The notes under the pieces were generated by a model. That model was not told the origin of the DNA and did no database searches. It saw only the letters and a program-made list of their open reading frames with translations. Below, piece by piece: positions 1 through 56,963 of a stretch of DNA of 56,963 bases. The translations under genes were made by a program, and so were the position numbers. Each line of letters begins with the position of its first letter. Position 1 is the first letter of the stretch. The DNA comes from a virus (Duplodnaviria; Caudoviricetes), in the IMG/VR virus record IMGVR_UViG_3300030117_006614, positions 1 to 56,963 of that record. One strand, written 5' to 3'.

Positions 1-101
1 GCGCCCGTCAGCCAGTACCCGCACAAAGGCACTTCCAGGCGAAGCGTCGTCTTGGAATGGGCAAGTGCATTTATATTTGCCTTCACCCTTTTCCACCAAA
101 C
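1..101. repeat. Terminal direct repeat (assembly overlap), copy 1
   Basis: 1-98 is identical to 56863-56960. Position 99 (A) differs from 56961 (G), and 100-101 match again. Indicates a circular or terminally redundant genome of 56,862 bp. Confidence 0.97.
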
Positions 102-771
102 TGCCAAGAGAAACTTGGTCACCGGAGTCGAGCAAAACTTGGAAATCGGCATCGAGACTTTTCCCCCGTTGCTGGGGCTTACCCTTTGGCTTCTCTGTTT
201 TTTCAGAACCCTTGGAGAGAGTTTCAGCTTTTAGAACATCACCATCCAAGAAAACCTCACTCACGTATTCTTCTCCTTCAACTTGGGCCGGTAGCGCGTA
301 ATGACGAGATAAGTCTTTTGCAACACGGTCAACCCCATCATCATAACCCATAGCAATCAGACCGTTGGCCCATGCGTGCGGGTATTCCTGCGCAGTGAGC
401 GGGCGGTCAATAAAAAGGATAACCCTGAAACGGGGCTCGCTTGGGCGGTGGCTCCAAGTCGTGTAAACTACGTGTGCGATATTCTTAGCTTTTATCTTCG
501 CAGAAACAGCAGACGGGCCTTGAGTAGCATGGTCAAAGTCATAGACCAGGGCCGTAACAGTTTCTACGTTTTTGTTAGCGCGAGTCTGTCCAGGCTTGTA
601 CAGGGCAGGCGACCAGCAGGGCAAGTTACGTTTAGGGAACTTTGCAGAACGGGTAGCCGGTTTTGAGAAGAGGCTATGTACATTTGCCGAGGACTTGACA
701 CTAGTAGTCACAGGGGCTACACTAAAAAAGCCTTTGGGGAACAGAGAAATCTGCCAAGGGAACATCGTCAT
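1..771 (-). CDS. N-terminal part (AEP primase-polymerase domain) of a ~739-aa primase-helicase spanning the circular junction
   Basis: Translated by hand: open frame from ATG at 771 (GGAG upstream), MTMFPWQISL...ALVYDFDH...VVYTTWSH...PRFRVILF...DLSRHY...LVEKGEGKYKCTCPF. It joins ORF 55414-56958 in frame. DxD, SH and RFRV are AEP motifs. Absent from the ORF track because it runs off the edge. Confidence 0.9.
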   Translation of the reverse strand, partial: MTMFPWQISLFPKGFFSVAPVTTSVKSSANVHSLFSKPATRSAKFPKRNLPCWSPALYKPGQTRANKNVETVTALVYDFDHATQGPSAVSAKIKAKNIAHVVYTTWSHRPSEPRFRVILFIDRPLTAQEYPHAWANGLIAMGYDDGVDRVAKDLSRHYALPAQVEGEEYVSEVFLDGDVLKAETLSKGSEKTEKPKGKPQQRGKSLDADFQVLLDSGDQVSLGSLVEKGEGKYKCTCPFQDDASPGSAFVRVLADGR

Positions 772-832
772 TGTTATCTCCACACCTCCAACTAGGTTTT
801 TAGGTTTCCACGTTGGGGGTGTTGGTTTATGG

Positions 833-1084
833 TTAATCGTTGGCCGCGTGCAAGGAACGCAAACCTTCTGAAATCAAAAACTGCACGGTAGAGTTTACCG
901 TAACATATCGGTCAGGGAAAACTGTACGCAAAGAGGTTGCGGCATCCTGTACTTCCGTCCAAACCTCATCGGGCAGACGGATGGAACGAGCCTTTACGGG
1001 GCGACAGCCAGTTAAACCGTTGCGGGCAGAGTTTAAGTATTCTGCAGACTTAGCGCGGACTAGTGTTGAGAGGTTGAGGTTCAT
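833..1084 (-). CDS. Ribbon-helix-helix-like DNA-binding protein
   Basis: ARSIRLPDEVWTEVQDAA beta-helix pattern typical of RHH/CopG/Arc proteins; GGAG RBS. Confidence 0.6.
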   Translation of the reverse strand: MNLNLSTLVRAKSAEYLNSARNGLTGCRPVKARSIRLPDEVWTEVQDAATSLRTVFPDRYVTVNSTVQFLISEGLRSLHAAND

Positions 1085-1243
1085 CTTTCTTTTTCTCCAG
1101 GTTTTGTGTAAAAAAATCCCGTTGTCGCAATACTTCTACTCGCACGGGAAGGGGCGAGGTAAGGACAGCGGCTTCGAGATACTTCCCATATCCAATCCTG
1201 CAAACCCGAAGCCTGGGTGGTTGCGACTGCCCACATGAGCAAA

Positions 1244-1624
1244 CTATAAATCTAAAGCGTCGTCCAGCATAAAGGGCTTGAACCAAAGTAAGGGGCGGCG
1301 GTCGCCTCTTCTTATCTGTTTTCTTTGGTAGCCAGCGGCACGTAGAATCTTGGCTGCAAGTATCTTCAACGAGTGTACTTCTAAAAGCATCTTCTCCCCA
1401 TAGGCAGAAACCAGCAACTCATCCAGAGTGAACCCACCCTGCTCAGAGCAAAGCTTTTTTGCGTGGGTGAGTATGAGGGCGGGAGTCTGGGAGGGGTTGT
1501 ACTCGTCAGGGGTTGGGAAAGCTAGTGCAGCCTTCAACGCGAAAATAATAGCTTCGCTGGGGGGCAGACCCATCTTGAGGGAGAGGTCTTGGGACAGTGC
1601 GGCAATCTGGTCACGGTGCGACAT
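1244..1624 (-). CDS. Hypothetical DNA-binding protein (C-terminal winged-helix-like)
   Basis: AAGGAG RBS. C-terminus AAKILRAAGYQRKQIRRGDRRPLLWFKP resembles the wHTH tail of VapE/D5-type helicases. Confidence 0.55.
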   Translation of the reverse strand: MSHRDQIAALSQDLSLKMGLPPSEAIIFALKAALAFPTPDEYNPSQTPALILTHAKKLCSEQGGFTLDELLVSAYGEKMLLEVHSLKILAAKILRAAGYQRKQIRRGDRRPLLWFKPFMLDDALDL

Positions 1625-1642
1625 AGTTTACTCCTTCCCACT

Positions 1643-1671
1643 ATGGTATCACACGGCCACTAGCCTTGCAA
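1643..1671 (-). promoter_or_regulatory. Sigma70-like promoter for the leftward replication operon
   Basis: Minus strand TTGCAA-17 nt-TACCAT directly upstream of the RBS of ORF 1624. Confidence 0.6.
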
Positions 1672-2360
1672 GCGAATACTTACACTATTTCTATAATAAC
1701 ATTATTCTGGGCATAGCCGTGGGTTGACGGGGTTCGTGCTGGGGAACGTAACCCCCACGGTAGAACCTACGTTTTCGTTGGATATAGAAACTGCTCGTCG
1801 GAAACTACCATAGTAGTCACCACAAACAAGCTGTGGAAAACTCCGCGAAAACATAGGACCAAACTGGCGAAGCAAATAACTGCTACTGTTTTGGCTACCA
1901 ACATTCCGCCAATAAAAAACCAACTCCCATAGAATACAAACCTAACCCCGTCAACTACTGGCTAATTTATCTATATACATACATTCAACAATTCCAAAGA
2001 GAATACAAAACGACACAAAGCTGCACCCGTGACACCAAGGTAGCGTAAGGTGTTGTTTTCGTTGCAGTTTCTCTTACTGTCTTTAATGTCTGCCCCTTGA
2101 CTTACATCTTGGTTGACGCTGAAAAGGCAGTTTCGACCGTAGGCTATTGACGTGTAAACCTCGGTACCCCTTGATACCAAACCAACCTTTTCGGACCTGA
2201 CCATAGAAACCCTTTACGGACTATCATAAAACCGTTCTCAGAAAACCGTCTCACTTTTCTGATTAAGTTTTTCTGTGCGCGTAGACTTGAGATTGCTCTC
2301 CCGATATTTGACAGAGTATCCTAAGATAGAAAACCATAATCATAGAGATTTACTCCAGAC
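1672..2360. other. Long non-coding region, candidate replication origin
   Basis: ~690 bp without a credible ORF, between a terminator and the primase operon promoter. Contains an inverted repeat (1723-1734/1944-1955) and recurring (T/C)AGAAA(A)C-like words. Confidence 0.4.
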
Positions 2361-2390
2361 AAAAAAAAGCCCCCGTCCGAAGACGAGGGC
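2361..2390 (-). terminator. Rho-independent terminator ending the early operon
   Basis: Minus strand GCCCTCGTC-TTCG-GACGGGGGC followed by T8. Confidence 0.85.
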
Positions 2391-2416
2391 CAAAAGAAGT
2401 AGAAACTCTTTGTTAG

Positions 2417-2680
2417 TTATGTAACCGAATCTCCCAATTCATCGTGAATGAGGTCAATAATTTTGAAGTACAGTTTTCTTTGCCATTCGTCTGTTTGAAA
2501 ATCGTCTTCAATGTCACGAATGAGCAGCTTGTGGGCGTCACTATTTTTTTGCGCCCAAAAGTCGATTGTATGTACAGCACTCAAAAGACGGTCGAAAGCC
2601 AGAGTTGCATTACGCTGCGCGTCCGTCGCCTGTTTAAGTTCCTCTTTTGTTTTATCTACCCAAGGTAAAATATCTTCCAT
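2417..2680 (-). CDS. Hypothetical protein
   Basis: 87-aa ORF coupled to the upstream gene, GGGGGT RBS, ends before the terminator. Confidence 0.75.
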   Translation of the reverse strand: MEDILPWVDKTKEELKQATDAQRNATLAFDRLLSAVHTIDFWAQKNSDAHKLLIRDIEDDFQTDEWQRKLYFKIIDLIHDELGDSVT

Positions 2681-2681
2681 T

Positions 2682-3533
2682 TTAGTTACCCCCGAAAGCT
2701 GTCATCATCGCTTCGGCTTCAACGTCCGCGACATGCTTTTGCAATTCTTGGAGAGACACTTGAAACATTTTTTCGTATCCAGAAATACGCTTGAGCAGTT
2801 TTCCGCATCTATCCATCTTTGTTTTCTTCGCGCGCTTACCAACGTCGGGTTGACTAAGCGCTTCCAGCATTTGACGCGTTTCGTTTTCAATGGATTCTGT
2901 AAGACCCATGATTACAGAATCACGCAACTTGTCGTCGTGTACCGTAGTTTGGAAATACACTTTATTCAGATTCCCTTCGCAGGAATTCTGAAAGCACTCT
3001 GCAACTTTCTCGAACTTTGCGACCGCACCTTGAGGAATCCAATAAACCCCACCACGCGGGCGAAGGGATATTCCGTGCATGTAGTCAATGATGTTTACCA
3101 AAGACTTTGAAACTGCAGAAGCTTGCACACGTTCACATTCAATTTGGAATCGGTGTGTGATTGCACCATCTTCTACAGGAGAAAAGTATTCTCCATCGGG
3201 ATTACGAAAAACTGGAAAGTCTGAATCCGCTGGCATGAGCGCGTCAAACTCTACTGTATGAGAAAGGGATTTTCCGTCTTCACCTTTTTCTTCCCGAACA
3301 ACGGCGTATCCAGGCTCACCCTTCAACGGGCGAATCAAACGGTCTTTTCTACCGCAAACACTTTTCAATGCTTGGTGTGTCGCAACCAACTTTGAATTCT
3401 GTTTTGGTGCGTACTGTTCTAAGCCCAACGCAGCCAAACTGTTTTTAAGTTTATCTGCATTGGTCTTTGAACCTGTACTGAAAAAGACATTATTGCCACG
3501 GCTAGAGGGTGCTTGTACTTGATTGATACTCAT
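2682..3533 (-). CDS. Hypothetical protein, DUF3150-like family often linked to MoxR/vWA loci
   Basis: 283 aa. ISLRPRGGVYWIP motif and helical C-terminus resemble proteins found beside phage AAA/vWA genes (recalled, not searched). Confidence 0.6.
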   Translation of the reverse strand: MSINQVQAPSSRGNNVFFSTGSKTNADKLKNSLAALGLEQYAPKQNSKLVATHQALKSVCGRKDRLIRPLKGEPGYAVVREEKGEDGKSLSHTVEFDALMPADSDFPVFRNPDGEYFSPVEDGAITHRFQIECERVQASAVSKSLVNIIDYMHGISLRPRGGVYWIPQGAVAKFEKVAECFQNSCEGNLNKVYFQTTVHDDKLRDSVIMGLTESIENETRQMLEALSQPDVGKRAKKTKMDRCGKLLKRISGYEKMFQVSLQELQKHVADVEAEAMMTAFGGN

Positions 3534-3625
3534 TGTTTTCTTCCTTTTTTTAATGAGTGTTTTATTCTGCAGAATCGCAGAGTAAGGGTTCCCGATAAAA
3601 TACCGGGAACCGATACACTATTATT

Positions 3626-4828
3626 CTACGTTGTAGGGATATGGATTACCTCGGACACCCAATCTGGATAACGAACGCAATCAGGTTTCCCAACGTGCCC
3701 AACGACAATTCGCATATGCGGAGGCTTTGTTTCTGGCCACGGAGTATAACCATCCGTGAGGATAACCAGATAATCTGGTCGGTCTTTTAACTCAGCAGCA
3801 GCTTTGATACCGACACGCATATCGGTTCCGCCGCCACCATTAAAGTCCATTTGAGAAACACGTTTAACCTTTTTGATACCCTGCATTCGGGCATCGCAAA
3901 CGAGAACCGTACCGCCAGAACCGCCGCCAGCTTTTAAGCAACCCTGAACTTCTGCTAAAATAGCTGGACCGTCTCGATACATACTGCCGGACGTATCTAC
4001 TAGAACAGCTATATTTGGAATCGGGTCGATGAAGCCAGGACGCAGTAGTTTTCTCGGGTTCCAATTCTTACGGTTAGCCCGTGAGTATGTTGGGACTGAT
4101 AAACCCTTGCGATATTTTTTGAAGTTTCGGACGCTGCCCCGAAGTTTCTTTTGCCAAGGTACTTTTGGTGGCGCCAAGGTTTCTTGAGCCCAAACACGCG
4201 CACTTCCGCCTACGGAACCGGGGTCTTTTCCGGCTTGTTCCGCAACCTTTTCTGCAGTCTTGCGAATGATGATTTCTTTTTCTACCTCATCCATACCGGG
4301 CCCACCTTCCGATGGTGCTGGCAATTCATAGTCCTGCGTTTTTCCAGAAGCACCGGAACCGCAATCACCCTGACCTACTTTTCCCTGACCAGGCGGAGGT
4401 TGCGCACCGGCAGAACCTTGTTCTTGGTTTTTTGTATAGTATTCTTCCCAAGGTTTTCCTGCGCGCCAACCAAACTGTTCGGGATAAATCGCCCAATCGG
4501 GTAGAAAATCTCGAAGTTTTGCGCAGTCATTTATTTCTGCGTCCTGGCAAATGTTTGCCATTTGTGGGTCTGCGTCAATTGCTTGGGCACGTTCATGGTG
4601 CCTACGCAAAACGTGCTGCGCTTCGTGGACGATATACCCAACCTTTTCTTTGAGCGTAGACTTATTCCAAAATTCCTTGTTTACATAAACCCTTCCGTAA
4701 GGGTCGATGGCAATCGTGGATACTTTGTCGCACTCATAAAAAGTTAGACGAGAAACAATATCTGCGTACCAACCGAATTCGAATAGTGCTCGGGCACGCG
4801 CAATAGGTATTTGAAGTTTCTTATACAT
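3626..4828 (-). CDS. Putative metallopeptidase + vWA domain protein (DUF2201-like)
   Basis: HEAQH zincin motif, NICQDAEIN, DCGSG linker, MIDAS DTSGSM, GGGGTD and LTDGYTPWP. Confidence 0.9.
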   Translation of the reverse strand: MYKKLQIPIARARALFEFGWYADIVSRLTFYECDKVSTIAIDPYGRVYVNKEFWNKSTLKEKVGYIVHEAQHVLRRHHERAQAIDADPQMANICQDAEINDCAKLRDFLPDWAIYPEQFGWRAGKPWEEYYTKNQEQGSAGAQPPPGQGKVGQGDCGSGASGKTQDYELPAPSEGGPGMDEVEKEIIIRKTAEKVAEQAGKDPGSVGGSARVWAQETLAPPKVPWQKKLRGSVRNFKKYRKGLSVPTYSRANRKNWNPRKLLRPGFIDPIPNIAVLVDTSGSMYRDGPAILAEVQGCLKAGGGSGGTVLVCDARMQGIKKVKRVSQMDFNGGGGTDMRVGIKAAAELKDRPDYLVILTDGYTPWPETKPPHMRIVVGHVGKPDCVRYPDWVSEVIHIPTT

Positions 4829-5010
4829 TACTCACCTCCTTTCGCTTTCGCGATTGATTTGAACCATTCTTCGCAGCAATAGCATTTGAGGCATCTACAT
4901 ATTTTTCCTGTAGCTATGCGCGTTTTAACGCCACCTCGCTCTGAATCTGATGTACCGATTTTGTCGGTGTCGTATTTGTATTTAGTTGACTCGCCACTCC
5001 ACTTTCCCAT
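4828..5010 (-). CDS. Small Cys-rich hypothetical protein
   Basis: 60 aa with CRCLKCYCC. TAATG-coupled on both sides with GGAGGTGAG RBS. Confidence 0.7.
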   Translation of the reverse strand: MGKWSGESTKYKYDTDKIGTSDSERGGVKTRIATGKICRCLKCYCCEEWFKSIAKAKGGE

Positions 5011-6059
5011 TACTCACCTCCGTTGGTGTATAAAGCTGTGTCAGGAATGACGAAAATGTTTCCGAGATAGCCGCATGTTCTTTTTTCTACAGTATAAAAA
5101 TACAAATCTGTCCAGGACTGCGAACGGTGATTTTCTGGCCGCAATTTAGAAACGTCTGGAGACATTACGATATAGTCGCCCTTGTTTTCTGTAGCGTTGA
5201 AAACGGGCCAAGGTAGCAGCATATCAGGAGTGCGGGCTCCATACTTTTCTGCCCTGTCTTTTGCGTTTACAAATTCTAGCCAAGCCGATTCGCTGTAAAC
5301 TTTATCCAGTCCACGACTCTTTACGTTTTTAAACCATCGGAGGTTATTCGAATCGGCCATTGAATAGGTCATGTACCAACATTCAGCTTTGCTCGCATAG
5401 TCTTGCACGATTTTTCTGGCCCGCAGTTTAATGCGACTATGGATTGAAGGAAGCTTGGGTTCAATATAGTGTGAATAACGTTTACGCCTACTCGTTAGAT
5501 TGTGCTCCGCCTGATGGAAAGAAAACACGCTGCGAAAGTGGTCATACACAGCCACTAAAATCTTGGGCAGCTTTTGTCGTAATTCTTTTATTTCCCAAGA
5601 ACTATGAAGTACGTTTGTACAATCTGGCGTCACCAATTGATTCCAAGCATCCACAATCTCCAAACAACGTAGGGAACTGTCGTCGCCAAAAGTCTGCATC
5701 ATTCTAAGACCATCTAAATCATCATGCTCTAAAGCCGTGAGCGATAAGTCTTTTTCTAAACGAAGCGTATGCAATTGATTGCAGCAGCGAACAGAAACGT
5801 TTCCATCAAAATTTAATATATCCCACATTCTACGTTCCCATGCTCCGGTAGTAGAACCGCGAACGCCTTTTGGACGTGGCTTCAATTGTCGAGAAACAAC
5901 AAAACCCTTCGAAAGTGGACCGTCTTCGGTGCGACCAGCTTTACCAGGGAAAATAGTTATCTCTTTTTCGAAGTCATATTTGGTTTCGATAAGATGCTTC
6001 CAATCATCCCAAGGGACTGCGGAGCGAGAAAATGGAGTATTAAAAATTCTTTTAGTCAT
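5010..6059 (-). CDS. Hypothetical protein with a putative Cys/His metal-binding motif
   Basis: 349 aa, AAGGA RBS, VRCCNQLH...EH...FG...RC motif. Confidence 0.75.
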   Translation of the reverse strand: MTKRIFNTPFSRSAVPWDDWKHLIETKYDFEKEITIFPGKAGRTEDGPLSKGFVVSRQLKPRPKGVRGSTTGAWERRMWDILNFDGNVSVRCCNQLHTLRLEKDLSLTALEHDDLDGLRMMQTFGDDSSLRCLEIVDAWNQLVTPDCTNVLHSSWEIKELRQKLPKILVAVYDHFRSVFSFHQAEHNLTSRRKRYSHYIEPKLPSIHSRIKLRARKIVQDYASKAECWYMTYSMADSNNLRWFKNVKSRGLDKVYSESAWLEFVNAKDRAEKYGARTPDMLLPWPVFNATENKGDYIVMSPDVSKLRPENHRSQSWTDLYFYTVEKRTCGYLGNIFVIPDTALYTNGGE

Positions 6060-6123
6060 TTTGTTATGTCCTTATACAAACAAGTGTAGAAAGAGGTTTA
6101 AGTAGAGAGCCAGGAATGCTAAA

Positions 6124-6149
6124 CCCGCCGCCGTTTCCAAGGCAGCGGG
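6124..6149 (-). terminator. GC-rich hairpin, possible terminator or processing site
   Basis: Minus strand CCCGCTGCC-TTGGAAAC-GGCGGCGGG followed by TTTAG. Confidence 0.5.
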
Positions 6150-6162
6150 GAAAAGGTTATTT

Positions 6163-6345
6163 TTATTGGGCATTGTCTGCCCCGTTTACTTTGAAGTCTT
6201 CCCAAACATCATGGGCAGCCTCAAAAATCTCATTCAATTCAGAAGTCACCATATCCATTCCAGCGCAAACTGAATCAGCATCGAAGTTTTCTTGAGTGGC
6301 TACAATCTCACAAAGCAATCTTGCAAACTGTACTTTCAATGGCAT
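6163..6345 (-). CDS. Small acidic hypothetical protein
   Basis: 60 aa, TAATG-coupled, GGAGGTGA RBS. Confidence 0.7.
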   Translation of the reverse strand: MPLKVQFARLLCEIVATQENFDADSVCAGMDMVTSELNEIFEAAHDVWEDFKVNGADNAQ

Positions 6346-6542
6346 TATTCACCTCCTTTGTCATGCTCAGCTTCCATTTTTTCCCAATCAATATCCTGTG
6401 GGCAATCAGCCCAATTCGGAACAACATCGTAGACTTTTTCTCCATCTTCGATGCGTGCCAATTCTTCTGCCGAAACTACAACGGTTGTTGGTTCGGTTTT
6501 TGTCCAGGTTTCTCCATCATTAAGCACATAAATAAGCATCAT
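6345..6542 (-). CDS. Small acidic hypothetical protein
   Basis: 65 aa, ATGA overlap with the ATPase stop, GGAGGTGA RBS. Confidence 0.7.
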   Translation of the reverse strand: MMLIYVLNDGETWTKTEPTTVVVSAEELARIEDGEKVYDVVPNWADCPQDIDWEKMEAEHDKGGE

Positions 6543-7675
6543 TCACCTCCGAAGATGCCCGTTTGACGGACAAAGGAAGCAAATTCCATAAGTGCGGGGC
6601 TTTGCATGTTCGCGCCTTTTGGACGACTTTTTGCGAGAGCATGAACACCCATGATTGCAAGGTCACCACGGTTTTGCTGTTTGCATACTTGCAGGAATTC
6701 CCATCCTTTATCCCAACGGGCAGGAGTGTTATTTTGTGCAATCGCAGAAGCAACCATGCTAACCAAAGCAAAAAGCTTATCGTCTTCTTCGGGCAAAGGG
6801 CGCGCGTGTGGATTCTGAATAAAGTCTTCAGGGTCACCCAAATCTAAATCTCTTTCCCACGTCAAAAACTCCAAACCAGGAGCACCGACTGTACCTTGCG
6901 CAATATCCAACATTAAATGCTGTTGATTAGAAGCGATTGCTGCCGCACGTAGAATCCAAAAGTGTTCCCATGAACGGTCAGTGTTTGCGGGCTTCCAAAT
7001 ATCTTCACCTCGGGCAATCAAGTCTTCAGGGGAGATTCTAAGGTGGTGAGAAAAGCGGGAGAGGAAAGTGCCCACCATCATCATCGATGCTTTGATACCA
7101 GACTCCCAACCATTAGGAAGCATTTTTGGTTTCATAGAATCCCAAGAGCCCGTTGTCATTTGTTGCGCAATCCAGCTTTTATCGGGGCTGTATTGAATAA
7201 CCAAAGAACGGTTAGATATTGGGTGCGATATTGTACCTCCAGTTGTAGCTATTTCTGGTGGATTCATGTTTGCGATAAATGCGGCGCCCTCAAGATTCAA
7301 GTCAGCAACCGAACCGTCTTGAAACATACCGTGACAAGCGGCTTGAGTTTTAGAATCTGCATCGGCCAATTCATCCACAAAGATAACAAAATTACTTGGG
7401 CCATTATCGGAAACAGTTTTTGCCCAATCCGGCGGAAGCATACGCATTACACCGTTTTGAAAATCTGGTGCGGGGTATCCATTAAAATCGGATGCTTCGT
7501 ACCTTGGTGCGGGCAGAGTAACTAAAGCTTTTCCAAGTGCTTCTGCTACGGGTTCTACACAACCTTTGTTTTTTCCTACTCCAGCTTGTCCTACCAATAA
7601 AACAGTAGGGGCTTTTGCTGTTGCGAATTGCGCTTGCAATCCGAGTGCCGTTAGGTCGATTAAGTTTTTAGACAT
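6539..7675 (-). CDS. MoxR-like AAA+ ATPase
   Basis: Walker A GQAGVGKN, DFNGYP, PPDW, Walker B IFVDE, ANMNPP, PISNR, and DRSWE sensor-2-like motif. Likely start ATG 7675 (MSKNLI) after AAGGA. Confidence 0.88.
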   Translation of the reverse strand: MSKNLIDLTALGLQAQFATAKAPTVLLVGQAGVGKNKGCVEPVAEALGKALVTLPAPRYEASDFNGYPAPDFQNGVMRMLPPDWAKTVSDNGPSNFVIFVDELADADSKTQAACHGMFQDGSVADLNLEGAAFIANMNPPEIATTGGTISHPISNRSLVIQYSPDKSWIAQQMTTGSWDSMKPKMLPNGWESGIKASMMMVGTFLSRFSHHLRISPEDLIARGEDIWKPANTDRSWEHFWILRAAAIASNQQHLMLDIAQGTVGAPGLEFLTWERDLDLGDPEDFIQNPHARPLPEEDDKLFALVSMVASAIAQNNTPARWDKGWEFLQVCKQQNRGDLAIMGVHALAKSRPKGANMQSPALMEFASFVRQTGIFGGE

Positions 7676-7755
7676 TTTTTCTATCCTTTTTTTTGTTTGT
7701 TTTTTTTGCCGAAAGTGGCGCCGCCGTTGGACGCAATCCTCCAACGGCAAGCCTT

Positions 7756-7784
7756 ATGTTAACACGTTGATACCAATCCTTCAA
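7756..7784 (-). promoter_or_regulatory. Sigma70-like promoter of the AAA/vWA operon
   Basis: Minus strand TTGAAG-17 nt-TAACAT. Confidence 0.55.
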
Positions 7785-7793
7785 GGTATGCTT

Positions 7794-7888
7794 GATATGC
7801 CAGGTTAAACCTACCATATCGCAGAATGCCCATATTTAGGGGTCGGCGCGTTTGACGTTACCCGACGATATGCCAGGTTCAACCTACC
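7794..7888. repeat. 22-bp direct repeat with palindromic core (operator-like)
   Basis: GATATGCCAGGTTAAACCTACC (7794-7815) and GATATGCCAGGTTCAACCTACC (7867-7888). Core is AGGTT-N-AACCT. Confidence 0.8.
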
Positions 7889-8153
7889 TTTTCAGCCGGT
7901 GCCCTATTCCAGCCTATAAAAAAGCAATTGACCATAGGACTACGTAGAAACTGGAGTTCTTTTTTTAAGAAAAGGAAAGCACGCAAAAAAAGTAGAGGAT
8001 TTTAGTTTTCTACTGCAGGAAATCTTTTCTTCAGGAATCAGGAAAACTTAGAAATGCATAACACGCGCAAAGGAAAACAGAAATCCAGCGATTCGGGAGA
8101 GATTACCGCTGCAGTATTGGCGCGGACAAGTCCCAGCTACATGATAGACCCTA

Positions 8154-8182
8154 GCAGACAACCGCTGCAGACAACCGCTGCA
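8154..8182. repeat. 13-bp tandem repeat
   Basis: GCAGACAACCGCT x2 plus GCA; ACCGCTGCAG also at 8105-8114. Confidence 0.7.
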
Positions 8183-8211
8183 AAGAATCTCGCAGAGAGA
8201 AATGCAGAAAC

Positions 8212-8248
8212 GCAAACGAAGAAACCCCGCCCCCCGAAAGGGGCAGGG
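8212..8248 (-). terminator. Rho-independent terminator
   Basis: Minus strand CCCTGCCCC-TTTC-GGGGGGCGGGG followed by TTTCTTCGTTT, just after the ORF 8256 stop. Confidence 0.7.
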
Positions 8249-8255
8249 CATCGAG

Positions 8256-8429
8256 TCAGGCTACTCCAACCTGTTCGTTCAGGAGAGTTGCGATGTTCTC
8301 TGCTTCGAATTGATTCGAGCACCAAGCAACCACGCGCCGGTCTGTGTGCATCATGTATACGCACCAGAATAGGCCCAGGCTCAATTGCTCGAAGTATTTG
8401 TCCTTCGTTTTCATGGCTTTGTAAACCAT
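8256..8429 (-). CDS. Small hypothetical protein
   Basis: 57 aa from ATG 8429 (MVYKAMK) with GAGGA RBS, followed by a terminator. Confidence 0.6.
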   Translation of the reverse strand: MVYKAMKTKDKYFEQLSLGLFWCVYMMHTDRRVVAWCSNQFEAENIATLLNEQVGVA

Positions 8430-8453
8430 ATTGTCCTCATTGTTTTGGGTGAA

Positions 8454-8509
8454 GCCCCGCCCCACTATGGGGCGAGGCGTTGTGGGAGCCCCCACTATGG
8501 GGGCCCCCA
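8454..8509. repeat. Twin GC hairpins with identical CCCCA-CTA-TGGGG cores
   Basis: 8454-8478 GCCCCGCCCCA-CTA-TGGGGCGAGGC and 8483-8509 TGGGAGCCCCCA-CTA-TGGGGGCCCCCA. Confidence 0.85.
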
Positions 8510-8516
8510 GGACATG

Positions 8517-9125
8517 CTACTCAAACACGCTGTCATCACTGTCCGTCGACACTGCGGTCGGAACATCGGAGCCTTTCTCGTTAGCCGAATCAACGACTTC
8601 CTTGTCCAACTCACGAATCCTTGCGAGAGCATCGTTCACGTCGATTCCCTCCGCATCGCACATGGCGTATGCTCGGGTCATCTGACGTGCGGCAATCACG
8701 CCCTTCTGTACCTTGCCCAGAAAGGACGCAGTGGCCGCGGCGATAGCTTTCTGAATCCGTTCAGACTCTGGAAGCCTCACTTGCGGCCAGTGTGAATAGC
8801 CGGCGGCGATTGCCTTGGCTTCGGATGAGAAAGACCGGACTCCGTAGGGGGTGCGAAACTCGCGTTCCGTTCCGTCCTGTAGAGTCAGTATCTCGACCAA
8901 TTCCGGTTCCCACTTTCCGTGCTCGCCCCCTTCCTTGTTGGGAGTGAACTTCGCACGAATCGTGAGATTGCCTTCGACAACTTCGCTTGCGTCGAGATGT
9001 TCGTCGTATATGGCTTGAATCGCCTGTTTGACTTCCACTTCGAGCGCCGCGACAATATCGCCTCTGCTCTCTGCAGCGTTTGAGGTTGTAGTTTCAGCTT
9101 GCTTGTGTAGTTTGATGTTAGCCAT
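8517..9125 (-). CDS. Acidic hypothetical protein, first gene of the early block
   Basis: Likely start ATG 9125 (MANIKLHK, AAAGGA RBS), 202 aa, D/E-rich C-terminus. Confidence 0.7.
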   Translation of the reverse strand: MANIKLHKQAETTTSNAAESRGDIVAALEVEVKQAIQAIYDEHLDASEVVEGNLTIRAKFTPNKEGGEHGKWEPELVEILTLQDGTEREFRTPYGVRSFSSEAKAIAAGYSHWPQVRLPESERIQKAIAAATASFLGKVQKGVIAARQMTRAYAMCDAEGIDVNDALARIRELDKEVVDSANEKGSDVPTAVSTDSDDSVFE

Positions 9126-9651
9126 CAGACTGTCCTTTGCTGGACGTGTCCAGCGTTTGTGGGCAGAATTGCCCGTCCCGTAACGGAACACCGTGCCCCG
9201 CGACGGGACTGGAAATTCTGCTCTATTTGACCTGCTTTCCGCTCGGAGGATGCTGCCCACGAAGTCAGCCATTATGCCCTCAAGGTCGCTGCGATGTTTT
9301 GTGTTTCTCCCTGCTGCCCAAACAATCTGCCCCGGTATCAAGGCACCGTCCAGAAAAAACTGCAATTCAGTTGCTCACAGGCTTGACGTACAGCGTTTTT
9401 TTTTTCGCTTGTTGGCGCTTTCTTGGTACCAGGGTGTTGCGCTTTCAGTCTTTTCTCCCGCGCAAGGGGAGCCAGTTGTTCCCCTCCAGATAGGGTCAAT
9501 CACTCCCCCGGTAGCGTCTCCCTCCCCCACCCAGGACAGCCCATCACCGAGATTTCCAGACACAAAAGGCATCCCCTCCCGCGTCCCGCCATCCTTTTTC
9601 TTTGGGACTCCACTCTGACAACTATGAAAAATTGCATGTTATGTTTTCAGA

Positions 9652-10575
9652 ATGTCATCACCAAAAGCAGACCCTTGGATGGGCTTGATCAGAAAAGATA
9701 AAAATATAAAAGGCATGGTGCTGGATCGCGTAGACACGACGCTCTGGCATTGGGTCACGGCTTTCAATATGCGGACCCCGTATATGGAACGGAAGAATAT
9801 CCACTGCTTTGCGAATCCTCACGGCAACCGCACGATTGAGGTGATTCGGTCGTTGGTGTATCGGTGTACGCCGTTGAGGATGGCCATGTGGGATGAACGG
9901 TTGTTCGTGGCCCCGTCAGAATGGCCGGAAGAGTTTTCTTCCATCAAATCTTTTGGGCTGAAAGAGGCGCCGAGCCCATACGAGGTGGCGTGCGCGATTC
10001 TGGTGGCGCCGGAAGTCGGTTCCCGCTTCTGGGGTTTTAAGAAGTTTGAAGGGGAAGGGAAAGCGGTTGCCCATTGGTGGTTAGCGGGGATGCCGGTAGA
10101 AGCCATCCAAAAACTACTGGGGCAGAAAAAGGGACGTTGGGTATCTCTGATGGAAAACTATTTTTCTGCATTAGTTAAAAGCAGAAAGTTTAAGCTTTGG
10201 GCGCTGGGCTCGAATCCGGTTCCGGCTTGCCCGAATAGGATTACTGCTCAAATACTACAACGGGCTTTACAAGGGGAGGCGCGGAGGGGAAATGTCACTC
10301 GGGGAGAGCGTAACGCTTGGGAGCGTTTTTGGGCTCATCCCTATATCTCGACCCAGATTAAGACAGGCGTAAGGCGCTGTCCAATAGAAAGAACACTATA
10401 TCGACCGGGAGTTGTTTGGCCAAGTGTAGAAGATAAATTGGAATGGGTGTATAAAGAAGGTGGGAATCAGAAAGAATTGCGAAAAACAATCGAGTGGTTG
10501 GAAAGTCGCGTTTACAAACGCCCCAAGTGGTTGGTCCCACTAAAATTTCCGAAACAGGATATACTCGCATTATGA
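9652..10575 (+). CDS. Hypothetical protein, possible HTH regulator
   Basis: 307 aa, basic and Trp-rich. WWLAGMPVEAIQKLLGQKKG weakly resembles a sigma region-4-type HTH. Confidence 0.6.
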   Translation: MSSPKADPWMGLIRKDKNIKGMVLDRVDTTLWHWVTAFNMRTPYMERKNIHCFANPHGNRTIEVIRSLVYRCTPLRMAMWDERLFVAPSEWPEEFSSIKSFGLKEAPSPYEVACAILVAPEVGSRFWGFKKFEGEGKAVAHWWLAGMPVEAIQKLLGQKKGRWVSLMENYFSALVKSRKFKLWALGSNPVPACPNRITAQILQRALQGEARRGNVTRGERNAWERFWAHPYISTQIKTGVRRCPIERTLYRPGVVWPSVEDKLEWVYKEGGNQKELRKTIEWLESRVYKRPKWLVPLKFPKQDILAL

Positions 10576-11006
10576 AAAAGAATTTAACTGCAGAAGAATT
10601 TTTGTTCTCCAACAACGATCTTCCGGCACCCAGCGACGACCATCAAGTAACTGCAGAAGCAATCCTGGCTTTGGCGCAGACAGGAAAGCTTAGGGATTCT
10701 AATGACTTAAAGGATTTCAGTGCCGAAATGATGGGCGCGTTGCTCCGAAAAGAGGTGACGGTTGGCGCGTCAAGAGAAATGCGGCAGTGGGCTGAATTGA
10801 TTTATTCATTGATTCAAACAGAGTCGATGAGCAACGGTGGAAAGGAAATCAACTTTATCGGGCAGTTGGTTCAAATGAGTGGCGTCAGTTTAGAAGAAAA
10901 GCCCGTGATTGAAGTAGAGCCTCAAAAACAATTACCTGAACCTGAAATCGGTGTGGAAGACCTCTTCACCGAAATCGTCGAACACAAAATCGCAACCAAC
11001 GAGTAG
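10572..11006 (+). CDS. Possible terminase small subunit
   Basis: 144 aa from ATG 10572 (ATGA overlap), helical with acidic tail, upstream of TerL. Assigned by position only. Confidence 0.4.
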   Translation: MKKNLTAEEFLFSNNDLPAPSDDHQVTAEAILALAQTGKLRDSNDLKDFSAEMMGALLRKEVTVGASREMRQWAELIYSLIQTESMSNGGKEINFIGQLVQMSGVSLEEKPVIEVEPQKQLPEPEIGVEDLFTEIVEHKIATNE

Positions 11007-11009
11007 AAT

Positions 11010-11642
11010 ATGTCCGCGAACGAAGCCAAAGAAGCCCGACTTGACGCAGCCCGCGCAGCCCTTGATGACGAGGCGAAAAAGAAAACACCAAGAGTCAATC
11101 CTGGTTTTGATGTTGGCCAAGAAGCGTTTATGCAGGAAATGGAAGCGGCTGAAGCCAGAGGCGACCTGCCCCCCGTTACGGTGCGGACGCCCGAGAATAT
11201 GGGTAATTGGGATCAGTTTATCAACGACGCCGAGCCTGAAATCATACGCAGCATGGAGGGCGGTGAAACTCCAACTGAAGCCGCAAAGACTTACCGCACG
11301 ACTCTGACACGTATGGCAGATGCCAGAAAGGGGGCGCAAAATCGGCTCAGACAACTTAGTGATCAGATCGCTCCCAAGACAATCGGTTATGTAGGGCGAA
11401 GCGACCTTTCGACAATGTTTGAACTTATCGCTGATGGCAAAGTAACTCTCAACGACCCTGAGTTGCAGAAGGAAGTGCTTGAAGCCGCTACCGAGGTCAA
11501 AAAACTTTACGCAAATGAAGACAACCCCCAAGGGTATATTCCTCAACTACATGACGATATGGTGGAATCGGCGGCTGAAGAATCTGTTTGGAAAGAAGGT
11601 AAGGGCGTCATGCAAGCTGTTCATAAAGGCGAGTTGGAGTAA
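11010..11642 (+). CDS. Acidic hypothetical protein carrying the scaffold-like motif
   Basis: 210 aa, N-terminal RLDAARAAL. Confidence 0.75.
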   Translation: MSANEAKEARLDAARAALDDEAKKKTPRVNPGFDVGQEAFMQEMEAAEARGDLPPVTVRTPENMGNWDQFINDAEPEIIRSMEGGETPTEAAKTYRTTLTRMADARKGAQNRLRQLSDQIAPKTIGYVGRSDLSTMFELIADGKVTLNDPELQKEVLEAATEVKKLYANEDNPQGYIPQLHDDMVESAAEESVWKEGKGVMQAVHKGELE

Positions 11643-11645
11643 GTA

Positions 11646-11858
11646 ATGAAAAAAGAACGCATGGAAGCTGCCAAAGAAGCAGTCGAGTACGGTAAGAAAA
11701 AGAAGAAAGACTCGAAAGAAGCCTTGGATGAAGTAGCAGACAATCTAGAAGCAGCTTCCGCAAAACACAAAAAAGATTCTAAGACAGTGGCGAAGGTAGT
11801 CGGCAACATGAAAGGCGGCGGCAATCCTCACTACAAAGTTAAAACAGGGTCTTACTAG
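11646..11858 (+). CDS. Small Lys-rich protein carrying the scaffold-like motif
   Basis: 70 aa, GGAG RBS, RMEAAKEAV. Confidence 0.75.
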   Translation: MKKERMEAAKEAVEYGKKKKKDSKEALDEVADNLEAASAKHKKDSKTVAKVVGNMKGGGNPHYKVKTGSY

Positions 11859-11861
11859 TAG

Positions 11862-12791
11862 ATGGCAAACCCTAATCCAGAAAAAGTTAAAGGGCAGGTA
11901 GCCAGTAGTAAACGTCGGCACATGCTGAAACGCTATGAACCTATGGCCATGAAACCGGGTGGTTATGACCCTGACAAACCCCTTCCAGATGCGACCATTC
12001 CAGACCTGCCCCCCACATCAGCGCAGCTTGCTACTCAAATTATCCCTGATTCCGATGACTCGACTGTTGCTGCTGCGCCATGGCTTGACCCTACAATAGA
12101 AGGCAGACTTTATCCGGCCGCTGAAAATAAAAGGGCTCGTATAGAAGCAGCCAGAGCCGCAATACGGGAGTCAGAAAAGTCTGGTGTAGAGTCTGCCACG
12201 GTAGAAGCCGAACCAGTAGAAACTGAGCCTACCGAAGACTCTAAAACATATGTGAGTCCTTGGCGTCGGCCGGGAGCAGATATGGATTATCGACCATTTC
12301 CAGACGAGCATCCCGACGTAACTGTCCGAGATTTAGCCGAAGCCGATGAGCGGCAGATGGCAGAATTGGTTGAGCGGTATGGCTCTTTAGAGGGTGTTGG
12401 TAGGGCTATGCAAGCGCAAACCAAACACGGCCACGAACGCTATCTCGAAGAGATGGCTCTCGGTGGTTTTGGAAACCAGCCTTGGGAAAAAGGGCCCGGT
12501 ATTGAGGCATACGGAAAATCTGTCCAAGATGTAGGGGATGCTTTAGGCTGGGTTCCGAATCCAGTGCCCCAAGCAGTTGGCACAGGCATGTATTCTGTTG
12601 GGGCAGGAATGCAGGGTAAATGGGATGAAGTTGCTGGGGGGCTTATCGGCGCTGGCCTTGGTGCTGCGGGCAGACACGCCCTTAAACAGCTTGCAAAAGC
12701 TAAAGACTGGGGCGGGATTCGTGAGAAGTTTGGGCCCGATATAGCAGAAATAATGATCGATCAAAGCGTACAAGAAGTGGGTGAAATGTAG
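11862..12791 (+). CDS. Hypothetical protein with scaffold-like motif and C-terminal glycine zipper
   Basis: 309 aa, RIEAARAAI, VAGGLIGAGLGAAG. Confidence 0.75.
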   Translation: MANPNPEKVKGQVASSKRRHMLKRYEPMAMKPGGYDPDKPLPDATIPDLPPTSAQLATQIIPDSDDSTVAAAPWLDPTIEGRLYPAAENKRARIEAARAAIRESEKSGVESATVEAEPVETEPTEDSKTYVSPWRRPGADMDYRPFPDEHPDVTVRDLAEADERQMAELVERYGSLEGVGRAMQAQTKHGHERYLEEMALGGFGNQPWEKGPGIEAYGKSVQDVGDALGWVPNPVPQAVGTGMYSVGAGMQGKWDEVAGGLIGAGLGAAGRHALKQLAKAKDWGGIREKFGPDIAEIMIDQSVQEVGEM

Positions 12792-14467
12792 TGTCGAACC
12801 CCAATCCAGAACAGATTTTAGATTTCCTGCGGAATCCCAAAAAGTCTTTGCCTGCATTTGGGAAAGTGCATGACCAAAAAACGGGCCAGTTTGTAGGCTA
12901 TGATCCGACACGGATCACAGATACGATGCAAACGGAAATCATCGACTATCTGAGCGATACCCCACGCACTACTTATGGGCAGACCAAGTTTCTCACCATC
13001 CTCACAGCCCGTCAGATGGGTAAGTCGCTGTCGGTTGAGTACGGTTGCTACCCAAAAGCAGCGTATTCGCAGGGCTGGGACCACGTTTGTATCGCGGATA
13101 ATACAGATCGCGCTGAATACCTACATAAACGTGTTCACCATCTACATAATAAGTGGCCCGAAAGTATTCGTTCGCAGACTGTCCACTCCAGAGAAAGTAG
13201 GCAGTTGACGTTCAAGCCCGAAATGGGTGGAAAGATGCGTATTCTTTCTGCTGAGTCAGGTGCTGTGGGTATTGGCCAATCTCCAGACTCTTTTCATGCG
13301 TCTGAGTGTGCGTTTTGGGCAGACTTCTCTGGGTCGATGTTCCTGATTTGGCCTTCACTTGCAAACCGGGACCACGCACTCGCTATATTTGAGTGTACTC
13401 CTTGGGAAGCCCGTTCAGATTGGCACGAACACTGTCTCACAGCCAAAGCTGGAGAAGGTCGGCACTTATATAAGTTTTTCCCTTTCTGGGACGGGCACCT
13501 AAATAAGCGTACCTGGGAAAAAGATTGGACGCTCGACAATGAAGAGATCAACATGCTCAACAAGTACGGGCATGAGGGTTTATCATACGAGAACCTGGCT
13601 TTCCGCCGCTTCATGTTGAACACTGACCAACACTTGCGCCGCAAACCAGAGTTGTTCAACGTCTTTTATCCCTTCGATGATGTTTCTTGTTGGATCATGG
13701 CGTCAAATGCGGCCATTCCAGACCATGCACTCGAAAAACACCGGGAAAAAACGCTTGTCCCTTGGCAGGCCCCCTATCAAGAGTACGAAAAACCCGAGCC
13801 GGGTGCGGTATATGTAATCGGAGCCGATCCATGCGGCCATGCAGCCCGAGATCACGCTTCATTTCAGGTTTTGAAGTGTTTTGAAGGCGAATGGACACAA
13901 GTTGCTTGTTATGCCGAGCACTCAGACCCCTTGACCTTCACAACAAAGCTTGTTGAGACTGCATTTCGCTACAATAAGGCAAATATTGTCGTAGAATCTA
14001 ATGGTGTTGGGCAGGGTGTTCTTTCTTTGCTTCGAGATTGGAATTATCCCAACATTTTTTACGAAAAGCGCCGCAAGCCTGGATTTACCAGTACAGCAAA
14101 GTCAATTGACGAATGTGTTGGTTGGCTGATTGATGCTTTGCTCGATGAATTGGTTTTGAATGACCAAAATACAGTCGAACAACTAATGTCGTACAAAAAC
14201 GACAAAAGAATCGAAGAGGGTGCAAATTCTGAGTTGTCTCGGGGCCAACCATCCCGCAGAAGGCGGGATAGGCACCACTGGGATAAGGTTTCTGCTCTTA
14301 CAATGGCGATTGTAGGCGCTCGTCTCGCGCCCCGGCGTACTCGCCGCTCTTCGAAGCCAGAAGACAATATAATCGAGTTTAGGCCAATGACTTATGATGA
14401 ACGCACAAAGCACTACAAAGAAGTAGAGAAGCAAAAAAACAAAAAGCGCGATAAATATTGGCTGTAA
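12791..14467 (+). CDS. terL: Terminase large subunit
   Basis: Walker A ARQMGKS, Walker B FHASECAFW, coupling motif FECTP, and RNase H-like nuclease motifs IGADP, VVESNGVG, HWDKVSA. Confidence 0.95.
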   Translation: MSNPNPEQILDFLRNPKKSLPAFGKVHDQKTGQFVGYDPTRITDTMQTEIIDYLSDTPRTTYGQTKFLTILTARQMGKSLSVEYGCYPKAAYSQGWDHVCIADNTDRAEYLHKRVHHLHNKWPESIRSQTVHSRESRQLTFKPEMGGKMRILSAESGAVGIGQSPDSFHASECAFWADFSGSMFLIWPSLANRDHALAIFECTPWEARSDWHEHCLTAKAGEGRHLYKFFPFWDGHLNKRTWEKDWTLDNEEINMLNKYGHEGLSYENLAFRRFMLNTDQHLRRKPELFNVFYPFDDVSCWIMASNAAIPDHALEKHREKTLVPWQAPYQEYEKPEPGAVYVIGADPCGHAARDHASFQVLKCFEGEWTQVACYAEHSDPLTFTTKLVETAFRYNKANIVVESNGVGQGVLSLLRDWNYPNIFYEKRRKPGFTSTAKSIDECVGWLIDALLDELVLNDQNTVEQLMSYKNDKRIEEGANSELSRGQPSRRRRDRHHWDKVSALTMAIVGARLAPRRTRRSSKPEDNIIEFRPMTYDERTKHYKEVEKQKNKKRDKYWL

Positions 14468-14499
14468 TAAATGTTACACTGACCCAACCGGGAGAAATT

Positions 14500-14730
14500 A
14501 TGTTTGAAGAAGATGACATCGAACCCACCCCAGAGTTCAAGAAAAAAACCGACGAGGCAGAATCTAAACTAGCTTCGGCTATGGATAAACCGAAGAAGCC
14601 TAAAATCGGCCCAGGCACCAAGGACCCAAAAGCTACTGTCACTGTTGGTAAGATTTATACGCTCAAAGGCGCAGCCAAAGAAGCGATAGCCAACGACAAA
14701 AAGGACAAAGAAGAGGAAGAATCTGACTAA
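14500..14730 (+). CDS. Small charged hypothetical protein
   Basis: 76 aa from ATG 14500 (GGAGA RBS), AAKEAI partial motif, TAATG-coupled to portal. Confidence 0.65.
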   Translation: MFEEDDIEPTPEFKKKTDEAESKLASAMDKPKKPKIGPGTKDPKATVTVGKIYTLKGAAKEAIANDKKDKEEEESD

Positions 14731-16556
14731 TGGCTCTCGATCCAAAAACCTTAAAGTCGATCATCGCAGCACACGTCAAAAAGGCTAACAAAGAGCATAA
14801 GTCTTTTGATAAGTGGCGTGCGTGGTATCGCTCCGAGTATTGGGGCGAATACACAGATGACGAGTCTGATGGGCTTTTGGTTGAGAATAACTATCTGTAT
14901 GCCTTCACGGATACGATGGTTGCCAGCGTCACTCCCCCTACTCCGAGAGTTACTTGTGCTCCAAGAAAGCGGGATGACGAAACTGTAGAGGCTGCACAGT
15001 ATCGGGAAGCCCTGATTAACGATGTGCTGTATCGAACCAGTGCCCACGAGATTTTGTGGCGAATGGCTACGATGGCCTCTGTTTATGGTCGCTCAATCTT
15101 GAAGAGTGTTTGGAATTTCTCGAAAAAAAGTCCAGACTACCTCGTCATAGATCCCCGATACTTCTTCTATGACATGACTGTCAGCCGCTGGGAAGATATT
15201 CGGTACGCCATTGAAGTGACCACACTAACTCGGGCAGAATTCCAAGGACGCACGAATCGCCGCCAAAAGAAGCGCGGTTCAATGGAATATGACCCCGCTA
15301 TCGCTGAAAAAGCCAGTTTTGGTGCTTTTCCTAAATGGTTGAGCGATAAAGAAGAAACCACCATCAAACTTTCCGAAGATATGCGGAAAACCTTTGAATG
15401 GGTGATTGTTTACGAAGTTTATGACTTCACAAACGATCGGTACTACCACATGCTTGAAAATGAGTCCGAACCCCTGTTCGTAGGTGATTTGCCCTACACT
15501 TTTGTTCGAAACCCATTCAAGCTTCTGTCTTTCAACGAAAACTTGGCCGATATTGGCGGAATGAGTGATTCTCAGTTGGTGGAGCGGCAACAGCGGCGTC
15601 TAAACGAGTTGGATACCCTGGAGTTACGCCATGCACAATCTTCAATCCCTGTTACAGTCGTCAATGAAGCCCTATGCGACGATCCCGAAGATTTCGTCGA
15701 TCAAGTTTCTACAGCAACCAGTCCGGGAGACGTGGTTAGGCTCCGAGGCAAAAACGCGGCCCCACTCGCAGACATGTTGGGGCAAACGCCAACGTCTGCA
15801 CTCTCTCCTAGTTTTGACACGATTCGGGATCGGATTGAAAGTTCGATCCAATTTGTCTTGGGCATTCCTGACTATGCTCGCGGCCAAGCCGGATCTACGG
15901 ACGTAGCAACCGAGTTGGCGCTTGTAGATTCTGCCATGCGAACCCGCTTGGGCCGTCGAACCAAACTTATCAATGCTGTTATCGAGCATATGGCAAAAAC
16001 GGCTGTTGGTTTCTACGAAGAATACCTGACTTCTGCCGAAGAGATTCCCGTGCGCGTGGCGGGCGATGCAAACGCAAAAATCGTTGCACGCAAACACTTG
16101 ATGGCTCGCGATCCTCTGGAAGCTGACGAAGCGTTACGCAGGGGCGAGTCATTAGAAGAACCTTTAGATATTGATTACGAGGTTGTACCCTACAGCCCCA
16201 CAGAAAACTCTAAAGCAGCTCAAATCAAAAAACTTTCCCAATTCTTAGAAATCCTAATGGTGTCTGAGAATGTGGATCAAAGAAAACTAATGTCGCATCT
16301 TTTAGAGGTGTTGGACATTAGCCGCGATGTTCTTGTTTCGGAAGAACAACTCCAACAGCAGCAACTTCAACAGATGAAGGCGGCACATGCCGGACAGCAA
16401 GCTGGATCTCCCATGAATCCAGACGCTCTCGGTCCCGGTGCTCCTGGCGAAGATACGATGGCAACAGGCGGTATGCCTCCCGGTGTACCCGAAATTCCAA
16501 CAGAAGCTATCGGCGGAATGGCCGGTGGTGCAGGTTTCCCAACTCCCCAAGGATAA
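14730..16556 (+). CDS. Portal protein
   Basis: 608 aa after TerL. VYGRSILK, GIPDYARG-(x)-ATE and Q/P/G-rich tail are typical of P22-like portals. Confidence 0.88.
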   Translation: MALDPKTLKSIIAAHVKKANKEHKSFDKWRAWYRSEYWGEYTDDESDGLLVENNYLYAFTDTMVASVTPPTPRVTCAPRKRDDETVEAAQYREALINDVLYRTSAHEILWRMATMASVYGRSILKSVWNFSKKSPDYLVIDPRYFFYDMTVSRWEDIRYAIEVTTLTRAEFQGRTNRRQKKRGSMEYDPAIAEKASFGAFPKWLSDKEETTIKLSEDMRKTFEWVIVYEVYDFTNDRYYHMLENESEPLFVGDLPYTFVRNPFKLLSFNENLADIGGMSDSQLVERQQRRLNELDTLELRHAQSSIPVTVVNEALCDDPEDFVDQVSTATSPGDVVRLRGKNAAPLADMLGQTPTSALSPSFDTIRDRIESSIQFVLGIPDYARGQAGSTDVATELALVDSAMRTRLGRRTKLINAVIEHMAKTAVGFYEEYLTSAEEIPVRVAGDANAKIVARKHLMARDPLEADEALRRGESLEEPLDIDYEVVPYSPTENSKAAQIKKLSQFLEILMVSENVDQRKLMSHLLEVLDISRDVLVSEEQLQQQQLQQMKAAHAGQQAGSPMNPDALGPGAPGEDTMATGGMPPGVPEIPTEAIGGMAGGAGFPTPQG

Positions 16557-16559
16557 AAA

Positions 16560-17138
16560 ATGGCGTACCCGACACACCCAAGACACCAAGCAGCCCGCGA
16601 AGCTTTGCAATATCAAGCAGGCCAACAGCCAGCAGAATCGTTCGATCCGATGCAGAATGTTCAAAGCAAAAATTCTACGATGGGAATGGGCGAAACGCTC
16701 AGACCACCTTGGGCAGAAGAACAACCGCCAATGATGGGCGAAGAGTATTTGGCGAACCCTGCAACCCAAAAACCGCAAACGTTGTATGGCGGCGGAGCCA
16801 ATAGCGATTTTGTGGAAGGAACCGAGCCTATCTACAAACCCGGCCGAGGGCCGGCTGCTGCTGGTCCTGGCGCAATTACAATGAGCCACGAATTTAGTAT
16901 GCCACCGCGCGAACCAGCTATGGGTGATGCACCGCCTATCCAAGAAGTAGCACCCGAAGCGCCTGCACCCGAACCGGGAGGGCCAAATCTTTCCGAAAAA
17001 TCTACTGAAGAATTACAGGAAGGTCGCCGCCGTTTGATGGCCCGCATGATGGACGAACCCAGAGGCCCACAACTAGAGGCGATGCAAAAACTCGCAGATT
17101 CTATCGACCGTGAATTGTCGACGAGGCATGGGGGATAA
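16560..17138 (+). CDS. Pro/Met-rich hypothetical protein carrying the scaffold-like motif
   Basis: 192 aa, low complexity, RHQAAREAL near the N-terminus. Confidence 0.75.
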   Translation: MAYPTHPRHQAAREALQYQAGQQPAESFDPMQNVQSKNSTMGMGETLRPPWAEEQPPMMGEEYLANPATQKPQTLYGGGANSDFVEGTEPIYKPGRGPAAAGPGAITMSHEFSMPPREPAMGDAPPIQEVAPEAPAPEPGGPNLSEKSTEELQEGRRRLMARMMDEPRGPQLEAMQKLADSIDRELSTRHGG

Positions 17139-17139
17139 G

Positions 17140-17400
17140 ATGGCAGTAGACAATCCTGCGGTAGACATGGGCCTTGTAAATTGGGACGAATACAAAAACC
17201 AAGAGCAGCCCGCAGCAGCCCCAACCGCACAAGCCCCCGCTCCTGGGCAAGAGTTTCAGAATAATCAGTTACGAAAACAAAAGATTCGTAGCGCCCTGAA
17301 AGGGATGGCTGACGCCCGCTCCGCCCCCGTACAGCCTCTAATTCAATTGCCCGAATCTAAAGCACCTGGGCCAAAAGAAATAAATTTTATGGAAGCTTGA
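17140..17400 (+). CDS. Small hypothetical protein
   Basis: 86 aa from ATG 17140 (GGGGA RBS), RKQKIRSAL degenerate motif. Confidence 0.65.
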   Translation: MAVDNPAVDMGLVNWDEYKNQEQPAAAPTAQAPAPGQEFQNNQLRKQKIRSALKGMADARSAPVQPLIQLPESKAPGPKEINFMEA

Positions 17401-17402
17401 TC

Positions 17403-17783
17403 ATGCCTTTTTACACTCAAATCTGCGATGACTGCGGCACGCTTGAAGATGTGCTCCGATCTGTTTCCGAATACAAAATATGCGCTGCCTGTGGAAAACC
17501 TTGTAAGATTAAGATTGCTCCAACCCCCACCTTGGGCATTGTTTGGTCAAACGTAGAAACCAACTCACAGATTGGGCAAAAATGGGAAACCAACGCACAA
17601 AAGCGTGCTTGGTTTGAAAAGCACCCCAATGTTCGTCCAATGGAAGTTGGTAGTCCCGAAGAAAAATCTTTTCGAAATGACCTGCGAGATAAAGCAGACC
17701 AAGCCGCAAAGAAAAAAGGCTACAAAGACGTTTCCCATTTTAAGAAAGCAAACAAAGAAAGGTTAGCCAAACCGGGGTCTTGA
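17403..17783 (+). CDS. FmdB-like zinc-ribbon protein
   Basis: MPFYTQICDDCG...ICAACGK CxxC-CxxC. Common in phage head modules. Confidence 0.8.
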   Translation: MPFYTQICDDCGTLEDVLRSVSEYKICAACGKPCKIKIAPTPTLGIVWSNVETNSQIGQKWETNAQKRAWFEKHPNVRPMEVGSPEEKSFRNDLRDKADQAAKKKGYKDVSHFKKANKERLAKPGS

Positions 17784-17809
17784 CAAGGTTGCCTCTCTGC
17801 AGGTAAAAC
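17780..17809 (+). promoter_or_regulatory. Sigma70-like promoter upstream of scaffold/capsid genes
   Basis: TTGACA-18 nt-TAAAAC in an intergenic gap. Confidence 0.5.
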
Positions 17810-17832
17810 TAAAATACAAATTTGAGGCAAAT

Positions 17833-18063
17833 TTGGCTACAGAATACGATGAAATGTCTTTTGAAGATTTGATGGCTTTGTATGAGTCCAAACTTTCTGC
17901 GGCAGTGCCTCCGACAGCTTCTGAGCAAATGCCTCAAGTACAGGCTACAGAAGGCGACCAGGAAGCTACTTCAGCCGATATTGCCAACCAAAGAATCCAA
18001 GCAACACGAAATGTGTTAGCAAACAAAGTAAATAACTTTTCTCCAGAACAATCTGAGGTATAA
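17833..18063 (+). CDS. Small acidic protein carrying the scaffold-like motif
   Basis: 76 aa, GAGG RBS, TTG start, RIQATRNVL. Confidence 0.7.
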   Translation: MATEYDEMSFEDLMALYESKLSAAVPPTASEQMPQVQATEGDQEATSADIANQRIQATRNVLANKVNNFSPEQSEV

Positions 18064-18462
18064 ATGCCAGGACTTGACGACGACTCTTATATGGCAGGAG
18101 AAACTGCCACCCAAGCTGCAGAAGCTATTGACGCGGCAATTGACGAAGGAAAGAGAGGCACAGAAATTCTCTCAACACTTTTGGGCAGTGGGATGCGCGT
18201 TTATACCGACTCCGAAATGGGCGGAGAAGAAGAGCCTCCGATGGATGAGCCAATGGACGACCCCATGGGCGAACCGATGGATGAGCCTCCAATGGGAGAA
18301 GAACCTCCAATGGATGATGAGCCGGAAGGCTCTGGTATGCCCTTCGAAGGTCCACAAGAACCCAAATCAGGCAACGAAGGCGGAATGCGCGACATGCGTA
18401 TTGCCGCTGTACGTTTTGCCTTGGACAAAGACAAAGAAAATAAAGAAAAGGCGGAAGCCTAA
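18064..18462 (+). CDS. Acidic protein with (E/D)PM repeats and scaffold-like motif
   Basis: 132 aa, EEEPPMDEPMDDPMGEPMDEPPMGEEPPMDDEP, RIAAVRFAL near the C-terminus. Confidence 0.8.
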   Translation: MPGLDDDSYMAGETATQAAEAIDAAIDEGKRGTEILSTLLGSGMRVYTDSEMGGEEEPPMDEPMDDPMGEPMDEPPMGEEPPMDDEPEGSGMPFEGPQEPKSGNEGGMRDMRIAAVRFALDKDKENKEKAEA

Positions 18463-18473
18463 AAAGGAAGATT

Positions 18474-19430
18474 ATGTCTGAGATTTCGACCAGCCCCGAA
18501 GTAGAAGCCACTGACACCGCAGATGCGGGTTCGTCGGAGGCTGTACCTGTGGAGTCGAGTACCGCACCAGAACCGGTGCAAACCCAAACCGCAGATGCCC
18601 AAGGGAATTCTGCTTCATCACCAAACGTGGAGGCATCGCCCACCGAGAAACCCGAAACTGTTACACCACCTCCGTTTAATCTTGATTCTTGGGAAGGTAA
18701 TATCGATTTGCTGCCCGAGGATCTTCGTGGTCCTGTCCGTTATCTACACAAAAATCTAGAAAGCGGGTACACGAAGAAGTTTCAAACACTGGCAAACGAA
18801 CGTAAGCAATTTGAAGACGAGCGCCTTCGTTGGCAGACAGAGAAATCTGCCTGGGATGAAGGAAAATCTGAACTAGAGTCAGAACGCGATCTTCTTAAAC
18901 GAATTCTTGCGGGCTCAGAAGACCCTCGGGTCGGAGAGTTGACAACCGCCAACACAGAACTTCAAGCAAACATTGAAAAGCTGCAGGCTGACTATGACGC
19001 TTTTCAGAAAATGGTTGACGAAGATATTGAACAACAGGCGAAAGAATACGCAGATAACTTTGCGAACGCTCACCCTGAAATCTTTGAAGACGACGAAAAA
19101 CGGGCCCAATTTTCAAGTTTACTTGATAAAGAGTGGGAACCAGAAATCGCGGTCAAACTTGTTGGAGCCGATGAACGGGTAGCTGAAATGGCTACTCAGC
19201 TACGAGAACAAGGTGCTTCGCATAATCTTGCTTTTGAACATGCTCTACTAAAAGTGGGCACCTCGAAAGCAAGGCCAGCGCCTCGTCCCGGAGCGAAACT
19301 AACTGCCGGTGCTGAAAGCAAGAACAATCCCGAAAGTACCGTCGGAGACACTCTCCCTCGAACATCGAAAGATGCTCGATTTAACGCTGCCCGTGCCGCC
19401 GTTAATTGGCGAAAAGGGCAGGGTCTTTAA
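18474..19430 (+). CDS. Capsid scaffolding protein
   Basis: Acidic disordered N-terminus, GYTKKFQTLA, long coiled coil, immediately upstream of MCP. Ends RFNAARAAVNWRKGQGL. Confidence 0.85.
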   Translation: MSEISTSPEVEATDTADAGSSEAVPVESSTAPEPVQTQTADAQGNSASSPNVEASPTEKPETVTPPPFNLDSWEGNIDLLPEDLRGPVRYLHKNLESGYTKKFQTLANERKQFEDERLRWQTEKSAWDEGKSELESERDLLKRILAGSEDPRVGELTTANTELQANIEKLQADYDAFQKMVDEDIEQQAKEYADNFANAHPEIFEDDEKRAQFSSLLDKEWEPEIAVKLVGADERVAEMATQLREQGASHNLAFEHALLKVGTSKARPAPRPGAKLTAGAESKNNPESTVGDTLPRTSKDARFNAARAAVNWRKGQGL

Positions 19431-19452
19431 ACCCTCTCCATAGGAAAATACA

Positions 19453-20565
19453 ATGCCTACAAGCGCAGATGTACTCAATTTTGCGGTAAAGAAACTAACT
19501 CCGCAGTGGCAAGAACAATTTTATCAGCACCACCCTGTTTTGGATAAGATCATCCTAAACGGAAACATTGATAAAGCACATACTGGTGCTCCATTCTTGG
19601 AATTCCCAGTTGTCACAAACGGTCCTGGTCAAGTGACTCGGATTGAAACCGGTTCTGAAGTCTACTCTTCGGTTCGTCGTACAGTCGGTAACCGTGGTCA
19701 GGTCTACTGCCCTCGGATGATCTACTCTTTCGTCATTCCCGGTAAGGATCTCGCGGAAGCTTCTGGTGAGACTGCAATCGCACGTCTTCTCAAGGTTTAC
19801 CCCGAAGCTGCTATCATGGAATTCCATGAGCACATTGTTTCACAATTTGTGAATGGTAACGGCGCTGATAACAACGTCCAAGGTTTCGTAACCCTGAACG
19901 GAAACAGCACCTACAACCCAGCAGGCTCAGACCTTACGGGTGTTTTTCAGTATGATACTATTGCGGATCAGGGCGATACGGTTTTCAACTTGACCAAAAG
20001 CGGTGCTGCTAGTGGCGCTGTTGCAGGTTGGCACAACCAATACGCAATAAGTTCTGCAGGCAATCTTCGTGAAAACTTGCGCGATGTGTACTGGCGAGCG
20101 TCAGTGGAAGGTAAGCAAGGCGGTCCCGTTGATTTGATGTTGTGTGATATTATCACCTTCAACAAATACTATGAGGATCTGGATGCGCAGGTTCGTTACG
20201 CAACTTCGTTCAAGGGTGAAACCGGAAAGCGCGGTGCGTCACGTCAGGGTCTGATGTTCCAAGAAGCGGAGTTCTATGTAGAACCTTCTCTTGATACCTC
20301 ATTGGCCTCTTTCGGTACTGACGATAAGGGTCCACGGAAGGCAGATAGTTCTTCTTGTGGTGTAACTTATATGCTCAAGACTGATACTTGGCACATGTAC
20401 ACGCTTGGTGAAGATTCCGGTATGGAAACCAAGGGTGACTTTGCAATCCGCGGACCTGTAAAGGTTCCTGGCCAAGATGCTTGGGAATGGGAAATCGTCC
20501 TGTCCATGCAGCTTTACTGTGATCGCCTCAACGCTAACGGCGTTGTTACTCAAACCGCACTTTAA
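19453..20565 (+). CDS. Major capsid protein (HK97 fold)
   Basis: 370 aa after the scaffold, strong RBS, strongly biased codon usage, capsid-like C-terminus (LYCDRLNANGVV). Confidence 0.85.
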   Translation: MPTSADVLNFAVKKLTPQWQEQFYQHHPVLDKIILNGNIDKAHTGAPFLEFPVVTNGPGQVTRIETGSEVYSSVRRTVGNRGQVYCPRMIYSFVIPGKDLAEASGETAIARLLKVYPEAAIMEFHEHIVSQFVNGNGADNNVQGFVTLNGNSTYNPAGSDLTGVFQYDTIADQGDTVFNLTKSGAASGAVAGWHNQYAISSAGNLRENLRDVYWRASVEGKQGGPVDLMLCDIITFNKYYEDLDAQVRYATSFKGETGKRGASRQGLMFQEAEFYVEPSLDTSLASFGTDDKGPRKADSSSCGVTYMLKTDTWHMYTLGEDSGMETKGDFAIRGPVKVPGQDAWEWEIVLSMQLYCDRLNANGVVTQTAL

Positions 20566-20582
20566 GACATAGGAGAAATATC

Positions 20583-21080
20583 ATGTCTGCAACTCGTACT
20601 ATGGGTATCAACGTCACTGATGTTGATACTGAAGCTAAACTGCCACTAGGTTTTGTTTATCGTCAACCCGCTGCGGGAGATAACCTTGGGGAAAAGCACT
20701 GGATCTACGTCTTCAATGACGATGGCAGTTCTTTTGTCCAGGGAACCATTGTTGCCCGTGACGCAGCTACCTCAACGACAGATGCAATTATTGCCCCTGT
20801 CGATACCAACCCGATGCGAGTCCTTGGCGTAGCCCAGCATACGATTGCTGCTGGTTCCTACGGTTTTGTTCTCTCAAAAGGTATTGGCGAAGTCCTTGCC
20901 GGAACCGAAACCATCGACGCTAGTGAAGTTGTCGCGGTTTCTGCTGCCGTAGCAGGTAGGGGAATGGAAGGTGGCTCGATTGCAGCAGACGCTCACGAAG
21001 CGTGTGTTATCGGCTACTCTACAGAAGATGCAGCTTCTGGCGCTTTGGCGACTTGCTACATCAACTGCCTTGGCGCGTAG
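20583..21080 (+). CDS. Capsid decoration/cement protein (beta-clip, DUF2190-like)
   Basis: 165 aa, Ala/Gly-rich, after MCP. Motifs WIYV, VLGVAQHTIAAGSYGFV, VIGYSTEDAASG. Confidence 0.7.
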   Translation: MSATRTMGINVTDVDTEAKLPLGFVYRQPAAGDNLGEKHWIYVFNDDGSSFVQGTIVARDAATSTTDAIIAPVDTNPMRVLGVAQHTIAAGSYGFVLSKGIGEVLAGTETIDASEVVAVSAAVAGRGMEGGSIAADAHEACVIGYSTEDAASGALATCYINCLGA

Positions 21081-21083
21081 TAA

Positions 21084-22685
21084 ATGAACAAGGGTGAAAT
21101 CCGCACCCGAATTCTTGAACAGGTGGACTGGCAACCTGACCAGTCCACCGCGTTCAAGGATAAGGTTGATCGTCTGATCAATAGGGCCTACCAGCAACTT
21201 TCGCTGGAGGCCCCTTACTTGTTTTTTGAAGACAAAGAAGTTTTCATCACAGAAGCAGATATTGATTCTGGGAGTAGCACTGCTGATCGCCTTTCAGTAG
21301 CAACAGAAACAGTTACAAAAAAGGATGGAAGCACTTACACGCACACTGAAGACTATGTGCTTGTTCGAACCTATACGACCACAGACACAGGCGTTAGTGC
21401 TTGGCCAAGCATCGGGGATTCACCCGAATACTCCCAACTGGGCGGGCGAATGATCGAATTGACCCTCTCTGATGGGACAATTCAACGTAGGGAAATTCTC
21501 AGTTCGTGGAAAGACGTGTCAGCTTCCCCTACCATCAAAGAATATATTGCAGTTACCTCCGAAATGAAGGGAACCGCGACAGACATGACATACCGCATTT
21601 ACACTCCTGCGTATGGCCTTTCAGCCGACGTAGTAGAGTTACGTTCTGCGCGTATTTGGGATGACCGACATTCAGAATTAGAAATCGAAACGCAATACGA
21701 CATGGAGCGTTACGATTATGTAGACCATCGTGGGCAACAGTCTGGAAGACCTCAAAGCCTCTTTCGCGGCCCACACAAACAAATTGATGCTCCAACTCGG
21801 GCCCCAGAGGTTCGAGTAACAACCGAGACTGCAAACGATTCAAGCGCTTGGCTTGGCCCGATGCCCCGTGGGACTTTCGAGTTTTGTTATACATGGACTG
21901 TGGGACTCTTAGACGACAGTGTGCACAGTCCGCATGGAACAAACTTGGAAAAACCCCGCTGGGAAAGTGCTCCATCACCCATTAGTGCCCCCATATCAGT
22001 TTTAAGTAGTACAGATTACATAGAATACAGGATTCCCAATCCAAACACTCTATTAGACTTCGGGTATCTGCGAATGACCAATCCCGACACAGAATTCACC
22101 GCAGGCGGTAAGATTTTACGAGACGCGCTTCGCACAGGTAGGTGCGGTATTGGGAGCCGAGTATATATTCGACGAACCGGAACTATGCCCACAACTGTTG
22201 GGCCATCGGGTGCTAGAACCGTTCTCAACGACAACGTGGAAGAACAAAAAGCTTTTCACCTTTTAAAAGACGGCACCGACCATGGCGCAGACTCTCTATT
22301 CGACTCCTACAGAGGCGCGACACCCGACTATTTTGAAAGGCTAAAAGAGACGCACGGATACCAAACTGTCCGCCTCAACCCATTACCGGATGCTCGGTAC
22401 GAGATCGAATGTCGAGTCTTACGTCGGCCAGCGAAACTGCTAAACGATACCGATGCCCCAAGAATCCATGAAGAAGCAGTCCAGGCTCTCATAGAAAAAT
22501 GTTTAATCTACTTCTATGAGTTGCAGGGCAGCATGGAATTATCCCAAAATGCGGAGCGTCGATACGCAGACACGCTCCGCACACTAACCAAGCGATACGC
22601 GATGTTACCTCGAATACGGCCAAGCAAAAAGTTTGCTCGGGTTCGTAGACCCATACGAGAAGTGCGCGTTCGTTTTAAGGAGTAA
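21084..22685 (+). CDS. Head-tail adaptor (tail tubular A-like) with large insertion
   Basis: N-terminus (EIRTRILEQ...LINRAYQQL) and C-terminus (LNPLPD...LLNDTDAPRIHEE...ALIE) match podovirus adaptors. 533 aa is unusually long. Confidence 0.7.
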   Translation: MNKGEIRTRILEQVDWQPDQSTAFKDKVDRLINRAYQQLSLEAPYLFFEDKEVFITEADIDSGSSTADRLSVATETVTKKDGSTYTHTEDYVLVRTYTTTDTGVSAWPSIGDSPEYSQLGGRMIELTLSDGTIQRREILSSWKDVSASPTIKEYIAVTSEMKGTATDMTYRIYTPAYGLSADVVELRSARIWDDRHSELEIETQYDMERYDYVDHRGQQSGRPQSLFRGPHKQIDAPTRAPEVRVTTETANDSSAWLGPMPRGTFEFCYTWTVGLLDDSVHSPHGTNLEKPRWESAPSPISAPISVLSSTDYIEYRIPNPNTLLDFGYLRMTNPDTEFTAGGKILRDALRTGRCGIGSRVYIRRTGTMPTTVGPSGARTVLNDNVEEQKAFHLLKDGTDHGADSLFDSYRGATPDYFERLKETHGYQTVRLNPLPDARYEIECRVLRRPAKLLNDTDAPRIHEEAVQALIEKCLIYFYELQGSMELSQNAERRYADTLRTLTKRYAMLPRIRPSKKFARVRRPIREVRVRFKE

Positions 22686-22688
22686 AAT

Positions 22689-23225
22689 ATGCCTAGTGTT
22701 GTTTTTCCAGCACCAGACCCCTCTGCAATTTACTGGCGCAGAGAAAAAGAAAACGGCCAATTCGAAGTGGCCTCAGTCCAATCACTACAAAGATACGCCA
22801 GCGGTAGTTGGCGTGCGCTGTTTTTGGTTCCGGGGCAGGCAGCTTTCTATATCAATCAGCACAGCCCAGAACTGCAGGGCTGGGAGCCCGTGTTTGCTTT
22901 GACGGAAGATAATCTGTCTGCTGTAGTAGAACGTGTAGCCCAACGGGTTGCAGAGTTGCTGACAGAAACCGGTTCAAGCGCTTCAGAAGTTGTAGAAAAA
23001 GCGATGGAAGTCGTTGCCAAAGACACTGTAGAAGAGGCGGTGCAAACGGCTGTGGGTGCTACACAGCCCGAAGAAGATGATGGTAATGGTGATTTCTTTG
23101 TAGATAGCAACTACCAAAAAAAGAAGAAAAAGTTTGTCTGTGGTGTATGTGGTAAAAAATACGCCTACCAAAAATCCCTACAAAAGCACATTGAAAAAGA
23201 ACATGGAATGTTGGCGTTAAAGTAA
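22689..23225 (+). CDS. Protein with C-terminal classical C2H2 zinc finger
   Basis: FVCGVCGKKYAYQKSLQKHIEKEH fits F-x-C-x2-C-x3-Y-x5-L-x2-H-x4-H. Confidence 0.8.
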   Translation: MPSVVFPAPDPSAIYWRREKENGQFEVASVQSLQRYASGSWRALFLVPGQAAFYINQHSPELQGWEPVFALTEDNLSAVVERVAQRVAELLTETGSSASEVVEKAMEVVAKDTVEEAVQTAVGATQPEEDDGNGDFFVDSNYQKKKKKFVCGVCGKKYAYQKSLQKHIEKEHGMLALK

Positions 23226-23249
23226 GGCTATTTATGTGGGAGTCTTGCG

Positions 23250-25472
23250 ATGGCAGACCAAACAACGCGGTTTACAACAGACCCGCTCGTCCTTCGGGCA
23301 GCTTCTGGTAAACTCATACTACCGGCAGACGTAGCCGCTAGAATCAGTAATTTTGAAGCAACTAGTGAAGGGTCACTAAGAACTTGCCGACGACCAAGCC
23401 CCCTTTTTCGTACAACAAGTACAGATACTTATGGTTCAACTTTTTACGGGATCTTTCACGGCCGCTTAGAGAATAGTCGATACAACTCTGACGTACTGCT
23501 TTTACACGATTCTAATGGGCTACACGCATATCATGGGTGGTATTCGGAAACAGATCCTTGGCATACTTTAGTATCCTCTACCGGCACAGCGCCCATTACA
23601 GCGTCTATAGGTTCGACGACTACCCCACAATTTCCAACACAGTTCGCACTCACAGACCGGGGCATTGTGATTGCACCGCAAAACGATAGCAGAGCCTATT
23701 TTTATGATGGAGAAACTATTCTCCCTTTGGGCTATAGCCATGCGCCCGCACCGCCTATCGGTCTTGGCCCTGAAACCAGGAAAGCTGAAGAACCCAACAA
23801 CCACGGGTACAATGTTGGTCGTTCTGATCTTCGAGAAGAATACACCCTAAATAAAGACTTTGGCTATGGACGGCTGGGTACAGCTAATCCGTGGATTCTG
23901 CCCGAAGACACGTTTGGGGGCCAATTACTGTTGGGTGCGTACCAGGGGGCTGTACAATGGGTTGATTATTTCGGTAACTTTTCTCCCATTTCCCCCCGCT
24001 CGAATGAAATTACATTCGCCAGCCAAAAAATAACGGGCAAACAGTCTGATGTATTGTTGAAAGCGGTATTCTGGAACGGGATTGATAAAGGTCCAGAGGG
24101 TACGGTGGCTCGAAGGCTATTGCGTACTCGCGATTTAAGAAACTCTGGAACAAGTGAGTTGTTCATTGTTCCTGGTAATGTTGGATTCGGTACAATATCT
24201 GCCGATGCCAACATGCCTGATAATATCAGCACGTCTTGGTCTGATAACTGTCCCGATGCTTGGCTTGTTGCGCCCACTTTTGACGTTCGCCCCGTACCCA
24301 ACTTCAAACTGTGTCGATACGCTCTTGGCCGCTTGTGGATTGCCAACACGTCTACACATTCGGCAGAAGTAGTCCCATCCCTCCCTGGGCGGTACGGCAC
24401 TTTCTTAAAAGGTACGAGCATTTTTCCCGATCCGACAGGTGGAGAAATTACGGGTCTGTGGAACAGTAACGGCGGGCTTCTGGTTTTTACTAAATCGTCA
24501 GTGTTTATCGTTACGCCAAACGATGCAGGAGACTCTTTCCGTGCGTCTGCCCTAAGTTCTGATATTGGGTGCGTTGGCCCAGGAACGTTCGCTAACATGC
24601 CTGACGGTTCGACTATTTGGCTAGGTCGCGGGGGTTTTTATCAGATGACCTCGCAAGGTATCACACGCATTAGCGGTGAAATCCAACGTAAGATTGATCG
24701 AATTAACTGGCTACGGGCGAAGGGTGCATGTGCTCTTTTTGATCCCACAACCCAAGAATATCGTTGTTGGCTCCCCATGGACGCAAGCAAAGAGAACAAC
24801 GTCTGCCTTATTTACGATGGGTCTGGGTGGAGACAACGTAACGGGGAAGACTACGCAGATGTTTGCGTTACTCAAGACGATCGAAAGTATCTTTTCGGAG
24901 CAGGGTCTGTAGAAGCTGTTGAATCGAGAAATTACAGGCCTGGGGGCCAGTCAACCCTCAGTGCTGTAGACAAAACAGCAAAAGGTGTTTTTGTCATAGA
25001 CCGGGGAGCAAATCCTGAGTACCAACATTTAAGTGGTACCCACACACATACAATCGCTGATACACGTAAACAGGCTCTTATTGAGACAAGCTGGATAGAT
25101 TGGGGTCGCTCTAAAGATCGCCGGTCAGTAAAAACAGTTTATTTTGCGTTGAGAGAAAGTGCATCGAGTGTAGCAGACGTTTTGGTTTACCGAGATTGGC
25201 GAAAAACGAAAGTTTATGAGGCCAACGTCACGCTGTATTCTCCAGAAGATCCGCCCGTGTTCTTCAGCGACCCGAGCATTGTAGACGACGATCGCTTGCT
25301 CGGAAAGGGTGTTTGGAATCGTAGAAGACCTTATTGGGTCCGCGTTGACATAGATGCACCCAGTTGCGAGGTATATAAAATTGTTCTCTACGCAGACAAG
25401 CCAATAGAATTTCTTGGTATGGTTATTGATGAAGAACCTAAGCCCGGTAGCTTTGGAGCGCGAATACCCTAA
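23250..25472 (+). CDS. Tail nozzle / tubular B (P22 gp10-like) protein
   Basis: 740 aa, beta-rich. EITGL...LLVFTKSSVF, DIGCVGP, IWLGRGGFY, RISGEIQ are typical of podovirus nozzle proteins. Confidence 0.8.
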   Translation: MADQTTRFTTDPLVLRAASGKLILPADVAARISNFEATSEGSLRTCRRPSPLFRTTSTDTYGSTFYGIFHGRLENSRYNSDVLLLHDSNGLHAYHGWYSETDPWHTLVSSTGTAPITASIGSTTTPQFPTQFALTDRGIVIAPQNDSRAYFYDGETILPLGYSHAPAPPIGLGPETRKAEEPNNHGYNVGRSDLREEYTLNKDFGYGRLGTANPWILPEDTFGGQLLLGAYQGAVQWVDYFGNFSPISPRSNEITFASQKITGKQSDVLLKAVFWNGIDKGPEGTVARRLLRTRDLRNSGTSELFIVPGNVGFGTISADANMPDNISTSWSDNCPDAWLVAPTFDVRPVPNFKLCRYALGRLWIANTSTHSAEVVPSLPGRYGTFLKGTSIFPDPTGGEITGLWNSNGGLLVFTKSSVFIVTPNDAGDSFRASALSSDIGCVGPGTFANMPDGSTIWLGRGGFYQMTSQGITRISGEIQRKIDRINWLRAKGACALFDPTTQEYRCWLPMDASKENNVCLIYDGSGWRQRNGEDYADVCVTQDDRKYLFGAGSVEAVESRNYRPGGQSTLSAVDKTAKGVFVIDRGANPEYQHLSGTHTHTIADTRKQALIETSWIDWGRSKDRRSVKTVYFALRESASSVADVLVYRDWRKTKVYEANVTLYSPEDPPVFFSDPSIVDDDRLLGKGVWNRRRPYWVRVDIDAPSCEVYKIVLYADKPIEFLGMVIDEEPKPGSFGARIP

Positions 25473-26155
25473 TGCCTACGATATACCCAAAACACAGTTT
25501 TAGAGCGCTAGAAGCTGTAGACGTAGATCATGTAAATGAAAACCTACGAGAAGTAGTTTCAGCGGTACAAGGAAACCTTGGAGAGCAGAATTGGTCAAAA
25601 GACAGTTTTGTAAACGACGACCTATCTGCTAACGCTTTGGGTCGCGTCCACAATAGATACGCAGAAGTCGCACGTACTTTTAATGGAGCCTCCGCAGCAA
25701 AAAGGAACGCTTACCACCCATTATTAGGGTACGAAGGGTTTTATAGGTGGACGAAAATACCCACAGACCGTAGGTGGTATACGATTGCTGAGTTAGAAAT
25801 AACAACCCGCGATTGTATGCTATGGCTAATCGCCTCTTGGCAACAAGATTACAGGACACCGTCCTCACGGGACCAAGATTTTCCTGGGGTACAGTATTCA
25901 CTGGCAATAGATGGTACTCGAATAGCAGAAAGCACTATTGGTGGAATGGATCGGGCTAATGACACTCGCGGTGAGGCAAACGCTGTGTGGAAACACGCTT
26001 TTGCGACTGACGCTCTTATTAACGTCTCAAATGGAACACACACCATTTCGCTTCAGGGTCGAATGGTGGCTACACACGATTACGAAGCCTACGACAGTGA
26101 CACAGATTACTACATAGTAGCCACTAACGAATTGATCGCATTGGAGATGGCATAA
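25472..26155 (+). CDS. Tail fibre/spike-like protein 1
   Basis: N-terminal anchor-like segment (F...VDHVNENL...VQGNLGEQN) and beta-sandwich C-terminus (GTHTISLQGR). Confidence 0.6.
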   Translation: MPTIYPKHSFRALEAVDVDHVNENLREVVSAVQGNLGEQNWSKDSFVNDDLSANALGRVHNRYAEVARTFNGASAAKRNAYHPLLGYEGFYRWTKIPTDRRWYTIAELEITTRDCMLWLIASWQQDYRTPSSRDQDFPGVQYSLAIDGTRIAESTIGGMDRANDTRGEANAVWKHAFATDALINVSNGTHTISLQGRMVATHDYEAYDSDTDYYIVATNELIALEMA

Positions 26156-27156
26156 TGGCAGACTGGACCCCTTTCGGGGAAGGTGACAAGATACGGGGCG
26201 CGGAGATTGCATCCCAACTCAGTGCGGTGGGAACAGAGATCAACAATTTAGATGAAACTGCTATCCCAGATAAATCTCTAAACAGGGATCACTTGCCCAA
26301 TTCTACCTACTATATGGGCACAAAATCCCATACAGGAGCAGCCACAAAAATAAGTTCGTATAAATACTCTTTTCCTGGCTGGCCCACGGCGCGAATGTCG
26401 GGGACCGGTTGGGATCGAATGCCCCTTGACTTGGGCGATACGAGCGGTAGTGGGCGTGGTTGGTACAACACGCTTCCAAACAGCACTGCGTCGATTGACT
26501 TAAATTTTACTAGAGATACGGGTTTGCTTGCCCTGGCGAATGCCCATGTCTCAAAACTTAATTGGACTTACGAATCAGTACAGGGGTTTGGGGGGGGATT
26601 CGTACAGCCCAAGCTTGTCGGCGCTGCGAGCAAAGCTGGTGGAAGTAGCCCGTCTGGTACAGGTACAGCCGATATAACAGGCTCGACTAAACCTACTTTT
26701 GTGCAAGGAAATACTACACACGTATACGGGTTCTTCATGCTCGCCTTAAAAGACATGAGCGGGAATTATTACCCGGTACCTAAAACGCTTCGGTATATAG
26801 ACTCTGACACAAACACAAACAGCGATTCTGCTGCAGATAATCGTTCTGCCCGTGAAATTCCTGACGGAGAGTTTGCACCTGAAAACAGTGCGTGCAAAGC
26901 CATGCCACGCATTTATAAAGACGTACCTATTCGCTCATTTATTAGAAAGATAGATATTTTACCCCGTGAAGTAGGGGGAACTGTACCCAACGTGTTTACG
27001 CACATACAGCTTTTGGCGTGTGTTCGAGTAAACCATGCGCCCATTATTACGGGCAAACAGGGCATTGGGTATCTATGGGTAAGAGAAACCCGCGTTACAG
27101 GTCTGACCCCAAAATTAGGTTTGGGTAATAATTACTACTTCTCTTTAGACGGATAA
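26155..27156 (+). CDS. Tail fibre/spike-like protein 2
   Basis: N-terminus FGEGDKIRGAEIASQL...INNLDETAI, anchor-like. TAATG-coupled. Confidence 0.6.
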   Translation: MADWTPFGEGDKIRGAEIASQLSAVGTEINNLDETAIPDKSLNRDHLPNSTYYMGTKSHTGAATKISSYKYSFPGWPTARMSGTGWDRMPLDLGDTSGSGRGWYNTLPNSTASIDLNFTRDTGLLALANAHVSKLNWTYESVQGFGGGFVQPKLVGAASKAGGSSPSGTGTADITGSTKPTFVQGNTTHVYGFFMLALKDMSGNYYPVPKTLRYIDSDTNTNSDSAADNRSAREIPDGEFAPENSACKAMPRIYKDVPIRSFIRKIDILPREVGGTVPNVFTHIQLLACVRVNHAPIITGKQGIGYLWVRETRVTGLTPKLGLGNNYYFSLDG

Positions 27157-27161
27157 TACTA

Positions 27162-27884
27162 ATGGCGGACATTAACATCTATTCTGCATCTGATTTCCCA
27201 GACGGAGAGCCTGTACCGGCTGAAAAATTTGACTCGTTGTGGGGGCATCACCCAGGTAATGTTTCACATATAGTAATAAATGGTGGATTAGATGCTGCGA
27301 ACAAAAAAAGCGGCATAAACATCACCAGTGACAAAATCCGACCTAGAACCGCTATTTTTGGGAAAATGGAGGGGTTGACCGGTAACTTTGATTTTCACGG
27401 AGATAAAGTCTTTGCCAAAGACCATACAAACAAAGAAGCGTACATTCCCCTACCTGGGGCAGCTATCAGTTTTTACGTGCCGCCAGATGTGCCCACACAC
27501 CTGATTATTACTTGGACCGTTTTTGGGGCCAACGCTACAATGTTTGAAAAACTGGAGTCCGAAGAAAAGCTTACCCGTATGAAGTTTTTCATTAACGGGA
27601 CCAGCACTGAGGGCACGCGGGTAGTACCGTCTTCCCGTCATGGGCACAATGGTTACGACCCTGAAGCAGATGAGGTTGGTGTTGAAGCCAAACCACACCG
27701 CGCTTGGCGCCGCCCACACCGAGATAGGGTTTGGTCGGGACACTACGCAACGGGTTTTGATCCGGTAAATTGGTCGGGTACTCCCGTTAAAGCTGGTTGG
27801 AACCATGCTTGGATTGGCGTGCATAATGAAGAACAAACTGCTAGATTCCGTGTACGAAACATGAAAGCAATTTGGTTTTATTAG
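27162..27884 (+). CDS. Tail fibre/spike-like protein 3
   Basis: N-terminus FPDGEPVPAEKF...INGGLDAAN, anchor-like. Confidence 0.6.
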   Translation: MADINIYSASDFPDGEPVPAEKFDSLWGHHPGNVSHIVINGGLDAANKKSGINITSDKIRPRTAIFGKMEGLTGNFDFHGDKVFAKDHTNKEAYIPLPGAAISFYVPPDVPTHLIITWTVFGANATMFEKLESEEKLTRMKFFINGTSTEGTRVVPSSRHGHNGYDPEADEVGVEAKPHRAWRRPHRDRVWSGHYATGFDPVNWSGTPVKAGWNHAWIGVHNEEQTARFRVRNMKAIWFY

Positions 27885-27893
27885 GAGTTACTG

Positions 27894-28451
27894 GTGGGCA
27901 AAAATACAAATAAAAGATGGAAAGATAAAAAAGCCGGTATCTACAGCGATAAAAAGCAAGAACGCCTAGACAAGAAAAAAGGCAAAAAGATGGCGCGCTT
28001 GAAAAAGCGTGCGGCCCGTGGAAACGTTCTGGCCTCAAACAAGCTGGAGCGTATCCGCACAAGGGAAGCCTTAGACGAGGCGCTTGAAAATCCGATGGTG
28101 TCGGATGCCGAGGTCATGCAAAACCTCGCTTCGCAAACAGCAAATCTAGGTACGATTGCAGGGCAAGGCGCATTAGCTAATGTTCTTACTGGTCCCGAAG
28201 GCCCAAGCGAAGAAGCAATCAAAGGTCAGGTTGGGGCGATGGCCGAACCGGTTGCAGCCGGAATTGCGCACTCTACCGACACGCTAAACAAACTGCAGAT
28301 GATGAAAATACAGGATCTGCAAAACCGCATAGAAAGACAGCGGGACCGTAAGGCGCAAGAAAACGTGGCCAGCGCGCAACTTGCGATGCAAGGCGCTACA
28401 AGTGCGATGGGTGCTGGAGCAGGTCTTATGAATCCCACCACCCAGGCTTAG
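27894..28451 (+). CDS. Putative internal virion/ejection protein (small)
   Basis: 185 aa, basic N-terminus, Gly/Ala/Met-rich C-terminus. First of three genes of increasing size after the tail genes. Confidence 0.6.
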   Translation: MGKNTNKRWKDKKAGIYSDKKQERLDKKKGKKMARLKKRAARGNVLASNKLERIRTREALDEALENPMVSDAEVMQNLASQTANLGTIAGQGALANVLTGPEGPSEEAIKGQVGAMAEPVAAGIAHSTDTLNKLQMMKIQDLQNRIERQRDRKAQENVASAQLAMQGATSAMGAGAGLMNPTTQA

Positions 28452-28460
28452 GAAGTAGTC

Positions 28461-30059
28461 ATGGCAGAACCGTACAAAACCATAGGCGAAACCCGCAGAG
28501 AACGGCGGGCAGAAGAAGCAAAAAAACGTATGCCTGAGTACGCTGACGACCCCTACGCTGTTGCCTTCCCCGACATTTCTGGGCAGGAAGGTTCGACTTG
28601 GGAAGAGATTTCAGATTATCGAAAAGCGTTGAGACAAGCCCGCATGGGTGCTGTTGCTGGCTTTGTTCCCAGTAGACTGCAAGGCGCCGCTCAAGGTGCT
28701 GCAGGGGTTTTTCCTACAGGAGTTTCTTGGCAAGAACAGGGCGCGGCTCGACAAGCACTTATTGATGCTCTTGCTGCTTACGAGCAATCTGAAAATGAAT
28801 TAGAATCCCAAGGTTTGCGCCACAATTACCAAACCCGTACAGCAGAGGCGAATGAGTTGGCTACCCTGGGACGCCTGCTTCAACAAGGTATTTCATCCAC
28901 AGCTTCCGCTTCTGCTCGCAACGCTGAAATTGCCTTAAACAAAGCCTTGGGGTTTATTCAAATCAACGACAAAAGGATTGCCAACAGGGGTATGCACCAC
29001 GGCGAAATCATTAAAGGTATTGACGACGAAATGGTCAATGAAATTGGACGCTTTGTGCAGCCTGTTGCGAACGATCCAAAGGGGAGGCGCGAGCATGAGA
29101 TAGATGCAGCCAAGGCCGTACCACTCTTAAAGGCTATTGAAGACGCACTAACTGGTAACCCCAAAGTAGATGCAGCTTTTATCGAAAGAGTAGAGGCACA
29201 ACATCAACTCAACCTTGGGCAGTATTTTGGGTGGCAAGTTGACGCCAACAATCAACTTGTCCGAACAGAAGGCGCAGAGGGAAGTCTTGAAGAAGCGGCT
29301 GAAGGCATACGGGCTAGTATGGAAGGCAACTTCATGGCGGCTCAACGAGCGCGGGCTGCGATGCGGCAAGAGGACGCTAAATACGAAGAGCAAATGATGA
29401 AAGCGTTTGACGGCCTAACCAAAGCCGGTGCAGGTCTTCCAGGTTTCTTGGACCCCGTGTTTGCACGATTTACAGAATTGATGGGCCGCAAAGCCATTAA
29501 ACCCAATTCGCAAACAGCGAAAGGCCCCGGCGGGACGCTGACTGTCACAGGACAACCGGGACAAGCTGTTGCACCAGAAGGCAGCACTACAGAACAAGTC
29601 CAAACACAGACTACGCAAACAGATCGCGAACCTTCTCGGGATATGCTTAAAGAGCAATTCCAGGCACAGATTGACCACATAGATAATCCCAATCCGCCTG
29701 GAAAGGTCCTCCAAGCTAAGAATGACATTATTGATTCTGCTTTGTTCCAGGCTTTCAAACAAAACAACGAATTTGAAACAGACGATGTGGCGTATCGAGC
29801 GTTTGTGGAAGAGTCTCGCGATCGAGACAGAGAAGCCAAAGCAAAAGATACAGAAAAACTGCAGCAGCGGCGAATGGAACGCGAGGGTGGAAAAGGCAAT
29901 CTCAGAACCCGCATGGCGGAAGGTTTTGCCATGCTGCGTCCGCGATACAGAAACCGACGCTTGGCGGCGGAAACTACGGCACAAACTCCCACTCAAAACG
30001 ATAGCCCCACTGAAGATCGGGCTAAAAACCAAAAACCCGAAGACGAGGCCGGTAAGTAA
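28461..30059 (+). CDS. Putative internal virion/ejection protein (medium)
   Basis: 532 aa, helical, Ala/Gln/Glu-rich; position typical of podovirus ejectosome genes. Confidence 0.6.
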   Translation: MAEPYKTIGETRRERRAEEAKKRMPEYADDPYAVAFPDISGQEGSTWEEISDYRKALRQARMGAVAGFVPSRLQGAAQGAAGVFPTGVSWQEQGAARQALIDALAAYEQSENELESQGLRHNYQTRTAEANELATLGRLLQQGISSTASASARNAEIALNKALGFIQINDKRIANRGMHHGEIIKGIDDEMVNEIGRFVQPVANDPKGRREHEIDAAKAVPLLKAIEDALTGNPKVDAAFIERVEAQHQLNLGQYFGWQVDANNQLVRTEGAEGSLEEAAEGIRASMEGNFMAAQRARAAMRQEDAKYEEQMMKAFDGLTKAGAGLPGFLDPVFARFTELMGRKAIKPNSQTAKGPGGTLTVTGQPGQAVAPEGSTTEQVQTQTTQTDREPSRDMLKEQFQAQIDHIDNPNPPGKVLQAKNDIIDSALFQAFKQNNEFETDDVAYRAFVEESRDRDREAKAKDTEKLQQRRMEREGGKGNLRTRMAEGFAMLRPRYRNRRLAAETTAQTPTQNDSPTEDRAKNQKPEDEAGK

Positions 30060-33000
30060 TGCCTATTGGGGAAGACGGAGCATGGCGCCCATATACGCAG
30101 GAGGAATTGGATAACTTTGAAGCACCAAAGGCCCCAAAAACTCCCCGGCGTACTGCACCTGCTTTAGCCCCCGAACCTATTAAGGCTCCAGAACCCATTA
30201 AGGCTCCCGAACCCGTCCAACCTTCACCAAAGTTGGACGTTCCAGATTATGTTTCAGGAGAAGACCCGACTGACGCTGAGTTGAATGAAATCGGTTTTGA
30301 CATTCAGGTAGATCCCGTAAAAGGGACCATCCCACAATACGACAAAGAAAAACTACGTGCCCTTCGGTTTAAAAAATCTGTAGAAACACCCATTTCTCCC
30401 GCAGGTGCGATGGCCTATACTGCAGCAGCGGGCACCACAGGTTTTGTTGCCGAAGACTTAGACAAGTATCGAAAAGCCCAGCAGAACATCGCGGAGGCTT
30501 TTGAAGAGTCGGATCGCAAGACCGATAGAATCTACCAAAAAGCCCGCGAAAAGGGTTTCTCTTCTCTTTCGGAAGATGAACTTACTTGGATAGAAACGAA
30601 GTGGTCACCCGAAGAGATTTTTGGTCTTCACGCCATGACAGCAGACCACGGTTATGAAGTCTCTGAAAGGATGGCGAAAGACCTAGCCGCTGGTATCACT
30701 GGCAAGCTTCCGCTTTTTATGCCTACGCCTGGTTTGGGGTTGGGCCTTACCGCCGCTAGAATGTTTTTATCTCGGGAAAGCGATCAGCCACCTGAAGAGC
30801 GCCCTGAGTTTACTCCCGAGCAAATTAACGACATTCTGGGCAAGACGAACAGCGTTTTAGCCCAACGAGCCCAAGCACGTCGGATTGTAGAAGAGAGAGA
30901 AGCGCAAAACCAGAAAAAACAATCCGCAGATGGTTGGAATCGTGCAGTCAAAGAAAAACCCGAGTTTCTAAAAAGTCCCATTAGGGATATGTTTGTCGAA
31001 GACTATATAGATGGCCGAGGCCACATAGATATTGAAAAAGCGAAAGAAGAATTAACGCGCCTGTATCAGCACGATATTCTCGAAGAAGAGGGTAAAACTT
31101 TCTTTGCAAGAGATTTGACCGTTGGAGCGAAGAATGCCGCTTACCAAGTAGCACACGAAAAAGCTAAAGAAGATATTGCCGTAGTCCTCAATGCTGGTCG
31201 AGGCAGTATTGCGTGGACTGACCCTGACCCCAAAAGAACCACTGAAGCTGTAATGGCTACGCACGAAAAGTGGCAAGACTTCTGGGAAACAGAAGAAACT
31301 ATTAAGATTGACCAGCTTCGGGAAGCGTATAAAAACGATCCGCTCAGTCTTTTCACCATAGTTCCAGCATTCATTGGAACCCCCCAAAAAGCAGCCGAAT
31401 ACGTTGTACGAAAAGGGCTTGCGGATAACCCTTTTGTGTTGCCCCTGCTCACAGCAACTACGCCCACAATGGCGATTGATGTGACACCCACTCACCGACA
31501 ATTCGTTGCCCGAACGATCATGGATTCTATCAATGGTTGGATGCTGCCCACTTGGATTGGGGCAACGCTACAAACCTATAGCGACTCAATAAAGGCCGAA
31601 GGCGTACCGGAAGACGGTATCGGAGAAGCGGTCTTCAAGGCACTGAATCGCGATATTATCGCAAAACAATCGGGCTCTGAAATTGTTGCTGACGTTAGTA
31701 CCGCTTTGGCTGGTGGAAACGAAGACGAAGCTGGTTTCGGGCTGATGAAGCTTATTATCGGCAACAACCCAGATGTGGCTGCAGCCACCGAAACTGCAGA
31801 GTCTTTGTGGGAAATTACGAAAGGCGGATACAACACTGCGGCTAACATACTTGCAACCTGGGCAGGAACAACTGGCGACGACGTAAAGACTAAACGGATG
31901 ATCCAGAATCTCCGCAACGGAAACATGCTTTTCCAGGTACAAGCAGAGATCGCAAACGACTTTGCAGATGCGATGGACATGGAAGGGTGGCAGCGCAACA
32001 CTTTGATCCGCGCTGCGATGTTCTCTGGCTTGACGGCTGAGTTTGCACCCGGTTTAGGCGCTGATCCCCTAACAGGCACAATAGCTACAATGGGCCAAGG
32101 CATAGGTGTATATCGAGCAGCCAAAGCTTCCATGAATAGTCAGGCAAAAGTCCTACGAAAACTAGAACGTAGTGACGTGAGTGCTTCCGAAAAAATTCAA
32201 ATAATGGAGTCCAAAGATTCCCCACTAGACCCAGAAGTCACCCGTATGGTGAAAGAAAACCTCCACATAGAATCGGGATACCGGGGGTATATTTCAGAGT
32301 ACATTAGCAGGACTGAGTGGAAACTGGAACAGGCTGCAGAAAAAGCGCGTATTGCTGCTCGCGCTGCCGGTATAGAGGAAAGCCCTGCAGTTTTACAGGG
32401 CAGTAAGTTTACAGACGAGGCCTACAAAGAAGAATATATTGAGAAAACAATATCCCAAAGTTTTCAAGAGGCCAGCGTAACGGCTGAACGTGCTGGTAGG
32501 GCAGACGTCACCAAAGTCTTTAAGATTGAGAATATGGAAGACACCATCAACCAGTTTGAAGCTGCTGGTGAAGTCTTTCCCCCAGGTTTTCGGGGATGGG
32601 AAACTTGGAAACAAGAACACTATCTTAGGAATCTCAATCGCGAAGCCTTAGAGAAGCCTATACGAGAACGCCTCGAAGCCACGATCCGAGAAGACATAGC
32701 AGCAATCGGATCGCGAATCGGGGAAACGACTGTTGATGGTGATGTTTACAAGCTAACTAACTCTGATGGCAGTTTCGGTCTATACATGCGGATAGACAAC
32801 AACCAGTGGGTACGAGTAGACGAAGCTGACATTCCGGCCTTACGAGAAACAGTTTTAATCGGAGAAACGACGCGCACTCCACTGCGTCCTATCGAACGGA
32901 AGTCTGCAATAACGGGTGCGTGGGAGCAACGGGCCCGACAAGCTGATGAATACCCGTGGTCAGATGCGGAACGTAAAAAGGATGAAGCGCTGGCGCGTGT

Positions 33001-36000
33001 TGCTGAGTTGGAGCGTAAACAAAAAAAGTGGCGTGGAAACCTACAACAACCTGGAATGCTTGACGAACTAAAAGCAATCCAGACGGAGTTGGCACAAGCC
33101 AAAGTAAACGCCAAAAACCTCCAGGCAGAAGAAACCGCGCTGCGTAAGACTTTCCCTGATCACACGGCGCCCACTGCACCGCTGTCAGATGATCTTGCGC
33201 AAAACATAGCTAATGGCGCTGCACTTAAAAACGATGAAATGGTTGGTGCAACCGCACACTCTGTCCGAAAGCCTGTATTCGCTATGGGCAAAGACTCTCC
33301 AGAGGCTGCCCAATACCATACAGCACGGCTGGAAGAAGCCCGTGCAGCGGCTAACCGTGCAGAAGTCGAAAAATTTAATGCTCAAAAGACTCTTGAAGAG
33401 TGGGAAAGGAGCGAAGGTGCTTTCTTAACTGAGGTACAAGTTTCGCGTGAGGTTCTGAAAAAAGCCAAGAAAAAGCTTCGAAAATTAGAAGCTAAAGCTG
33501 CAAAACAGTACGAACAAGACAAACCTTTTCTTGAAGACAAGGCGCGCCGTAAGGACAATCTAGACAAAGCAGAAGCAGAAATTGTACGCAGAAAAGACGC
33601 TTACGATGCCGACCCTACGCCCGCTAATCACAAAGCAATCAAAGATGCCAAGAAGAAAGCAAAAGAAGCTAAGAAACTCTATGATGCTGATGAATTAGAA
33701 ACCCTAGAAAGGGCAGTCCGCGCCAACGAGATTTTTACCAAATTGTCCCGCATTGGCGCTGAAGTCCAAGCGCACAAGGCAAGGCTATATGGCGTACAGG
33801 AAAGCATTCAAGACCACCTCGTATCTGCAGAGCGTGCCCCAGGGTTGCTTGACGAAGCTTGGGGCGGGAAGAAGATTGAAAAAGAACTTACAGAAATTCG
33901 GGCAGAATTAGAGCGGAAAGCTAAAGCGGCCTCGAAGAAAGCCAAAGAAGCAGAAAAAGAACACCAGACTGCAGCTAAACTTGCGCGAGGGGTTCCCGAA
34001 AGAATTGGGGACATGCAGGTAGCTGTCAAAGAAAAACTAAAAGAGTTGTCGTTCCAAGATGACCTAAACAAACTCAATAAAGTTTTAGGCAAACTGGCTG
34101 ATGACATTGAAATAGGTACGAGAGCGTTACGGGGGATTCCAGATGCTACCGCTCACTTTAATAAAATCCTACAAACTACAACCCGTTTAATTGAGGGACA
34201 ACCTATAGACGAGGTGGTGGCGGGTACGGTAGCTAGTCGCGAAGTAAACGCCGTTAAGATGGTCGAAGAGTTGGAAAAACTTTTTAAGCCTCGCGTTGTT
34301 CGAAAAACAGCCGAGCGGGGTGGTGAGAGTGGGAGAGTCCTTGAGCGAATCTTAGAAGCCGCAAACAACGGTAACGAGAAGATGGAGTTGACCCTTAATC
34401 AATCCATGCACTTACAGCGGTTGTTGCCATTACTCACAGATACCTACAAACAATCCCAAAAAAATGCACGATCTATGAATGTCGTGGAGGCGCTACGGCT
34501 TGCACGCACAGACCCAGATTTGCAGATAACCTCTTTCCGGTCTTTTATTGAAAGAAAACTGCAGCCTACTCTTCGAGATTTTACGGACCCAGTGCGAGCA
34601 GAGATTGGGGATACTACAGAGGCAGTGCTGCAGGTCGTTAAGAGTGTTGACCACCTCCAAGATCACCTCAAAGATGAGTTGTTCGCAATCGCAAAGTACA
34701 TTCAAAAGATGACCGAAGGAATGGGCTCTTCGGCACGGGCACGCGAAACACAGAAAATGTTGCTTAAATACTTAGAGGGCACAGAAGGCTTACCAGTATT
34801 TAGGACACGGACGACCTACTTGAACATGGGCGAATTGTCTATTTTCGACCGGGCCATCCAACAAGTCCTGAATGATCCCCGAGCCCTTGGAATGAAGCGC
34901 CTGAAGAAAATGGCGAAAGCAGAGCAGGCAAGGCTCAAAAAAGAGATCAAAGCCCAGATACGGCGCGGAGAAGTCCCGAAAGGAACCAAGCCCCCATCTA
35001 TCCGTGAGTTGCTTGAACAACGTTGGGGCAAGAGTGTCCACGAAATCGGGAAAGTGGGAACCTCTCCCGTCGTCCTCGCACTTTCTCGGGCTTTTGTCGC
35101 AGACGGGCCGTGGAAAAAGATTGATGCTCAGATGGAGTTTAACCTATACCAAGCCACGCTCGATGCGATGAAAAAGAATAAAAACAACCTGGGCGCGTTG
35201 GTAGAAGACCTCAAAGGTGTCGCAACAAAGAACGGCCTTGAGTTGACGGCAAACACTACTGAAGCTTTGCAGCGTGTGGCCAACGCCTTGGGTCATGGTG
35301 CAATTGAATACCGATTCAATCGTGCGTTTACTCGCGCTATTAGCGGCAAGATTACCCCAGAGCAGGCTTCTGATATTTGGCGTCTTTTCGGGCACAGATC
35401 CGAAGAGATTATTAACTACGAAAACGCTTTGGAAGGCTTGAACCGTATCGGCATTCCCTTCACCGCACGCACAGTAAAAACAGCGGGGGCAGCTTCTGAG
35501 AAGCAATTGAGCCTGATTGCTACGGGTACGAGTGAAGCGGGCGACGTCTTTTTCACTCCCCAGGTTATCGCTCAACGACTCGAAGCTACCATGCCGAATG
35601 TCATTAAGAGCACGGCGGAACGGTTTGCACAAGCTCGGGGCGATTTTGGGGGCTTCGCTGCCCAAAGTTTCTACGATTACAATTCTCTGTGGAAAACTTC
35701 TGTAGTTACAGGGATTTTCCACCCACAAGGAAGATACTGGTACAACAACTTTGTCGGTGACTTGTCTCAGGTGTGGTTTGAAGAGGGCCTATCCCAAGCC
35801 CTTAAAATGAACGCAAACCTGATCCACACCATCAGCCTTAATACATTGGCTGGAACATACCGCGTTGTAGAAGGCACGGCGCAAGCTGCTGCAAGGGCGA
35901 GGATTCCTGGGACGACTTTCAGTTTCTTTCCAGAAGCAATCGGTGAAGGTTTAGCCCGCATACGAAAACACCATGTTGCCAAGTATGGTGAAGACGGTGC

Positions 36001-37588
36001 TTTGGGCAGCGTGTGGAACGCTATACTGAACCCGGTAGCCAACAGGGTATGGCGAGGCGAAAACGGCGTTTTGCGTAGCCAATACGGTACAGAATGGTCT
36101 TATGGTGAAGTCCGCAAAATGATGCAGGATGAAGGTGTCTTGGACACAATGGTTCACCAGGAGTTGATGGAAAGTTACTACCGAGTTGCTCCCCCAGAGT
36201 TTCAGGCGATGGGTATCGGTAAAGTTGCGGGAGCAGCCAGGGGTGTTCGTGAAGGAATCACCGATTTTGCTTCGTTTGTGCAGCAGCGGCAACGGGGAAA
36301 CCTGTTCATGGACCTACTACGCAAGGGCTACTCACCAAAAGAAGCGGGCGAGAAGGTTCGAAATGCTTTGTACGACTGGAAGCACGGTATATCGAAGTTT
36401 GAGGTTGCATGGATTAGTAAAGCTTCCCCCTTCTGGCGTTTCTTTCGGCTAGCCGGAAGACAGGTTGCACGTAAAACACTAGACCCATTGATTCGGCCTG
36501 ACAAGGCGATGGTGGATGCCTTCATGGGCAGGTCAGGTTTTTCCCGAATTCAACAACAGTGGGCAGTAAATAACGGTTGGGGAGAATTCTGGAATCCGAG
36601 TGGGTATCACGAATATCAAAATGAGTTGGAACAGTGGGATGCTATGGCGCAATACCTCCGACCATCTTGGGCCAGAACCCGCGCTGTGACGTCCATTCGC
36701 AGAAACAGTGAAGAAGAAATGGCGCGAATGAGGTATTTTCGCCAGGGTGTTCAAGAATACAGCATGTTGGCTATGCCCCCACAAACAGTCTTAGATTTAA
36801 CTGAAATCATGGGCTCGGTAATGTCTTTCATGTTTATGTCATTGTACCCAGACGACTACTTACCCTGGGGCGCAAAAATGGCTGCAGATGCAGAATCCCG
36901 AATATACAAACCTACATTAGATATTCTGTTTCCGTATATATCAGACCCAATCCAAGCCCAACTCAAGGCGTTAGGCGCGGATACCGGTGGCTTCCTCTCT
37001 ACGTCCAAGCGGGCTCGAATTTCCGGCGGGGAAGAACTGATGTTGAATGGGGTTGCGGGTGTAGGTACTTATGGCGGAACAGCTTTAGGCGCTTTCGGTG
37101 GAACAATGTTGGGCTTCGGACGAGCACGCGGCGGTACCAGACAACGGATGATTCAGGTGGGTACAACAGCTCTTTTGGGCGGTTTTGCTGGTGGCAGTTT
37201 TGCAGGCGCAATCGAGGGTGAGATTGAGCCCCATGCAGAACATGGGTATCCAACAGCACCCACTTGGGCAGTCATTCCGTACCGGCTACTTCCATTTATA
37301 GGTACAGAAGCACCTAGCTTTTTTGACGATGCGTTTTTCAAGAATACTTCAGCACAAAAAGCCTGGAGAGCAGATAAAACATCTTTCGGACCACTGTTTG
37401 CTGCTTTTGCGGAATTCGCAGGCAGAAACACTGCACTGTATAAACCGCACCCATTCAACCCGAGCGATAGTGTTAGGTGGAGTTCAGAAGATAGGATGAA
37501 GAGGATTCAAGAATTGAGAAAGAAAGCTGAACCTGATCCAGAACAGCCAGAAATGTTTTACCAGAGAGCACCAGACAGCCGTAGGTAG
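30059..37588 (+). CDS. Giant internal virion/ejection protein (2509 aa)
   Basis: APEPIK repeats, long central coiled coil, YNSLWK...RYWYNNFVGD and SPFWRF segments typical of large podovirus ejection proteins, Gly-rich hydrophobic segments near the C-terminus. Confidence 0.7.
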   Translation: MPIGEDGAWRPYTQEELDNFEAPKAPKTPRRTAPALAPEPIKAPEPIKAPEPVQPSPKLDVPDYVSGEDPTDAELNEIGFDIQVDPVKGTIPQYDKEKLRALRFKKSVETPISPAGAMAYTAAAGTTGFVAEDLDKYRKAQQNIAEAFEESDRKTDRIYQKAREKGFSSLSEDELTWIETKWSPEEIFGLHAMTADHGYEVSERMAKDLAAGITGKLPLFMPTPGLGLGLTAARMFLSRESDQPPEERPEFTPEQINDILGKTNSVLAQRAQARRIVEEREAQNQKKQSADGWNRAVKEKPEFLKSPIRDMFVEDYIDGRGHIDIEKAKEELTRLYQHDILEEEGKTFFARDLTVGAKNAAYQVAHEKAKEDIAVVLNAGRGSIAWTDPDPKRTTEAVMATHEKWQDFWETEETIKIDQLREAYKNDPLSLFTIVPAFIGTPQKAAEYVVRKGLADNPFVLPLLTATTPTMAIDVTPTHRQFVARTIMDSINGWMLPTWIGATLQTYSDSIKAEGVPEDGIGEAVFKALNRDIIAKQSGSEIVADVSTALAGGNEDEAGFGLMKLIIGNNPDVAAATETAESLWEITKGGYNTAANILATWAGTTGDDVKTKRMIQNLRNGNMLFQVQAEIANDFADAMDMEGWQRNTLIRAAMFSGLTAEFAPGLGADPLTGTIATMGQGIGVYRAAKASMNSQAKVLRKLERSDVSASEKIQIMESKDSPLDPEVTRMVKENLHIESGYRGYISEYISRTEWKLEQAAEKARIAARAAGIEESPAVLQGSKFTDEAYKEEYIEKTISQSFQEASVTAERAGRADVTKVFKIENMEDTINQFEAAGEVFPPGFRGWETWKQEHYLRNLNREALEKPIRERLEATIREDIAAIGSRIGETTVDGDVYKLTNSDGSFGLYMRIDNNQWVRVDEADIPALRETVLIGETTRTPLRPIERKSAITGAWEQRARQADEYPWSDAERKKDEALARVAELERKQKKWRGNLQQPGMLDELKAIQTELAQAKVNAKNLQAEETALRKTFPDHTAPTAPLSDDLAQNIANGAALKNDEMVGATAHSVRKPVFAMGKDSPEAAQYHTARLEEARAAANRAEVEKFNAQKTLEEWERSEGAFLTEVQVSREVLKKAKKKLRKLEAKAAKQYEQDKPFLEDKARRKDNLDKAEAEIVRRKDAYDADPTPANHKAIKDAKKKAKEAKKLYDADELETLERAVRANEIFTKLSRIGAEVQAHKARLYGVQESIQDHLVSAERAPGLLDEAWGGKKIEKELTEIRAELERKAKAASKKAKEAEKEHQTAAKLARGVPERIGDMQVAVKEKLKELSFQDDLNKLNKVLGKLADDIEIGTRALRGIPDATAHFNKILQTTTRLIEGQPIDEVVAGTVASREVNAVKMVEELEKLFKPRVVRKTAERGGESGRVLERILEAANNGNEKMELTLNQSMHLQRLLPLLTDTYKQSQKNARSMNVVEALRLARTDPDLQITSFRSFIERKLQPTLRDFTDPVRAEIGDTTEAVLQVVKSVDHLQDHLKDELFAIAKYIQKMTEGMGSSARARETQKMLLKYLEGTEGLPVFRTRTTYLNMGELSIFDRAIQQVLNDPRALGMKRLKKMAKAEQARLKKEIKAQIRRGEVPKGTKPPSIRELLEQRWGKSVHEIGKVGTSPVVLALSRAFVADGPWKKIDAQMEFNLYQATLDAMKKNKNNLGALVEDLKGVATKNGLELTANTTEALQRVANALGHGAIEYRFNRAFTRAISGKITPEQASDIWRLFGHRSEEIINYENALEGLNRIGIPFTARTVKTAGAASEKQLSLIATGTSEAGDVFFTPQVIAQRLEATMPNVIKSTAERFAQARGDFGGFAAQSFYDYNSLWKTSVVTGIFHPQGRYWYNNFVGDLSQVWFEEGLSQALKMNANLIHTISLNTLAGTYRVVEGTAQAAARARIPGTTFSFFPEAIGEGLARIRKHHVAKYGEDGALGSVWNAILNPVANRVWRGENGVLRSQYGTEWSYGEVRKMMQDEGVLDTMVHQELMESYYRVAPPEFQAMGIGKVAGAARGVREGITDFASFVQQRQRGNLFMDLLRKGYSPKEAGEKVRNALYDWKHGISKFEVAWISKASPFWRFFRLAGRQVARKTLDPLIRPDKAMVDAFMGRSGFSRIQQQWAVNNGWGEFWNPSGYHEYQNELEQWDAMAQYLRPSWARTRAVTSIRRNSEEEMARMRYFRQGVQEYSMLAMPPQTVLDLTEIMGSVMSFMFMSLYPDDYLPWGAKMAADAESRIYKPTLDILFPYISDPIQAQLKALGADTGGFLSTSKRARISGGEELMLNGVAGVGTYGGTALGAFGGTMLGFGRARGGTRQRMIQVGTTALLGGFAGGSFAGAIEGEIEPHAEHGYPTAPTWAVIPYRLLPFIGTEAPSFFDDAFFKNTSAQKAWRADKTSFGPLFAAFAEFAGRNTALYKPHPFNPSDSVRWSSEDRMKRIQELRKKAEPDPEQPEMFYQRAPDSRR

Positions 37589-37590
37589 GC

Positions 37591-37620
37591 TTGACAAAAA
37601 CACCTAAAAAACAGTATCTT
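37591..37620 (+). promoter_or_regulatory. Sigma70-like promoter
   Basis: TTGACA-18 nt-TATCTT right after the giant ORF stop. Confidence 0.6.
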
Positions 37621-37638
37621 TTGTTACCGGAGAAATAA

Positions 37639-38052
37639 ATGTCTAAAGTAAAAGCGCGTAGCGTAGGCCCACAATATATCTCAGATTCTCTGGGTTCCAT
37701 TTGGGCTACGCCAAAAACAAAAATCCTAAGCGGTTCGATAGTCGCGGTTACGGGCACTACTTCAAATACTTTCCTAATTGAAAGTGCATCAAACCAAAGT
37801 ATTCGACGCAGTTCAGGGTTAATGTATGTGCTGAAACACACGGCTATGGGTGGACAAAGGATTGTCGCCTCCACGACGCTCATTCTGCCTTATATGGGAG
37901 AAAAGAAAGTAAAAGATGGCGATGCTATCTGGCTTGGGCGTGACGGTGTTTGGACTCTGAACAAACCCAAAACAAGGCCAATTCAAGTTGGCCGAATTCT
38001 CGGATCGGGCGATTCTGCCCAAGTGCTTTTGGCTCCCCAAGGACGGTATTAG
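37639..38052 (+). CDS. Structural protein, beta-clip/decoration-like
   Basis: 137 aa, GDAIWLGRDG...PIQVGRIL pattern, GGAG RBS. Confidence 0.55.
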   Translation: MSKVKARSVGPQYISDSLGSIWATPKTKILSGSIVAVTGTTSNTFLIESASNQSIRRSSGLMYVLKHTAMGGQRIVASTTLILPYMGEKKVKDGDAIWLGRDGVWTLNKPKTRPIQVGRILGSGDSAQVLLAPQGRY

Positions 38053-38060
38053 GAAATACA

Positions 38061-38438
38061 ATGGCTAAGAACAGGAAATATGTCAAGGTTGAAGGCACTC
38101 TAACCAATGTGGGTACGTCCGAAGAGGTGGCACTGCAGTTGCCCTACCTTGAGGGTTCGCCCGGTGGAGCAATTTTCCTCCTGCGTTCCTTCTACTTTGT
38201 AAAAACAGGTGGAAGTGCTGGTACTTTTGGACCAAAACTAGGGGAATCAGCAGCGTTTACATCTGGTGGGATAGATGAGCGCCTATCGTATTCGCCCTCT
38301 GGGAATGATATTGCAGACGTCTTTTCGGCTGATATTCCAGTCAAAACGGACAGTACTGGAAAGTTGTACTTCCGACCGGTCTTCAATAGTGGGGCGGATA
38401 ATGACGCCAATTATGCCTTTTTCTTTGAAACACTATAG
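38061..38438 (+). CDS. Small beta-rich structural protein
   Basis: 125 aa from ATG 38061 (TAGGAAATACAATG). Confidence 0.65.
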   Translation: MAKNRKYVKVEGTLTNVGTSEEVALQLPYLEGSPGGAIFLLRSFYFVKTGGSAGTFGPKLGESAAFTSGGIDERLSYSPSGNDIADVFSADIPVKTDSTGKLYFRPVFNSGADNDANYAFFFETL

Positions 38439-38454
38439 TCTTGGGTAAGTAACA

Positions 38455-40065
38455 ATGGCGCTCGACAAACCCCGTATTAACGCAACCGTTTCTGGCTCTA
38501 CGGTTGCTACTGCTGTTACTGTTGATGATCTTGAAGTAGACAGTGGAACACTATCTATTGATGCCAACAATAATCGTGTTGGTATTGGCACAACCTCACC
38601 GGGCGTTAGGCTCGAAGTCCAAGACACGGCAACAAGCAGTGCAAACACTGGTGGCGCAATTCGTCTATCTGCGAACGATGGCGCCCCAATGGGTGACAGC
38701 CACAGGCTTGGTGTAATCGAGTTTACCGGTGCCGAAGACAGTAGCAATACACAAGTTGTGGGCGCACGAATCGAAGCCCTGACCGATGCCGCTTGGACAA
38801 ACGCAGAGAACGGCACCGCGCTGTACTTTTACACCACAGACGGTAATGCTTCTCAAACCAATGTCTTGAAGATTGATAGCAACCAGAAAGCAACGTTTTC
38901 TGGAGAGATTGTAGCGCCTTCTCTTGATATTAGCGGAAACGTTGACGTTGACGGAACGCTTGAAGCGGACGCCATCACAGTAAATGGCGCAACACTTTCA
39001 GAAACAATCGCTGACACTGTTGGTGCTATGGTTACCAGTAATACTGAAACTGGAATCACTGTCACCTACCAAGATGCTGATAATACACTAGATTTTGCCG
39101 TCGGTACGCTGAATCAGGACACTACTGGTACAGCAGCCATAGCAACCACGGTTACCGTAGCCGATGAGTCTTCTGACACTTCATGTAATGTTTTGTTTAC
39201 TACAGCAGCCACCGGAGACTTAGCGCCAAAAAGCGGAACAAATCTTACGTTTAATTCTTCTGATGGAACACTGACCGCCACAAATTTTGCAGGCACACTG
39301 ACCACAGCCTCTCAGACTAACATTACAGGTGTGGGCACTATTAGTACTGGTACTTGGCAGGGTACAGCAATTGCCTCTGCTTACCTCGATGCGGATACTG
39401 CCCATCTAAGTGGAACACAGACTTTTACAGGCGCTAAAACATTTTCTGAAGATGTTATTATTTCTGGAACCACACCAAAACTGACAATCGGTGACGATGG
39501 CGCAGAAGACACAATGCTTGTCTTCGATGGAAACGCAGCAGATTACCGTATTGGTATTGACGATGGAACAGATACCCTAGAAATCGGTAAAGGTTCTGCT
39601 CACGGAACAACCCCTGTAATCAAGATCGACAGTTCTACGAATCTACAGGTAATGCACAACTCTGCTGTAGCTGATGGAGAATACTCTGGCGATATAGCCA
39701 TGTTCACCGCCGGGGAGGATCTTACCGCCGGGGAAGTTTGTTATTTTAAAAGTGACGGAAAAATGTGGAAGGCCGTAGCGACGGCTGCGGCGACAAGTAG
39801 ATGTGTCGCTATGGCGACGGCATCTATCAGTGCTGACGCTATGGGCGTTTTCTTGCTAAAAGGCTTCGCACGATTCAACAGCGAATTTCCAACCTGGACT
39901 GTGGGTGGTGCTCTGTATACACCAGAGGCAGAAACAAGCAATAAAAATGTTCCTGAACAAACTGCTCCAGATACAGATGGCGATTTTGTTCAAATTATTG
40001 GCTGGGCAGTATCGGCAGACGCAATCTGGTTTGACCCCGATAGTACCGTAGTCGAGGTAGCGTAA
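38455..40065 (+). CDS. Long fibre protein (tail or head fibre)
   Basis: Thr/Gly/Asp-rich: NNRVGIGTTSP, LDISGNVDVDGTLEADAITV, GTQTFTGAKTF. C-terminal beta-clip-like domain (AGEDLTAGEVCY...FVQIIGWAV). Confidence 0.8.
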   Translation: MALDKPRINATVSGSTVATAVTVDDLEVDSGTLSIDANNNRVGIGTTSPGVRLEVQDTATSSANTGGAIRLSANDGAPMGDSHRLGVIEFTGAEDSSNTQVVGARIEALTDAAWTNAENGTALYFYTTDGNASQTNVLKIDSNQKATFSGEIVAPSLDISGNVDVDGTLEADAITVNGATLSETIADTVGAMVTSNTETGITVTYQDADNTLDFAVGTLNQDTTGTAAIATTVTVADESSDTSCNVLFTTAATGDLAPKSGTNLTFNSSDGTLTATNFAGTLTTASQTNITGVGTISTGTWQGTAIASAYLDADTAHLSGTQTFTGAKTFSEDVIISGTTPKLTIGDDGAEDTMLVFDGNAADYRIGIDDGTDTLEIGKGSAHGTTPVIKIDSSTNLQVMHNSAVADGEYSGDIAMFTAGEDLTAGEVCYFKSDGKMWKAVATAAATSRCVAMATASISADAMGVFLLKGFARFNSEFPTWTVGGALYTPEAETSNKNVPEQTAPDTDGDFVQIIGWAVSADAIWFDPDSTVVEVA

Positions 40066-41261
40066 TGGCAGACTTTGAGGCGGTCAATGGTGTGGCGGCT
40101 GCAAACGTCGAAGCCATTAACGGTGTTGGCAAAGCTAATTGCGAGGCTGTACAAGGCTTGACCGTTCCATCGACTGCAACCGGCGCAACCCGATGGGTAG
40201 TTGTGACTGGAGGCGGGTACGTTGCTCATGCTGCAAATAGTAATCGAACATCGTGGACTTCGTATGACGGTGCCGCTTCGACTCCCACTTCCATCGCACT
40301 TGCATTCGGAAAAAACAGTTCTGGCGCGGGTATTTACGTTGCGGGGACAACCTCGCACCAAAGAGAACTTTTAGTAAGTTCAACCGATGTAACGGATGGT
40401 AACGAATGGACCGACGTAAACGTTAGTCCCAATGACGATCAGTACGCTGTTGCTTGGGGAGCACGATCGGACGGAACCGCTGCCGGTACATGGATGAGCG
40501 GCGGCGATGATGGTTTGCTTATGCGAAGCACGGATGGTGCGGCAAACTGGTCTGCCGTAGATATGTCGAGCACAAACTTAGGTACAAAAGTGATCTGGGG
40601 GATTGCTTCAAACGGATCAGGAAAATGGATGTTTGGTGCCGGTTCCGCGTATCTTTATGTAAGCACAAACGACGGGGCAAGCTTTACAGAATCGGAACCG
40701 TTCTCTTCGAACACGCCAGGAGCAATCAAGGGCATCGTTTATACGAACAGCTCATGGGTAATCGCATATCGTAGAGGCAGCGCTGTACACTTCCGAAGTT
40801 GCGCAGATTCTGATACAAGCGATTGGAGTGCCGAGTTTAGCGTCAACAGCACTAACTTTCCGGCCCGAGCCTCTAACGGTACGGGCGCATCGGTTACGTT
40901 TGCCGACCCAAGCGGCCAAGAAGAATTTATTCGGATGGCTGCATCTAATGGGAAGGTATGCGCGGTTTCAACGGCCGACGAAGTTATCCTTACATTTGAC
41001 GTAGATGGTAAAACCATGAGTAACGGCGCGTTTCGGGACGGAAACAAAAGCGACGAAACTGGTTTTGATACGGACTCGGGCGACCTTTGCGCAAGCGTAG
41101 CAACGGACGGGACTACTTGGATGGTATCTTGTCGAGGTGGAGACATTCACGAAAGCACAGACAATGCTGACACATGGACCCGAATCTTAAATGACTTAAC
41201 AAACAACGGTACTCAAAATCATATTAACGACGTGTCGTGCGACGTGGTTCTACCTCTTTAA
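40065..41261 (+). CDS. Fibre-associated beta-propeller (BNR/Asp-box) receptor-binding protein
   Basis: N-terminal EAVNGV/EAINGV/EAVQG repeats; Asp boxes STDGAANW, STNDGASF, STDNADTW. Confidence 0.75.
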   Translation: MADFEAVNGVAAANVEAINGVGKANCEAVQGLTVPSTATGATRWVVVTGGGYVAHAANSNRTSWTSYDGAASTPTSIALAFGKNSSGAGIYVAGTTSHQRELLVSSTDVTDGNEWTDVNVSPNDDQYAVAWGARSDGTAAGTWMSGGDDGLLMRSTDGAANWSAVDMSSTNLGTKVIWGIASNGSGKWMFGAGSAYLYVSTNDGASFTESEPFSSNTPGAIKGIVYTNSSWVIAYRRGSAVHFRSCADSDTSDWSAEFSVNSTNFPARASNGTGASVTFADPSGQEEFIRMAASNGKVCAVSTADEVILTFDVDGKTMSNGAFRDGNKSDETGFDTDSGDLCASVATDGTTWMVSCRGGDIHESTDNADTWTRILNDLTNNGTQNHINDVSCDVVLPL

Positions 41262-41305
41262 TGTTATTGTACTGAATGTATACTCACTGCTCTATAGGAT
41301 AAAAA

Positions 41306-41680
41306 ATGGCACTACAAGTCACCGGTTTTAATGACGACACATTTTCGTACAAGATTGTTTACGAAAGCGCAGCCACAAGCACTGCAACAGTAAATGTGAC
41401 AGGAGAACCCGGTCGGCTTTATTCTATAGATATAGACAACAAATCAGGATCAGGCGTTTTTCTTAAACTTTCAGATGCAGTTTCTCCTGTAGCTGGAACA
41501 ACGGTTCCCGATATGATTTTTAATATCGCTTCTGCGAGTGCAAAAAGAATCGACATTCCAGACGGGTGGCCGTTTACAAATTCTCTTAGCCTCTGGTGTA
41601 CGCAGAACGAGCCTGTTGGCGATACGACTGCCCCATCAGGGGGTAACGGCAACGTCCTCGTAACCCTTGTTTGCTCGTAG
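41306..41680 (+). CDS. Small beta-sandwich protein, paralog A1
   Basis: LYSIDIDN, FLKLSD, AGTTVP, LSLWCT shared with three neighbours. Confidence 0.75.
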   Translation: MALQVTGFNDDTFSYKIVYESAATSTATVNVTGEPGRLYSIDIDNKSGSGVFLKLSDAVSPVAGTTVPDMIFNIASASAKRIDIPDGWPFTNSLSLWCTQNEPVGDTTAPSGGNGNVLVTLVCS

Positions 41681-41688
41681 GAAACACA

Positions 41689-42054
41689 ATGGCTTTTACT
41701 ACTACAACAGTCCCCACCAACCTGGGCAGTACACTTGTCACCGACCTCTCAGCAAGTGCCACAGAATCTGAAGGAGTTTTTTCCGGTCAGACTAAAAGCC
41801 TGTATCTGGTAGAGATCGACAACACTGACAATTCCCACATCACATATGTAAAGCTGGCTAAGGATGCTGCTGTCACCGTGGGTACTAGTGATCCTCATTT
41901 CATATTTCCCGTACCCGCATCCAGTAAGATTACATACGCAATAGGAACAGGTATCTCCATTCCTGCTCTGTCTTTTTGGGCAGTACAGGAGGCTGCTGTG
42001 GGAGGCACGACTTCCCCGACAAACCCCGTTTCCGTAAAAATCCTTTTAACTTGA
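41689..42054 (+). CDS. Small beta-sandwich protein, paralog B1
   Basis: LYLVEIDN, YVKLA, VGTSDP, LSFWAV; start ATG 41689. Confidence 0.75.
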   Translation: MAFTTTTVPTNLGSTLVTDLSASATESEGVFSGQTKSLYLVEIDNTDNSHITYVKLAKDAAVTVGTSDPHFIFPVPASSKITYAIGTGISIPALSFWAVQEAAVGGTTSPTNPVSVKILLT

Positions 42055-42061
42055 GGCTAAA

Positions 42062-42259
42062 ATGACCGCACTTATAGATAAGCTTTTTCATTCTCAGACT
42101 CGCGTGTCTTGGCGTCGTTTGGCTGTGCTCGCACTGGGAACTGGTCTGTTGATTTCAGGAATGCTGGATTCTGAAAAGTGGCTATATCTAGCTTTGGCTT
42201 ATATTGCTGGAGATAGTGCTGAAAAAGCTATGGCGGCAATAGGTCTTGCGAGAAAGTAG
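42062..42259 (+). CDS. Putative holin (2 TM)
   Basis: 65 aa, SWRRL followed by two hydrophobic segments and AYIAG. Confidence 0.65.
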   Translation: MTALIDKLFHSQTRVSWRRLAVLALGTGLLISGMLDSEKWLYLALAYIAGDSAEKAMAAIGLARK

Positions 42260-42263
42260 TTGA

Positions 42264-42644
42264 ATGGCTGTAACCATCACCAGTTGGCCGCAAAGCCTGG
42301 GGTATCGGATTATTCACGATGACTCTGCCGGAACCACCGTAACCAGCAACGCTGGCGGTGTGCCCCTGAGAATACATTCTATAATTATCGACAACACAAC
42401 GGGCACTGACGAGTGTTTCCTAAAAATCTCAGACACGGTTTTAGCGACCATAGGGTCAACAGAACCCACTTGGTTGTTTATTTGTGCTTCTGGAAAAACA
42501 GCTACCTACCACGTACCCGAGGGTCTTGCGTGTAACACTGGTCTGAGTTTTTGGACTACACGGGAAGAAGCAACTTCCGATCAGACTGCCCCGGCGGTTA
42601 GTACCGGGAAAGTAAAAATAACACTACTTGTTTCGGCACTGTGA
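42264..42644 (+). CDS. Small beta-sandwich protein, paralog A2
   Basis: IHSIIIDN, FLKISD, IGSTEP, LSFWTT. Confidence 0.75.
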   Translation: MAVTITSWPQSLGYRIIHDDSAGTTVTSNAGGVPLRIHSIIIDNTTGTDECFLKISDTVLATIGSTEPTWLFICASGKTATYHVPEGLACNTGLSFWTTREEATSDQTAPAVSTGKVKITLLVSAL

Positions 42645-42650
42645 GGTCTG

Positions 42651-43025
42651 ATGGCAACCGTATTACAAACACCCTTAACGGCACTGGCTGATAAGCTTGT
42701 AACGGTAGACGTGCTCTCGAATGTCCCAAACAATAACGTCACAGATTCGACTGCAGGGATCATCTACCTCTTGGAAGTAGACAACCGGAATAGCGACGGT
42801 GTTGGCGCATACCTAAAGATTGCTGACGCCAGTTCAGCTACTGTCGGAACAACACAGCCCAAGCTTAGTCTGTACATTCCACCAAAAGCCAAGCAAACAT
42901 TCGCTTTCCAAAATGGTCACGCATATACCGCTGGACTGTCGCTTTGGGCTACCCGAAACCCAGCCTATACAGATAACACTAAACCCGATTCGTCTCTGAC
43001 CGTTAAGATTCTGGTGACCGCATGA
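42651..43025 (+). CDS. Small beta-sandwich protein, paralog B2
   Basis: IYLLEVDN, YLKIAD, VGTTQP, LSLWAT. Confidence 0.75.
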   Translation: MATVLQTPLTALADKLVTVDVLSNVPNNNVTDSTAGIIYLLEVDNRNSDGVGAYLKIADASSATVGTTQPKLSLYIPPKAKQTFAFQNGHAYTAGLSLWATRNPAYTDNTKPDSSLTVKILVTA

Positions 43026-43270
43026 TCGAAAGTGTGTACCCCCTTCTCGCCGCCCTTGTCTTTGGGTTGATAGCACTTTTTACCGGAAAGAAGTTTTCTA
43101 AGAAGAAAAAGGAGGCGGTTAGTACGGCTCCTGAGAGTGCAACTGCTGGTCCTGCTCGCAAAGCTATCCAGCAAACTTTCGAGGAAGAAGTTGCAAGACA
43201 AGAGAAAGCGTTAAAGGGCAAAGACCCTGCTGGAGACATAGCTGCTCTGGGTAATGCGAGAAAACGTTAA
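43022..43270 (+). CDS. Membrane-anchored protein, spanin-like
   Basis: N-terminal TM then a charged helical region, in the lysis cluster. Confidence 0.5.
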   Translation: MIESVYPLLAALVFGLIALFTGKKFSKKKKEAVSTAPESATAGPARKAIQQTFEEEVARQEKALKGKDPAGDIAALGNARKR

Positions 43271-43713
43271 TGATCTTACCTCTACTACTTTTGGGCAGTG
43301 CCTGGGGTGAGGGGCTACCGGAACGGCCCCCCGTATCTGCCCCTATTGAGGATGAGTGCGAAAAAGTCTACCCAGTAAGAAAGGGTCAATCATGGCCTCT
43401 TCCGGCTCGCACCGAACAGGGTTTGCCTGATTGTTACGGAGTGCTCGTACCACTCTCTCAATACTCAGATTTACTAAACACCGAAACTTGGGCAACGGCA
43501 ATTGCACAACGGCATTCCATTGATATTGCTGAATTAAACATGCAAATCGACTGGTATAAAGCCCGGTTAGAAGAAGCAAATAAGCCTGTGCCTTGGATGG
43601 AAAAGCCTGCGACACAACGTTGGTTTGGTAGAATAGAAACACTGGCAGTCGTCGTGGTTGTCAGTGCCGGGTTAGGGGCTACATATTACTACACGTCAGG
43701 GGCAGGAAAATGA
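43270..43713 (+). CDS. Exported protein with C-terminal TM, spanin-like
   Basis: Signal peptide MILPLLLLGSAWG, coiled coil, C-terminal TM LAVVVVVSAGLGATYYY. Confidence 0.5.
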   Translation: MILPLLLLGSAWGEGLPERPPVSAPIEDECEKVYPVRKGQSWPLPARTEQGLPDCYGVLVPLSQYSDLLNTETWATAIAQRHSIDIAELNMQIDWYKARLEEANKPVPWMEKPATQRWFGRIETLAVVVVVSAGLGATYYYTSGAGK

Positions 43714-43997
43714 GTATAAAAGAATGGGTGATTCCCGGCATTACTGTAGTTTTTGCAGCAGGTATTTCTTTCGCGTCTTTCGAGTCTGCAGCGCAAGATG
43801 TGGAAGAGATTGACCAGCGTGTCGAGGTGCTGGAATCGAAGTCAGGGAAACAAGAGTTGGTTGACCTTAAAATCGAAGGCGTAGAAAAACGTCTTGATAA
43901 GATGGAAGACTTGATGGCCAAGATGCTCGAAGTACAGCAACAACAGGCAATCAACCAAGCAAAAATCTGCTCTGCCACGAATGCGGACTGCGACTAA
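43710..43997 (+). CDS. TM + coiled-coil protein (holin/XhlA-like)
   Basis: Hydrophobic N-terminus, heptad coiled coil, directly upstream of the putative lysin. Confidence 0.5.
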   Translation: MSIKEWVIPGITVVFAAGISFASFESAAQDVEEIDQRVEVLESKSGKQELVDLKIEGVEKRLDKMEDLMAKMLEVQQQQAINQAKICSATNADCD

Positions 43998-44575
43998 TGC
44001 GGCCCGTTCTCTTAGATTATGTGGCCTCGCTAGGGCATACAGTCTTTGAGAAAGGTGAGTACAACCTGAACATCATTGGCATCCGAAGCCGCAACCACAA
44101 AGCCAACAGCTTTGATGACCGTATATGTGTCGTGTTTCGAGACGAGCAAGGCTGGATTACCCGTACATGGGAATGTACCACTGAGCCCGGTAAATACTGG
44201 CTTGAAAACCCCACTCGCGTTGAAGGGACTGCTATTCTTGTACCTGGGCAATACCGATCTGTCTGGAAGATTGATAAGCACCAAGGAAAGTATGATGCGC
44301 TCTGCCAAAGAAACGGTACGGTCAAGACTTACCGGGACAGCAATAAAGACGACGTTATTGATCTTGATGTACAGTCTATTACTGAAGGCTATTATGGCAT
44401 CAATATCCACAAAGCTGGATCGGCGTCTACACAAGTAGATAAATGGTCTGCAGGTTGCCAAGTGTTTAGCCACAGCAAAGACTTCGAAGAATTCATGTCT
44501 ATCTGCTACGCTGCCCGTGAAAAGTGGGGCAATAGTTTTACCTACACTTTGGTTGAAGAACCCTATGACGACTAA
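43997..44575 (+). CDS. Putative endolysin, L,D-transpeptidase(YkuD)-like fold
   Basis: NIIGIR, TTEPG, PGQY, GINIH...WSAGCQV His/Cys catalytic pattern. Confidence 0.75.
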   Translation: MRPVLLDYVASLGHTVFEKGEYNLNIIGIRSRNHKANSFDDRICVVFRDEQGWITRTWECTTEPGKYWLENPTRVEGTAILVPGQYRSVWKIDKHQGKYDALCQRNGTVKTYRDSNKDDVIDLDVQSITEGYYGINIHKAGSASTQVDKWSAGCQVFSHSKDFEEFMSICYAAREKWGNSFTYTLVEEPYDD

Positions 44576-44873
44576 GAAAAGAAAAACTGCAGAGAGGGAC
44601 GCAATCTTAAAACGTATAGGCGTGTCTGGTTACAACAAACCCAAGCGTACTCCAAACCACCCCAAGAAGAGCCACGTAGTTGTGGCAAAAGAAGGGGATA
44701 GGGTTGAAACCCTGCGTTTTGGAGAACAGGGAGCCGAGACTGCTGGTGCGCCCAAAGAGGGCGAATCCGAGCGTATGAAGAAGAAACGTAAAAGCTTTAA
44801 GTCTCGGCATGGCAAAAACATAGCCAAGGGCAAATTTAGTAGGGCTTACTGGGCCGACAAGGTGAAATGGTAA
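44565..44873 (+). CDS. Small basic protein of a family common in aquatic phages
   Basis: RFGEQG...RKSFKSRH...AYWADKVKW; start ATG 44565. Confidence 0.7.
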   Translation: MTTKKRKTAERDAILKRIGVSGYNKPKRTPNHPKKSHVVVAKEGDRVETLRFGEQGAETAGAPKEGESERMKKKRKSFKSRHGKNIAKGKFSRAYWADKVKW

Positions 44874-45181
44874 TGGAAGCCCTGCTAGATACACTATTAG
44901 CTGGGGGTCACCTTGGACTCTTTGCGGCGTTCCTGGTGTATCAGTTTATGGCCATGCAGAAACGTTTGGATAAACTTGTAGAGGGTTTTCAGGAACAGCT
45001 TGATGAGATTAGAAAAGAGTATGATGCTCGATCGGAGAAAATGCGTGAACGGTATGACCGAGTAATTGACGAGTACCGAGGCCAGATAGATGTGCAGTCA
45101 AAAGACTTCCTCATCACACGCACCAAAGTCCATAACGATATTGTAGCTAAACTGGACCGAATCCTTGAATCCAAAAAATAA
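44873..45181 (+). CDS. TM + coiled-coil protein (holin-like)
   Basis: GGHLGLFAAFLVYQF TM followed by a coiled coil; TAATG-coupled. Confidence 0.55.
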   Translation: MEALLDTLLAGGHLGLFAAFLVYQFMAMQKRLDKLVEGFQEQLDEIRKEYDARSEKMRERYDRVIDEYRGQIDVQSKDFLITRTKVHNDIVAKLDRILESKK

Positions 45182-45214
45182 CCCCGCCCCCAAGCTTATT
45201 CTTGAGAACGGGGT
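45173..45214 (-). terminator. Hairpin/terminator between convergent operons
   Basis: ACCCCG...CAAG-CTTATT-CTTG...CGGGGT flanked by an A-tract (T-tract on the minus strand). Confidence 0.55.
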
Positions 45215-45297
45215 AGGCCACACGCATCGCGAGCATTTTGTGGCTTATGTTCTGCTCTGGCCCCAAACCCCCCGCACGGTGGGAAATCTATCTGCTA

Positions 45298-45636
45298 TCA
45301 GTCCTGCTTTTCCTGATAGTTTTTAGAATGTGTGCGGGGGGCCGGGGAGAGCGTTTTCCTGTGGGTACTGTACTCCTTAATACCTTTTTCTGTGGGTACT
45401 AAGTAGTGCGACCTTCCTACTTTTTCGCCTAAAGTGAGATAACCTTTTCGGGTTAGTGTAATGCGGGCTTCGTTAATATAACCAAAAAAGTCTCCTAACT
45501 CATCAGCAATATCTCGGGCGGTCACTTGCCCAGGACTTGCTACGACTTTTTCTAAGACTTCCCAGCGGCGACTTCCGACCCGTAATCCACCTAGTCCCAT
45601 GTTGAGTTCGACATGTTCGAGGTGGTGTGAAACCAT
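45298..45636 (-). CDS. Winged-helix (MarR-like) DNA-binding protein
   Basis: VTARDIADEL...LTRKGYL...LVPTEKG. Start may be 45600. Confidence 0.7.
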   Translation of the reverse strand: MVSHHLEHVELNMGLGGLRVGSRRWEVLEKVVASPGQVTARDIADELGDFFGYINEARITLTRKGYLTLGEKVGRSHYLVPTEKGIKEYSTHRKTLSPAPRTHSKNYQEKQD

Positions 45637-45827
45637 GCACCGCGCAGGCGGTCAATATCTCCAGGCAGGTCATCGGAACAGGGTACGCAAGCTACGGTCT
45701 GTTCGTTTGGGGCTTGCAAAAGCATATGGTCAGCATCACAAACCAACGTCAACCCAACGGCATCTTCAATACCACTTGAAGCATTGTGGAGGTATTCATC
45801 CACGTAGTTATTACCAAGGTATGCCAT
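45591..45827 (-). CDS. Small hypothetical protein
   Basis: 78 aa from ATG 45827 with GGAGG RBS inside the ATPase 3' end. Confidence 0.6.
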   Translation of the reverse strand: MAYLGNNYVDEYLHNASSGIEDAVGLTLVCDADHMLLQAPNEQTVACVPCSDDLPGDIDRLRGAWFHTTSNMSNSTWD

Positions 45828-47214
45828 CGCTTCCGCCTCCTGTAGTTTGGACCGGAGGTAGGTCGATAGTTTCTTCTGCAACTTTGTTTTTGCGTACTTC
45901 ATTAGAAATTTCAATGTGTCTCCAAGCGTCTTTCTTTGGCCCAGCCGGGGGTATGGTAGTCATAACCACGATTTGAACCGGAGCAGATTGAAGCTTGTCT
46001 AGGGTCTTAGACAGTGTATCAGCATCCCACATTCGGTCGTCCAAAATAACCATTATAGACTCTTCCCCCGTAGGTAGGGCCGCTGCCATCGCTGCAAGCA
46101 AACGAATCTCAGTGCTGCCAGAAAGGGCTACGTGCTTTTGCTTTCCCCGTTCCAAGTAGATTTTAAATTCCTTCTCAGAATAAGAAACTCCAAACTTATC
46201 TCCCTTGGGCAGAAAACGGTTTACCCGTTTGATGTACTTGTTCAGTGGGGCTTTCAGTAGGGTAGTACAAGCCTTGTCTAGCCCCTTAATAAGCGCGTCG
46301 TACTCGGCAGCAACCTTTTCGTGTTGCTTGACCCGCAAACTGACACCTTGAGCATCCCGAAACGCAGCCTGTTTAATAAGCATTTCTTCAATGTCGTCTG
46401 CATACTCGGCAGAGCCTTTTAGGTTTTTCAGTTCTTCTTTTGTACCCAGTGTTAGGGCCAAGTTGGTCAGGGTGGTCTTATCGTAGTCGCTGGAACCTTC
46501 TTTTACGATTTTCCGTAACCACTCAAACTTGAGAGACTTAAAAAGGTTCTCGTATGCGGTGTGCATTTGGTCTGCATCAGCCTTCTCAGCAGTACTAAGC
46601 GTAGTGAGCAAGTCTTGGGCAGCTTTGGCATCCGACTTCGCGTTGCGTTTCCACGTACCGGCCTCAGATAGTGCCGATACTAACGTTTCCCCTGTGATGG
46701 GGCGTGGACCCATATCCGGTATCAACACTTCTAGGGGTTTTGTAAGGTCGAATGTCGGGTGATTCAAAAGCCGTTCCAATTCAATCCTACTTACACCTTC
46801 GGGCAGTAACCGGGAAAGGAAAAAGGCTCTAGCCCGTTGAGCAGAACCGCTTAGAGCAGAACGCAACTCACTAATGGGCAGTGCTTCCCCACTCCCGCCT
46901 TCCATCTTGGGCCGCTTCCCAACAGCTTCCATACTCCAACGGGCCTCAGTGCCATCGTCGAATGTGGCTACAGCGAAGAGCCCTTCAGGACCGACGTGCC
47001 CCAAGTCTGATAGCTGATTTCCAGCTTTTACGGGGGCGTTTCTAAAAAACAGCCCATAAGCGCTGCCGGACAGAGCAAGTTGTACTGCCTCTGCGATTGC
47101 ACTCTTACCACTCTCGTTCGGGCCGATGAGTAGGTTGTAATCTCCCAACTCATACTCCCAGGCTTGACCGTTAGGGCTTTTAATGTTGCTCCTAATCTTA
47201 ATAACTTTCTTCAT
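45811..47214 (-). CDS. SMC/Rad50-like ABC ATPase with short coiled coil
   Basis: Walker A GPNESGKS, signature LSGS, Walker B VILDD. Confidence 0.8.
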   Translation of the reverse strand: MKKVIKIRSNIKSPNGQAWEYELGDYNLLIGPNESGKSAIAEAVQLALSGSAYGLFFRNAPVKAGNQLSDLGHVGPEGLFAVATFDDGTEARWSMEAVGKRPKMEGGSGEALPISELRSALSGSAQRARAFFLSRLLPEGVSRIELERLLNHPTFDLTKPLEVLIPDMGPRPITGETLVSALSEAGTWKRNAKSDAKAAQDLLTTLSTAEKADADQMHTAYENLFKSLKFEWLRKIVKEGSSDYDKTTLTNLALTLGTKEELKNLKGSAEYADDIEEMLIKQAAFRDAQGVSLRVKQHEKVAAEYDALIKGLDKACTTLLKAPLNKYIKRVNRFLPKGDKFGVSYSEKEFKIYLERGKQKHVALSGSTEIRLLAAMAAALPTGEESIMVILDDRMWDADTLSKTLDKLQSAPVQIVVMTTIPPAGPKKDAWRHIEISNEVRKNKVAEETIDLPPVQTTGGGSDGIPW

Positions 47215-47417
47215 TGTTCTTCCTTTTCTTGGTTTTGATAGAAACTCTCAAGAGGCTCTTGAAAGACTTTTGCTGGCTTAGTTTTACCTGTCCGCCAACG
47301 ATAGACAGTCATAGAGGATGGCCCAGCGGTGTTCATGCCTTCACCCAATGCGACAGAGATTTGTTCATCTGTCCAACCGCGTAGACGTAGTATCTGTAGT
47401 TTCAATGCGTGACTCAT
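47211..47417 (-). CDS. Cro/XRE-like HTH protein
   Basis: LRGWTDEQISVALG...SSMTVYRWRTGKTKP. Confidence 0.75.
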   Translation of the reverse strand: MSHALKLQILRLRGWTDEQISVALGEGMNTAGPSSMTVYRWRTGKTKPAKVFQEPLESFYQNQEKEEQ

Positions 47418-48433
47418 GCTGTTACTCCTGCGGCATCGGTTGTTGCCAAAACAGTCAACGGACTATCAACCTCATTCCCCCAAACATGCCAGCCTTCACT
47501 ACGCTCTCGCGCAAACAACTCCAGTTTCAGTTGGTCTGGAAACATCTGTTCAATGCGTTCGCGCACTTCCCCAGGTTTTCGGCTGTGCTCTTGGCGTGCT
47601 GCCGATATAAATTGGCGCACGTTGCGGGCACCTCGGGGTTTTGGGATTTTACCCCGTTTGCCAATCAGACATAGTTCACATTGGCTCATGGTGTAGAAAC
47701 CGGGATTTACTTTCTGCTTATCCCACACGAAACCCACTGTAGCCCACTCAAAGCCCCAAGCTTTTAGCAACTCTATTCCTTGGTCTAAGTGGGGGCTTGT
47801 TACCCACATAAACAACAAACAATCTTGGGCAGCTAAAGAAGCTATATCCAACTTTTTTAGTTCTTTTAATGTCATGGTGGGGTAGTGTTTTTCTGCCCCT
47901 CCAGTTTCTTTGCCCCCCTTACCGTTGTGTTGTTTTTGGCCTTTGTAGTCCCACGGCGGGTCTACATACAGGATTTCAAACTTTGGGGTAAGAGGCAGGG
48001 GTATTTGTGTCCCTGCTGGCTTGGGACGCTTCGTACATACGACCCGCCAACCCCAAGTCCAATCCTCAGAGTCCACCTCTTCAACACGGGCAACCTTTGT
48101 TATGCCTGTACCCTTTTCCCCACTCCACCAGAAAACGGGCTTTCCAGCTTCAAGAGCCATATTAAGAATACGGGCTGTGGCTCTTCCAACCTTTTCTCCC
48201 GACGTAACGAAAACATCGTAAACAGGTTTCCCCGTAGTCAGGTTCTTTTTGTGGACTACGCCATGCTCCCAAGCATCCCAATCTCCCTTCCAGTTTGCAG
48301 CGTGGTCACTGCGACCTGTGCGTACACGTACAGTTCTATCTGAACGGGCTTGCAGGGTTTCTAAAAGCTGGTGAGCAGCTTCTTCGATTTCGGCAGGGGT
48401 TTCGTGGTATCCGTGTGCATAAAAAACTCGCAT
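47414..48433 (-). CDS. MT-A70-family N6-adenine methyltransferase fused to an N-terminal Rossmann-like domain
   Basis: C-terminal half: VDPPW, HYPTM, LFMWVT, WGF, HSRKP, LELFAR, WGNE. N-terminal ~135 aa: RVFYAH...GRATARILNMALEAGKPV. Confidence 0.85.
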   Translation of the reverse strand: MRVFYAHGYHETPAEIEEAAHQLLETLQARSDRTVRVRTGRSDHAANWKGDWDAWEHGVVHKKNLTTGKPVYDVFVTSGEKVGRATARILNMALEAGKPVFWWSGEKGTGITKVARVEEVDSEDWTWGWRVVCTKRPKPAGTQIPLPLTPKFEILYVDPPWDYKGQKQHNGKGGKETGGAEKHYPTMTLKELKKLDIASLAAQDCLLFMWVTSPHLDQGIELLKAWGFEWATVGFVWDKQKVNPGFYTMSQCELCLIGKRGKIPKPRGARNVRQFISAARQEHSRKPGEVRERIEQMFPDQLKLELFARERSEGWHVWGNEVDSPLTVLATTDAAGVTA

Positions 48434-50958
48434 TATACCTCCAACCAGTTCATGCCGACTTCTGCTTCGGCGGTGTAAGTTAAGAGAGGTTCCACACGAC
48501 GGCGGCGAGTCATGGCAGCTTCTAGTATTTCTGCCACACGTTCACCCTCACTCTCGGGCACCTCAAACAAGAGCGAGTCATGGCACTGGTTTACCAGACC
48601 CGTCTTTTTCTCAAAATCAAACTTAATAATCTCAGAAGAATCTCCGAGCGTAGAAGACGTACCCCAGCCGGGGTTTCCATCGACCAACTCCAGCATCGCC
48701 TCATGGATGACTGATGCCCCGCCCGCCTGGATTGGGTGGTTGACCAACTCGTTTATTTTTTCTTCATCCCGAAAGTCTCTACGTCTACCCCAAATGGCGT
48801 CAGCAATAAAACCCTCCCGCCTGTAGCGATTCCGAATCTCATTCCACCATTTAGGTATTTCAGGGTCAGCACGATTCAAACCATTTACAACGGCCCGAAT
48901 GTCCCTTGGAGTCATGTGGGCATAAATGAGACTACCCGCCTCGTCTTCGACGCTGATAACTTGTTCATGGATGGTCGGGACACTGGCGGCGTATTGCCAT
49001 GCGTATCGGACACTCTTGGTAACGCCTCGCGTAGCCTTGAAAGTGCCTTTGCCCTTTTTATGTCTTTCTTTTGGCGCTCCGTCAAGGCTCCATATTCCTT
49101 GTCCATATACAATCTCCATTGTCTCATTGTGGGGGTCTGCCCCAGTGTTGATGCTTTTGACCAAACGATCGGCCTTGGCTTCTTCTGCGATAAAACGTAA
49201 TTCTAGTTGGTCTGCATCTGCCCCAACGAAGACGTGACCCGGTTGAGGTATAAAAATGTCTCGTAAAAACCCAGGTATATTTTGGGCATTAGGAGCCGAC
49301 GAGGAATACCGGCCCGTTGCTGGTAGGCGGTTGTACGCGGGGTGTACTCGCCCATCGGAAAGTACTAGGTCAGTTTTGAAGGGCGTAATGTAAGTGCTCA
49401 AAAGCTTGGTGTACCTGCGGCACATTCTTACAGCCTGCAAGAACACGGCACGCTCTTCATCGAGATTGTATTTGGTAATCATCTTACGGAGCGTGTCATC
49501 GTCCGTACTCGGGTCACCTGTTTTCTCATTATATTTAACGGGGGCAAGTTTCCAGTCTTTGAAGATGAGTGCCCGTAGTTGGGTGGTGGAGTTTGGGTTG
49601 AAGTTTTCTGGCGCAAGGTCTGTTACAAGCTTGCGGTTCTCTCTCAGCTTTTCTTGAAACTGTACTTCGTGTTCATGCAACCGATTGAAGTCCACATACA
49701 TACCCAAAGACTGCATAGATGTTCCAATCTGCTGTAGCCGGTGCTCGCGTTGGAGTAGGTGCCACTGGTTACGGTCTTTGACACACTTGCCCAAAGGTCT
49801 GGATACTTTGGCTGTGACAGCACAGTCTTTTGCGCAGTATGTGTGCAACTCTAAATCACTACGGGCATCGACAGCGGTATGGTCTGCCTTCCATGCCTCA
49901 GTAAAATCAGAATAGAAGCTGGTAACGAAACCCAAGTTGTGTGGCATTTCATTATCGGAAAGTAAGTGCAGTAAAAGGGTATCGGCATCCAGGCGGGGTG
50001 TTACACCGAAAAACTTTTCACACACCAGGCGGTCATATTGTCCTGCATTGTGGCCCAAGAGTGGTAGGGGTGGGTTACCCAAAAACTCTCTGGTCATTTC
50101 TGAAACAATGTCTTCATCAGTCGCGGTGAAGAATCTTGTGGTCCCATCTATACTTAGAAACGGGACAATCATGCTGAAGCTGGTATTGGCGAAACCGACG
50201 CACCGTAGCTGGGCGTTGAGCGGATTCTTCGCGTCTGTCTCAACGTCGTATGCTATGGGCTTGCCCATTTCTACAAGGCGTTTGAAGCCTGCAGAAACTT
50301 CTTGGGGCGTAGTGGGGAAAAACAACTCGGGGTCTTTCCAATCTAGTTTTCCCTCAAAAAAGCGTAGGGCTTTTCCTATGTCCCGCTGAAACACTGGTCG
50401 CCACTTCGGAGAGCGTAGAACAAAAGACGGGTCGAGCGTATAAGAAACTCTGGCTTTCCCCCAAGGCAAATCCAACTCTTCGCAGGCTCCGCGCATACTG
50501 GTGATGGAAGCATTACCCCCACGAAGGGTACGCATAGCTTCTGCACCAAGACAAATAATGTATTTACAACCTTCTATTTCTCGGAGCAATCTCCCTCTAC
50601 AAGCAACAGCCGGTGTAAGTAAAAGCGGTTTCTTCTCTTTTCTGAGAACCTTGTTTGCCCGCGAGTGTTTCACCATAAATGTGTCGAGCCTATTTTGTGG
50701 GGGCCGACACGAGATAGCGTAGGTGATGAGGCAGTCTTCTCGGACAATCCCCACTTCGTTGAGTGCAAGTTGAATCTCTTGGCCAGCGGGACCGACAAAG
50801 GGCCTACCCTCAAACTCTTCGTGAGTACCAGGCGTGTCGCCTATGATGGCGATGCGGTCACTAGAATGTGTCTCAGCCAACACAGGCGTAAACTTATCCT
50901 CAGTCCGCCAATGTTTTCCGAGTGAACACAGTTCACACTTTGCGCCTTCGATATTCAC
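48433..50958 (-). CDS. polA: Family A DNA polymerase with N-terminal uracil-DNA-glycosylase-like domain and 3'-5' exonuclease
   Basis: UDG4-like CELC...GDTPG...GRPFVGPAG...CRPP. Exonuclease YDVET, HNAGQYD, YCAKD. Polymerase TGRYSS..PNAQN, DADQLELR, RGVTKSVRYAWQY, NHPIQ, HDS. Likely GTG start at 50958. Confidence 0.93.
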   Translation of the reverse strand: MNIEGAKCELCSLGKHWRTEDKFTPVLAETHSSDRIAIIGDTPGTHEEFEGRPFVGPAGQEIQLALNEVGIVREDCLITYAISCRPPQNRLDTFMVKHSRANKVLRKEKKPLLLTPAVACRGRLLREIEGCKYIICLGAEAMRTLRGGNASITSMRGACEELDLPWGKARVSYTLDPSFVLRSPKWRPVFQRDIGKALRFFEGKLDWKDPELFFPTTPQEVSAGFKRLVEMGKPIAYDVETDAKNPLNAQLRCVGFANTSFSMIVPFLSIDGTTRFFTATDEDIVSEMTREFLGNPPLPLLGHNAGQYDRLVCEKFFGVTPRLDADTLLLHLLSDNEMPHNLGFVTSFYSDFTEAWKADHTAVDARSDLELHTYCAKDCAVTAKVSRPLGKCVKDRNQWHLLQREHRLQQIGTSMQSLGMYVDFNRLHEHEVQFQEKLRENRKLVTDLAPENFNPNSTTQLRALIFKDWKLAPVKYNEKTGDPSTDDDTLRKMITKYNLDEERAVFLQAVRMCRRYTKLLSTYITPFKTDLVLSDGRVHPAYNRLPATGRYSSSAPNAQNIPGFLRDIFIPQPGHVFVGADADQLELRFIAEEAKADRLVKSINTGADPHNETMEIVYGQGIWSLDGAPKERHKKGKGTFKATRGVTKSVRYAWQYAASVPTIHEQVISVEDEAGSLIYAHMTPRDIRAVVNGLNRADPEIPKWWNEIRNRYRREGFIADAIWGRRRDFRDEEKINELVNHPIQAGGASVIHEAMLELVDGNPGWGTSSTLGDSSEIIKFDFEKKTGLVNQCHDSLLFEVPESEGERVAEILEAAMTRRRRVEPLLTYTAEAEVGMNWLEV

Positions 50959-51089
50959 CGAGCACCCCAAAAGAAGAAAAAAGAAGCAGACTATGTCCCG
51001 GCCTGCCAGCGGTGGTGCGGAGTAAAAGAAAGAAAACCGCACGGTATACAGGAAACACGGTGAAAGCGTGCAACCCGATAGGCTACTAA

Positions 51090-51614
51090 CTAGTCAGCAA
51101 GAAAGTCAAAATCCTCGACAGCCTTAGTTTCAGCGGCTTGAGAGACAGGCTTCCCGGCGCCGTTACTCGTTTCCACTTCAACATCTTGGGGCGTGAGGTT
51201 GGCGACTTCTTGCATCTGCGTGTAGCGGCCCTTCCCATAAAAAGTGTATTTCGGGTAAGAGCCCATGACGGCCTTACCAGTGCTATCCATTTCGGGCGGA
51301 ACGTAGTTAAAGTAGACTGTCTTTCCAGCCAACTTCTCGAAAGGAATCTTACTCTTTCCAGTAAGCTTCGACTCGGGCACACCTGCGGAAAGCAGGAACG
51401 CTTTGACGAAAGGCATTGAAGCTGCGGAGGACGTGTTGAAAGAATCCTTGTGGCGAACGCCATCAGTCATCATGTACACGTACAAACGGCCAGAGTCGTC
51501 AAAGTAACTAAACTCCACAATCTGTGCTGTGTGCAGCCCAGCTTTGAGGTAGCCAATGCCACCGGTAGCGGCGCTAACGCCTGTAAAATCAAGTTCGATA
51601 TTGAGTTTTTCCAT
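51090..51614 (-). CDS. Putative single-stranded DNA-binding protein
   Basis: LDFTGV...LKAGLHTAQI OB-fold-like N-terminus, acidic/aromatic C-tail EDFDFLAD, next to the Sak4-like ATPase. Confidence 0.7.
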   Translation of the reverse strand: MEKLNIELDFTGVSAATGGIGYLKAGLHTAQIVEFSYFDDSGRLYVYMMTDGVRHKDSFNTSSAASMPFVKAFLLSAGVPESKLTGKSKIPFEKLAGKTVYFNYVPPEMDSTGKAVMGSYPKYTFYGKGRYTQMQEVANLTPQDVEVETSNGAGKPVSQAAETKAVEDFDFLAD

Positions 51615-51620
51615 TGTATA

Positions 51621-52508
51621 TCACCATACGTCTTGGGTTGAATCAACGAACATTTCGTCGATGAGGTTATCGCGGGAATTCCGAATCACTGCCCTATGCA
51701 GCGCATCTTGCAGAACCCAGCGGATATGCTTTGTATCTTTCTTGCCTTCGAGTTTCTTGGCGGCAGCTTTAAGTGTTTCTCTCCACTCTTCGATGCCCTC
51801 TGCCAATACACTCACGGCTAAACTTTCTGCGGTTTTCTCCATCCACTCCATCCCCTTCGGGCGGGAGACTTCGTACCCAGCAGCGCGGAGCGCCTCCCCA
51901 AGATTCATCGGGGCAGGGTCAGGGAAAATACTCAACCGGTCACCACGGATATTTTCTTTGTCGGGGCCGGTACGGAGAACATATTTCCAGGGGGCAGCAG
52001 TCTCATCGTACTCAACTTGAGCGACTACATCTGCAAAGGCTGAAAACTGTTCGGGCAGTTGGCCTGGAAGCTTGGGCCCACCACGTACATACTTACCAGA
52101 AGAAACTCGGGCGGGGGTGTAGTGGCAGTTAAATATAACGTGCGTACCTTTCTCATTCGCATACCGGGCAGCGTCACGGACAAAGAAAACATCTGACCTA
52201 AGCTGGCGCCACATATCACCAAAGCTGTGGGTTTTTTCTAGTTCACCAATCGTGACTTCCGCAAGTAGGGAAAAGTCATCGACAACGATGGTCGGGTATT
52301 TCTCACAGTTCTGCTCAATAATGACTGCAGCTTCTTTGAGAGTCTTAGCCGAGCGTACTTCAATGTTCTCGATGCCCAGGTAGTTTTTTAGTGGGAGCAA
52401 CCCACCACCTTGGGCAATAAAGAGGCCAGCCGAGCCAGCGGCGCCGGTAGCGGTACTCTTACCAGTTTTAGACGGGCCGTAGATTACGGCAAAGATTCCT
52501 TTTTTCAT
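51621..52508 (-). CDS. Sak4-like (AAA_24) ATPase / annealing protein
   Basis: IYGPSKTGKS, TIVVDDFS, VIFNCH, GPKLPG, ADVV. Confidence 0.8.
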   Translation of the reverse strand: MKKGIFAVIYGPSKTGKSTATGAAGSAGLFIAQGGGLLPLKNYLGIENIEVRSAKTLKEAAVIIEQNCEKYPTIVVDDFSLLAEVTIGELEKTHSFGDMWRQLRSDVFFVRDAARYANEKGTHVIFNCHYTPARVSSGKYVRGGPKLPGQLPEQFSAFADVVAQVEYDETAAPWKYVLRTGPDKENIRGDRLSIFPDPAPMNLGEALRAAGYEVSRPKGMEWMEKTAESLAVSVLAEGIEEWRETLKAAAKKLEGKKDTKHIRWVLQDALHRAVIRNSRDNLIDEMFVDSTQDVW

Positions 52509-52756
52509 GCTTTCCCTGTTTCGTTGTACTTTTTTCGGTTGTCTTGTGCATCCACTACTTGAGTGTTGTCGTCGCCGTTGCCGCCACCCTGAGACAGAGG
52601 CTTGATGTGGTGAACGTGCTTCCCGTCACCCTTCTTCACTTTGCCTTCTTTTTCTTTTTTTCTACGAGCCTTGTTCCGCAGCACACGGAGGTTCACTGTC
52701 TTTTGGTTGTACTTTTTCATGTACTTGTTCTTGTCTTTTAGAAACTTAAACGGCAT
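52505..52756 (-). CDS. HNH endonuclease
   Basis: RNKARR...GDGKHVHHIKPLSQGGGN..DNTQVV...NR; likely start ATG 52756. Confidence 0.8.
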   Translation of the reverse strand: MPFKFLKDKNKYMKKYNQKTVNLRVLRNKARRKKEKEGKVKKGDGKHVHHIKPLSQGGGNGDDNTQVVDAQDNRKKYNETGKA

Positions 52757-53675
52757 CTTCTTTTCCCCATTGGCATAGTTCGAAAGCATCACACTTTCCG
52801 TATTTACCCCAGCACGTCTGGTCACTATAAACAGCGGGCCATTCCTGCGGGGGCTTACCTTCAAACATATCAACCATCTGCTCTTGCAGGGCTAGGTTTT
52901 TAGCAAACCTCTTCACAGCATCGGGGGCAGGCTCCAACGTTGTCCGGTCAAAGCCGAAAGGCTCGGACAGCTTCACTCGGTTTACGATTAGGCCACCAAA
53001 GTTTTTCCCCCACAGCTTTTTACCAAAAATGTAATACCCGAGAAACTGACCCGAAAGAATGTGTTGGCGCAAAGTTTTGCTTTCGATGCGGTAGCAAGAT
53101 TTGTGGTCAACAATCCAGTATTTTCCTGTCCCATCCTGAACAGCTAAATCTGCGCGTTGGGTAAACAAGAATGTCCCATCACCAGAAACCTTGGGTATCC
53201 GCGCCCGCAACTCTTCCTCCACCATCACGGGCTTCCAGTCACAGTGCCGCCACCGGTTTTCATAGGCACGCAGAGCAAGAATAATGTTTGGGACACTCAC
53301 TCTCCACAGTGCAGCTTCGTGTGCAGTGCCAGCCTTTTCAGCTTCAATCCCTGAGAGCGCGCGCACAGAATCTTCTACTGTCATGTAGGCTTCAGGGTCG
53401 CCGCCATAATTTTCAGTACGTTGTCTTGCGTATAGGTGTGCCAATCCAATGTGTAGGAGGCTCCCCTTTACTAAGGGTTCTGAACTTTTCCAAGTCAGGG
53501 CTCCACTCTCACGCCACGCAAATAAACGAAGACAACGGGAGGCACCTTCGATGCGATGCCAACCACGTTCGGATGGCCCAGCATTTAATAGAATTGGTCC
53601 GGTGCTACAGGTGTGGTCCGCCGTCAAATGGTGGGATGCTCCACAGTGTACGCAGATTGCACAATCGTTAGACAT
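52746..53675 (-). CDS. Cas4-like PD-(D/E)XK exonuclease
   Basis: RCLR, GSLLH, EEE, RADL, IVDHKS, QFLGY, C-terminal CWGKYGKCDAFELC; extra N-terminal Cys/His cluster. Confidence 0.85.
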   Translation of the reverse strand: MSNDCAICVHCGASHHLTADHTCSTGPILLNAGPSERGWHRIEGASRCLRLFAWRESGALTWKSSEPLVKGSLLHIGLAHLYARQRTENYGGDPEAYMTVEDSVRALSGIEAEKAGTAHEAALWRVSVPNIILALRAYENRWRHCDWKPVMVEEELRARIPKVSGDGTFLFTQRADLAVQDGTGKYWIVDHKSCYRIESKTLRQHILSGQFLGYYIFGKKLWGKNFGGLIVNRVKLSEPFGFDRTTLEPAPDAVKRFAKNLALQEQMVDMFEGKPPQEWPAVYSDQTCWGKYGKCDAFELCQWGKEDAV

Positions 53676-53773
53676 TTTTTTCCTTTTTTAAATGAGGCAT
53701 CTATAGCGACCGCCGACATGCCTTCCTGCTCGACTAGAGAGGGGCCCTATGGGGATAGGGTTGGTCAATAAGT

Positions 53774-53802
53774 ATTCTATCAACCTGTATAACAGGTGTC
53801 AA
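53774..53802 (-). promoter_or_regulatory. Near-consensus sigma70 promoter with palindromic spacer
   Basis: Minus strand TTGACA-17 nt-TAGAAT. Spacer region contains the palindrome ACCTGT-ATA-ACAGGT (53783-53797). Confidence 0.8.
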
Positions 53803-55399
53803 GGGGTCGTGTTGGAAAAAGTGAAGATACCCTGTCCAGCAGGTCTTCTTCGCTACCCGAAAAGGCACCTTCAACCTCCCTTATCACCTCATCCTCTGCC
53901 ACCTCACCAACTGCAGGAAGTTTGTCCATTAGCAACTCGGCAACATGTTCATCAACTGTTCCCGCTGCAATAATATATGAAATCAAAACAGGGCGCTTCT
54001 GCCCCAGTCGGGCAAACCTACCTTCCCACTGGCCGATGGAGCGGGGGGTCCACGGAAGCATCACAAATAGGGCAAGGTCCGTATCCTGCAAGTTTACTGA
54101 CTCGCCCCAGGCGTCACCCGTCCCAACGAGCACGCCGTACTCGCAGGCCATGTATTCATGCCGGATGGTATCCCGCGCATCGGCAGACGTACCACCATGA
54201 GAACACCAAACGGGCACATCAGAATGAAGCTTTTTTATAATGTCAGCACCAAGCCGTTCACAATCTTTTCTACGCCCAGTAAAAACAACTACCTTTTGTT
54301 TAGACATTATTGCAGTCTGTACCCGGTCTATCACATACTTCCGTTTACGCGAAGCTGCCTCTTGGAGCATGACTTCGAACATGTTCTCTTTGTCTCGGGT
54401 TTTTCCCGCACGTTGAATATCTTGCCGAAAACTCGACGGAGCATTCTGCTCTTCCAAATCTAAGTATACGACCTGTCTACGTTTTTCTGGTAGGGCAGCG
54501 TTCAATGCTTGTTGGGTTGTCTTGTGCTTTGACCACTTCAACCGGGTCTGCAATTCTTCTTTGTTTGTAAGCCCATCGTACTTCCAACCATAAGTGTCTT
54601 TGTACCCGCCGCAGTGTCGAACACCAAAATCGTGGAAACTCCCCCACTGCCAAGGTTCTACCAAATCTAACTGTGCCCACAAATCGCGCGGACGATTCGG
54701 AATGGGTGTAGCTGTAAGGCCCAACCTTCTCTTTGCACTTTGGGCAATACGAAACGCAGCCGCAGCCGTGTTGGGTAAGTCTTCCCACTTTGTTGAACCG
54801 TTGGGCAGAATGACGCCCTTCACCCGCTTATGGTTCTTTGCCCAATGAACCTCATCCATTATCAAAGAACTTATTTTCATGCGCAGCAGAGCGTCTTTCC
54901 AGTAGGTGAGAGTTTCCCAACCCGTAATATAAATACAATCTTTTTTGGGCTGAAAGGGGCGAGCGTCCTGACCCTGCAGAATAACGGGCTGAAAGCTTGT
55001 GTACTTCCGTATCTCTTCCTTCCACGTACCTCGGGCAGCAGCCTTGGTGATGACCACCTTGGCGCCCGAATCTGCAGAAGCCCACAAGATACCGACTAAG
55101 GTTTTTCCAGAGCCAGGGGGAGCCCAACCACTGAACCCCGTTCGAGGTAAGGCTTTTTCAAGTATCTTCTGTTGGTGTTCCATCAGAAAACCGCGCACCC
55201 AATCGTGTACGTGTTCTTGGTGCAAGACTCGACGCAGCATTTCTGCGCCAGAGTTGGGGTAGGGATTTTCCATACCCATAAGCGGCAGAGCGTTCATGGG
55301 TACGCGGAACCCATTGTTTCTTTTATTCTGGCGGACGCCTGGTACTTCCCACATATGCGGGGGCACGTCATCCAACCACCTTAATAGTGGTATCAGCAT
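53780..55399 (-). CDS. SNF2-family SF2 helicase
   Basis: PGSGKT, MDEVH, LTATPIPN, KVVVF, GESVNLQ, QWEGRFARLGQ. Confidence 0.92.
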   Translation of the reverse strand: MLIPLLRWLDDVPPHMWEVPGVRQNKRNNGFRVPMNALPLMGMENPYPNSGAEMLRRVLHQEHVHDWVRGFLMEHQQKILEKALPRTGFSGWAPPGSGKTLVGILWASADSGAKVVITKAAARGTWKEEIRKYTSFQPVILQGQDARPFQPKKDCIYITGWETLTYWKDALLRMKISSLIMDEVHWAKNHKRVKGVILPNGSTKWEDLPNTAAAAFRIAQSAKRRLGLTATPIPNRPRDLWAQLDLVEPWQWGSFHDFGVRHCGGYKDTYGWKYDGLTNKEELQTRLKWSKHKTTQQALNAALPEKRRQVVYLDLEEQNAPSSFRQDIQRAGKTRDKENMFEVMLQEAASRKRKYVIDRVQTAIMSKQKVVVFTGRRKDCERLGADIIKKLHSDVPVWCSHGGTSADARDTIRHEYMACEYGVLVGTGDAWGESVNLQDTDLALFVMLPWTPRSIGQWEGRFARLGQKRPVLISYIIAAGTVDEHVAELLMDKLPAVGEVAEDEVIREVEGAFSGSEEDLLDRVSSLFPTRPLDTCYTG

Positions 55400-55413
55400 G
55401 TTTCTTCCTTTTT

Positions 55414-56963
55414 TTAGTTGTCAGAGGTGAGTGGTACTACCTTCCCTTGAGGCTTTCTTTTTCCAACAGGGAGCCCCCGATAAACTTCTACTTTTCGTCC
55501 ACCCATGTACGCAGACACGATGGTCGTGTCCGCAAAATCTTTCACTACCATGCGGAACATCATTTCTGGCTTTATGTCCCGACGCCCGGTACGCTCGCAC
55601 CATTCGCGGTACGTCCCATAGAGTGTTTCACAGGGAACCACCTGACCATCCGAAACATCGGAAAGTCTTGGGTACATCGGACCCGGTGGATAATTAGTAA
55701 GAACCGAAGACGTACCCTTGGATGCAATCTCATGGCAAAAGGCATCCAGACTTTCTGCACTGATACCCTGCAAACCTTTCTTAGCTTCAGTAAATATGGG
55801 CCGAGAGATTAGGCCCCAATCCACTTGCATATTGTGTAGATAGTGGGCAAACCCCTGAACCTCTTCGTAAAAGCTAACAGAGAACTTTGAGGTTTTCGGG
55901 TCGAAACATTCTCGCAGCATTTTCCTGTACTCAAAAGAAGCTTTATTCGGAGAGAGGACTGTGAAGCGTCGGTCGTCCTTTTCGATGAGCACCGGGTCAG
56001 GCTTGTTACTGGTCAGCCACCAAGACATTCTATTTATTATTGTAGTCCGAGCAGCATAGGGAGCAGAGCAGTGAACACGGTCATCCGTGATTGCCGCCTT
56101 TACTTCGGCCATCGTGTTTGCCGCACCACGGTTTACTGCAACCTCATCAGCGAGGACGAGTAGTTTTGTAACGTAGTGAGAGTTGAAAGAATCTTTGAGG
56201 GCTTTGTTACTTACAACTGCTGAGTTTCCTTCACCGATAATCGTGGCGAGGATTCTACCGAAAAGACTTTTTCCAATACCCTGCTGGGGAGAGAGCACAA
56301 GGACGGCAACCATCGCACGACGTTCAGGGTGTTGGATTAGGGCAGCGCTCCAATGTAGCAGCCACTTCATCACTTCCCTATCTCCAGCACACAACAAAGA
56401 AATTATCTCCTTCATCCTGGGCGAAGGGCCGGCGCTAACTTCAAGGGTTGGAAAAGCATAAAGATTGAGCATTGGCACATCGTTTAGCTTTACCACTTGG
56501 TCGCGCGTGGACTGGCAATCAAACCCATAAACCTGTCTTGAGAGGATATGGTCTATCAGTGCCATCGCATGAGGTTTTCCGCACTTACCAGTCATCAATC
56601 CAATAAGGTGGTCAGTCAGCGCCTCTTTTCTAATGGGCGAGGAAATCTGCCAAGCACCGTCAGAATGCCGATAGAAAACTCCTTGAGGGGCATTGTAAGC
56701 TATTCTGTCTTCGACATACTTGAGTAGACGTTCTGGAACCTCTTGGAGCCATTCAGCGCGATCGTCAGCGGTTCTTGAGGTTTTGCTTAGTTTCTTTTTC
56801 TTGGCAAGCCACCACTGTTTTCCTTCGTGCGTGTGCCTTTCGCTTGCACACTGAATGAAAGCGCGCCCGTCAGCCAGTACCCGCACAAAGGCACTTCCAG
56901 GCGAAGCGTCGTCTTGGAATGGGCAAGTGCATTTATATTTGCCTTCACCCTTTTCCACCAGAC
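55414..56963 (-). CDS. C-terminal part of primase-helicase (Zn-finger + SF3/NrS-1-like helicase + wHTH)
   Basis: CTCPF...QCASERH, Walker A QGIGKS, FNSH, Walker B LADE, TSN, DDRRF, LYGTYREWC. In frame with 1-771. Confidence 0.9.
   Translation of the reverse strand, partial: LVEKGEGKYKCTCPFQDDASPGSAFVRVLADGRAFIQCASERHTHEGKQWWLAKKKKLSKTSRTADDRAEWLQEVPERLLKYVEDRIAYNAPQGVFYRHSDGAWQISSPIRKEALTDHLIGLMTGKCGKPHAMALIDHILSRQVYGFDCQSTRDQVVKLNDVPMLNLYAFPTLEVSAGPSPRMKEIISLLCAGDREVMKWLLHWSAALIQHPERRAMVAVLVLSPQQGIGKSLFGRILATIIGEGNSAVVSNKALKDSFNSHYVTKLLVLADEVAVNRGAANTMAEVKAAITDDRVHCSAPYAARTTIINRMSWWLTSNKPDPVLIEKDDRRFTVLSPNKASFEYRKMLRECFDPKTSKFSVSFYEEVQGFAHYLHNMQVDWGLISRPIFTEAKKGLQGISAESLDAFCHEIASKGTSSVLTNYPPGPMYPRLSDVSDGQVVPCETLYGTYREWCERTGRRDIKPEMMFRMVVKDFADTTIVSAYMGGRKVEVYRGLPVGKRKPQGKVVPLTSDN
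56863..56963. repeat. Terminal direct repeat (assembly overlap), copy 2
   Basis: Matches 1-101 with one mismatch. Confidence 0.97.

Follow-up and report, generated by a model that had tools for sequence, protein, structure and literature searches.

The C-terminal helix of a likely phage scaffold recurs on unrelated head-module proteins: a candidate capsid-loading tag

In phage lambda (C and Nu3) and in herpesviruses, protease and scaffold have a tail in common through in-frame overlapping genes, the DNA of the two being identical. Phage T4 has its capsid targeting sequence (CTS) exclusively at the N-terminus of the tagged proteins, where the prohead protease cuts it off; its target is believed to be the scaffold core. 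In phage P1, a short terminal signal takes anti-defence proteins such as DarB into the head, and pairs of DarA and Hdf sit on the inner capsid wall. The T4 CTS, a short peptide common to variable internal proteins, guides their entry into the prohead and can carry foreign proteins (PMC9024508, PMC5512222); amongst the T4 proteins that are packaged and injected is the ADP-ribosyltransferase Alt, and capsid cargo is also the predicted role of polyvalent-protein enzymes (PMC5512222). The scaffold of phage 80alpha and the CpmB protein of SaPI1 possess a common C-terminal helix-and-hook that binds the N-arm helix of the capsid protein, and enlarging an alanine of this helix is lethal (PMC5644958). 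In encapsulins, diverse enzymes enter an HK97-fold shell by means of short peptides at their ends, attached through flexible linkers; cargo and scaffold have been argued to be parallel, such that procapsids might co-assemble cargo-like proteins (PMC13669383). Finally, cargo enters the procapsid of engineered P22 virus-like particles bearing the coat-binding end of the scaffold (PMC9962691).

Here we analyse a complete phage record of 56,963 bases (the window), in which TerL, portal, tail and replication genes are present. An earlier note on this DNA had pointed out that the C-terminal motif of its scaffold recurs in six small proteins encoded nearby, and had proposed that these are loaded into the procapsid by it.

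Motif copies in the head module of the window

The genes of the head module and the motif copies are listed in Table 1. TerL has weak PHROG terminase matches and, by tblastn, resembles proteins annotated as terminase large subunits, with 20-22% identity and a best E of 2e-14; tblastn of the major capsid protein (MCP) and portal against 50,697 phage records found no match and thus no cultured relative. The MCP has an N-arm, M[PA]T[SN]ADVLNFA, that is invariant in 12 relatives. The ORF between portal and MCP, which ends 22 bases 5' of the MCP start, is likely to encode the scaffolding protein, a name that comes from position and helical architecture since the ORF has no Pfam or PHROG match and no PDB fold match at E ≤0.001. 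Its layout comprises a disordered acidic N-terminus, a long helical hairpin, a flexible linker and a C-terminal helix: AlphaFold2, run with 13 sequences (pLDDT 73.4), places helices at residues 82-146 and 151-199, followed by a linker at 279-292 with pLDDT below 50 and a helix at 298-315 that contains the motif.

Table 1. Head-module genes and motif copies of the window (positions in bases)
Feature	Position	Strand	Motif	Motif position	Motif location	Remarks
Carrier, 210 aa	11010-11642	+	RLDAARAAL	11037-11063	residue 10 of 210	scores 15.6 on scaffold-tails-only matrix
Carrier, 70 aa, Lys-rich	11646-11858	+	RMEAAKEAV	11658-11684	residue 5 of 70	
Carrier, 309 aa	11862-12791	+	RIEAARAAI	12138-12164	residue 93 of 309 (internal)	immediately 5' of TerL
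Large terminase (TerL)	12791-14467	+				borders two variable carrier slots
Small protein, 90 aa	14458-14730	+	LKGAAKEAI	14662-14688		degenerate copy; between TerL and portal
Portal	14730-16556	+				borders carrier slots; PHROG 332 (E 7.8e-14), PHROG 156 (E 1e-12)
Carrier, 192 aa	16560-17138	+	RHQAAREAL	16581-16607	residue 8 of 192	3' of portal; scaffold-matrix score 20.1
Claimed degenerate copy			RKQKIRSAL	17272-17298		probably chance
Zinc-ribbon protein	17397-17783					conserved in 37 loci of the module
Carrier, 76 aa	17833-18063	+	RIQATRNVL	17992-18018	residue 54 of 76	looser copy
Pre-scaffold acidic protein, 132 aa	18064-18462	+	RIAAVRFAL	18397-18423	residue 112 of 132	looser copy, in C-terminal helix
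Likely scaffolding protein, 318 aa	18474-19430	+	RFNAARAAV	19377-19403	residues 302-310 of 318	named from position and architecture
MCP	19453-20565	+				candidate motif receptor; PHROG 9953 (major head protein, E 1.1e-7)
Likely ejection/core proteins	27894-37588					
Claimed degenerate copy			EQGAARQAL	28734-28760		probably chance

All seven 9-mers named by the earlier note are present on the plus strand where it had placed them. Three of them depart from its pattern, R-h-x-A-A-[RK]-x-A-h: RHQAAREAL carries H at the hydrophobic position, where H was therefore allowed, and RIQATRNVL and RIAAVRFAL break the A-A pair. When sought in all six frames of the window, the strict pattern R-x-x-A-A-[RK]-x-A-h has 5 matches, all within head-module genes and none elsewhere, and the two looser copies bring the total to 7. 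Residues were permuted within 69 ORFs (18,197 aa), either globally or in blocks of 30 or 15 residues: 0.008-0.009 strict copies are expected and none of 5000 shuffles reaches the 5 observed. A looser pattern covering all seven copies, defined post hoc with these in view, gives 7 against 0.10-0.11 expected, again reached by 0 of 5000 shuffles. The DNA of the copies is not repeated, as had been claimed, with a mean of 14.7 of 27 bases in common between the seven 27-mers and an identity of 0.66 at codon positions 1 and 2 and 0.30 at position 3.

The three degenerate copies that had been claimed in addition fared less evenly. LKGAAKEAI, which precedes a Lys/Asp/Glu-rich run, is credible because stronger copies occupy the same slot in relatives (KKEAAREAI in locus L009, KTIAAREAL in L005 and L008). 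The remaining two are probably chance matches: RKQKIRSAL scores -1.3 on a matrix derived from scaffolds and its ORF has no homologue amongst the relative loci, and EQGAARQAL scores 5.2 and has no counterpart at threshold amongst those loci that reach so far downstream. No significant copy was found in the likely ejection/core proteins, which are expected to be packaged.

The individual carriers differ in what their relatives reveal. The 210 aa protein has no Pfam or PHROG match. Orthologues of the 70 aa protein retain the motif, as RIKAAKEAV in L003 and L011 and as RMAAAKEAV in L004 and L022, and the position of the 76 aa protein is filled in relatives by proteins with RLQAARSAL (L016), TLDAARAAL (L017-L019) or RVEAARRAL (L015) near the C-terminus. 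The slot of the 309 aa protein is occupied in L008 and L009 by ART-PolyVal proteins, that of L009 showing marginal local similarity to it (E 5e-4). The family of the 192 aa protein aligns as an N-terminal AAR.A island, a variable middle or linker and a conserved C-terminal domain. For the pre-scaffold protein, the frame given in Table 1 was preferred over an overlapping ORF (18074-18481) because of its orthologues; in an alignment of 10 sequences G107, R109, A115, V116, R117, F118 and D123 are invariant. It consists of a small helical N-domain (AlphaFold2 helices at residues 13-27 and 32-41), an acidic disordered linker (residues 50-105, pLDDT ~50) and a C-terminal helix (106-131, pLDDT 85-87).

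Conservation and spread of the motif amongst relatives

In the scaffold itself, R302, A305, A306, A309 and W312 are invariant in 13 sequences of ~45% identity, and every one of 37 complete homologues (23-100% identity) keeps R/Y-x-x-A-[AVS]-x-x-A-h at the C-terminal end, in all 37 within the last ~20 residues. A matrix built from 30 distinct scaffold tails only was run on 1147 non-scaffold proteins (273,797 aa) from 81 loci. This yields 65 sites at a score of at least 12, against 2.9 expected; at 14 or more there are 43 (0.7 expected) and at 18 or more there are 14 (0.1 expected). The structural strand holds 63 of these sites, and all except 2 of the 65 occupy variable slots in the stretch bounded by the candidate TerS and scaffold genes; none falls in TerL, portal, MCP or any other conserved gene of the 81 loci. 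The sites, present in 41 of the 81 loci, are spread over 57 distinct proteins that BLAST sorts into 40 homology groups, so the motif moves independently of the protein bearing it. The carriers are encoded within the phage's own syntenic head module. Family alignments show it as a conserved island flanked by variable linkers. Its preference for termini, also claimed by the earlier note, is borne out by 51 of the 65 sites, 28 lying within 25 residues of the N-terminus and 23 within 25 of the C-terminus, with 14 internal.

A simpler core, A[AV]..A[LIVMFY], is distributed likewise: amongst 248 slot proteins, 69 have it within the first 40 residues and 51 within the last 40, compared with 13 and 6 of 463 outside proteins and 9 and 8 of 295 conserved ones, respectively. 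In 18 complete modules, 17 of 81 slot proteins score 12 or more compared with a single one of 187 control proteins from the same loci, and 7 of these modules have no non-scaffold site at 10 or above with the strict matrix. The carriers also vary in step with the scaffold. Where the scaffold has R, K or N at position 7, so do 33 of 36 carrier motifs of the same locus; where it has A or E, so do 8 of 12. These counts represent few independent events, since they largely reflect one deep split in the clade. The A-V variant of the L039, L044 and L045 scaffolds recurs in the carriers of those loci.

Some carriers in relatives are recognisable enzymes. ART-PolyVal domains (PF18760) are found in L008, L009 and L040 at 71.9-82.9 bits (curated cut-off 31.2). 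Near their N-termini, ART-PolyVal proteins bear RQAAVTRAL (L040, residue 27, Pfam E 8.3e-21), REEAARKAL (L072), SLEAARKAL (L073) and YEGAVQEAL (L008). A GNAT acetyltransferase in L044 and L045 (28.2 bits, cut-off 20.7) bears RRSAVCHAI at residues 10-18. Such enzymes are of a kind packaged by other phages (PMC5512222). Amongst the window proteins Pfam detects no ART-PolyVal domain, and of 53 larger carriers 4 have ART-PolyVal and 47 no Pfam domain, so the term effector is supported for only a few.

A proposed loading tag and rival readings

Recurrence of the scaffold-end helix on unrelated neighbours, enzymes included, suggests that it is probably a shared capsid-loading address tag. Our favoured reading, which we consider moderately probable, is that the motif was copied from the helix by which the scaffold binds the coat, and works as a portable tag for docking to the procapsid. 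R-x-x-A-A-x-x-A-h would form a short amphipathic helix that has one face of small residues (Ala) and is flanked by basic residues; at the scaffold tail, behind the flexible linker, this helix would dock the scaffold inside the assembling procapsid, most probably on the MCP. Copied to either terminus, or less often to the interior, of a changeable set of proteins whose genes sit amongst those for the candidate small terminase, large terminase, portal and scaffold, it would allow these carriers to take the scaffold's docking sites and so be incorporated. The window's passengers would be six to seven small, largely disordered proteins; in relatives, ADP-ribosyltransferases and a GNAT acetyltransferase would join such passengers and reach the host together with the DNA. 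Conservation in the scaffold, the ~40 carrier groups, the terminal bias, the co-variation and the enzyme carriers all favour the loading that the earlier note had proposed; binding partner, encapsidation and delivery we infer. Counting against this reading are the likely ejection/core proteins, in which a significant copy would have been expected, the slot proteins and complete modules in which no carrier site reaches the score, and the 14 internal sites.

The receptor may be other than the MCP: it is conceivable, if unlikely, that the helix is a shared assembly tag recognised by the scaffold body, the portal or the zinc-ribbon protein. With its Ala-rich face the motif could pack well against the helices of any partner, long helices are present in the scaffold at residues 82-199, the carriers cluster around the portal gene and the zinc-ribbon protein is widely kept (Table 1); the T4 targeting sequence, too, is thought to work by co-assembly into the scaffold core. 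A complex prediction for the MCP with scaffold residues 255-318 only, supplied with our own alignments, gave weak support and reported no interface; it scored 0.53 and the best of 3 controls 0.00, and its runs agree in at least 55% of contacts, with a partner pLDDT of 49-50. Of 80 solved complexes, 58 attain the mark that it reached, as do 2 of 110 mismatched pairs; at a score of 0.60 or less, only 7 of those 80 do so, together with both passing mismatches. These counts hold only roughly here because of the alignments used. The scaffold's own motif lies at its extreme C-terminus behind a flexible linker, however, and the solved 80alpha scaffold binds coat protein via its C-terminal end (PMC5644958), both of which favour the MCP, as do the controls of the prediction.

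A rather improbable alternative is that the carriers are auxiliary or competing scaffolds, or assembly chaperones, which dock as the scaffold does, tune assembly, leave with it at DNA entry and are not delivered to the host. The most conserved carrier, the pre-scaffold protein, has its gene next to that of the scaffold throughout the clade and resembles an expelled scaffold in its strong acidity; many of the window carriers are small and disordered; and in SaPI1 CpmB a second protein is already known to use the scaffold tail (PMC5644958). Yet this would leave unexplained both the tag on ADP-ribosyltransferase and GNAT enzymes and the variability of the carriers (40 homology groups) between close relatives. 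The cargo and auxiliary-scaffold readings may both hold, for different carriers. That the motif serves instead to be recognised or cut by a prohead protease seems very improbable. T4 and giant-phage head proteins have propeptides, and many copies here are near an N-terminus as in T4-type propeptides, but the motif is equally common at C-termini, no conserved residue pattern was seen after it and PHROGs and Pfam reveal no prohead protease family in the head module, the sole peptidase-like gene encoding a DUF2201 protein on the other arm. Least credible of all is the absence of any common function, with the copies arising by chance in Ala/Arg-rich helices or as remnants of duplicated gene fragments. 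Carriers are indeed rich in Ala, Arg, Glu and Lys, and two claimed degenerate copies do look like chance; against this, composition-preserving shuffles, including those within 15 residues, never reach the observed counts, the natural controls of the same loci differ sharply from the slot proteins, orthologues keep the motif whilst its flanks diverge, and the third codon position is not conserved.

Returning to the docking tag, it is possible, though we hold this less firmly, that an uncultured podovirus-like clade uses it, independently of terminus, to load a fast-evolving, plug-in effector arsenal. If so, any gene gaining the nine residues would have its product packed in the capsid and delivered with the DNA, the arsenal comprising ADP-ribosyltransferases, acetyltransferases and disordered proteins, and phage scaffolds and encapsulin cargo loading would have a natural bridge.

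Comparison with known systems

The earlier note knew of no such system; that statement needs qualifying in view of the close analogues found in the T4 CTS, P1 DarB, the 80alpha scaffold and CpmB, and encapsulin loading peptides. The tail in common between nested genes, as in lambda, is rejected as an origin here: the genes are separate and their motif DNA differs as described above. A T4-type N-terminal, cleaved tag is rejected in turn, given 23 C-terminal and 14 internal sites versus 28 N-terminal ones and a module in which PHROGs and Pfam find no prohead protease family. Like the CTS, the motif is common to unrelated head proteins, 7 in the window and 40 groups in relatives, and an ADP-ribosyltransferase is amongst the proteins packaged and injected by T4 (PMC5512222); unlike the CTS, it is found at either end and is the same as the scaffold's own tail.

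The likeness to 80alpha and SaPI1 is that a second protein bears the scaffold's C-terminal amphipathic helix, with the same capsid-protein site bound in that case, and that the rest of the 80alpha scaffold is disordered or flexible (PMC5644958). There, however, a single satellite-encoded mimic redirects the size of the capsid and an RIIK hook is part of the motif, whereas here the phage itself encodes many carriers, enzymes amongst them, the tag is at either terminus and there is no sequence likeness between the motifs. A satellite origin of the CpmB type is rejected, as the carriers lie inside the phage's syntenic head module. The P1 signal is known from a single protein, and loading there proceeds in steps by way of other Dar proteins; the accounts drawn on here report no link of that signal to a scaffold tail.

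As in encapsulins, enzymes bear the peptide terminally, at the N-terminus of ART-PolyVal and GNAT carriers, and disordered linkers adjoin the motif helix in scaffold and pre-scaffold protein. Encapsulins lack portal, DNA and scaffold, and a DNA-free shell is rejected for the window, with its TerL, portal, tail and replication genes. Within one virus the tag here is the scaffold's tail motif, which the accessible parts of PMC13669383 do not report. Engineered P22 particles are man-made, with a large part of the scaffold fused to the cargo (PMC9962691), whereas the tag described here is natural and has a core of 9 residues.

The scaffold tail and its copies in the window

The ORF that we call the likely scaffold has no family match in PHROGs or Pfam; it is so named because it lies between the portal and major capsid protein (MCP) genes and because of its AlphaFold2 architecture, with an acidic disordered N-terminus, two long helices (residues 82-146 and 151-199) and, beyond a low-confidence linker (279-292), a helix at the C-terminus (298-315). 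Foldseek searches with this model found no match in the PDB at E <=0.001 and, in BFVD, only two unnamed homologues. The C-terminal helix carries the nine-residue motif RFNAARAAV (R-x-x-A-A-[RK]-x-A-h). The earlier note had taken this tail for a functional element shared with neighbouring proteins, and the tail is indeed conserved in scaffold homologues of related genomes: the pattern R(or Y)-x-x-A-[AVS]-x-x-A-[FLIVMY] ends all 37 of 37 complete homologues, at identities down to 23%, and R302, A305, A306, A309 and W312 are invariant in 13 closer scaffolds. Invariance is also seen at the scaffold N-terminus (M1, T6, S7 and P8, within residues 1-8) and in a patch, PRP...GA...NNP.S, just ahead of the linker (residues 270-288), both of which are possible further interaction sites.

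Seven copies of the motif had been reported, in the scaffold and in ORFs 11010, 11646, 11862, 16560, 17833 and 18064, and all seven 9-mers were found where the earlier note had placed them. A strict pattern (H permitted at position 2) has just five occurrences over all six frames of the window, all among these seven copies. With residues shuffled within 69 ORFs (18,197 aa), globally or by 30- or 15-residue blocks, 0.008-0.009 copies are expected and a count of five is not reached in any of 5000 shuffles, so that the motif is commoner than in a shuffled-composition background. A looser pattern that covers all seven copies, and that was defined post hoc, has an expectation of 0.10-0.11, and no shuffle reaches seven. 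The claim that conservation lies in the peptide was also borne out: the seven 27-mers share a mean of 14.7/27 bases, identity being 0.66 over codon positions 1+2 and 0.30 for the third position, and a DNA-level repeat was rejected. The three degenerate copies that had been listed fared differently. LKGAAKEAI (ORF 14458) stands, relatives having stronger copies in the same slot, whereas RKQKIRSAL (-1.3 on a scaffold-derived matrix) and EQGAARQAL (5.2) have no conserved counterpart and are regarded as chance matches. ORF 18074-18481, which overlaps the pre-scaffold gene, was rejected as the real gene, and a minus-strand AARAAL at 19399 is merely the scaffold motif read on the complementary strand.

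The window record is a linear, complete viral genome of 56,963 bases (completeness 100% by CheckV estimate) with its structural arm on the + strand and its replication genes, which also include an SNF2 helicase, a VapE/DUF5906 protein and an MT-A70 methyltransferase, on the - strand. Its only peptidase-like gene found encodes a DUF2201 protein. Homology gives names to three genes of the motif region, those for the large terminase (TerL), portal and MCP. Neither MCP nor portal matched any of 50,697 deposited phage genomes, and the lineage is therefore taken to be uncultured.

Features of the window and of related loci (L numbers denote loci of related viral contigs)
Feature	Coordinates	Strand	Remarks
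DUF2201 putative metallopeptidase with VWA-like domain	3626-4828	-	replication arm, far from head module
307-aa protein	9652-10575	+	conserved clade-wide; directly before candidate small terminase gene
Candidate small terminase (TerS), ~144 aa	10572-11006	+	conserved, upstream of a variable slot; no family match, assignment a guess
Large terminase (TerL)	12791-14467		weak PHROG matches; tblastn to annotated terminases, 20-22% identity, best E 2e-14
Portal	14730-16556		PHROG 332/156
Post-portal protein	16560-17138		N-terminal motif
Zinc-ribbon protein, 128 aa	17397-17783	+	between portal and scaffold; conserved head-module member in 37 loci; Pfam Zn_ribbon_8 and zf_C2H2_13 matches, both below cut-off
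Pre-scaffold protein	18064-18462		C-terminal motif
Likely scaffold	18474-19430		motif at 19377-19403
Major capsid protein (MCP)	19453-20565		PHROG 9953
178-aa structural-arm protein	22689-23225	+	C2H2 zinc-finger-like end, F.C..C.......L..H....H, which the syntenic protein keeps in every relative seen and which is unusual in a virion-module gene; sole match a weak PHROG of unknown function
Giant ORF, 2509 aa	30059-37588	+	downstream of two likely ejection proteins; without a Pfam family at E <=0.001; RLEEARAAA at residue 1090 is its one motif-like site, below threshold
Family A DNA polymerase with 3'-5' exonuclease	48433-51042	-	N-terminal uracil-DNA glycosylase superfamily domain fused
ART-PolyVal, upstream of TerL	L008:2312-4165		YEGAVQEAL, residue 15
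ART-PolyVal, upstream of TerL	L009:1232-2278		
ART-PolyVal, between TerL and portal (L040/L041)	L040:3941-5077		RQAAVTRAL, residue 27
ART-PolyVal, after portal	L072:12345-13907		REEAARKAL, residue 11
ART-PolyVal, after portal	L073:9782-11350		SLEAARKAL, residue 9
GNAT acetyltransferase, 158 aa, TerL-portal slot (L044/L045)	L044:3849-4322		RRSAVCHAI, residues 10-18
1094-aa slot protein	L051:2047-5328		two motif copies, one at each end (residues 10 and 1059); no Pfam family

Distribution of the motif among related head modules

Related loci, 96 in all, were fetched from viral contigs with portal, MCP and terminase queries, and their terminases are 52 to 99% identical. The head module is syntenic across them: the genes for the 307-aa protein, candidate TerS, TerL, portal, zinc-ribbon protein, pre-scaffold acidic protein, scaffold and MCP are conserved, and highly variable genes fill the slots in between. 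A position matrix built solely from 30 distinct scaffold tails was scanned over 1147 non-scaffold proteins (273,797 aa) from 81 loci including the window, with expected counts taken from 20 shuffles. It found 65 sites at a score >=12 against 2.9 expected, 43 at >=14 (0.7 expected) and 14 at >=18 (0.1 expected). The structural strand holds 63 of the 65, the slots between candidate TerS and scaffold contain all but two, and none lies in TerL, portal, MCP or any other conserved gene of the 81 loci. Once near-duplicate loci are removed, the sites represent 57 distinct proteins with 52 distinct 9-mers, in 41/81 loci and 40 BLAST homology groups.

Proteins from outside the module provide a natural control, which agrees. 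In 18 loci with complete modules, scores >=12 occur in 17/81 slot proteins versus 1/187 proteins from outside the module. The bare core A[AV]..A[LIVMFY] is found within the first 40 residues of 69/248 slot proteins and the last 40 of 51/248; the corresponding figures are 13/463 and 6/463 for outside proteins, and 9/295 and 8/295 for conserved ones. An earlier matrix, with the seven window copies as its seeds, found 46 sites in 18 relatives where 3.3 were expected. It also marked 51/131 in-module proteins (the scaffolds and all seven seeds being counted among them) versus 2/138 outside. Non-scaffold proteins that bear the motif are termed carriers here. The motif is not universal: 7/18 complete modules have no non-scaffold site >=10 with the strict matrix, some of these showing copies with a looser one.

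Anatomy and identity of the carriers

Of the sites, 28 lie within 25 residues of the N-terminus, 23 within 25 of the C-terminus and 14 internally, and within carrier families the motif is a conserved island. The pre-scaffold protein has a conserved small helical N-domain, then an acidic linker that varies, and at its C-terminus G..R.....AVRF....D, which is invariant; AlphaFold2 places helices at residues 13-27 and 32-41, gives residues 50-105 a pLDDT near 50 and ends with a helix at 106-131 (pLDDT 85-87). The post-portal protein bears the motif at its N-terminus, and its C-terminal domain, which is conserved, comes after a variable middle. Judged from sequence, A4, A5 and A8 would form a small-residue helix face flanked by R1 and a basic residue at position 6 or 7, and such an Ala face would suit tight helix-helix packing.

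None of the window carriers has a Pfam or PHROG family, and protein atlas searches with ORFs 11862 and 11010 stayed below 0.9 throughout and provide leads only. Among named clusters, polyvalent-protein and P22 gp16-type families lie nearest to ORF 11862, with scores of 0.81-0.87, which are often reached by chance. Identities come from the relatives, where polyvalent-type ADP-ribosyltransferases (ART-PolyVal) occupy three different slots (Table). Between ORF 11862 and the ART proteins of the corresponding slot, local similarity is no more than marginal for L009 and absent for L008. When 40 proteins of relatives, carriers and other slot proteins, were scanned against Pfam, the matches were the L040 ART and the L044/L045 GNAT, and among 53 larger motif-bearing slot proteins four have an ART domain and two a GNAT domain, the rest being without a Pfam family. 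Five distinct ARTs have complete N-termini; the motifs of those in L008, L040, L072 and L073 are tabulated, and the other, YLKVASEAL at residue 7, is degenerate. The window itself encodes neither ART-PolyVal nor the small GNAT. In T4 the ADP-ribosyltransferase Alt is packaged in the head and injected, and packaging has been predicted for polyvalent-protein enzymes encoded beside virion genes (PMC5512222).

Docking partner, alternatives and known systems

Scaffold and carriers co-vary. Where position 7 of the scaffold motif is R/K/N, the same class is found in 33/36 carrier motifs of those loci; where it is A/E, 8/12 carriers have A/E. The carriers of L039/L044/L045, the GNAT included, repeat the A-V variant that the scaffolds of those loci have at positions 4-5. 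One matrix served all loci, so the search did not produce this pattern, which reflects few independent events because it is mainly one deep split. It fits a common binding partner.

The MCP is our candidate for that partner, chiefly by analogy. In phage 80alpha the last 16-21 residues of the scaffold form a helix and hook on the N-arm helix of the capsid protein, enlarging an Ala of the helix is lethal, capsid protein and scaffold stand at 2:1, and the SaPI1 protein CpmB employs the same element (PMC5644958). The analogy carries most of the weight because the complex score is weak and N-arm conservation unremarkable. Prediction with the MCP (alignment of 12) and scaffold residues 255-318 (tail alignment of 13) scored 0.53 (runs 0.49, 0.55 and 0.53), which is weak support: the mark is reached by 58/80 solved complexes and 2/110 mismatched pairs, but at <=0.60 by only 7/80 solved complexes plus both passing mismatches, and these counts are only rough with custom alignments. 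The best of three controls scored 0.00; contacts agreed between runs by at least 55%, the partner's pLDDT was 49-50 and no interface is reported. MCP residues 1-15 have a conservation of 0.72 versus 0.18-0.83 elsewhere (31 MCPs), which is not above the protein average, so an N-arm docking site gains no extra support.

We consider it somewhat probable that the motif is a portable procapsid-docking tag, copied from the scaffold's coat-binding helix. A different receptor (the scaffold body, the portal or the zinc-ribbon protein, the last of these a possible adaptor) is clearly less probable. That the carriers are purely auxiliary scaffolds is improbable, as the enzymes among them would go unexplained. 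A protease signal is very unlikely: PHROGs and Pfam gave no capsid protease in the head module, and C-terminal tags are equally frequent. Least credible is an origin of the copies by chance or paralogy, which the shuffled and natural controls rule out.

If the motif is a docking tag, the scaffold tail helix would dock to the inner procapsid wall, where sites would exceed scaffold molecules in number; proteins tethered by the same helix could therefore occupy free sites and become enclosed. Capsid expansion would alter the site and free scaffold and passengers from the wall, whereupon the scaffold would exit, passengers would stay or go by size and charge, and enzyme passengers would enter the host along with the DNA. 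Of this, the data show the motif with its helical context, spread, conservation and co-variation; the receptor and the enclosure, retention and delivery of passengers are inferences. The choice of packaged proteins is understood in few model phages only. The importance of the finding is that it can be tested directly and, if it holds, would permit sequence-based prediction of packaged effectors, in an abundant uncultured lineage, by a readable rule: nine residues identical to the scaffold tail. It would also account for the variability of the gene slots flanking terminase and portal, and would offer a natural tag, very short, with which foreign proteins could be loaded into capsid-like particles.

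Capsid loading by short peptides is already known in principle from several systems, among them T4 internal proteins and P1 DarB (PMC9024508), 80alpha/CpmB (PMC5644958), encapsulins (PMC13669383) and engineered P22 particles (PMC9962691). A 2026 paper draws a parallel between cargo and scaffold docking in encapsulins and procapsids and suggests that cargo-like proteins might co-assemble into procapsids (PMC13669383); a docking tag would be a natural case of this, with cargo and scaffold on one docking site of an HK97-fold shell. The literature searched, with most subscription journals and supplements outside its scope, contained no phage with a scaffold-tail motif on many unrelated proteins of its own, whereas here the scaffold's own tail motif is carried, at either terminus, by many unrelated phage-encoded proteins.
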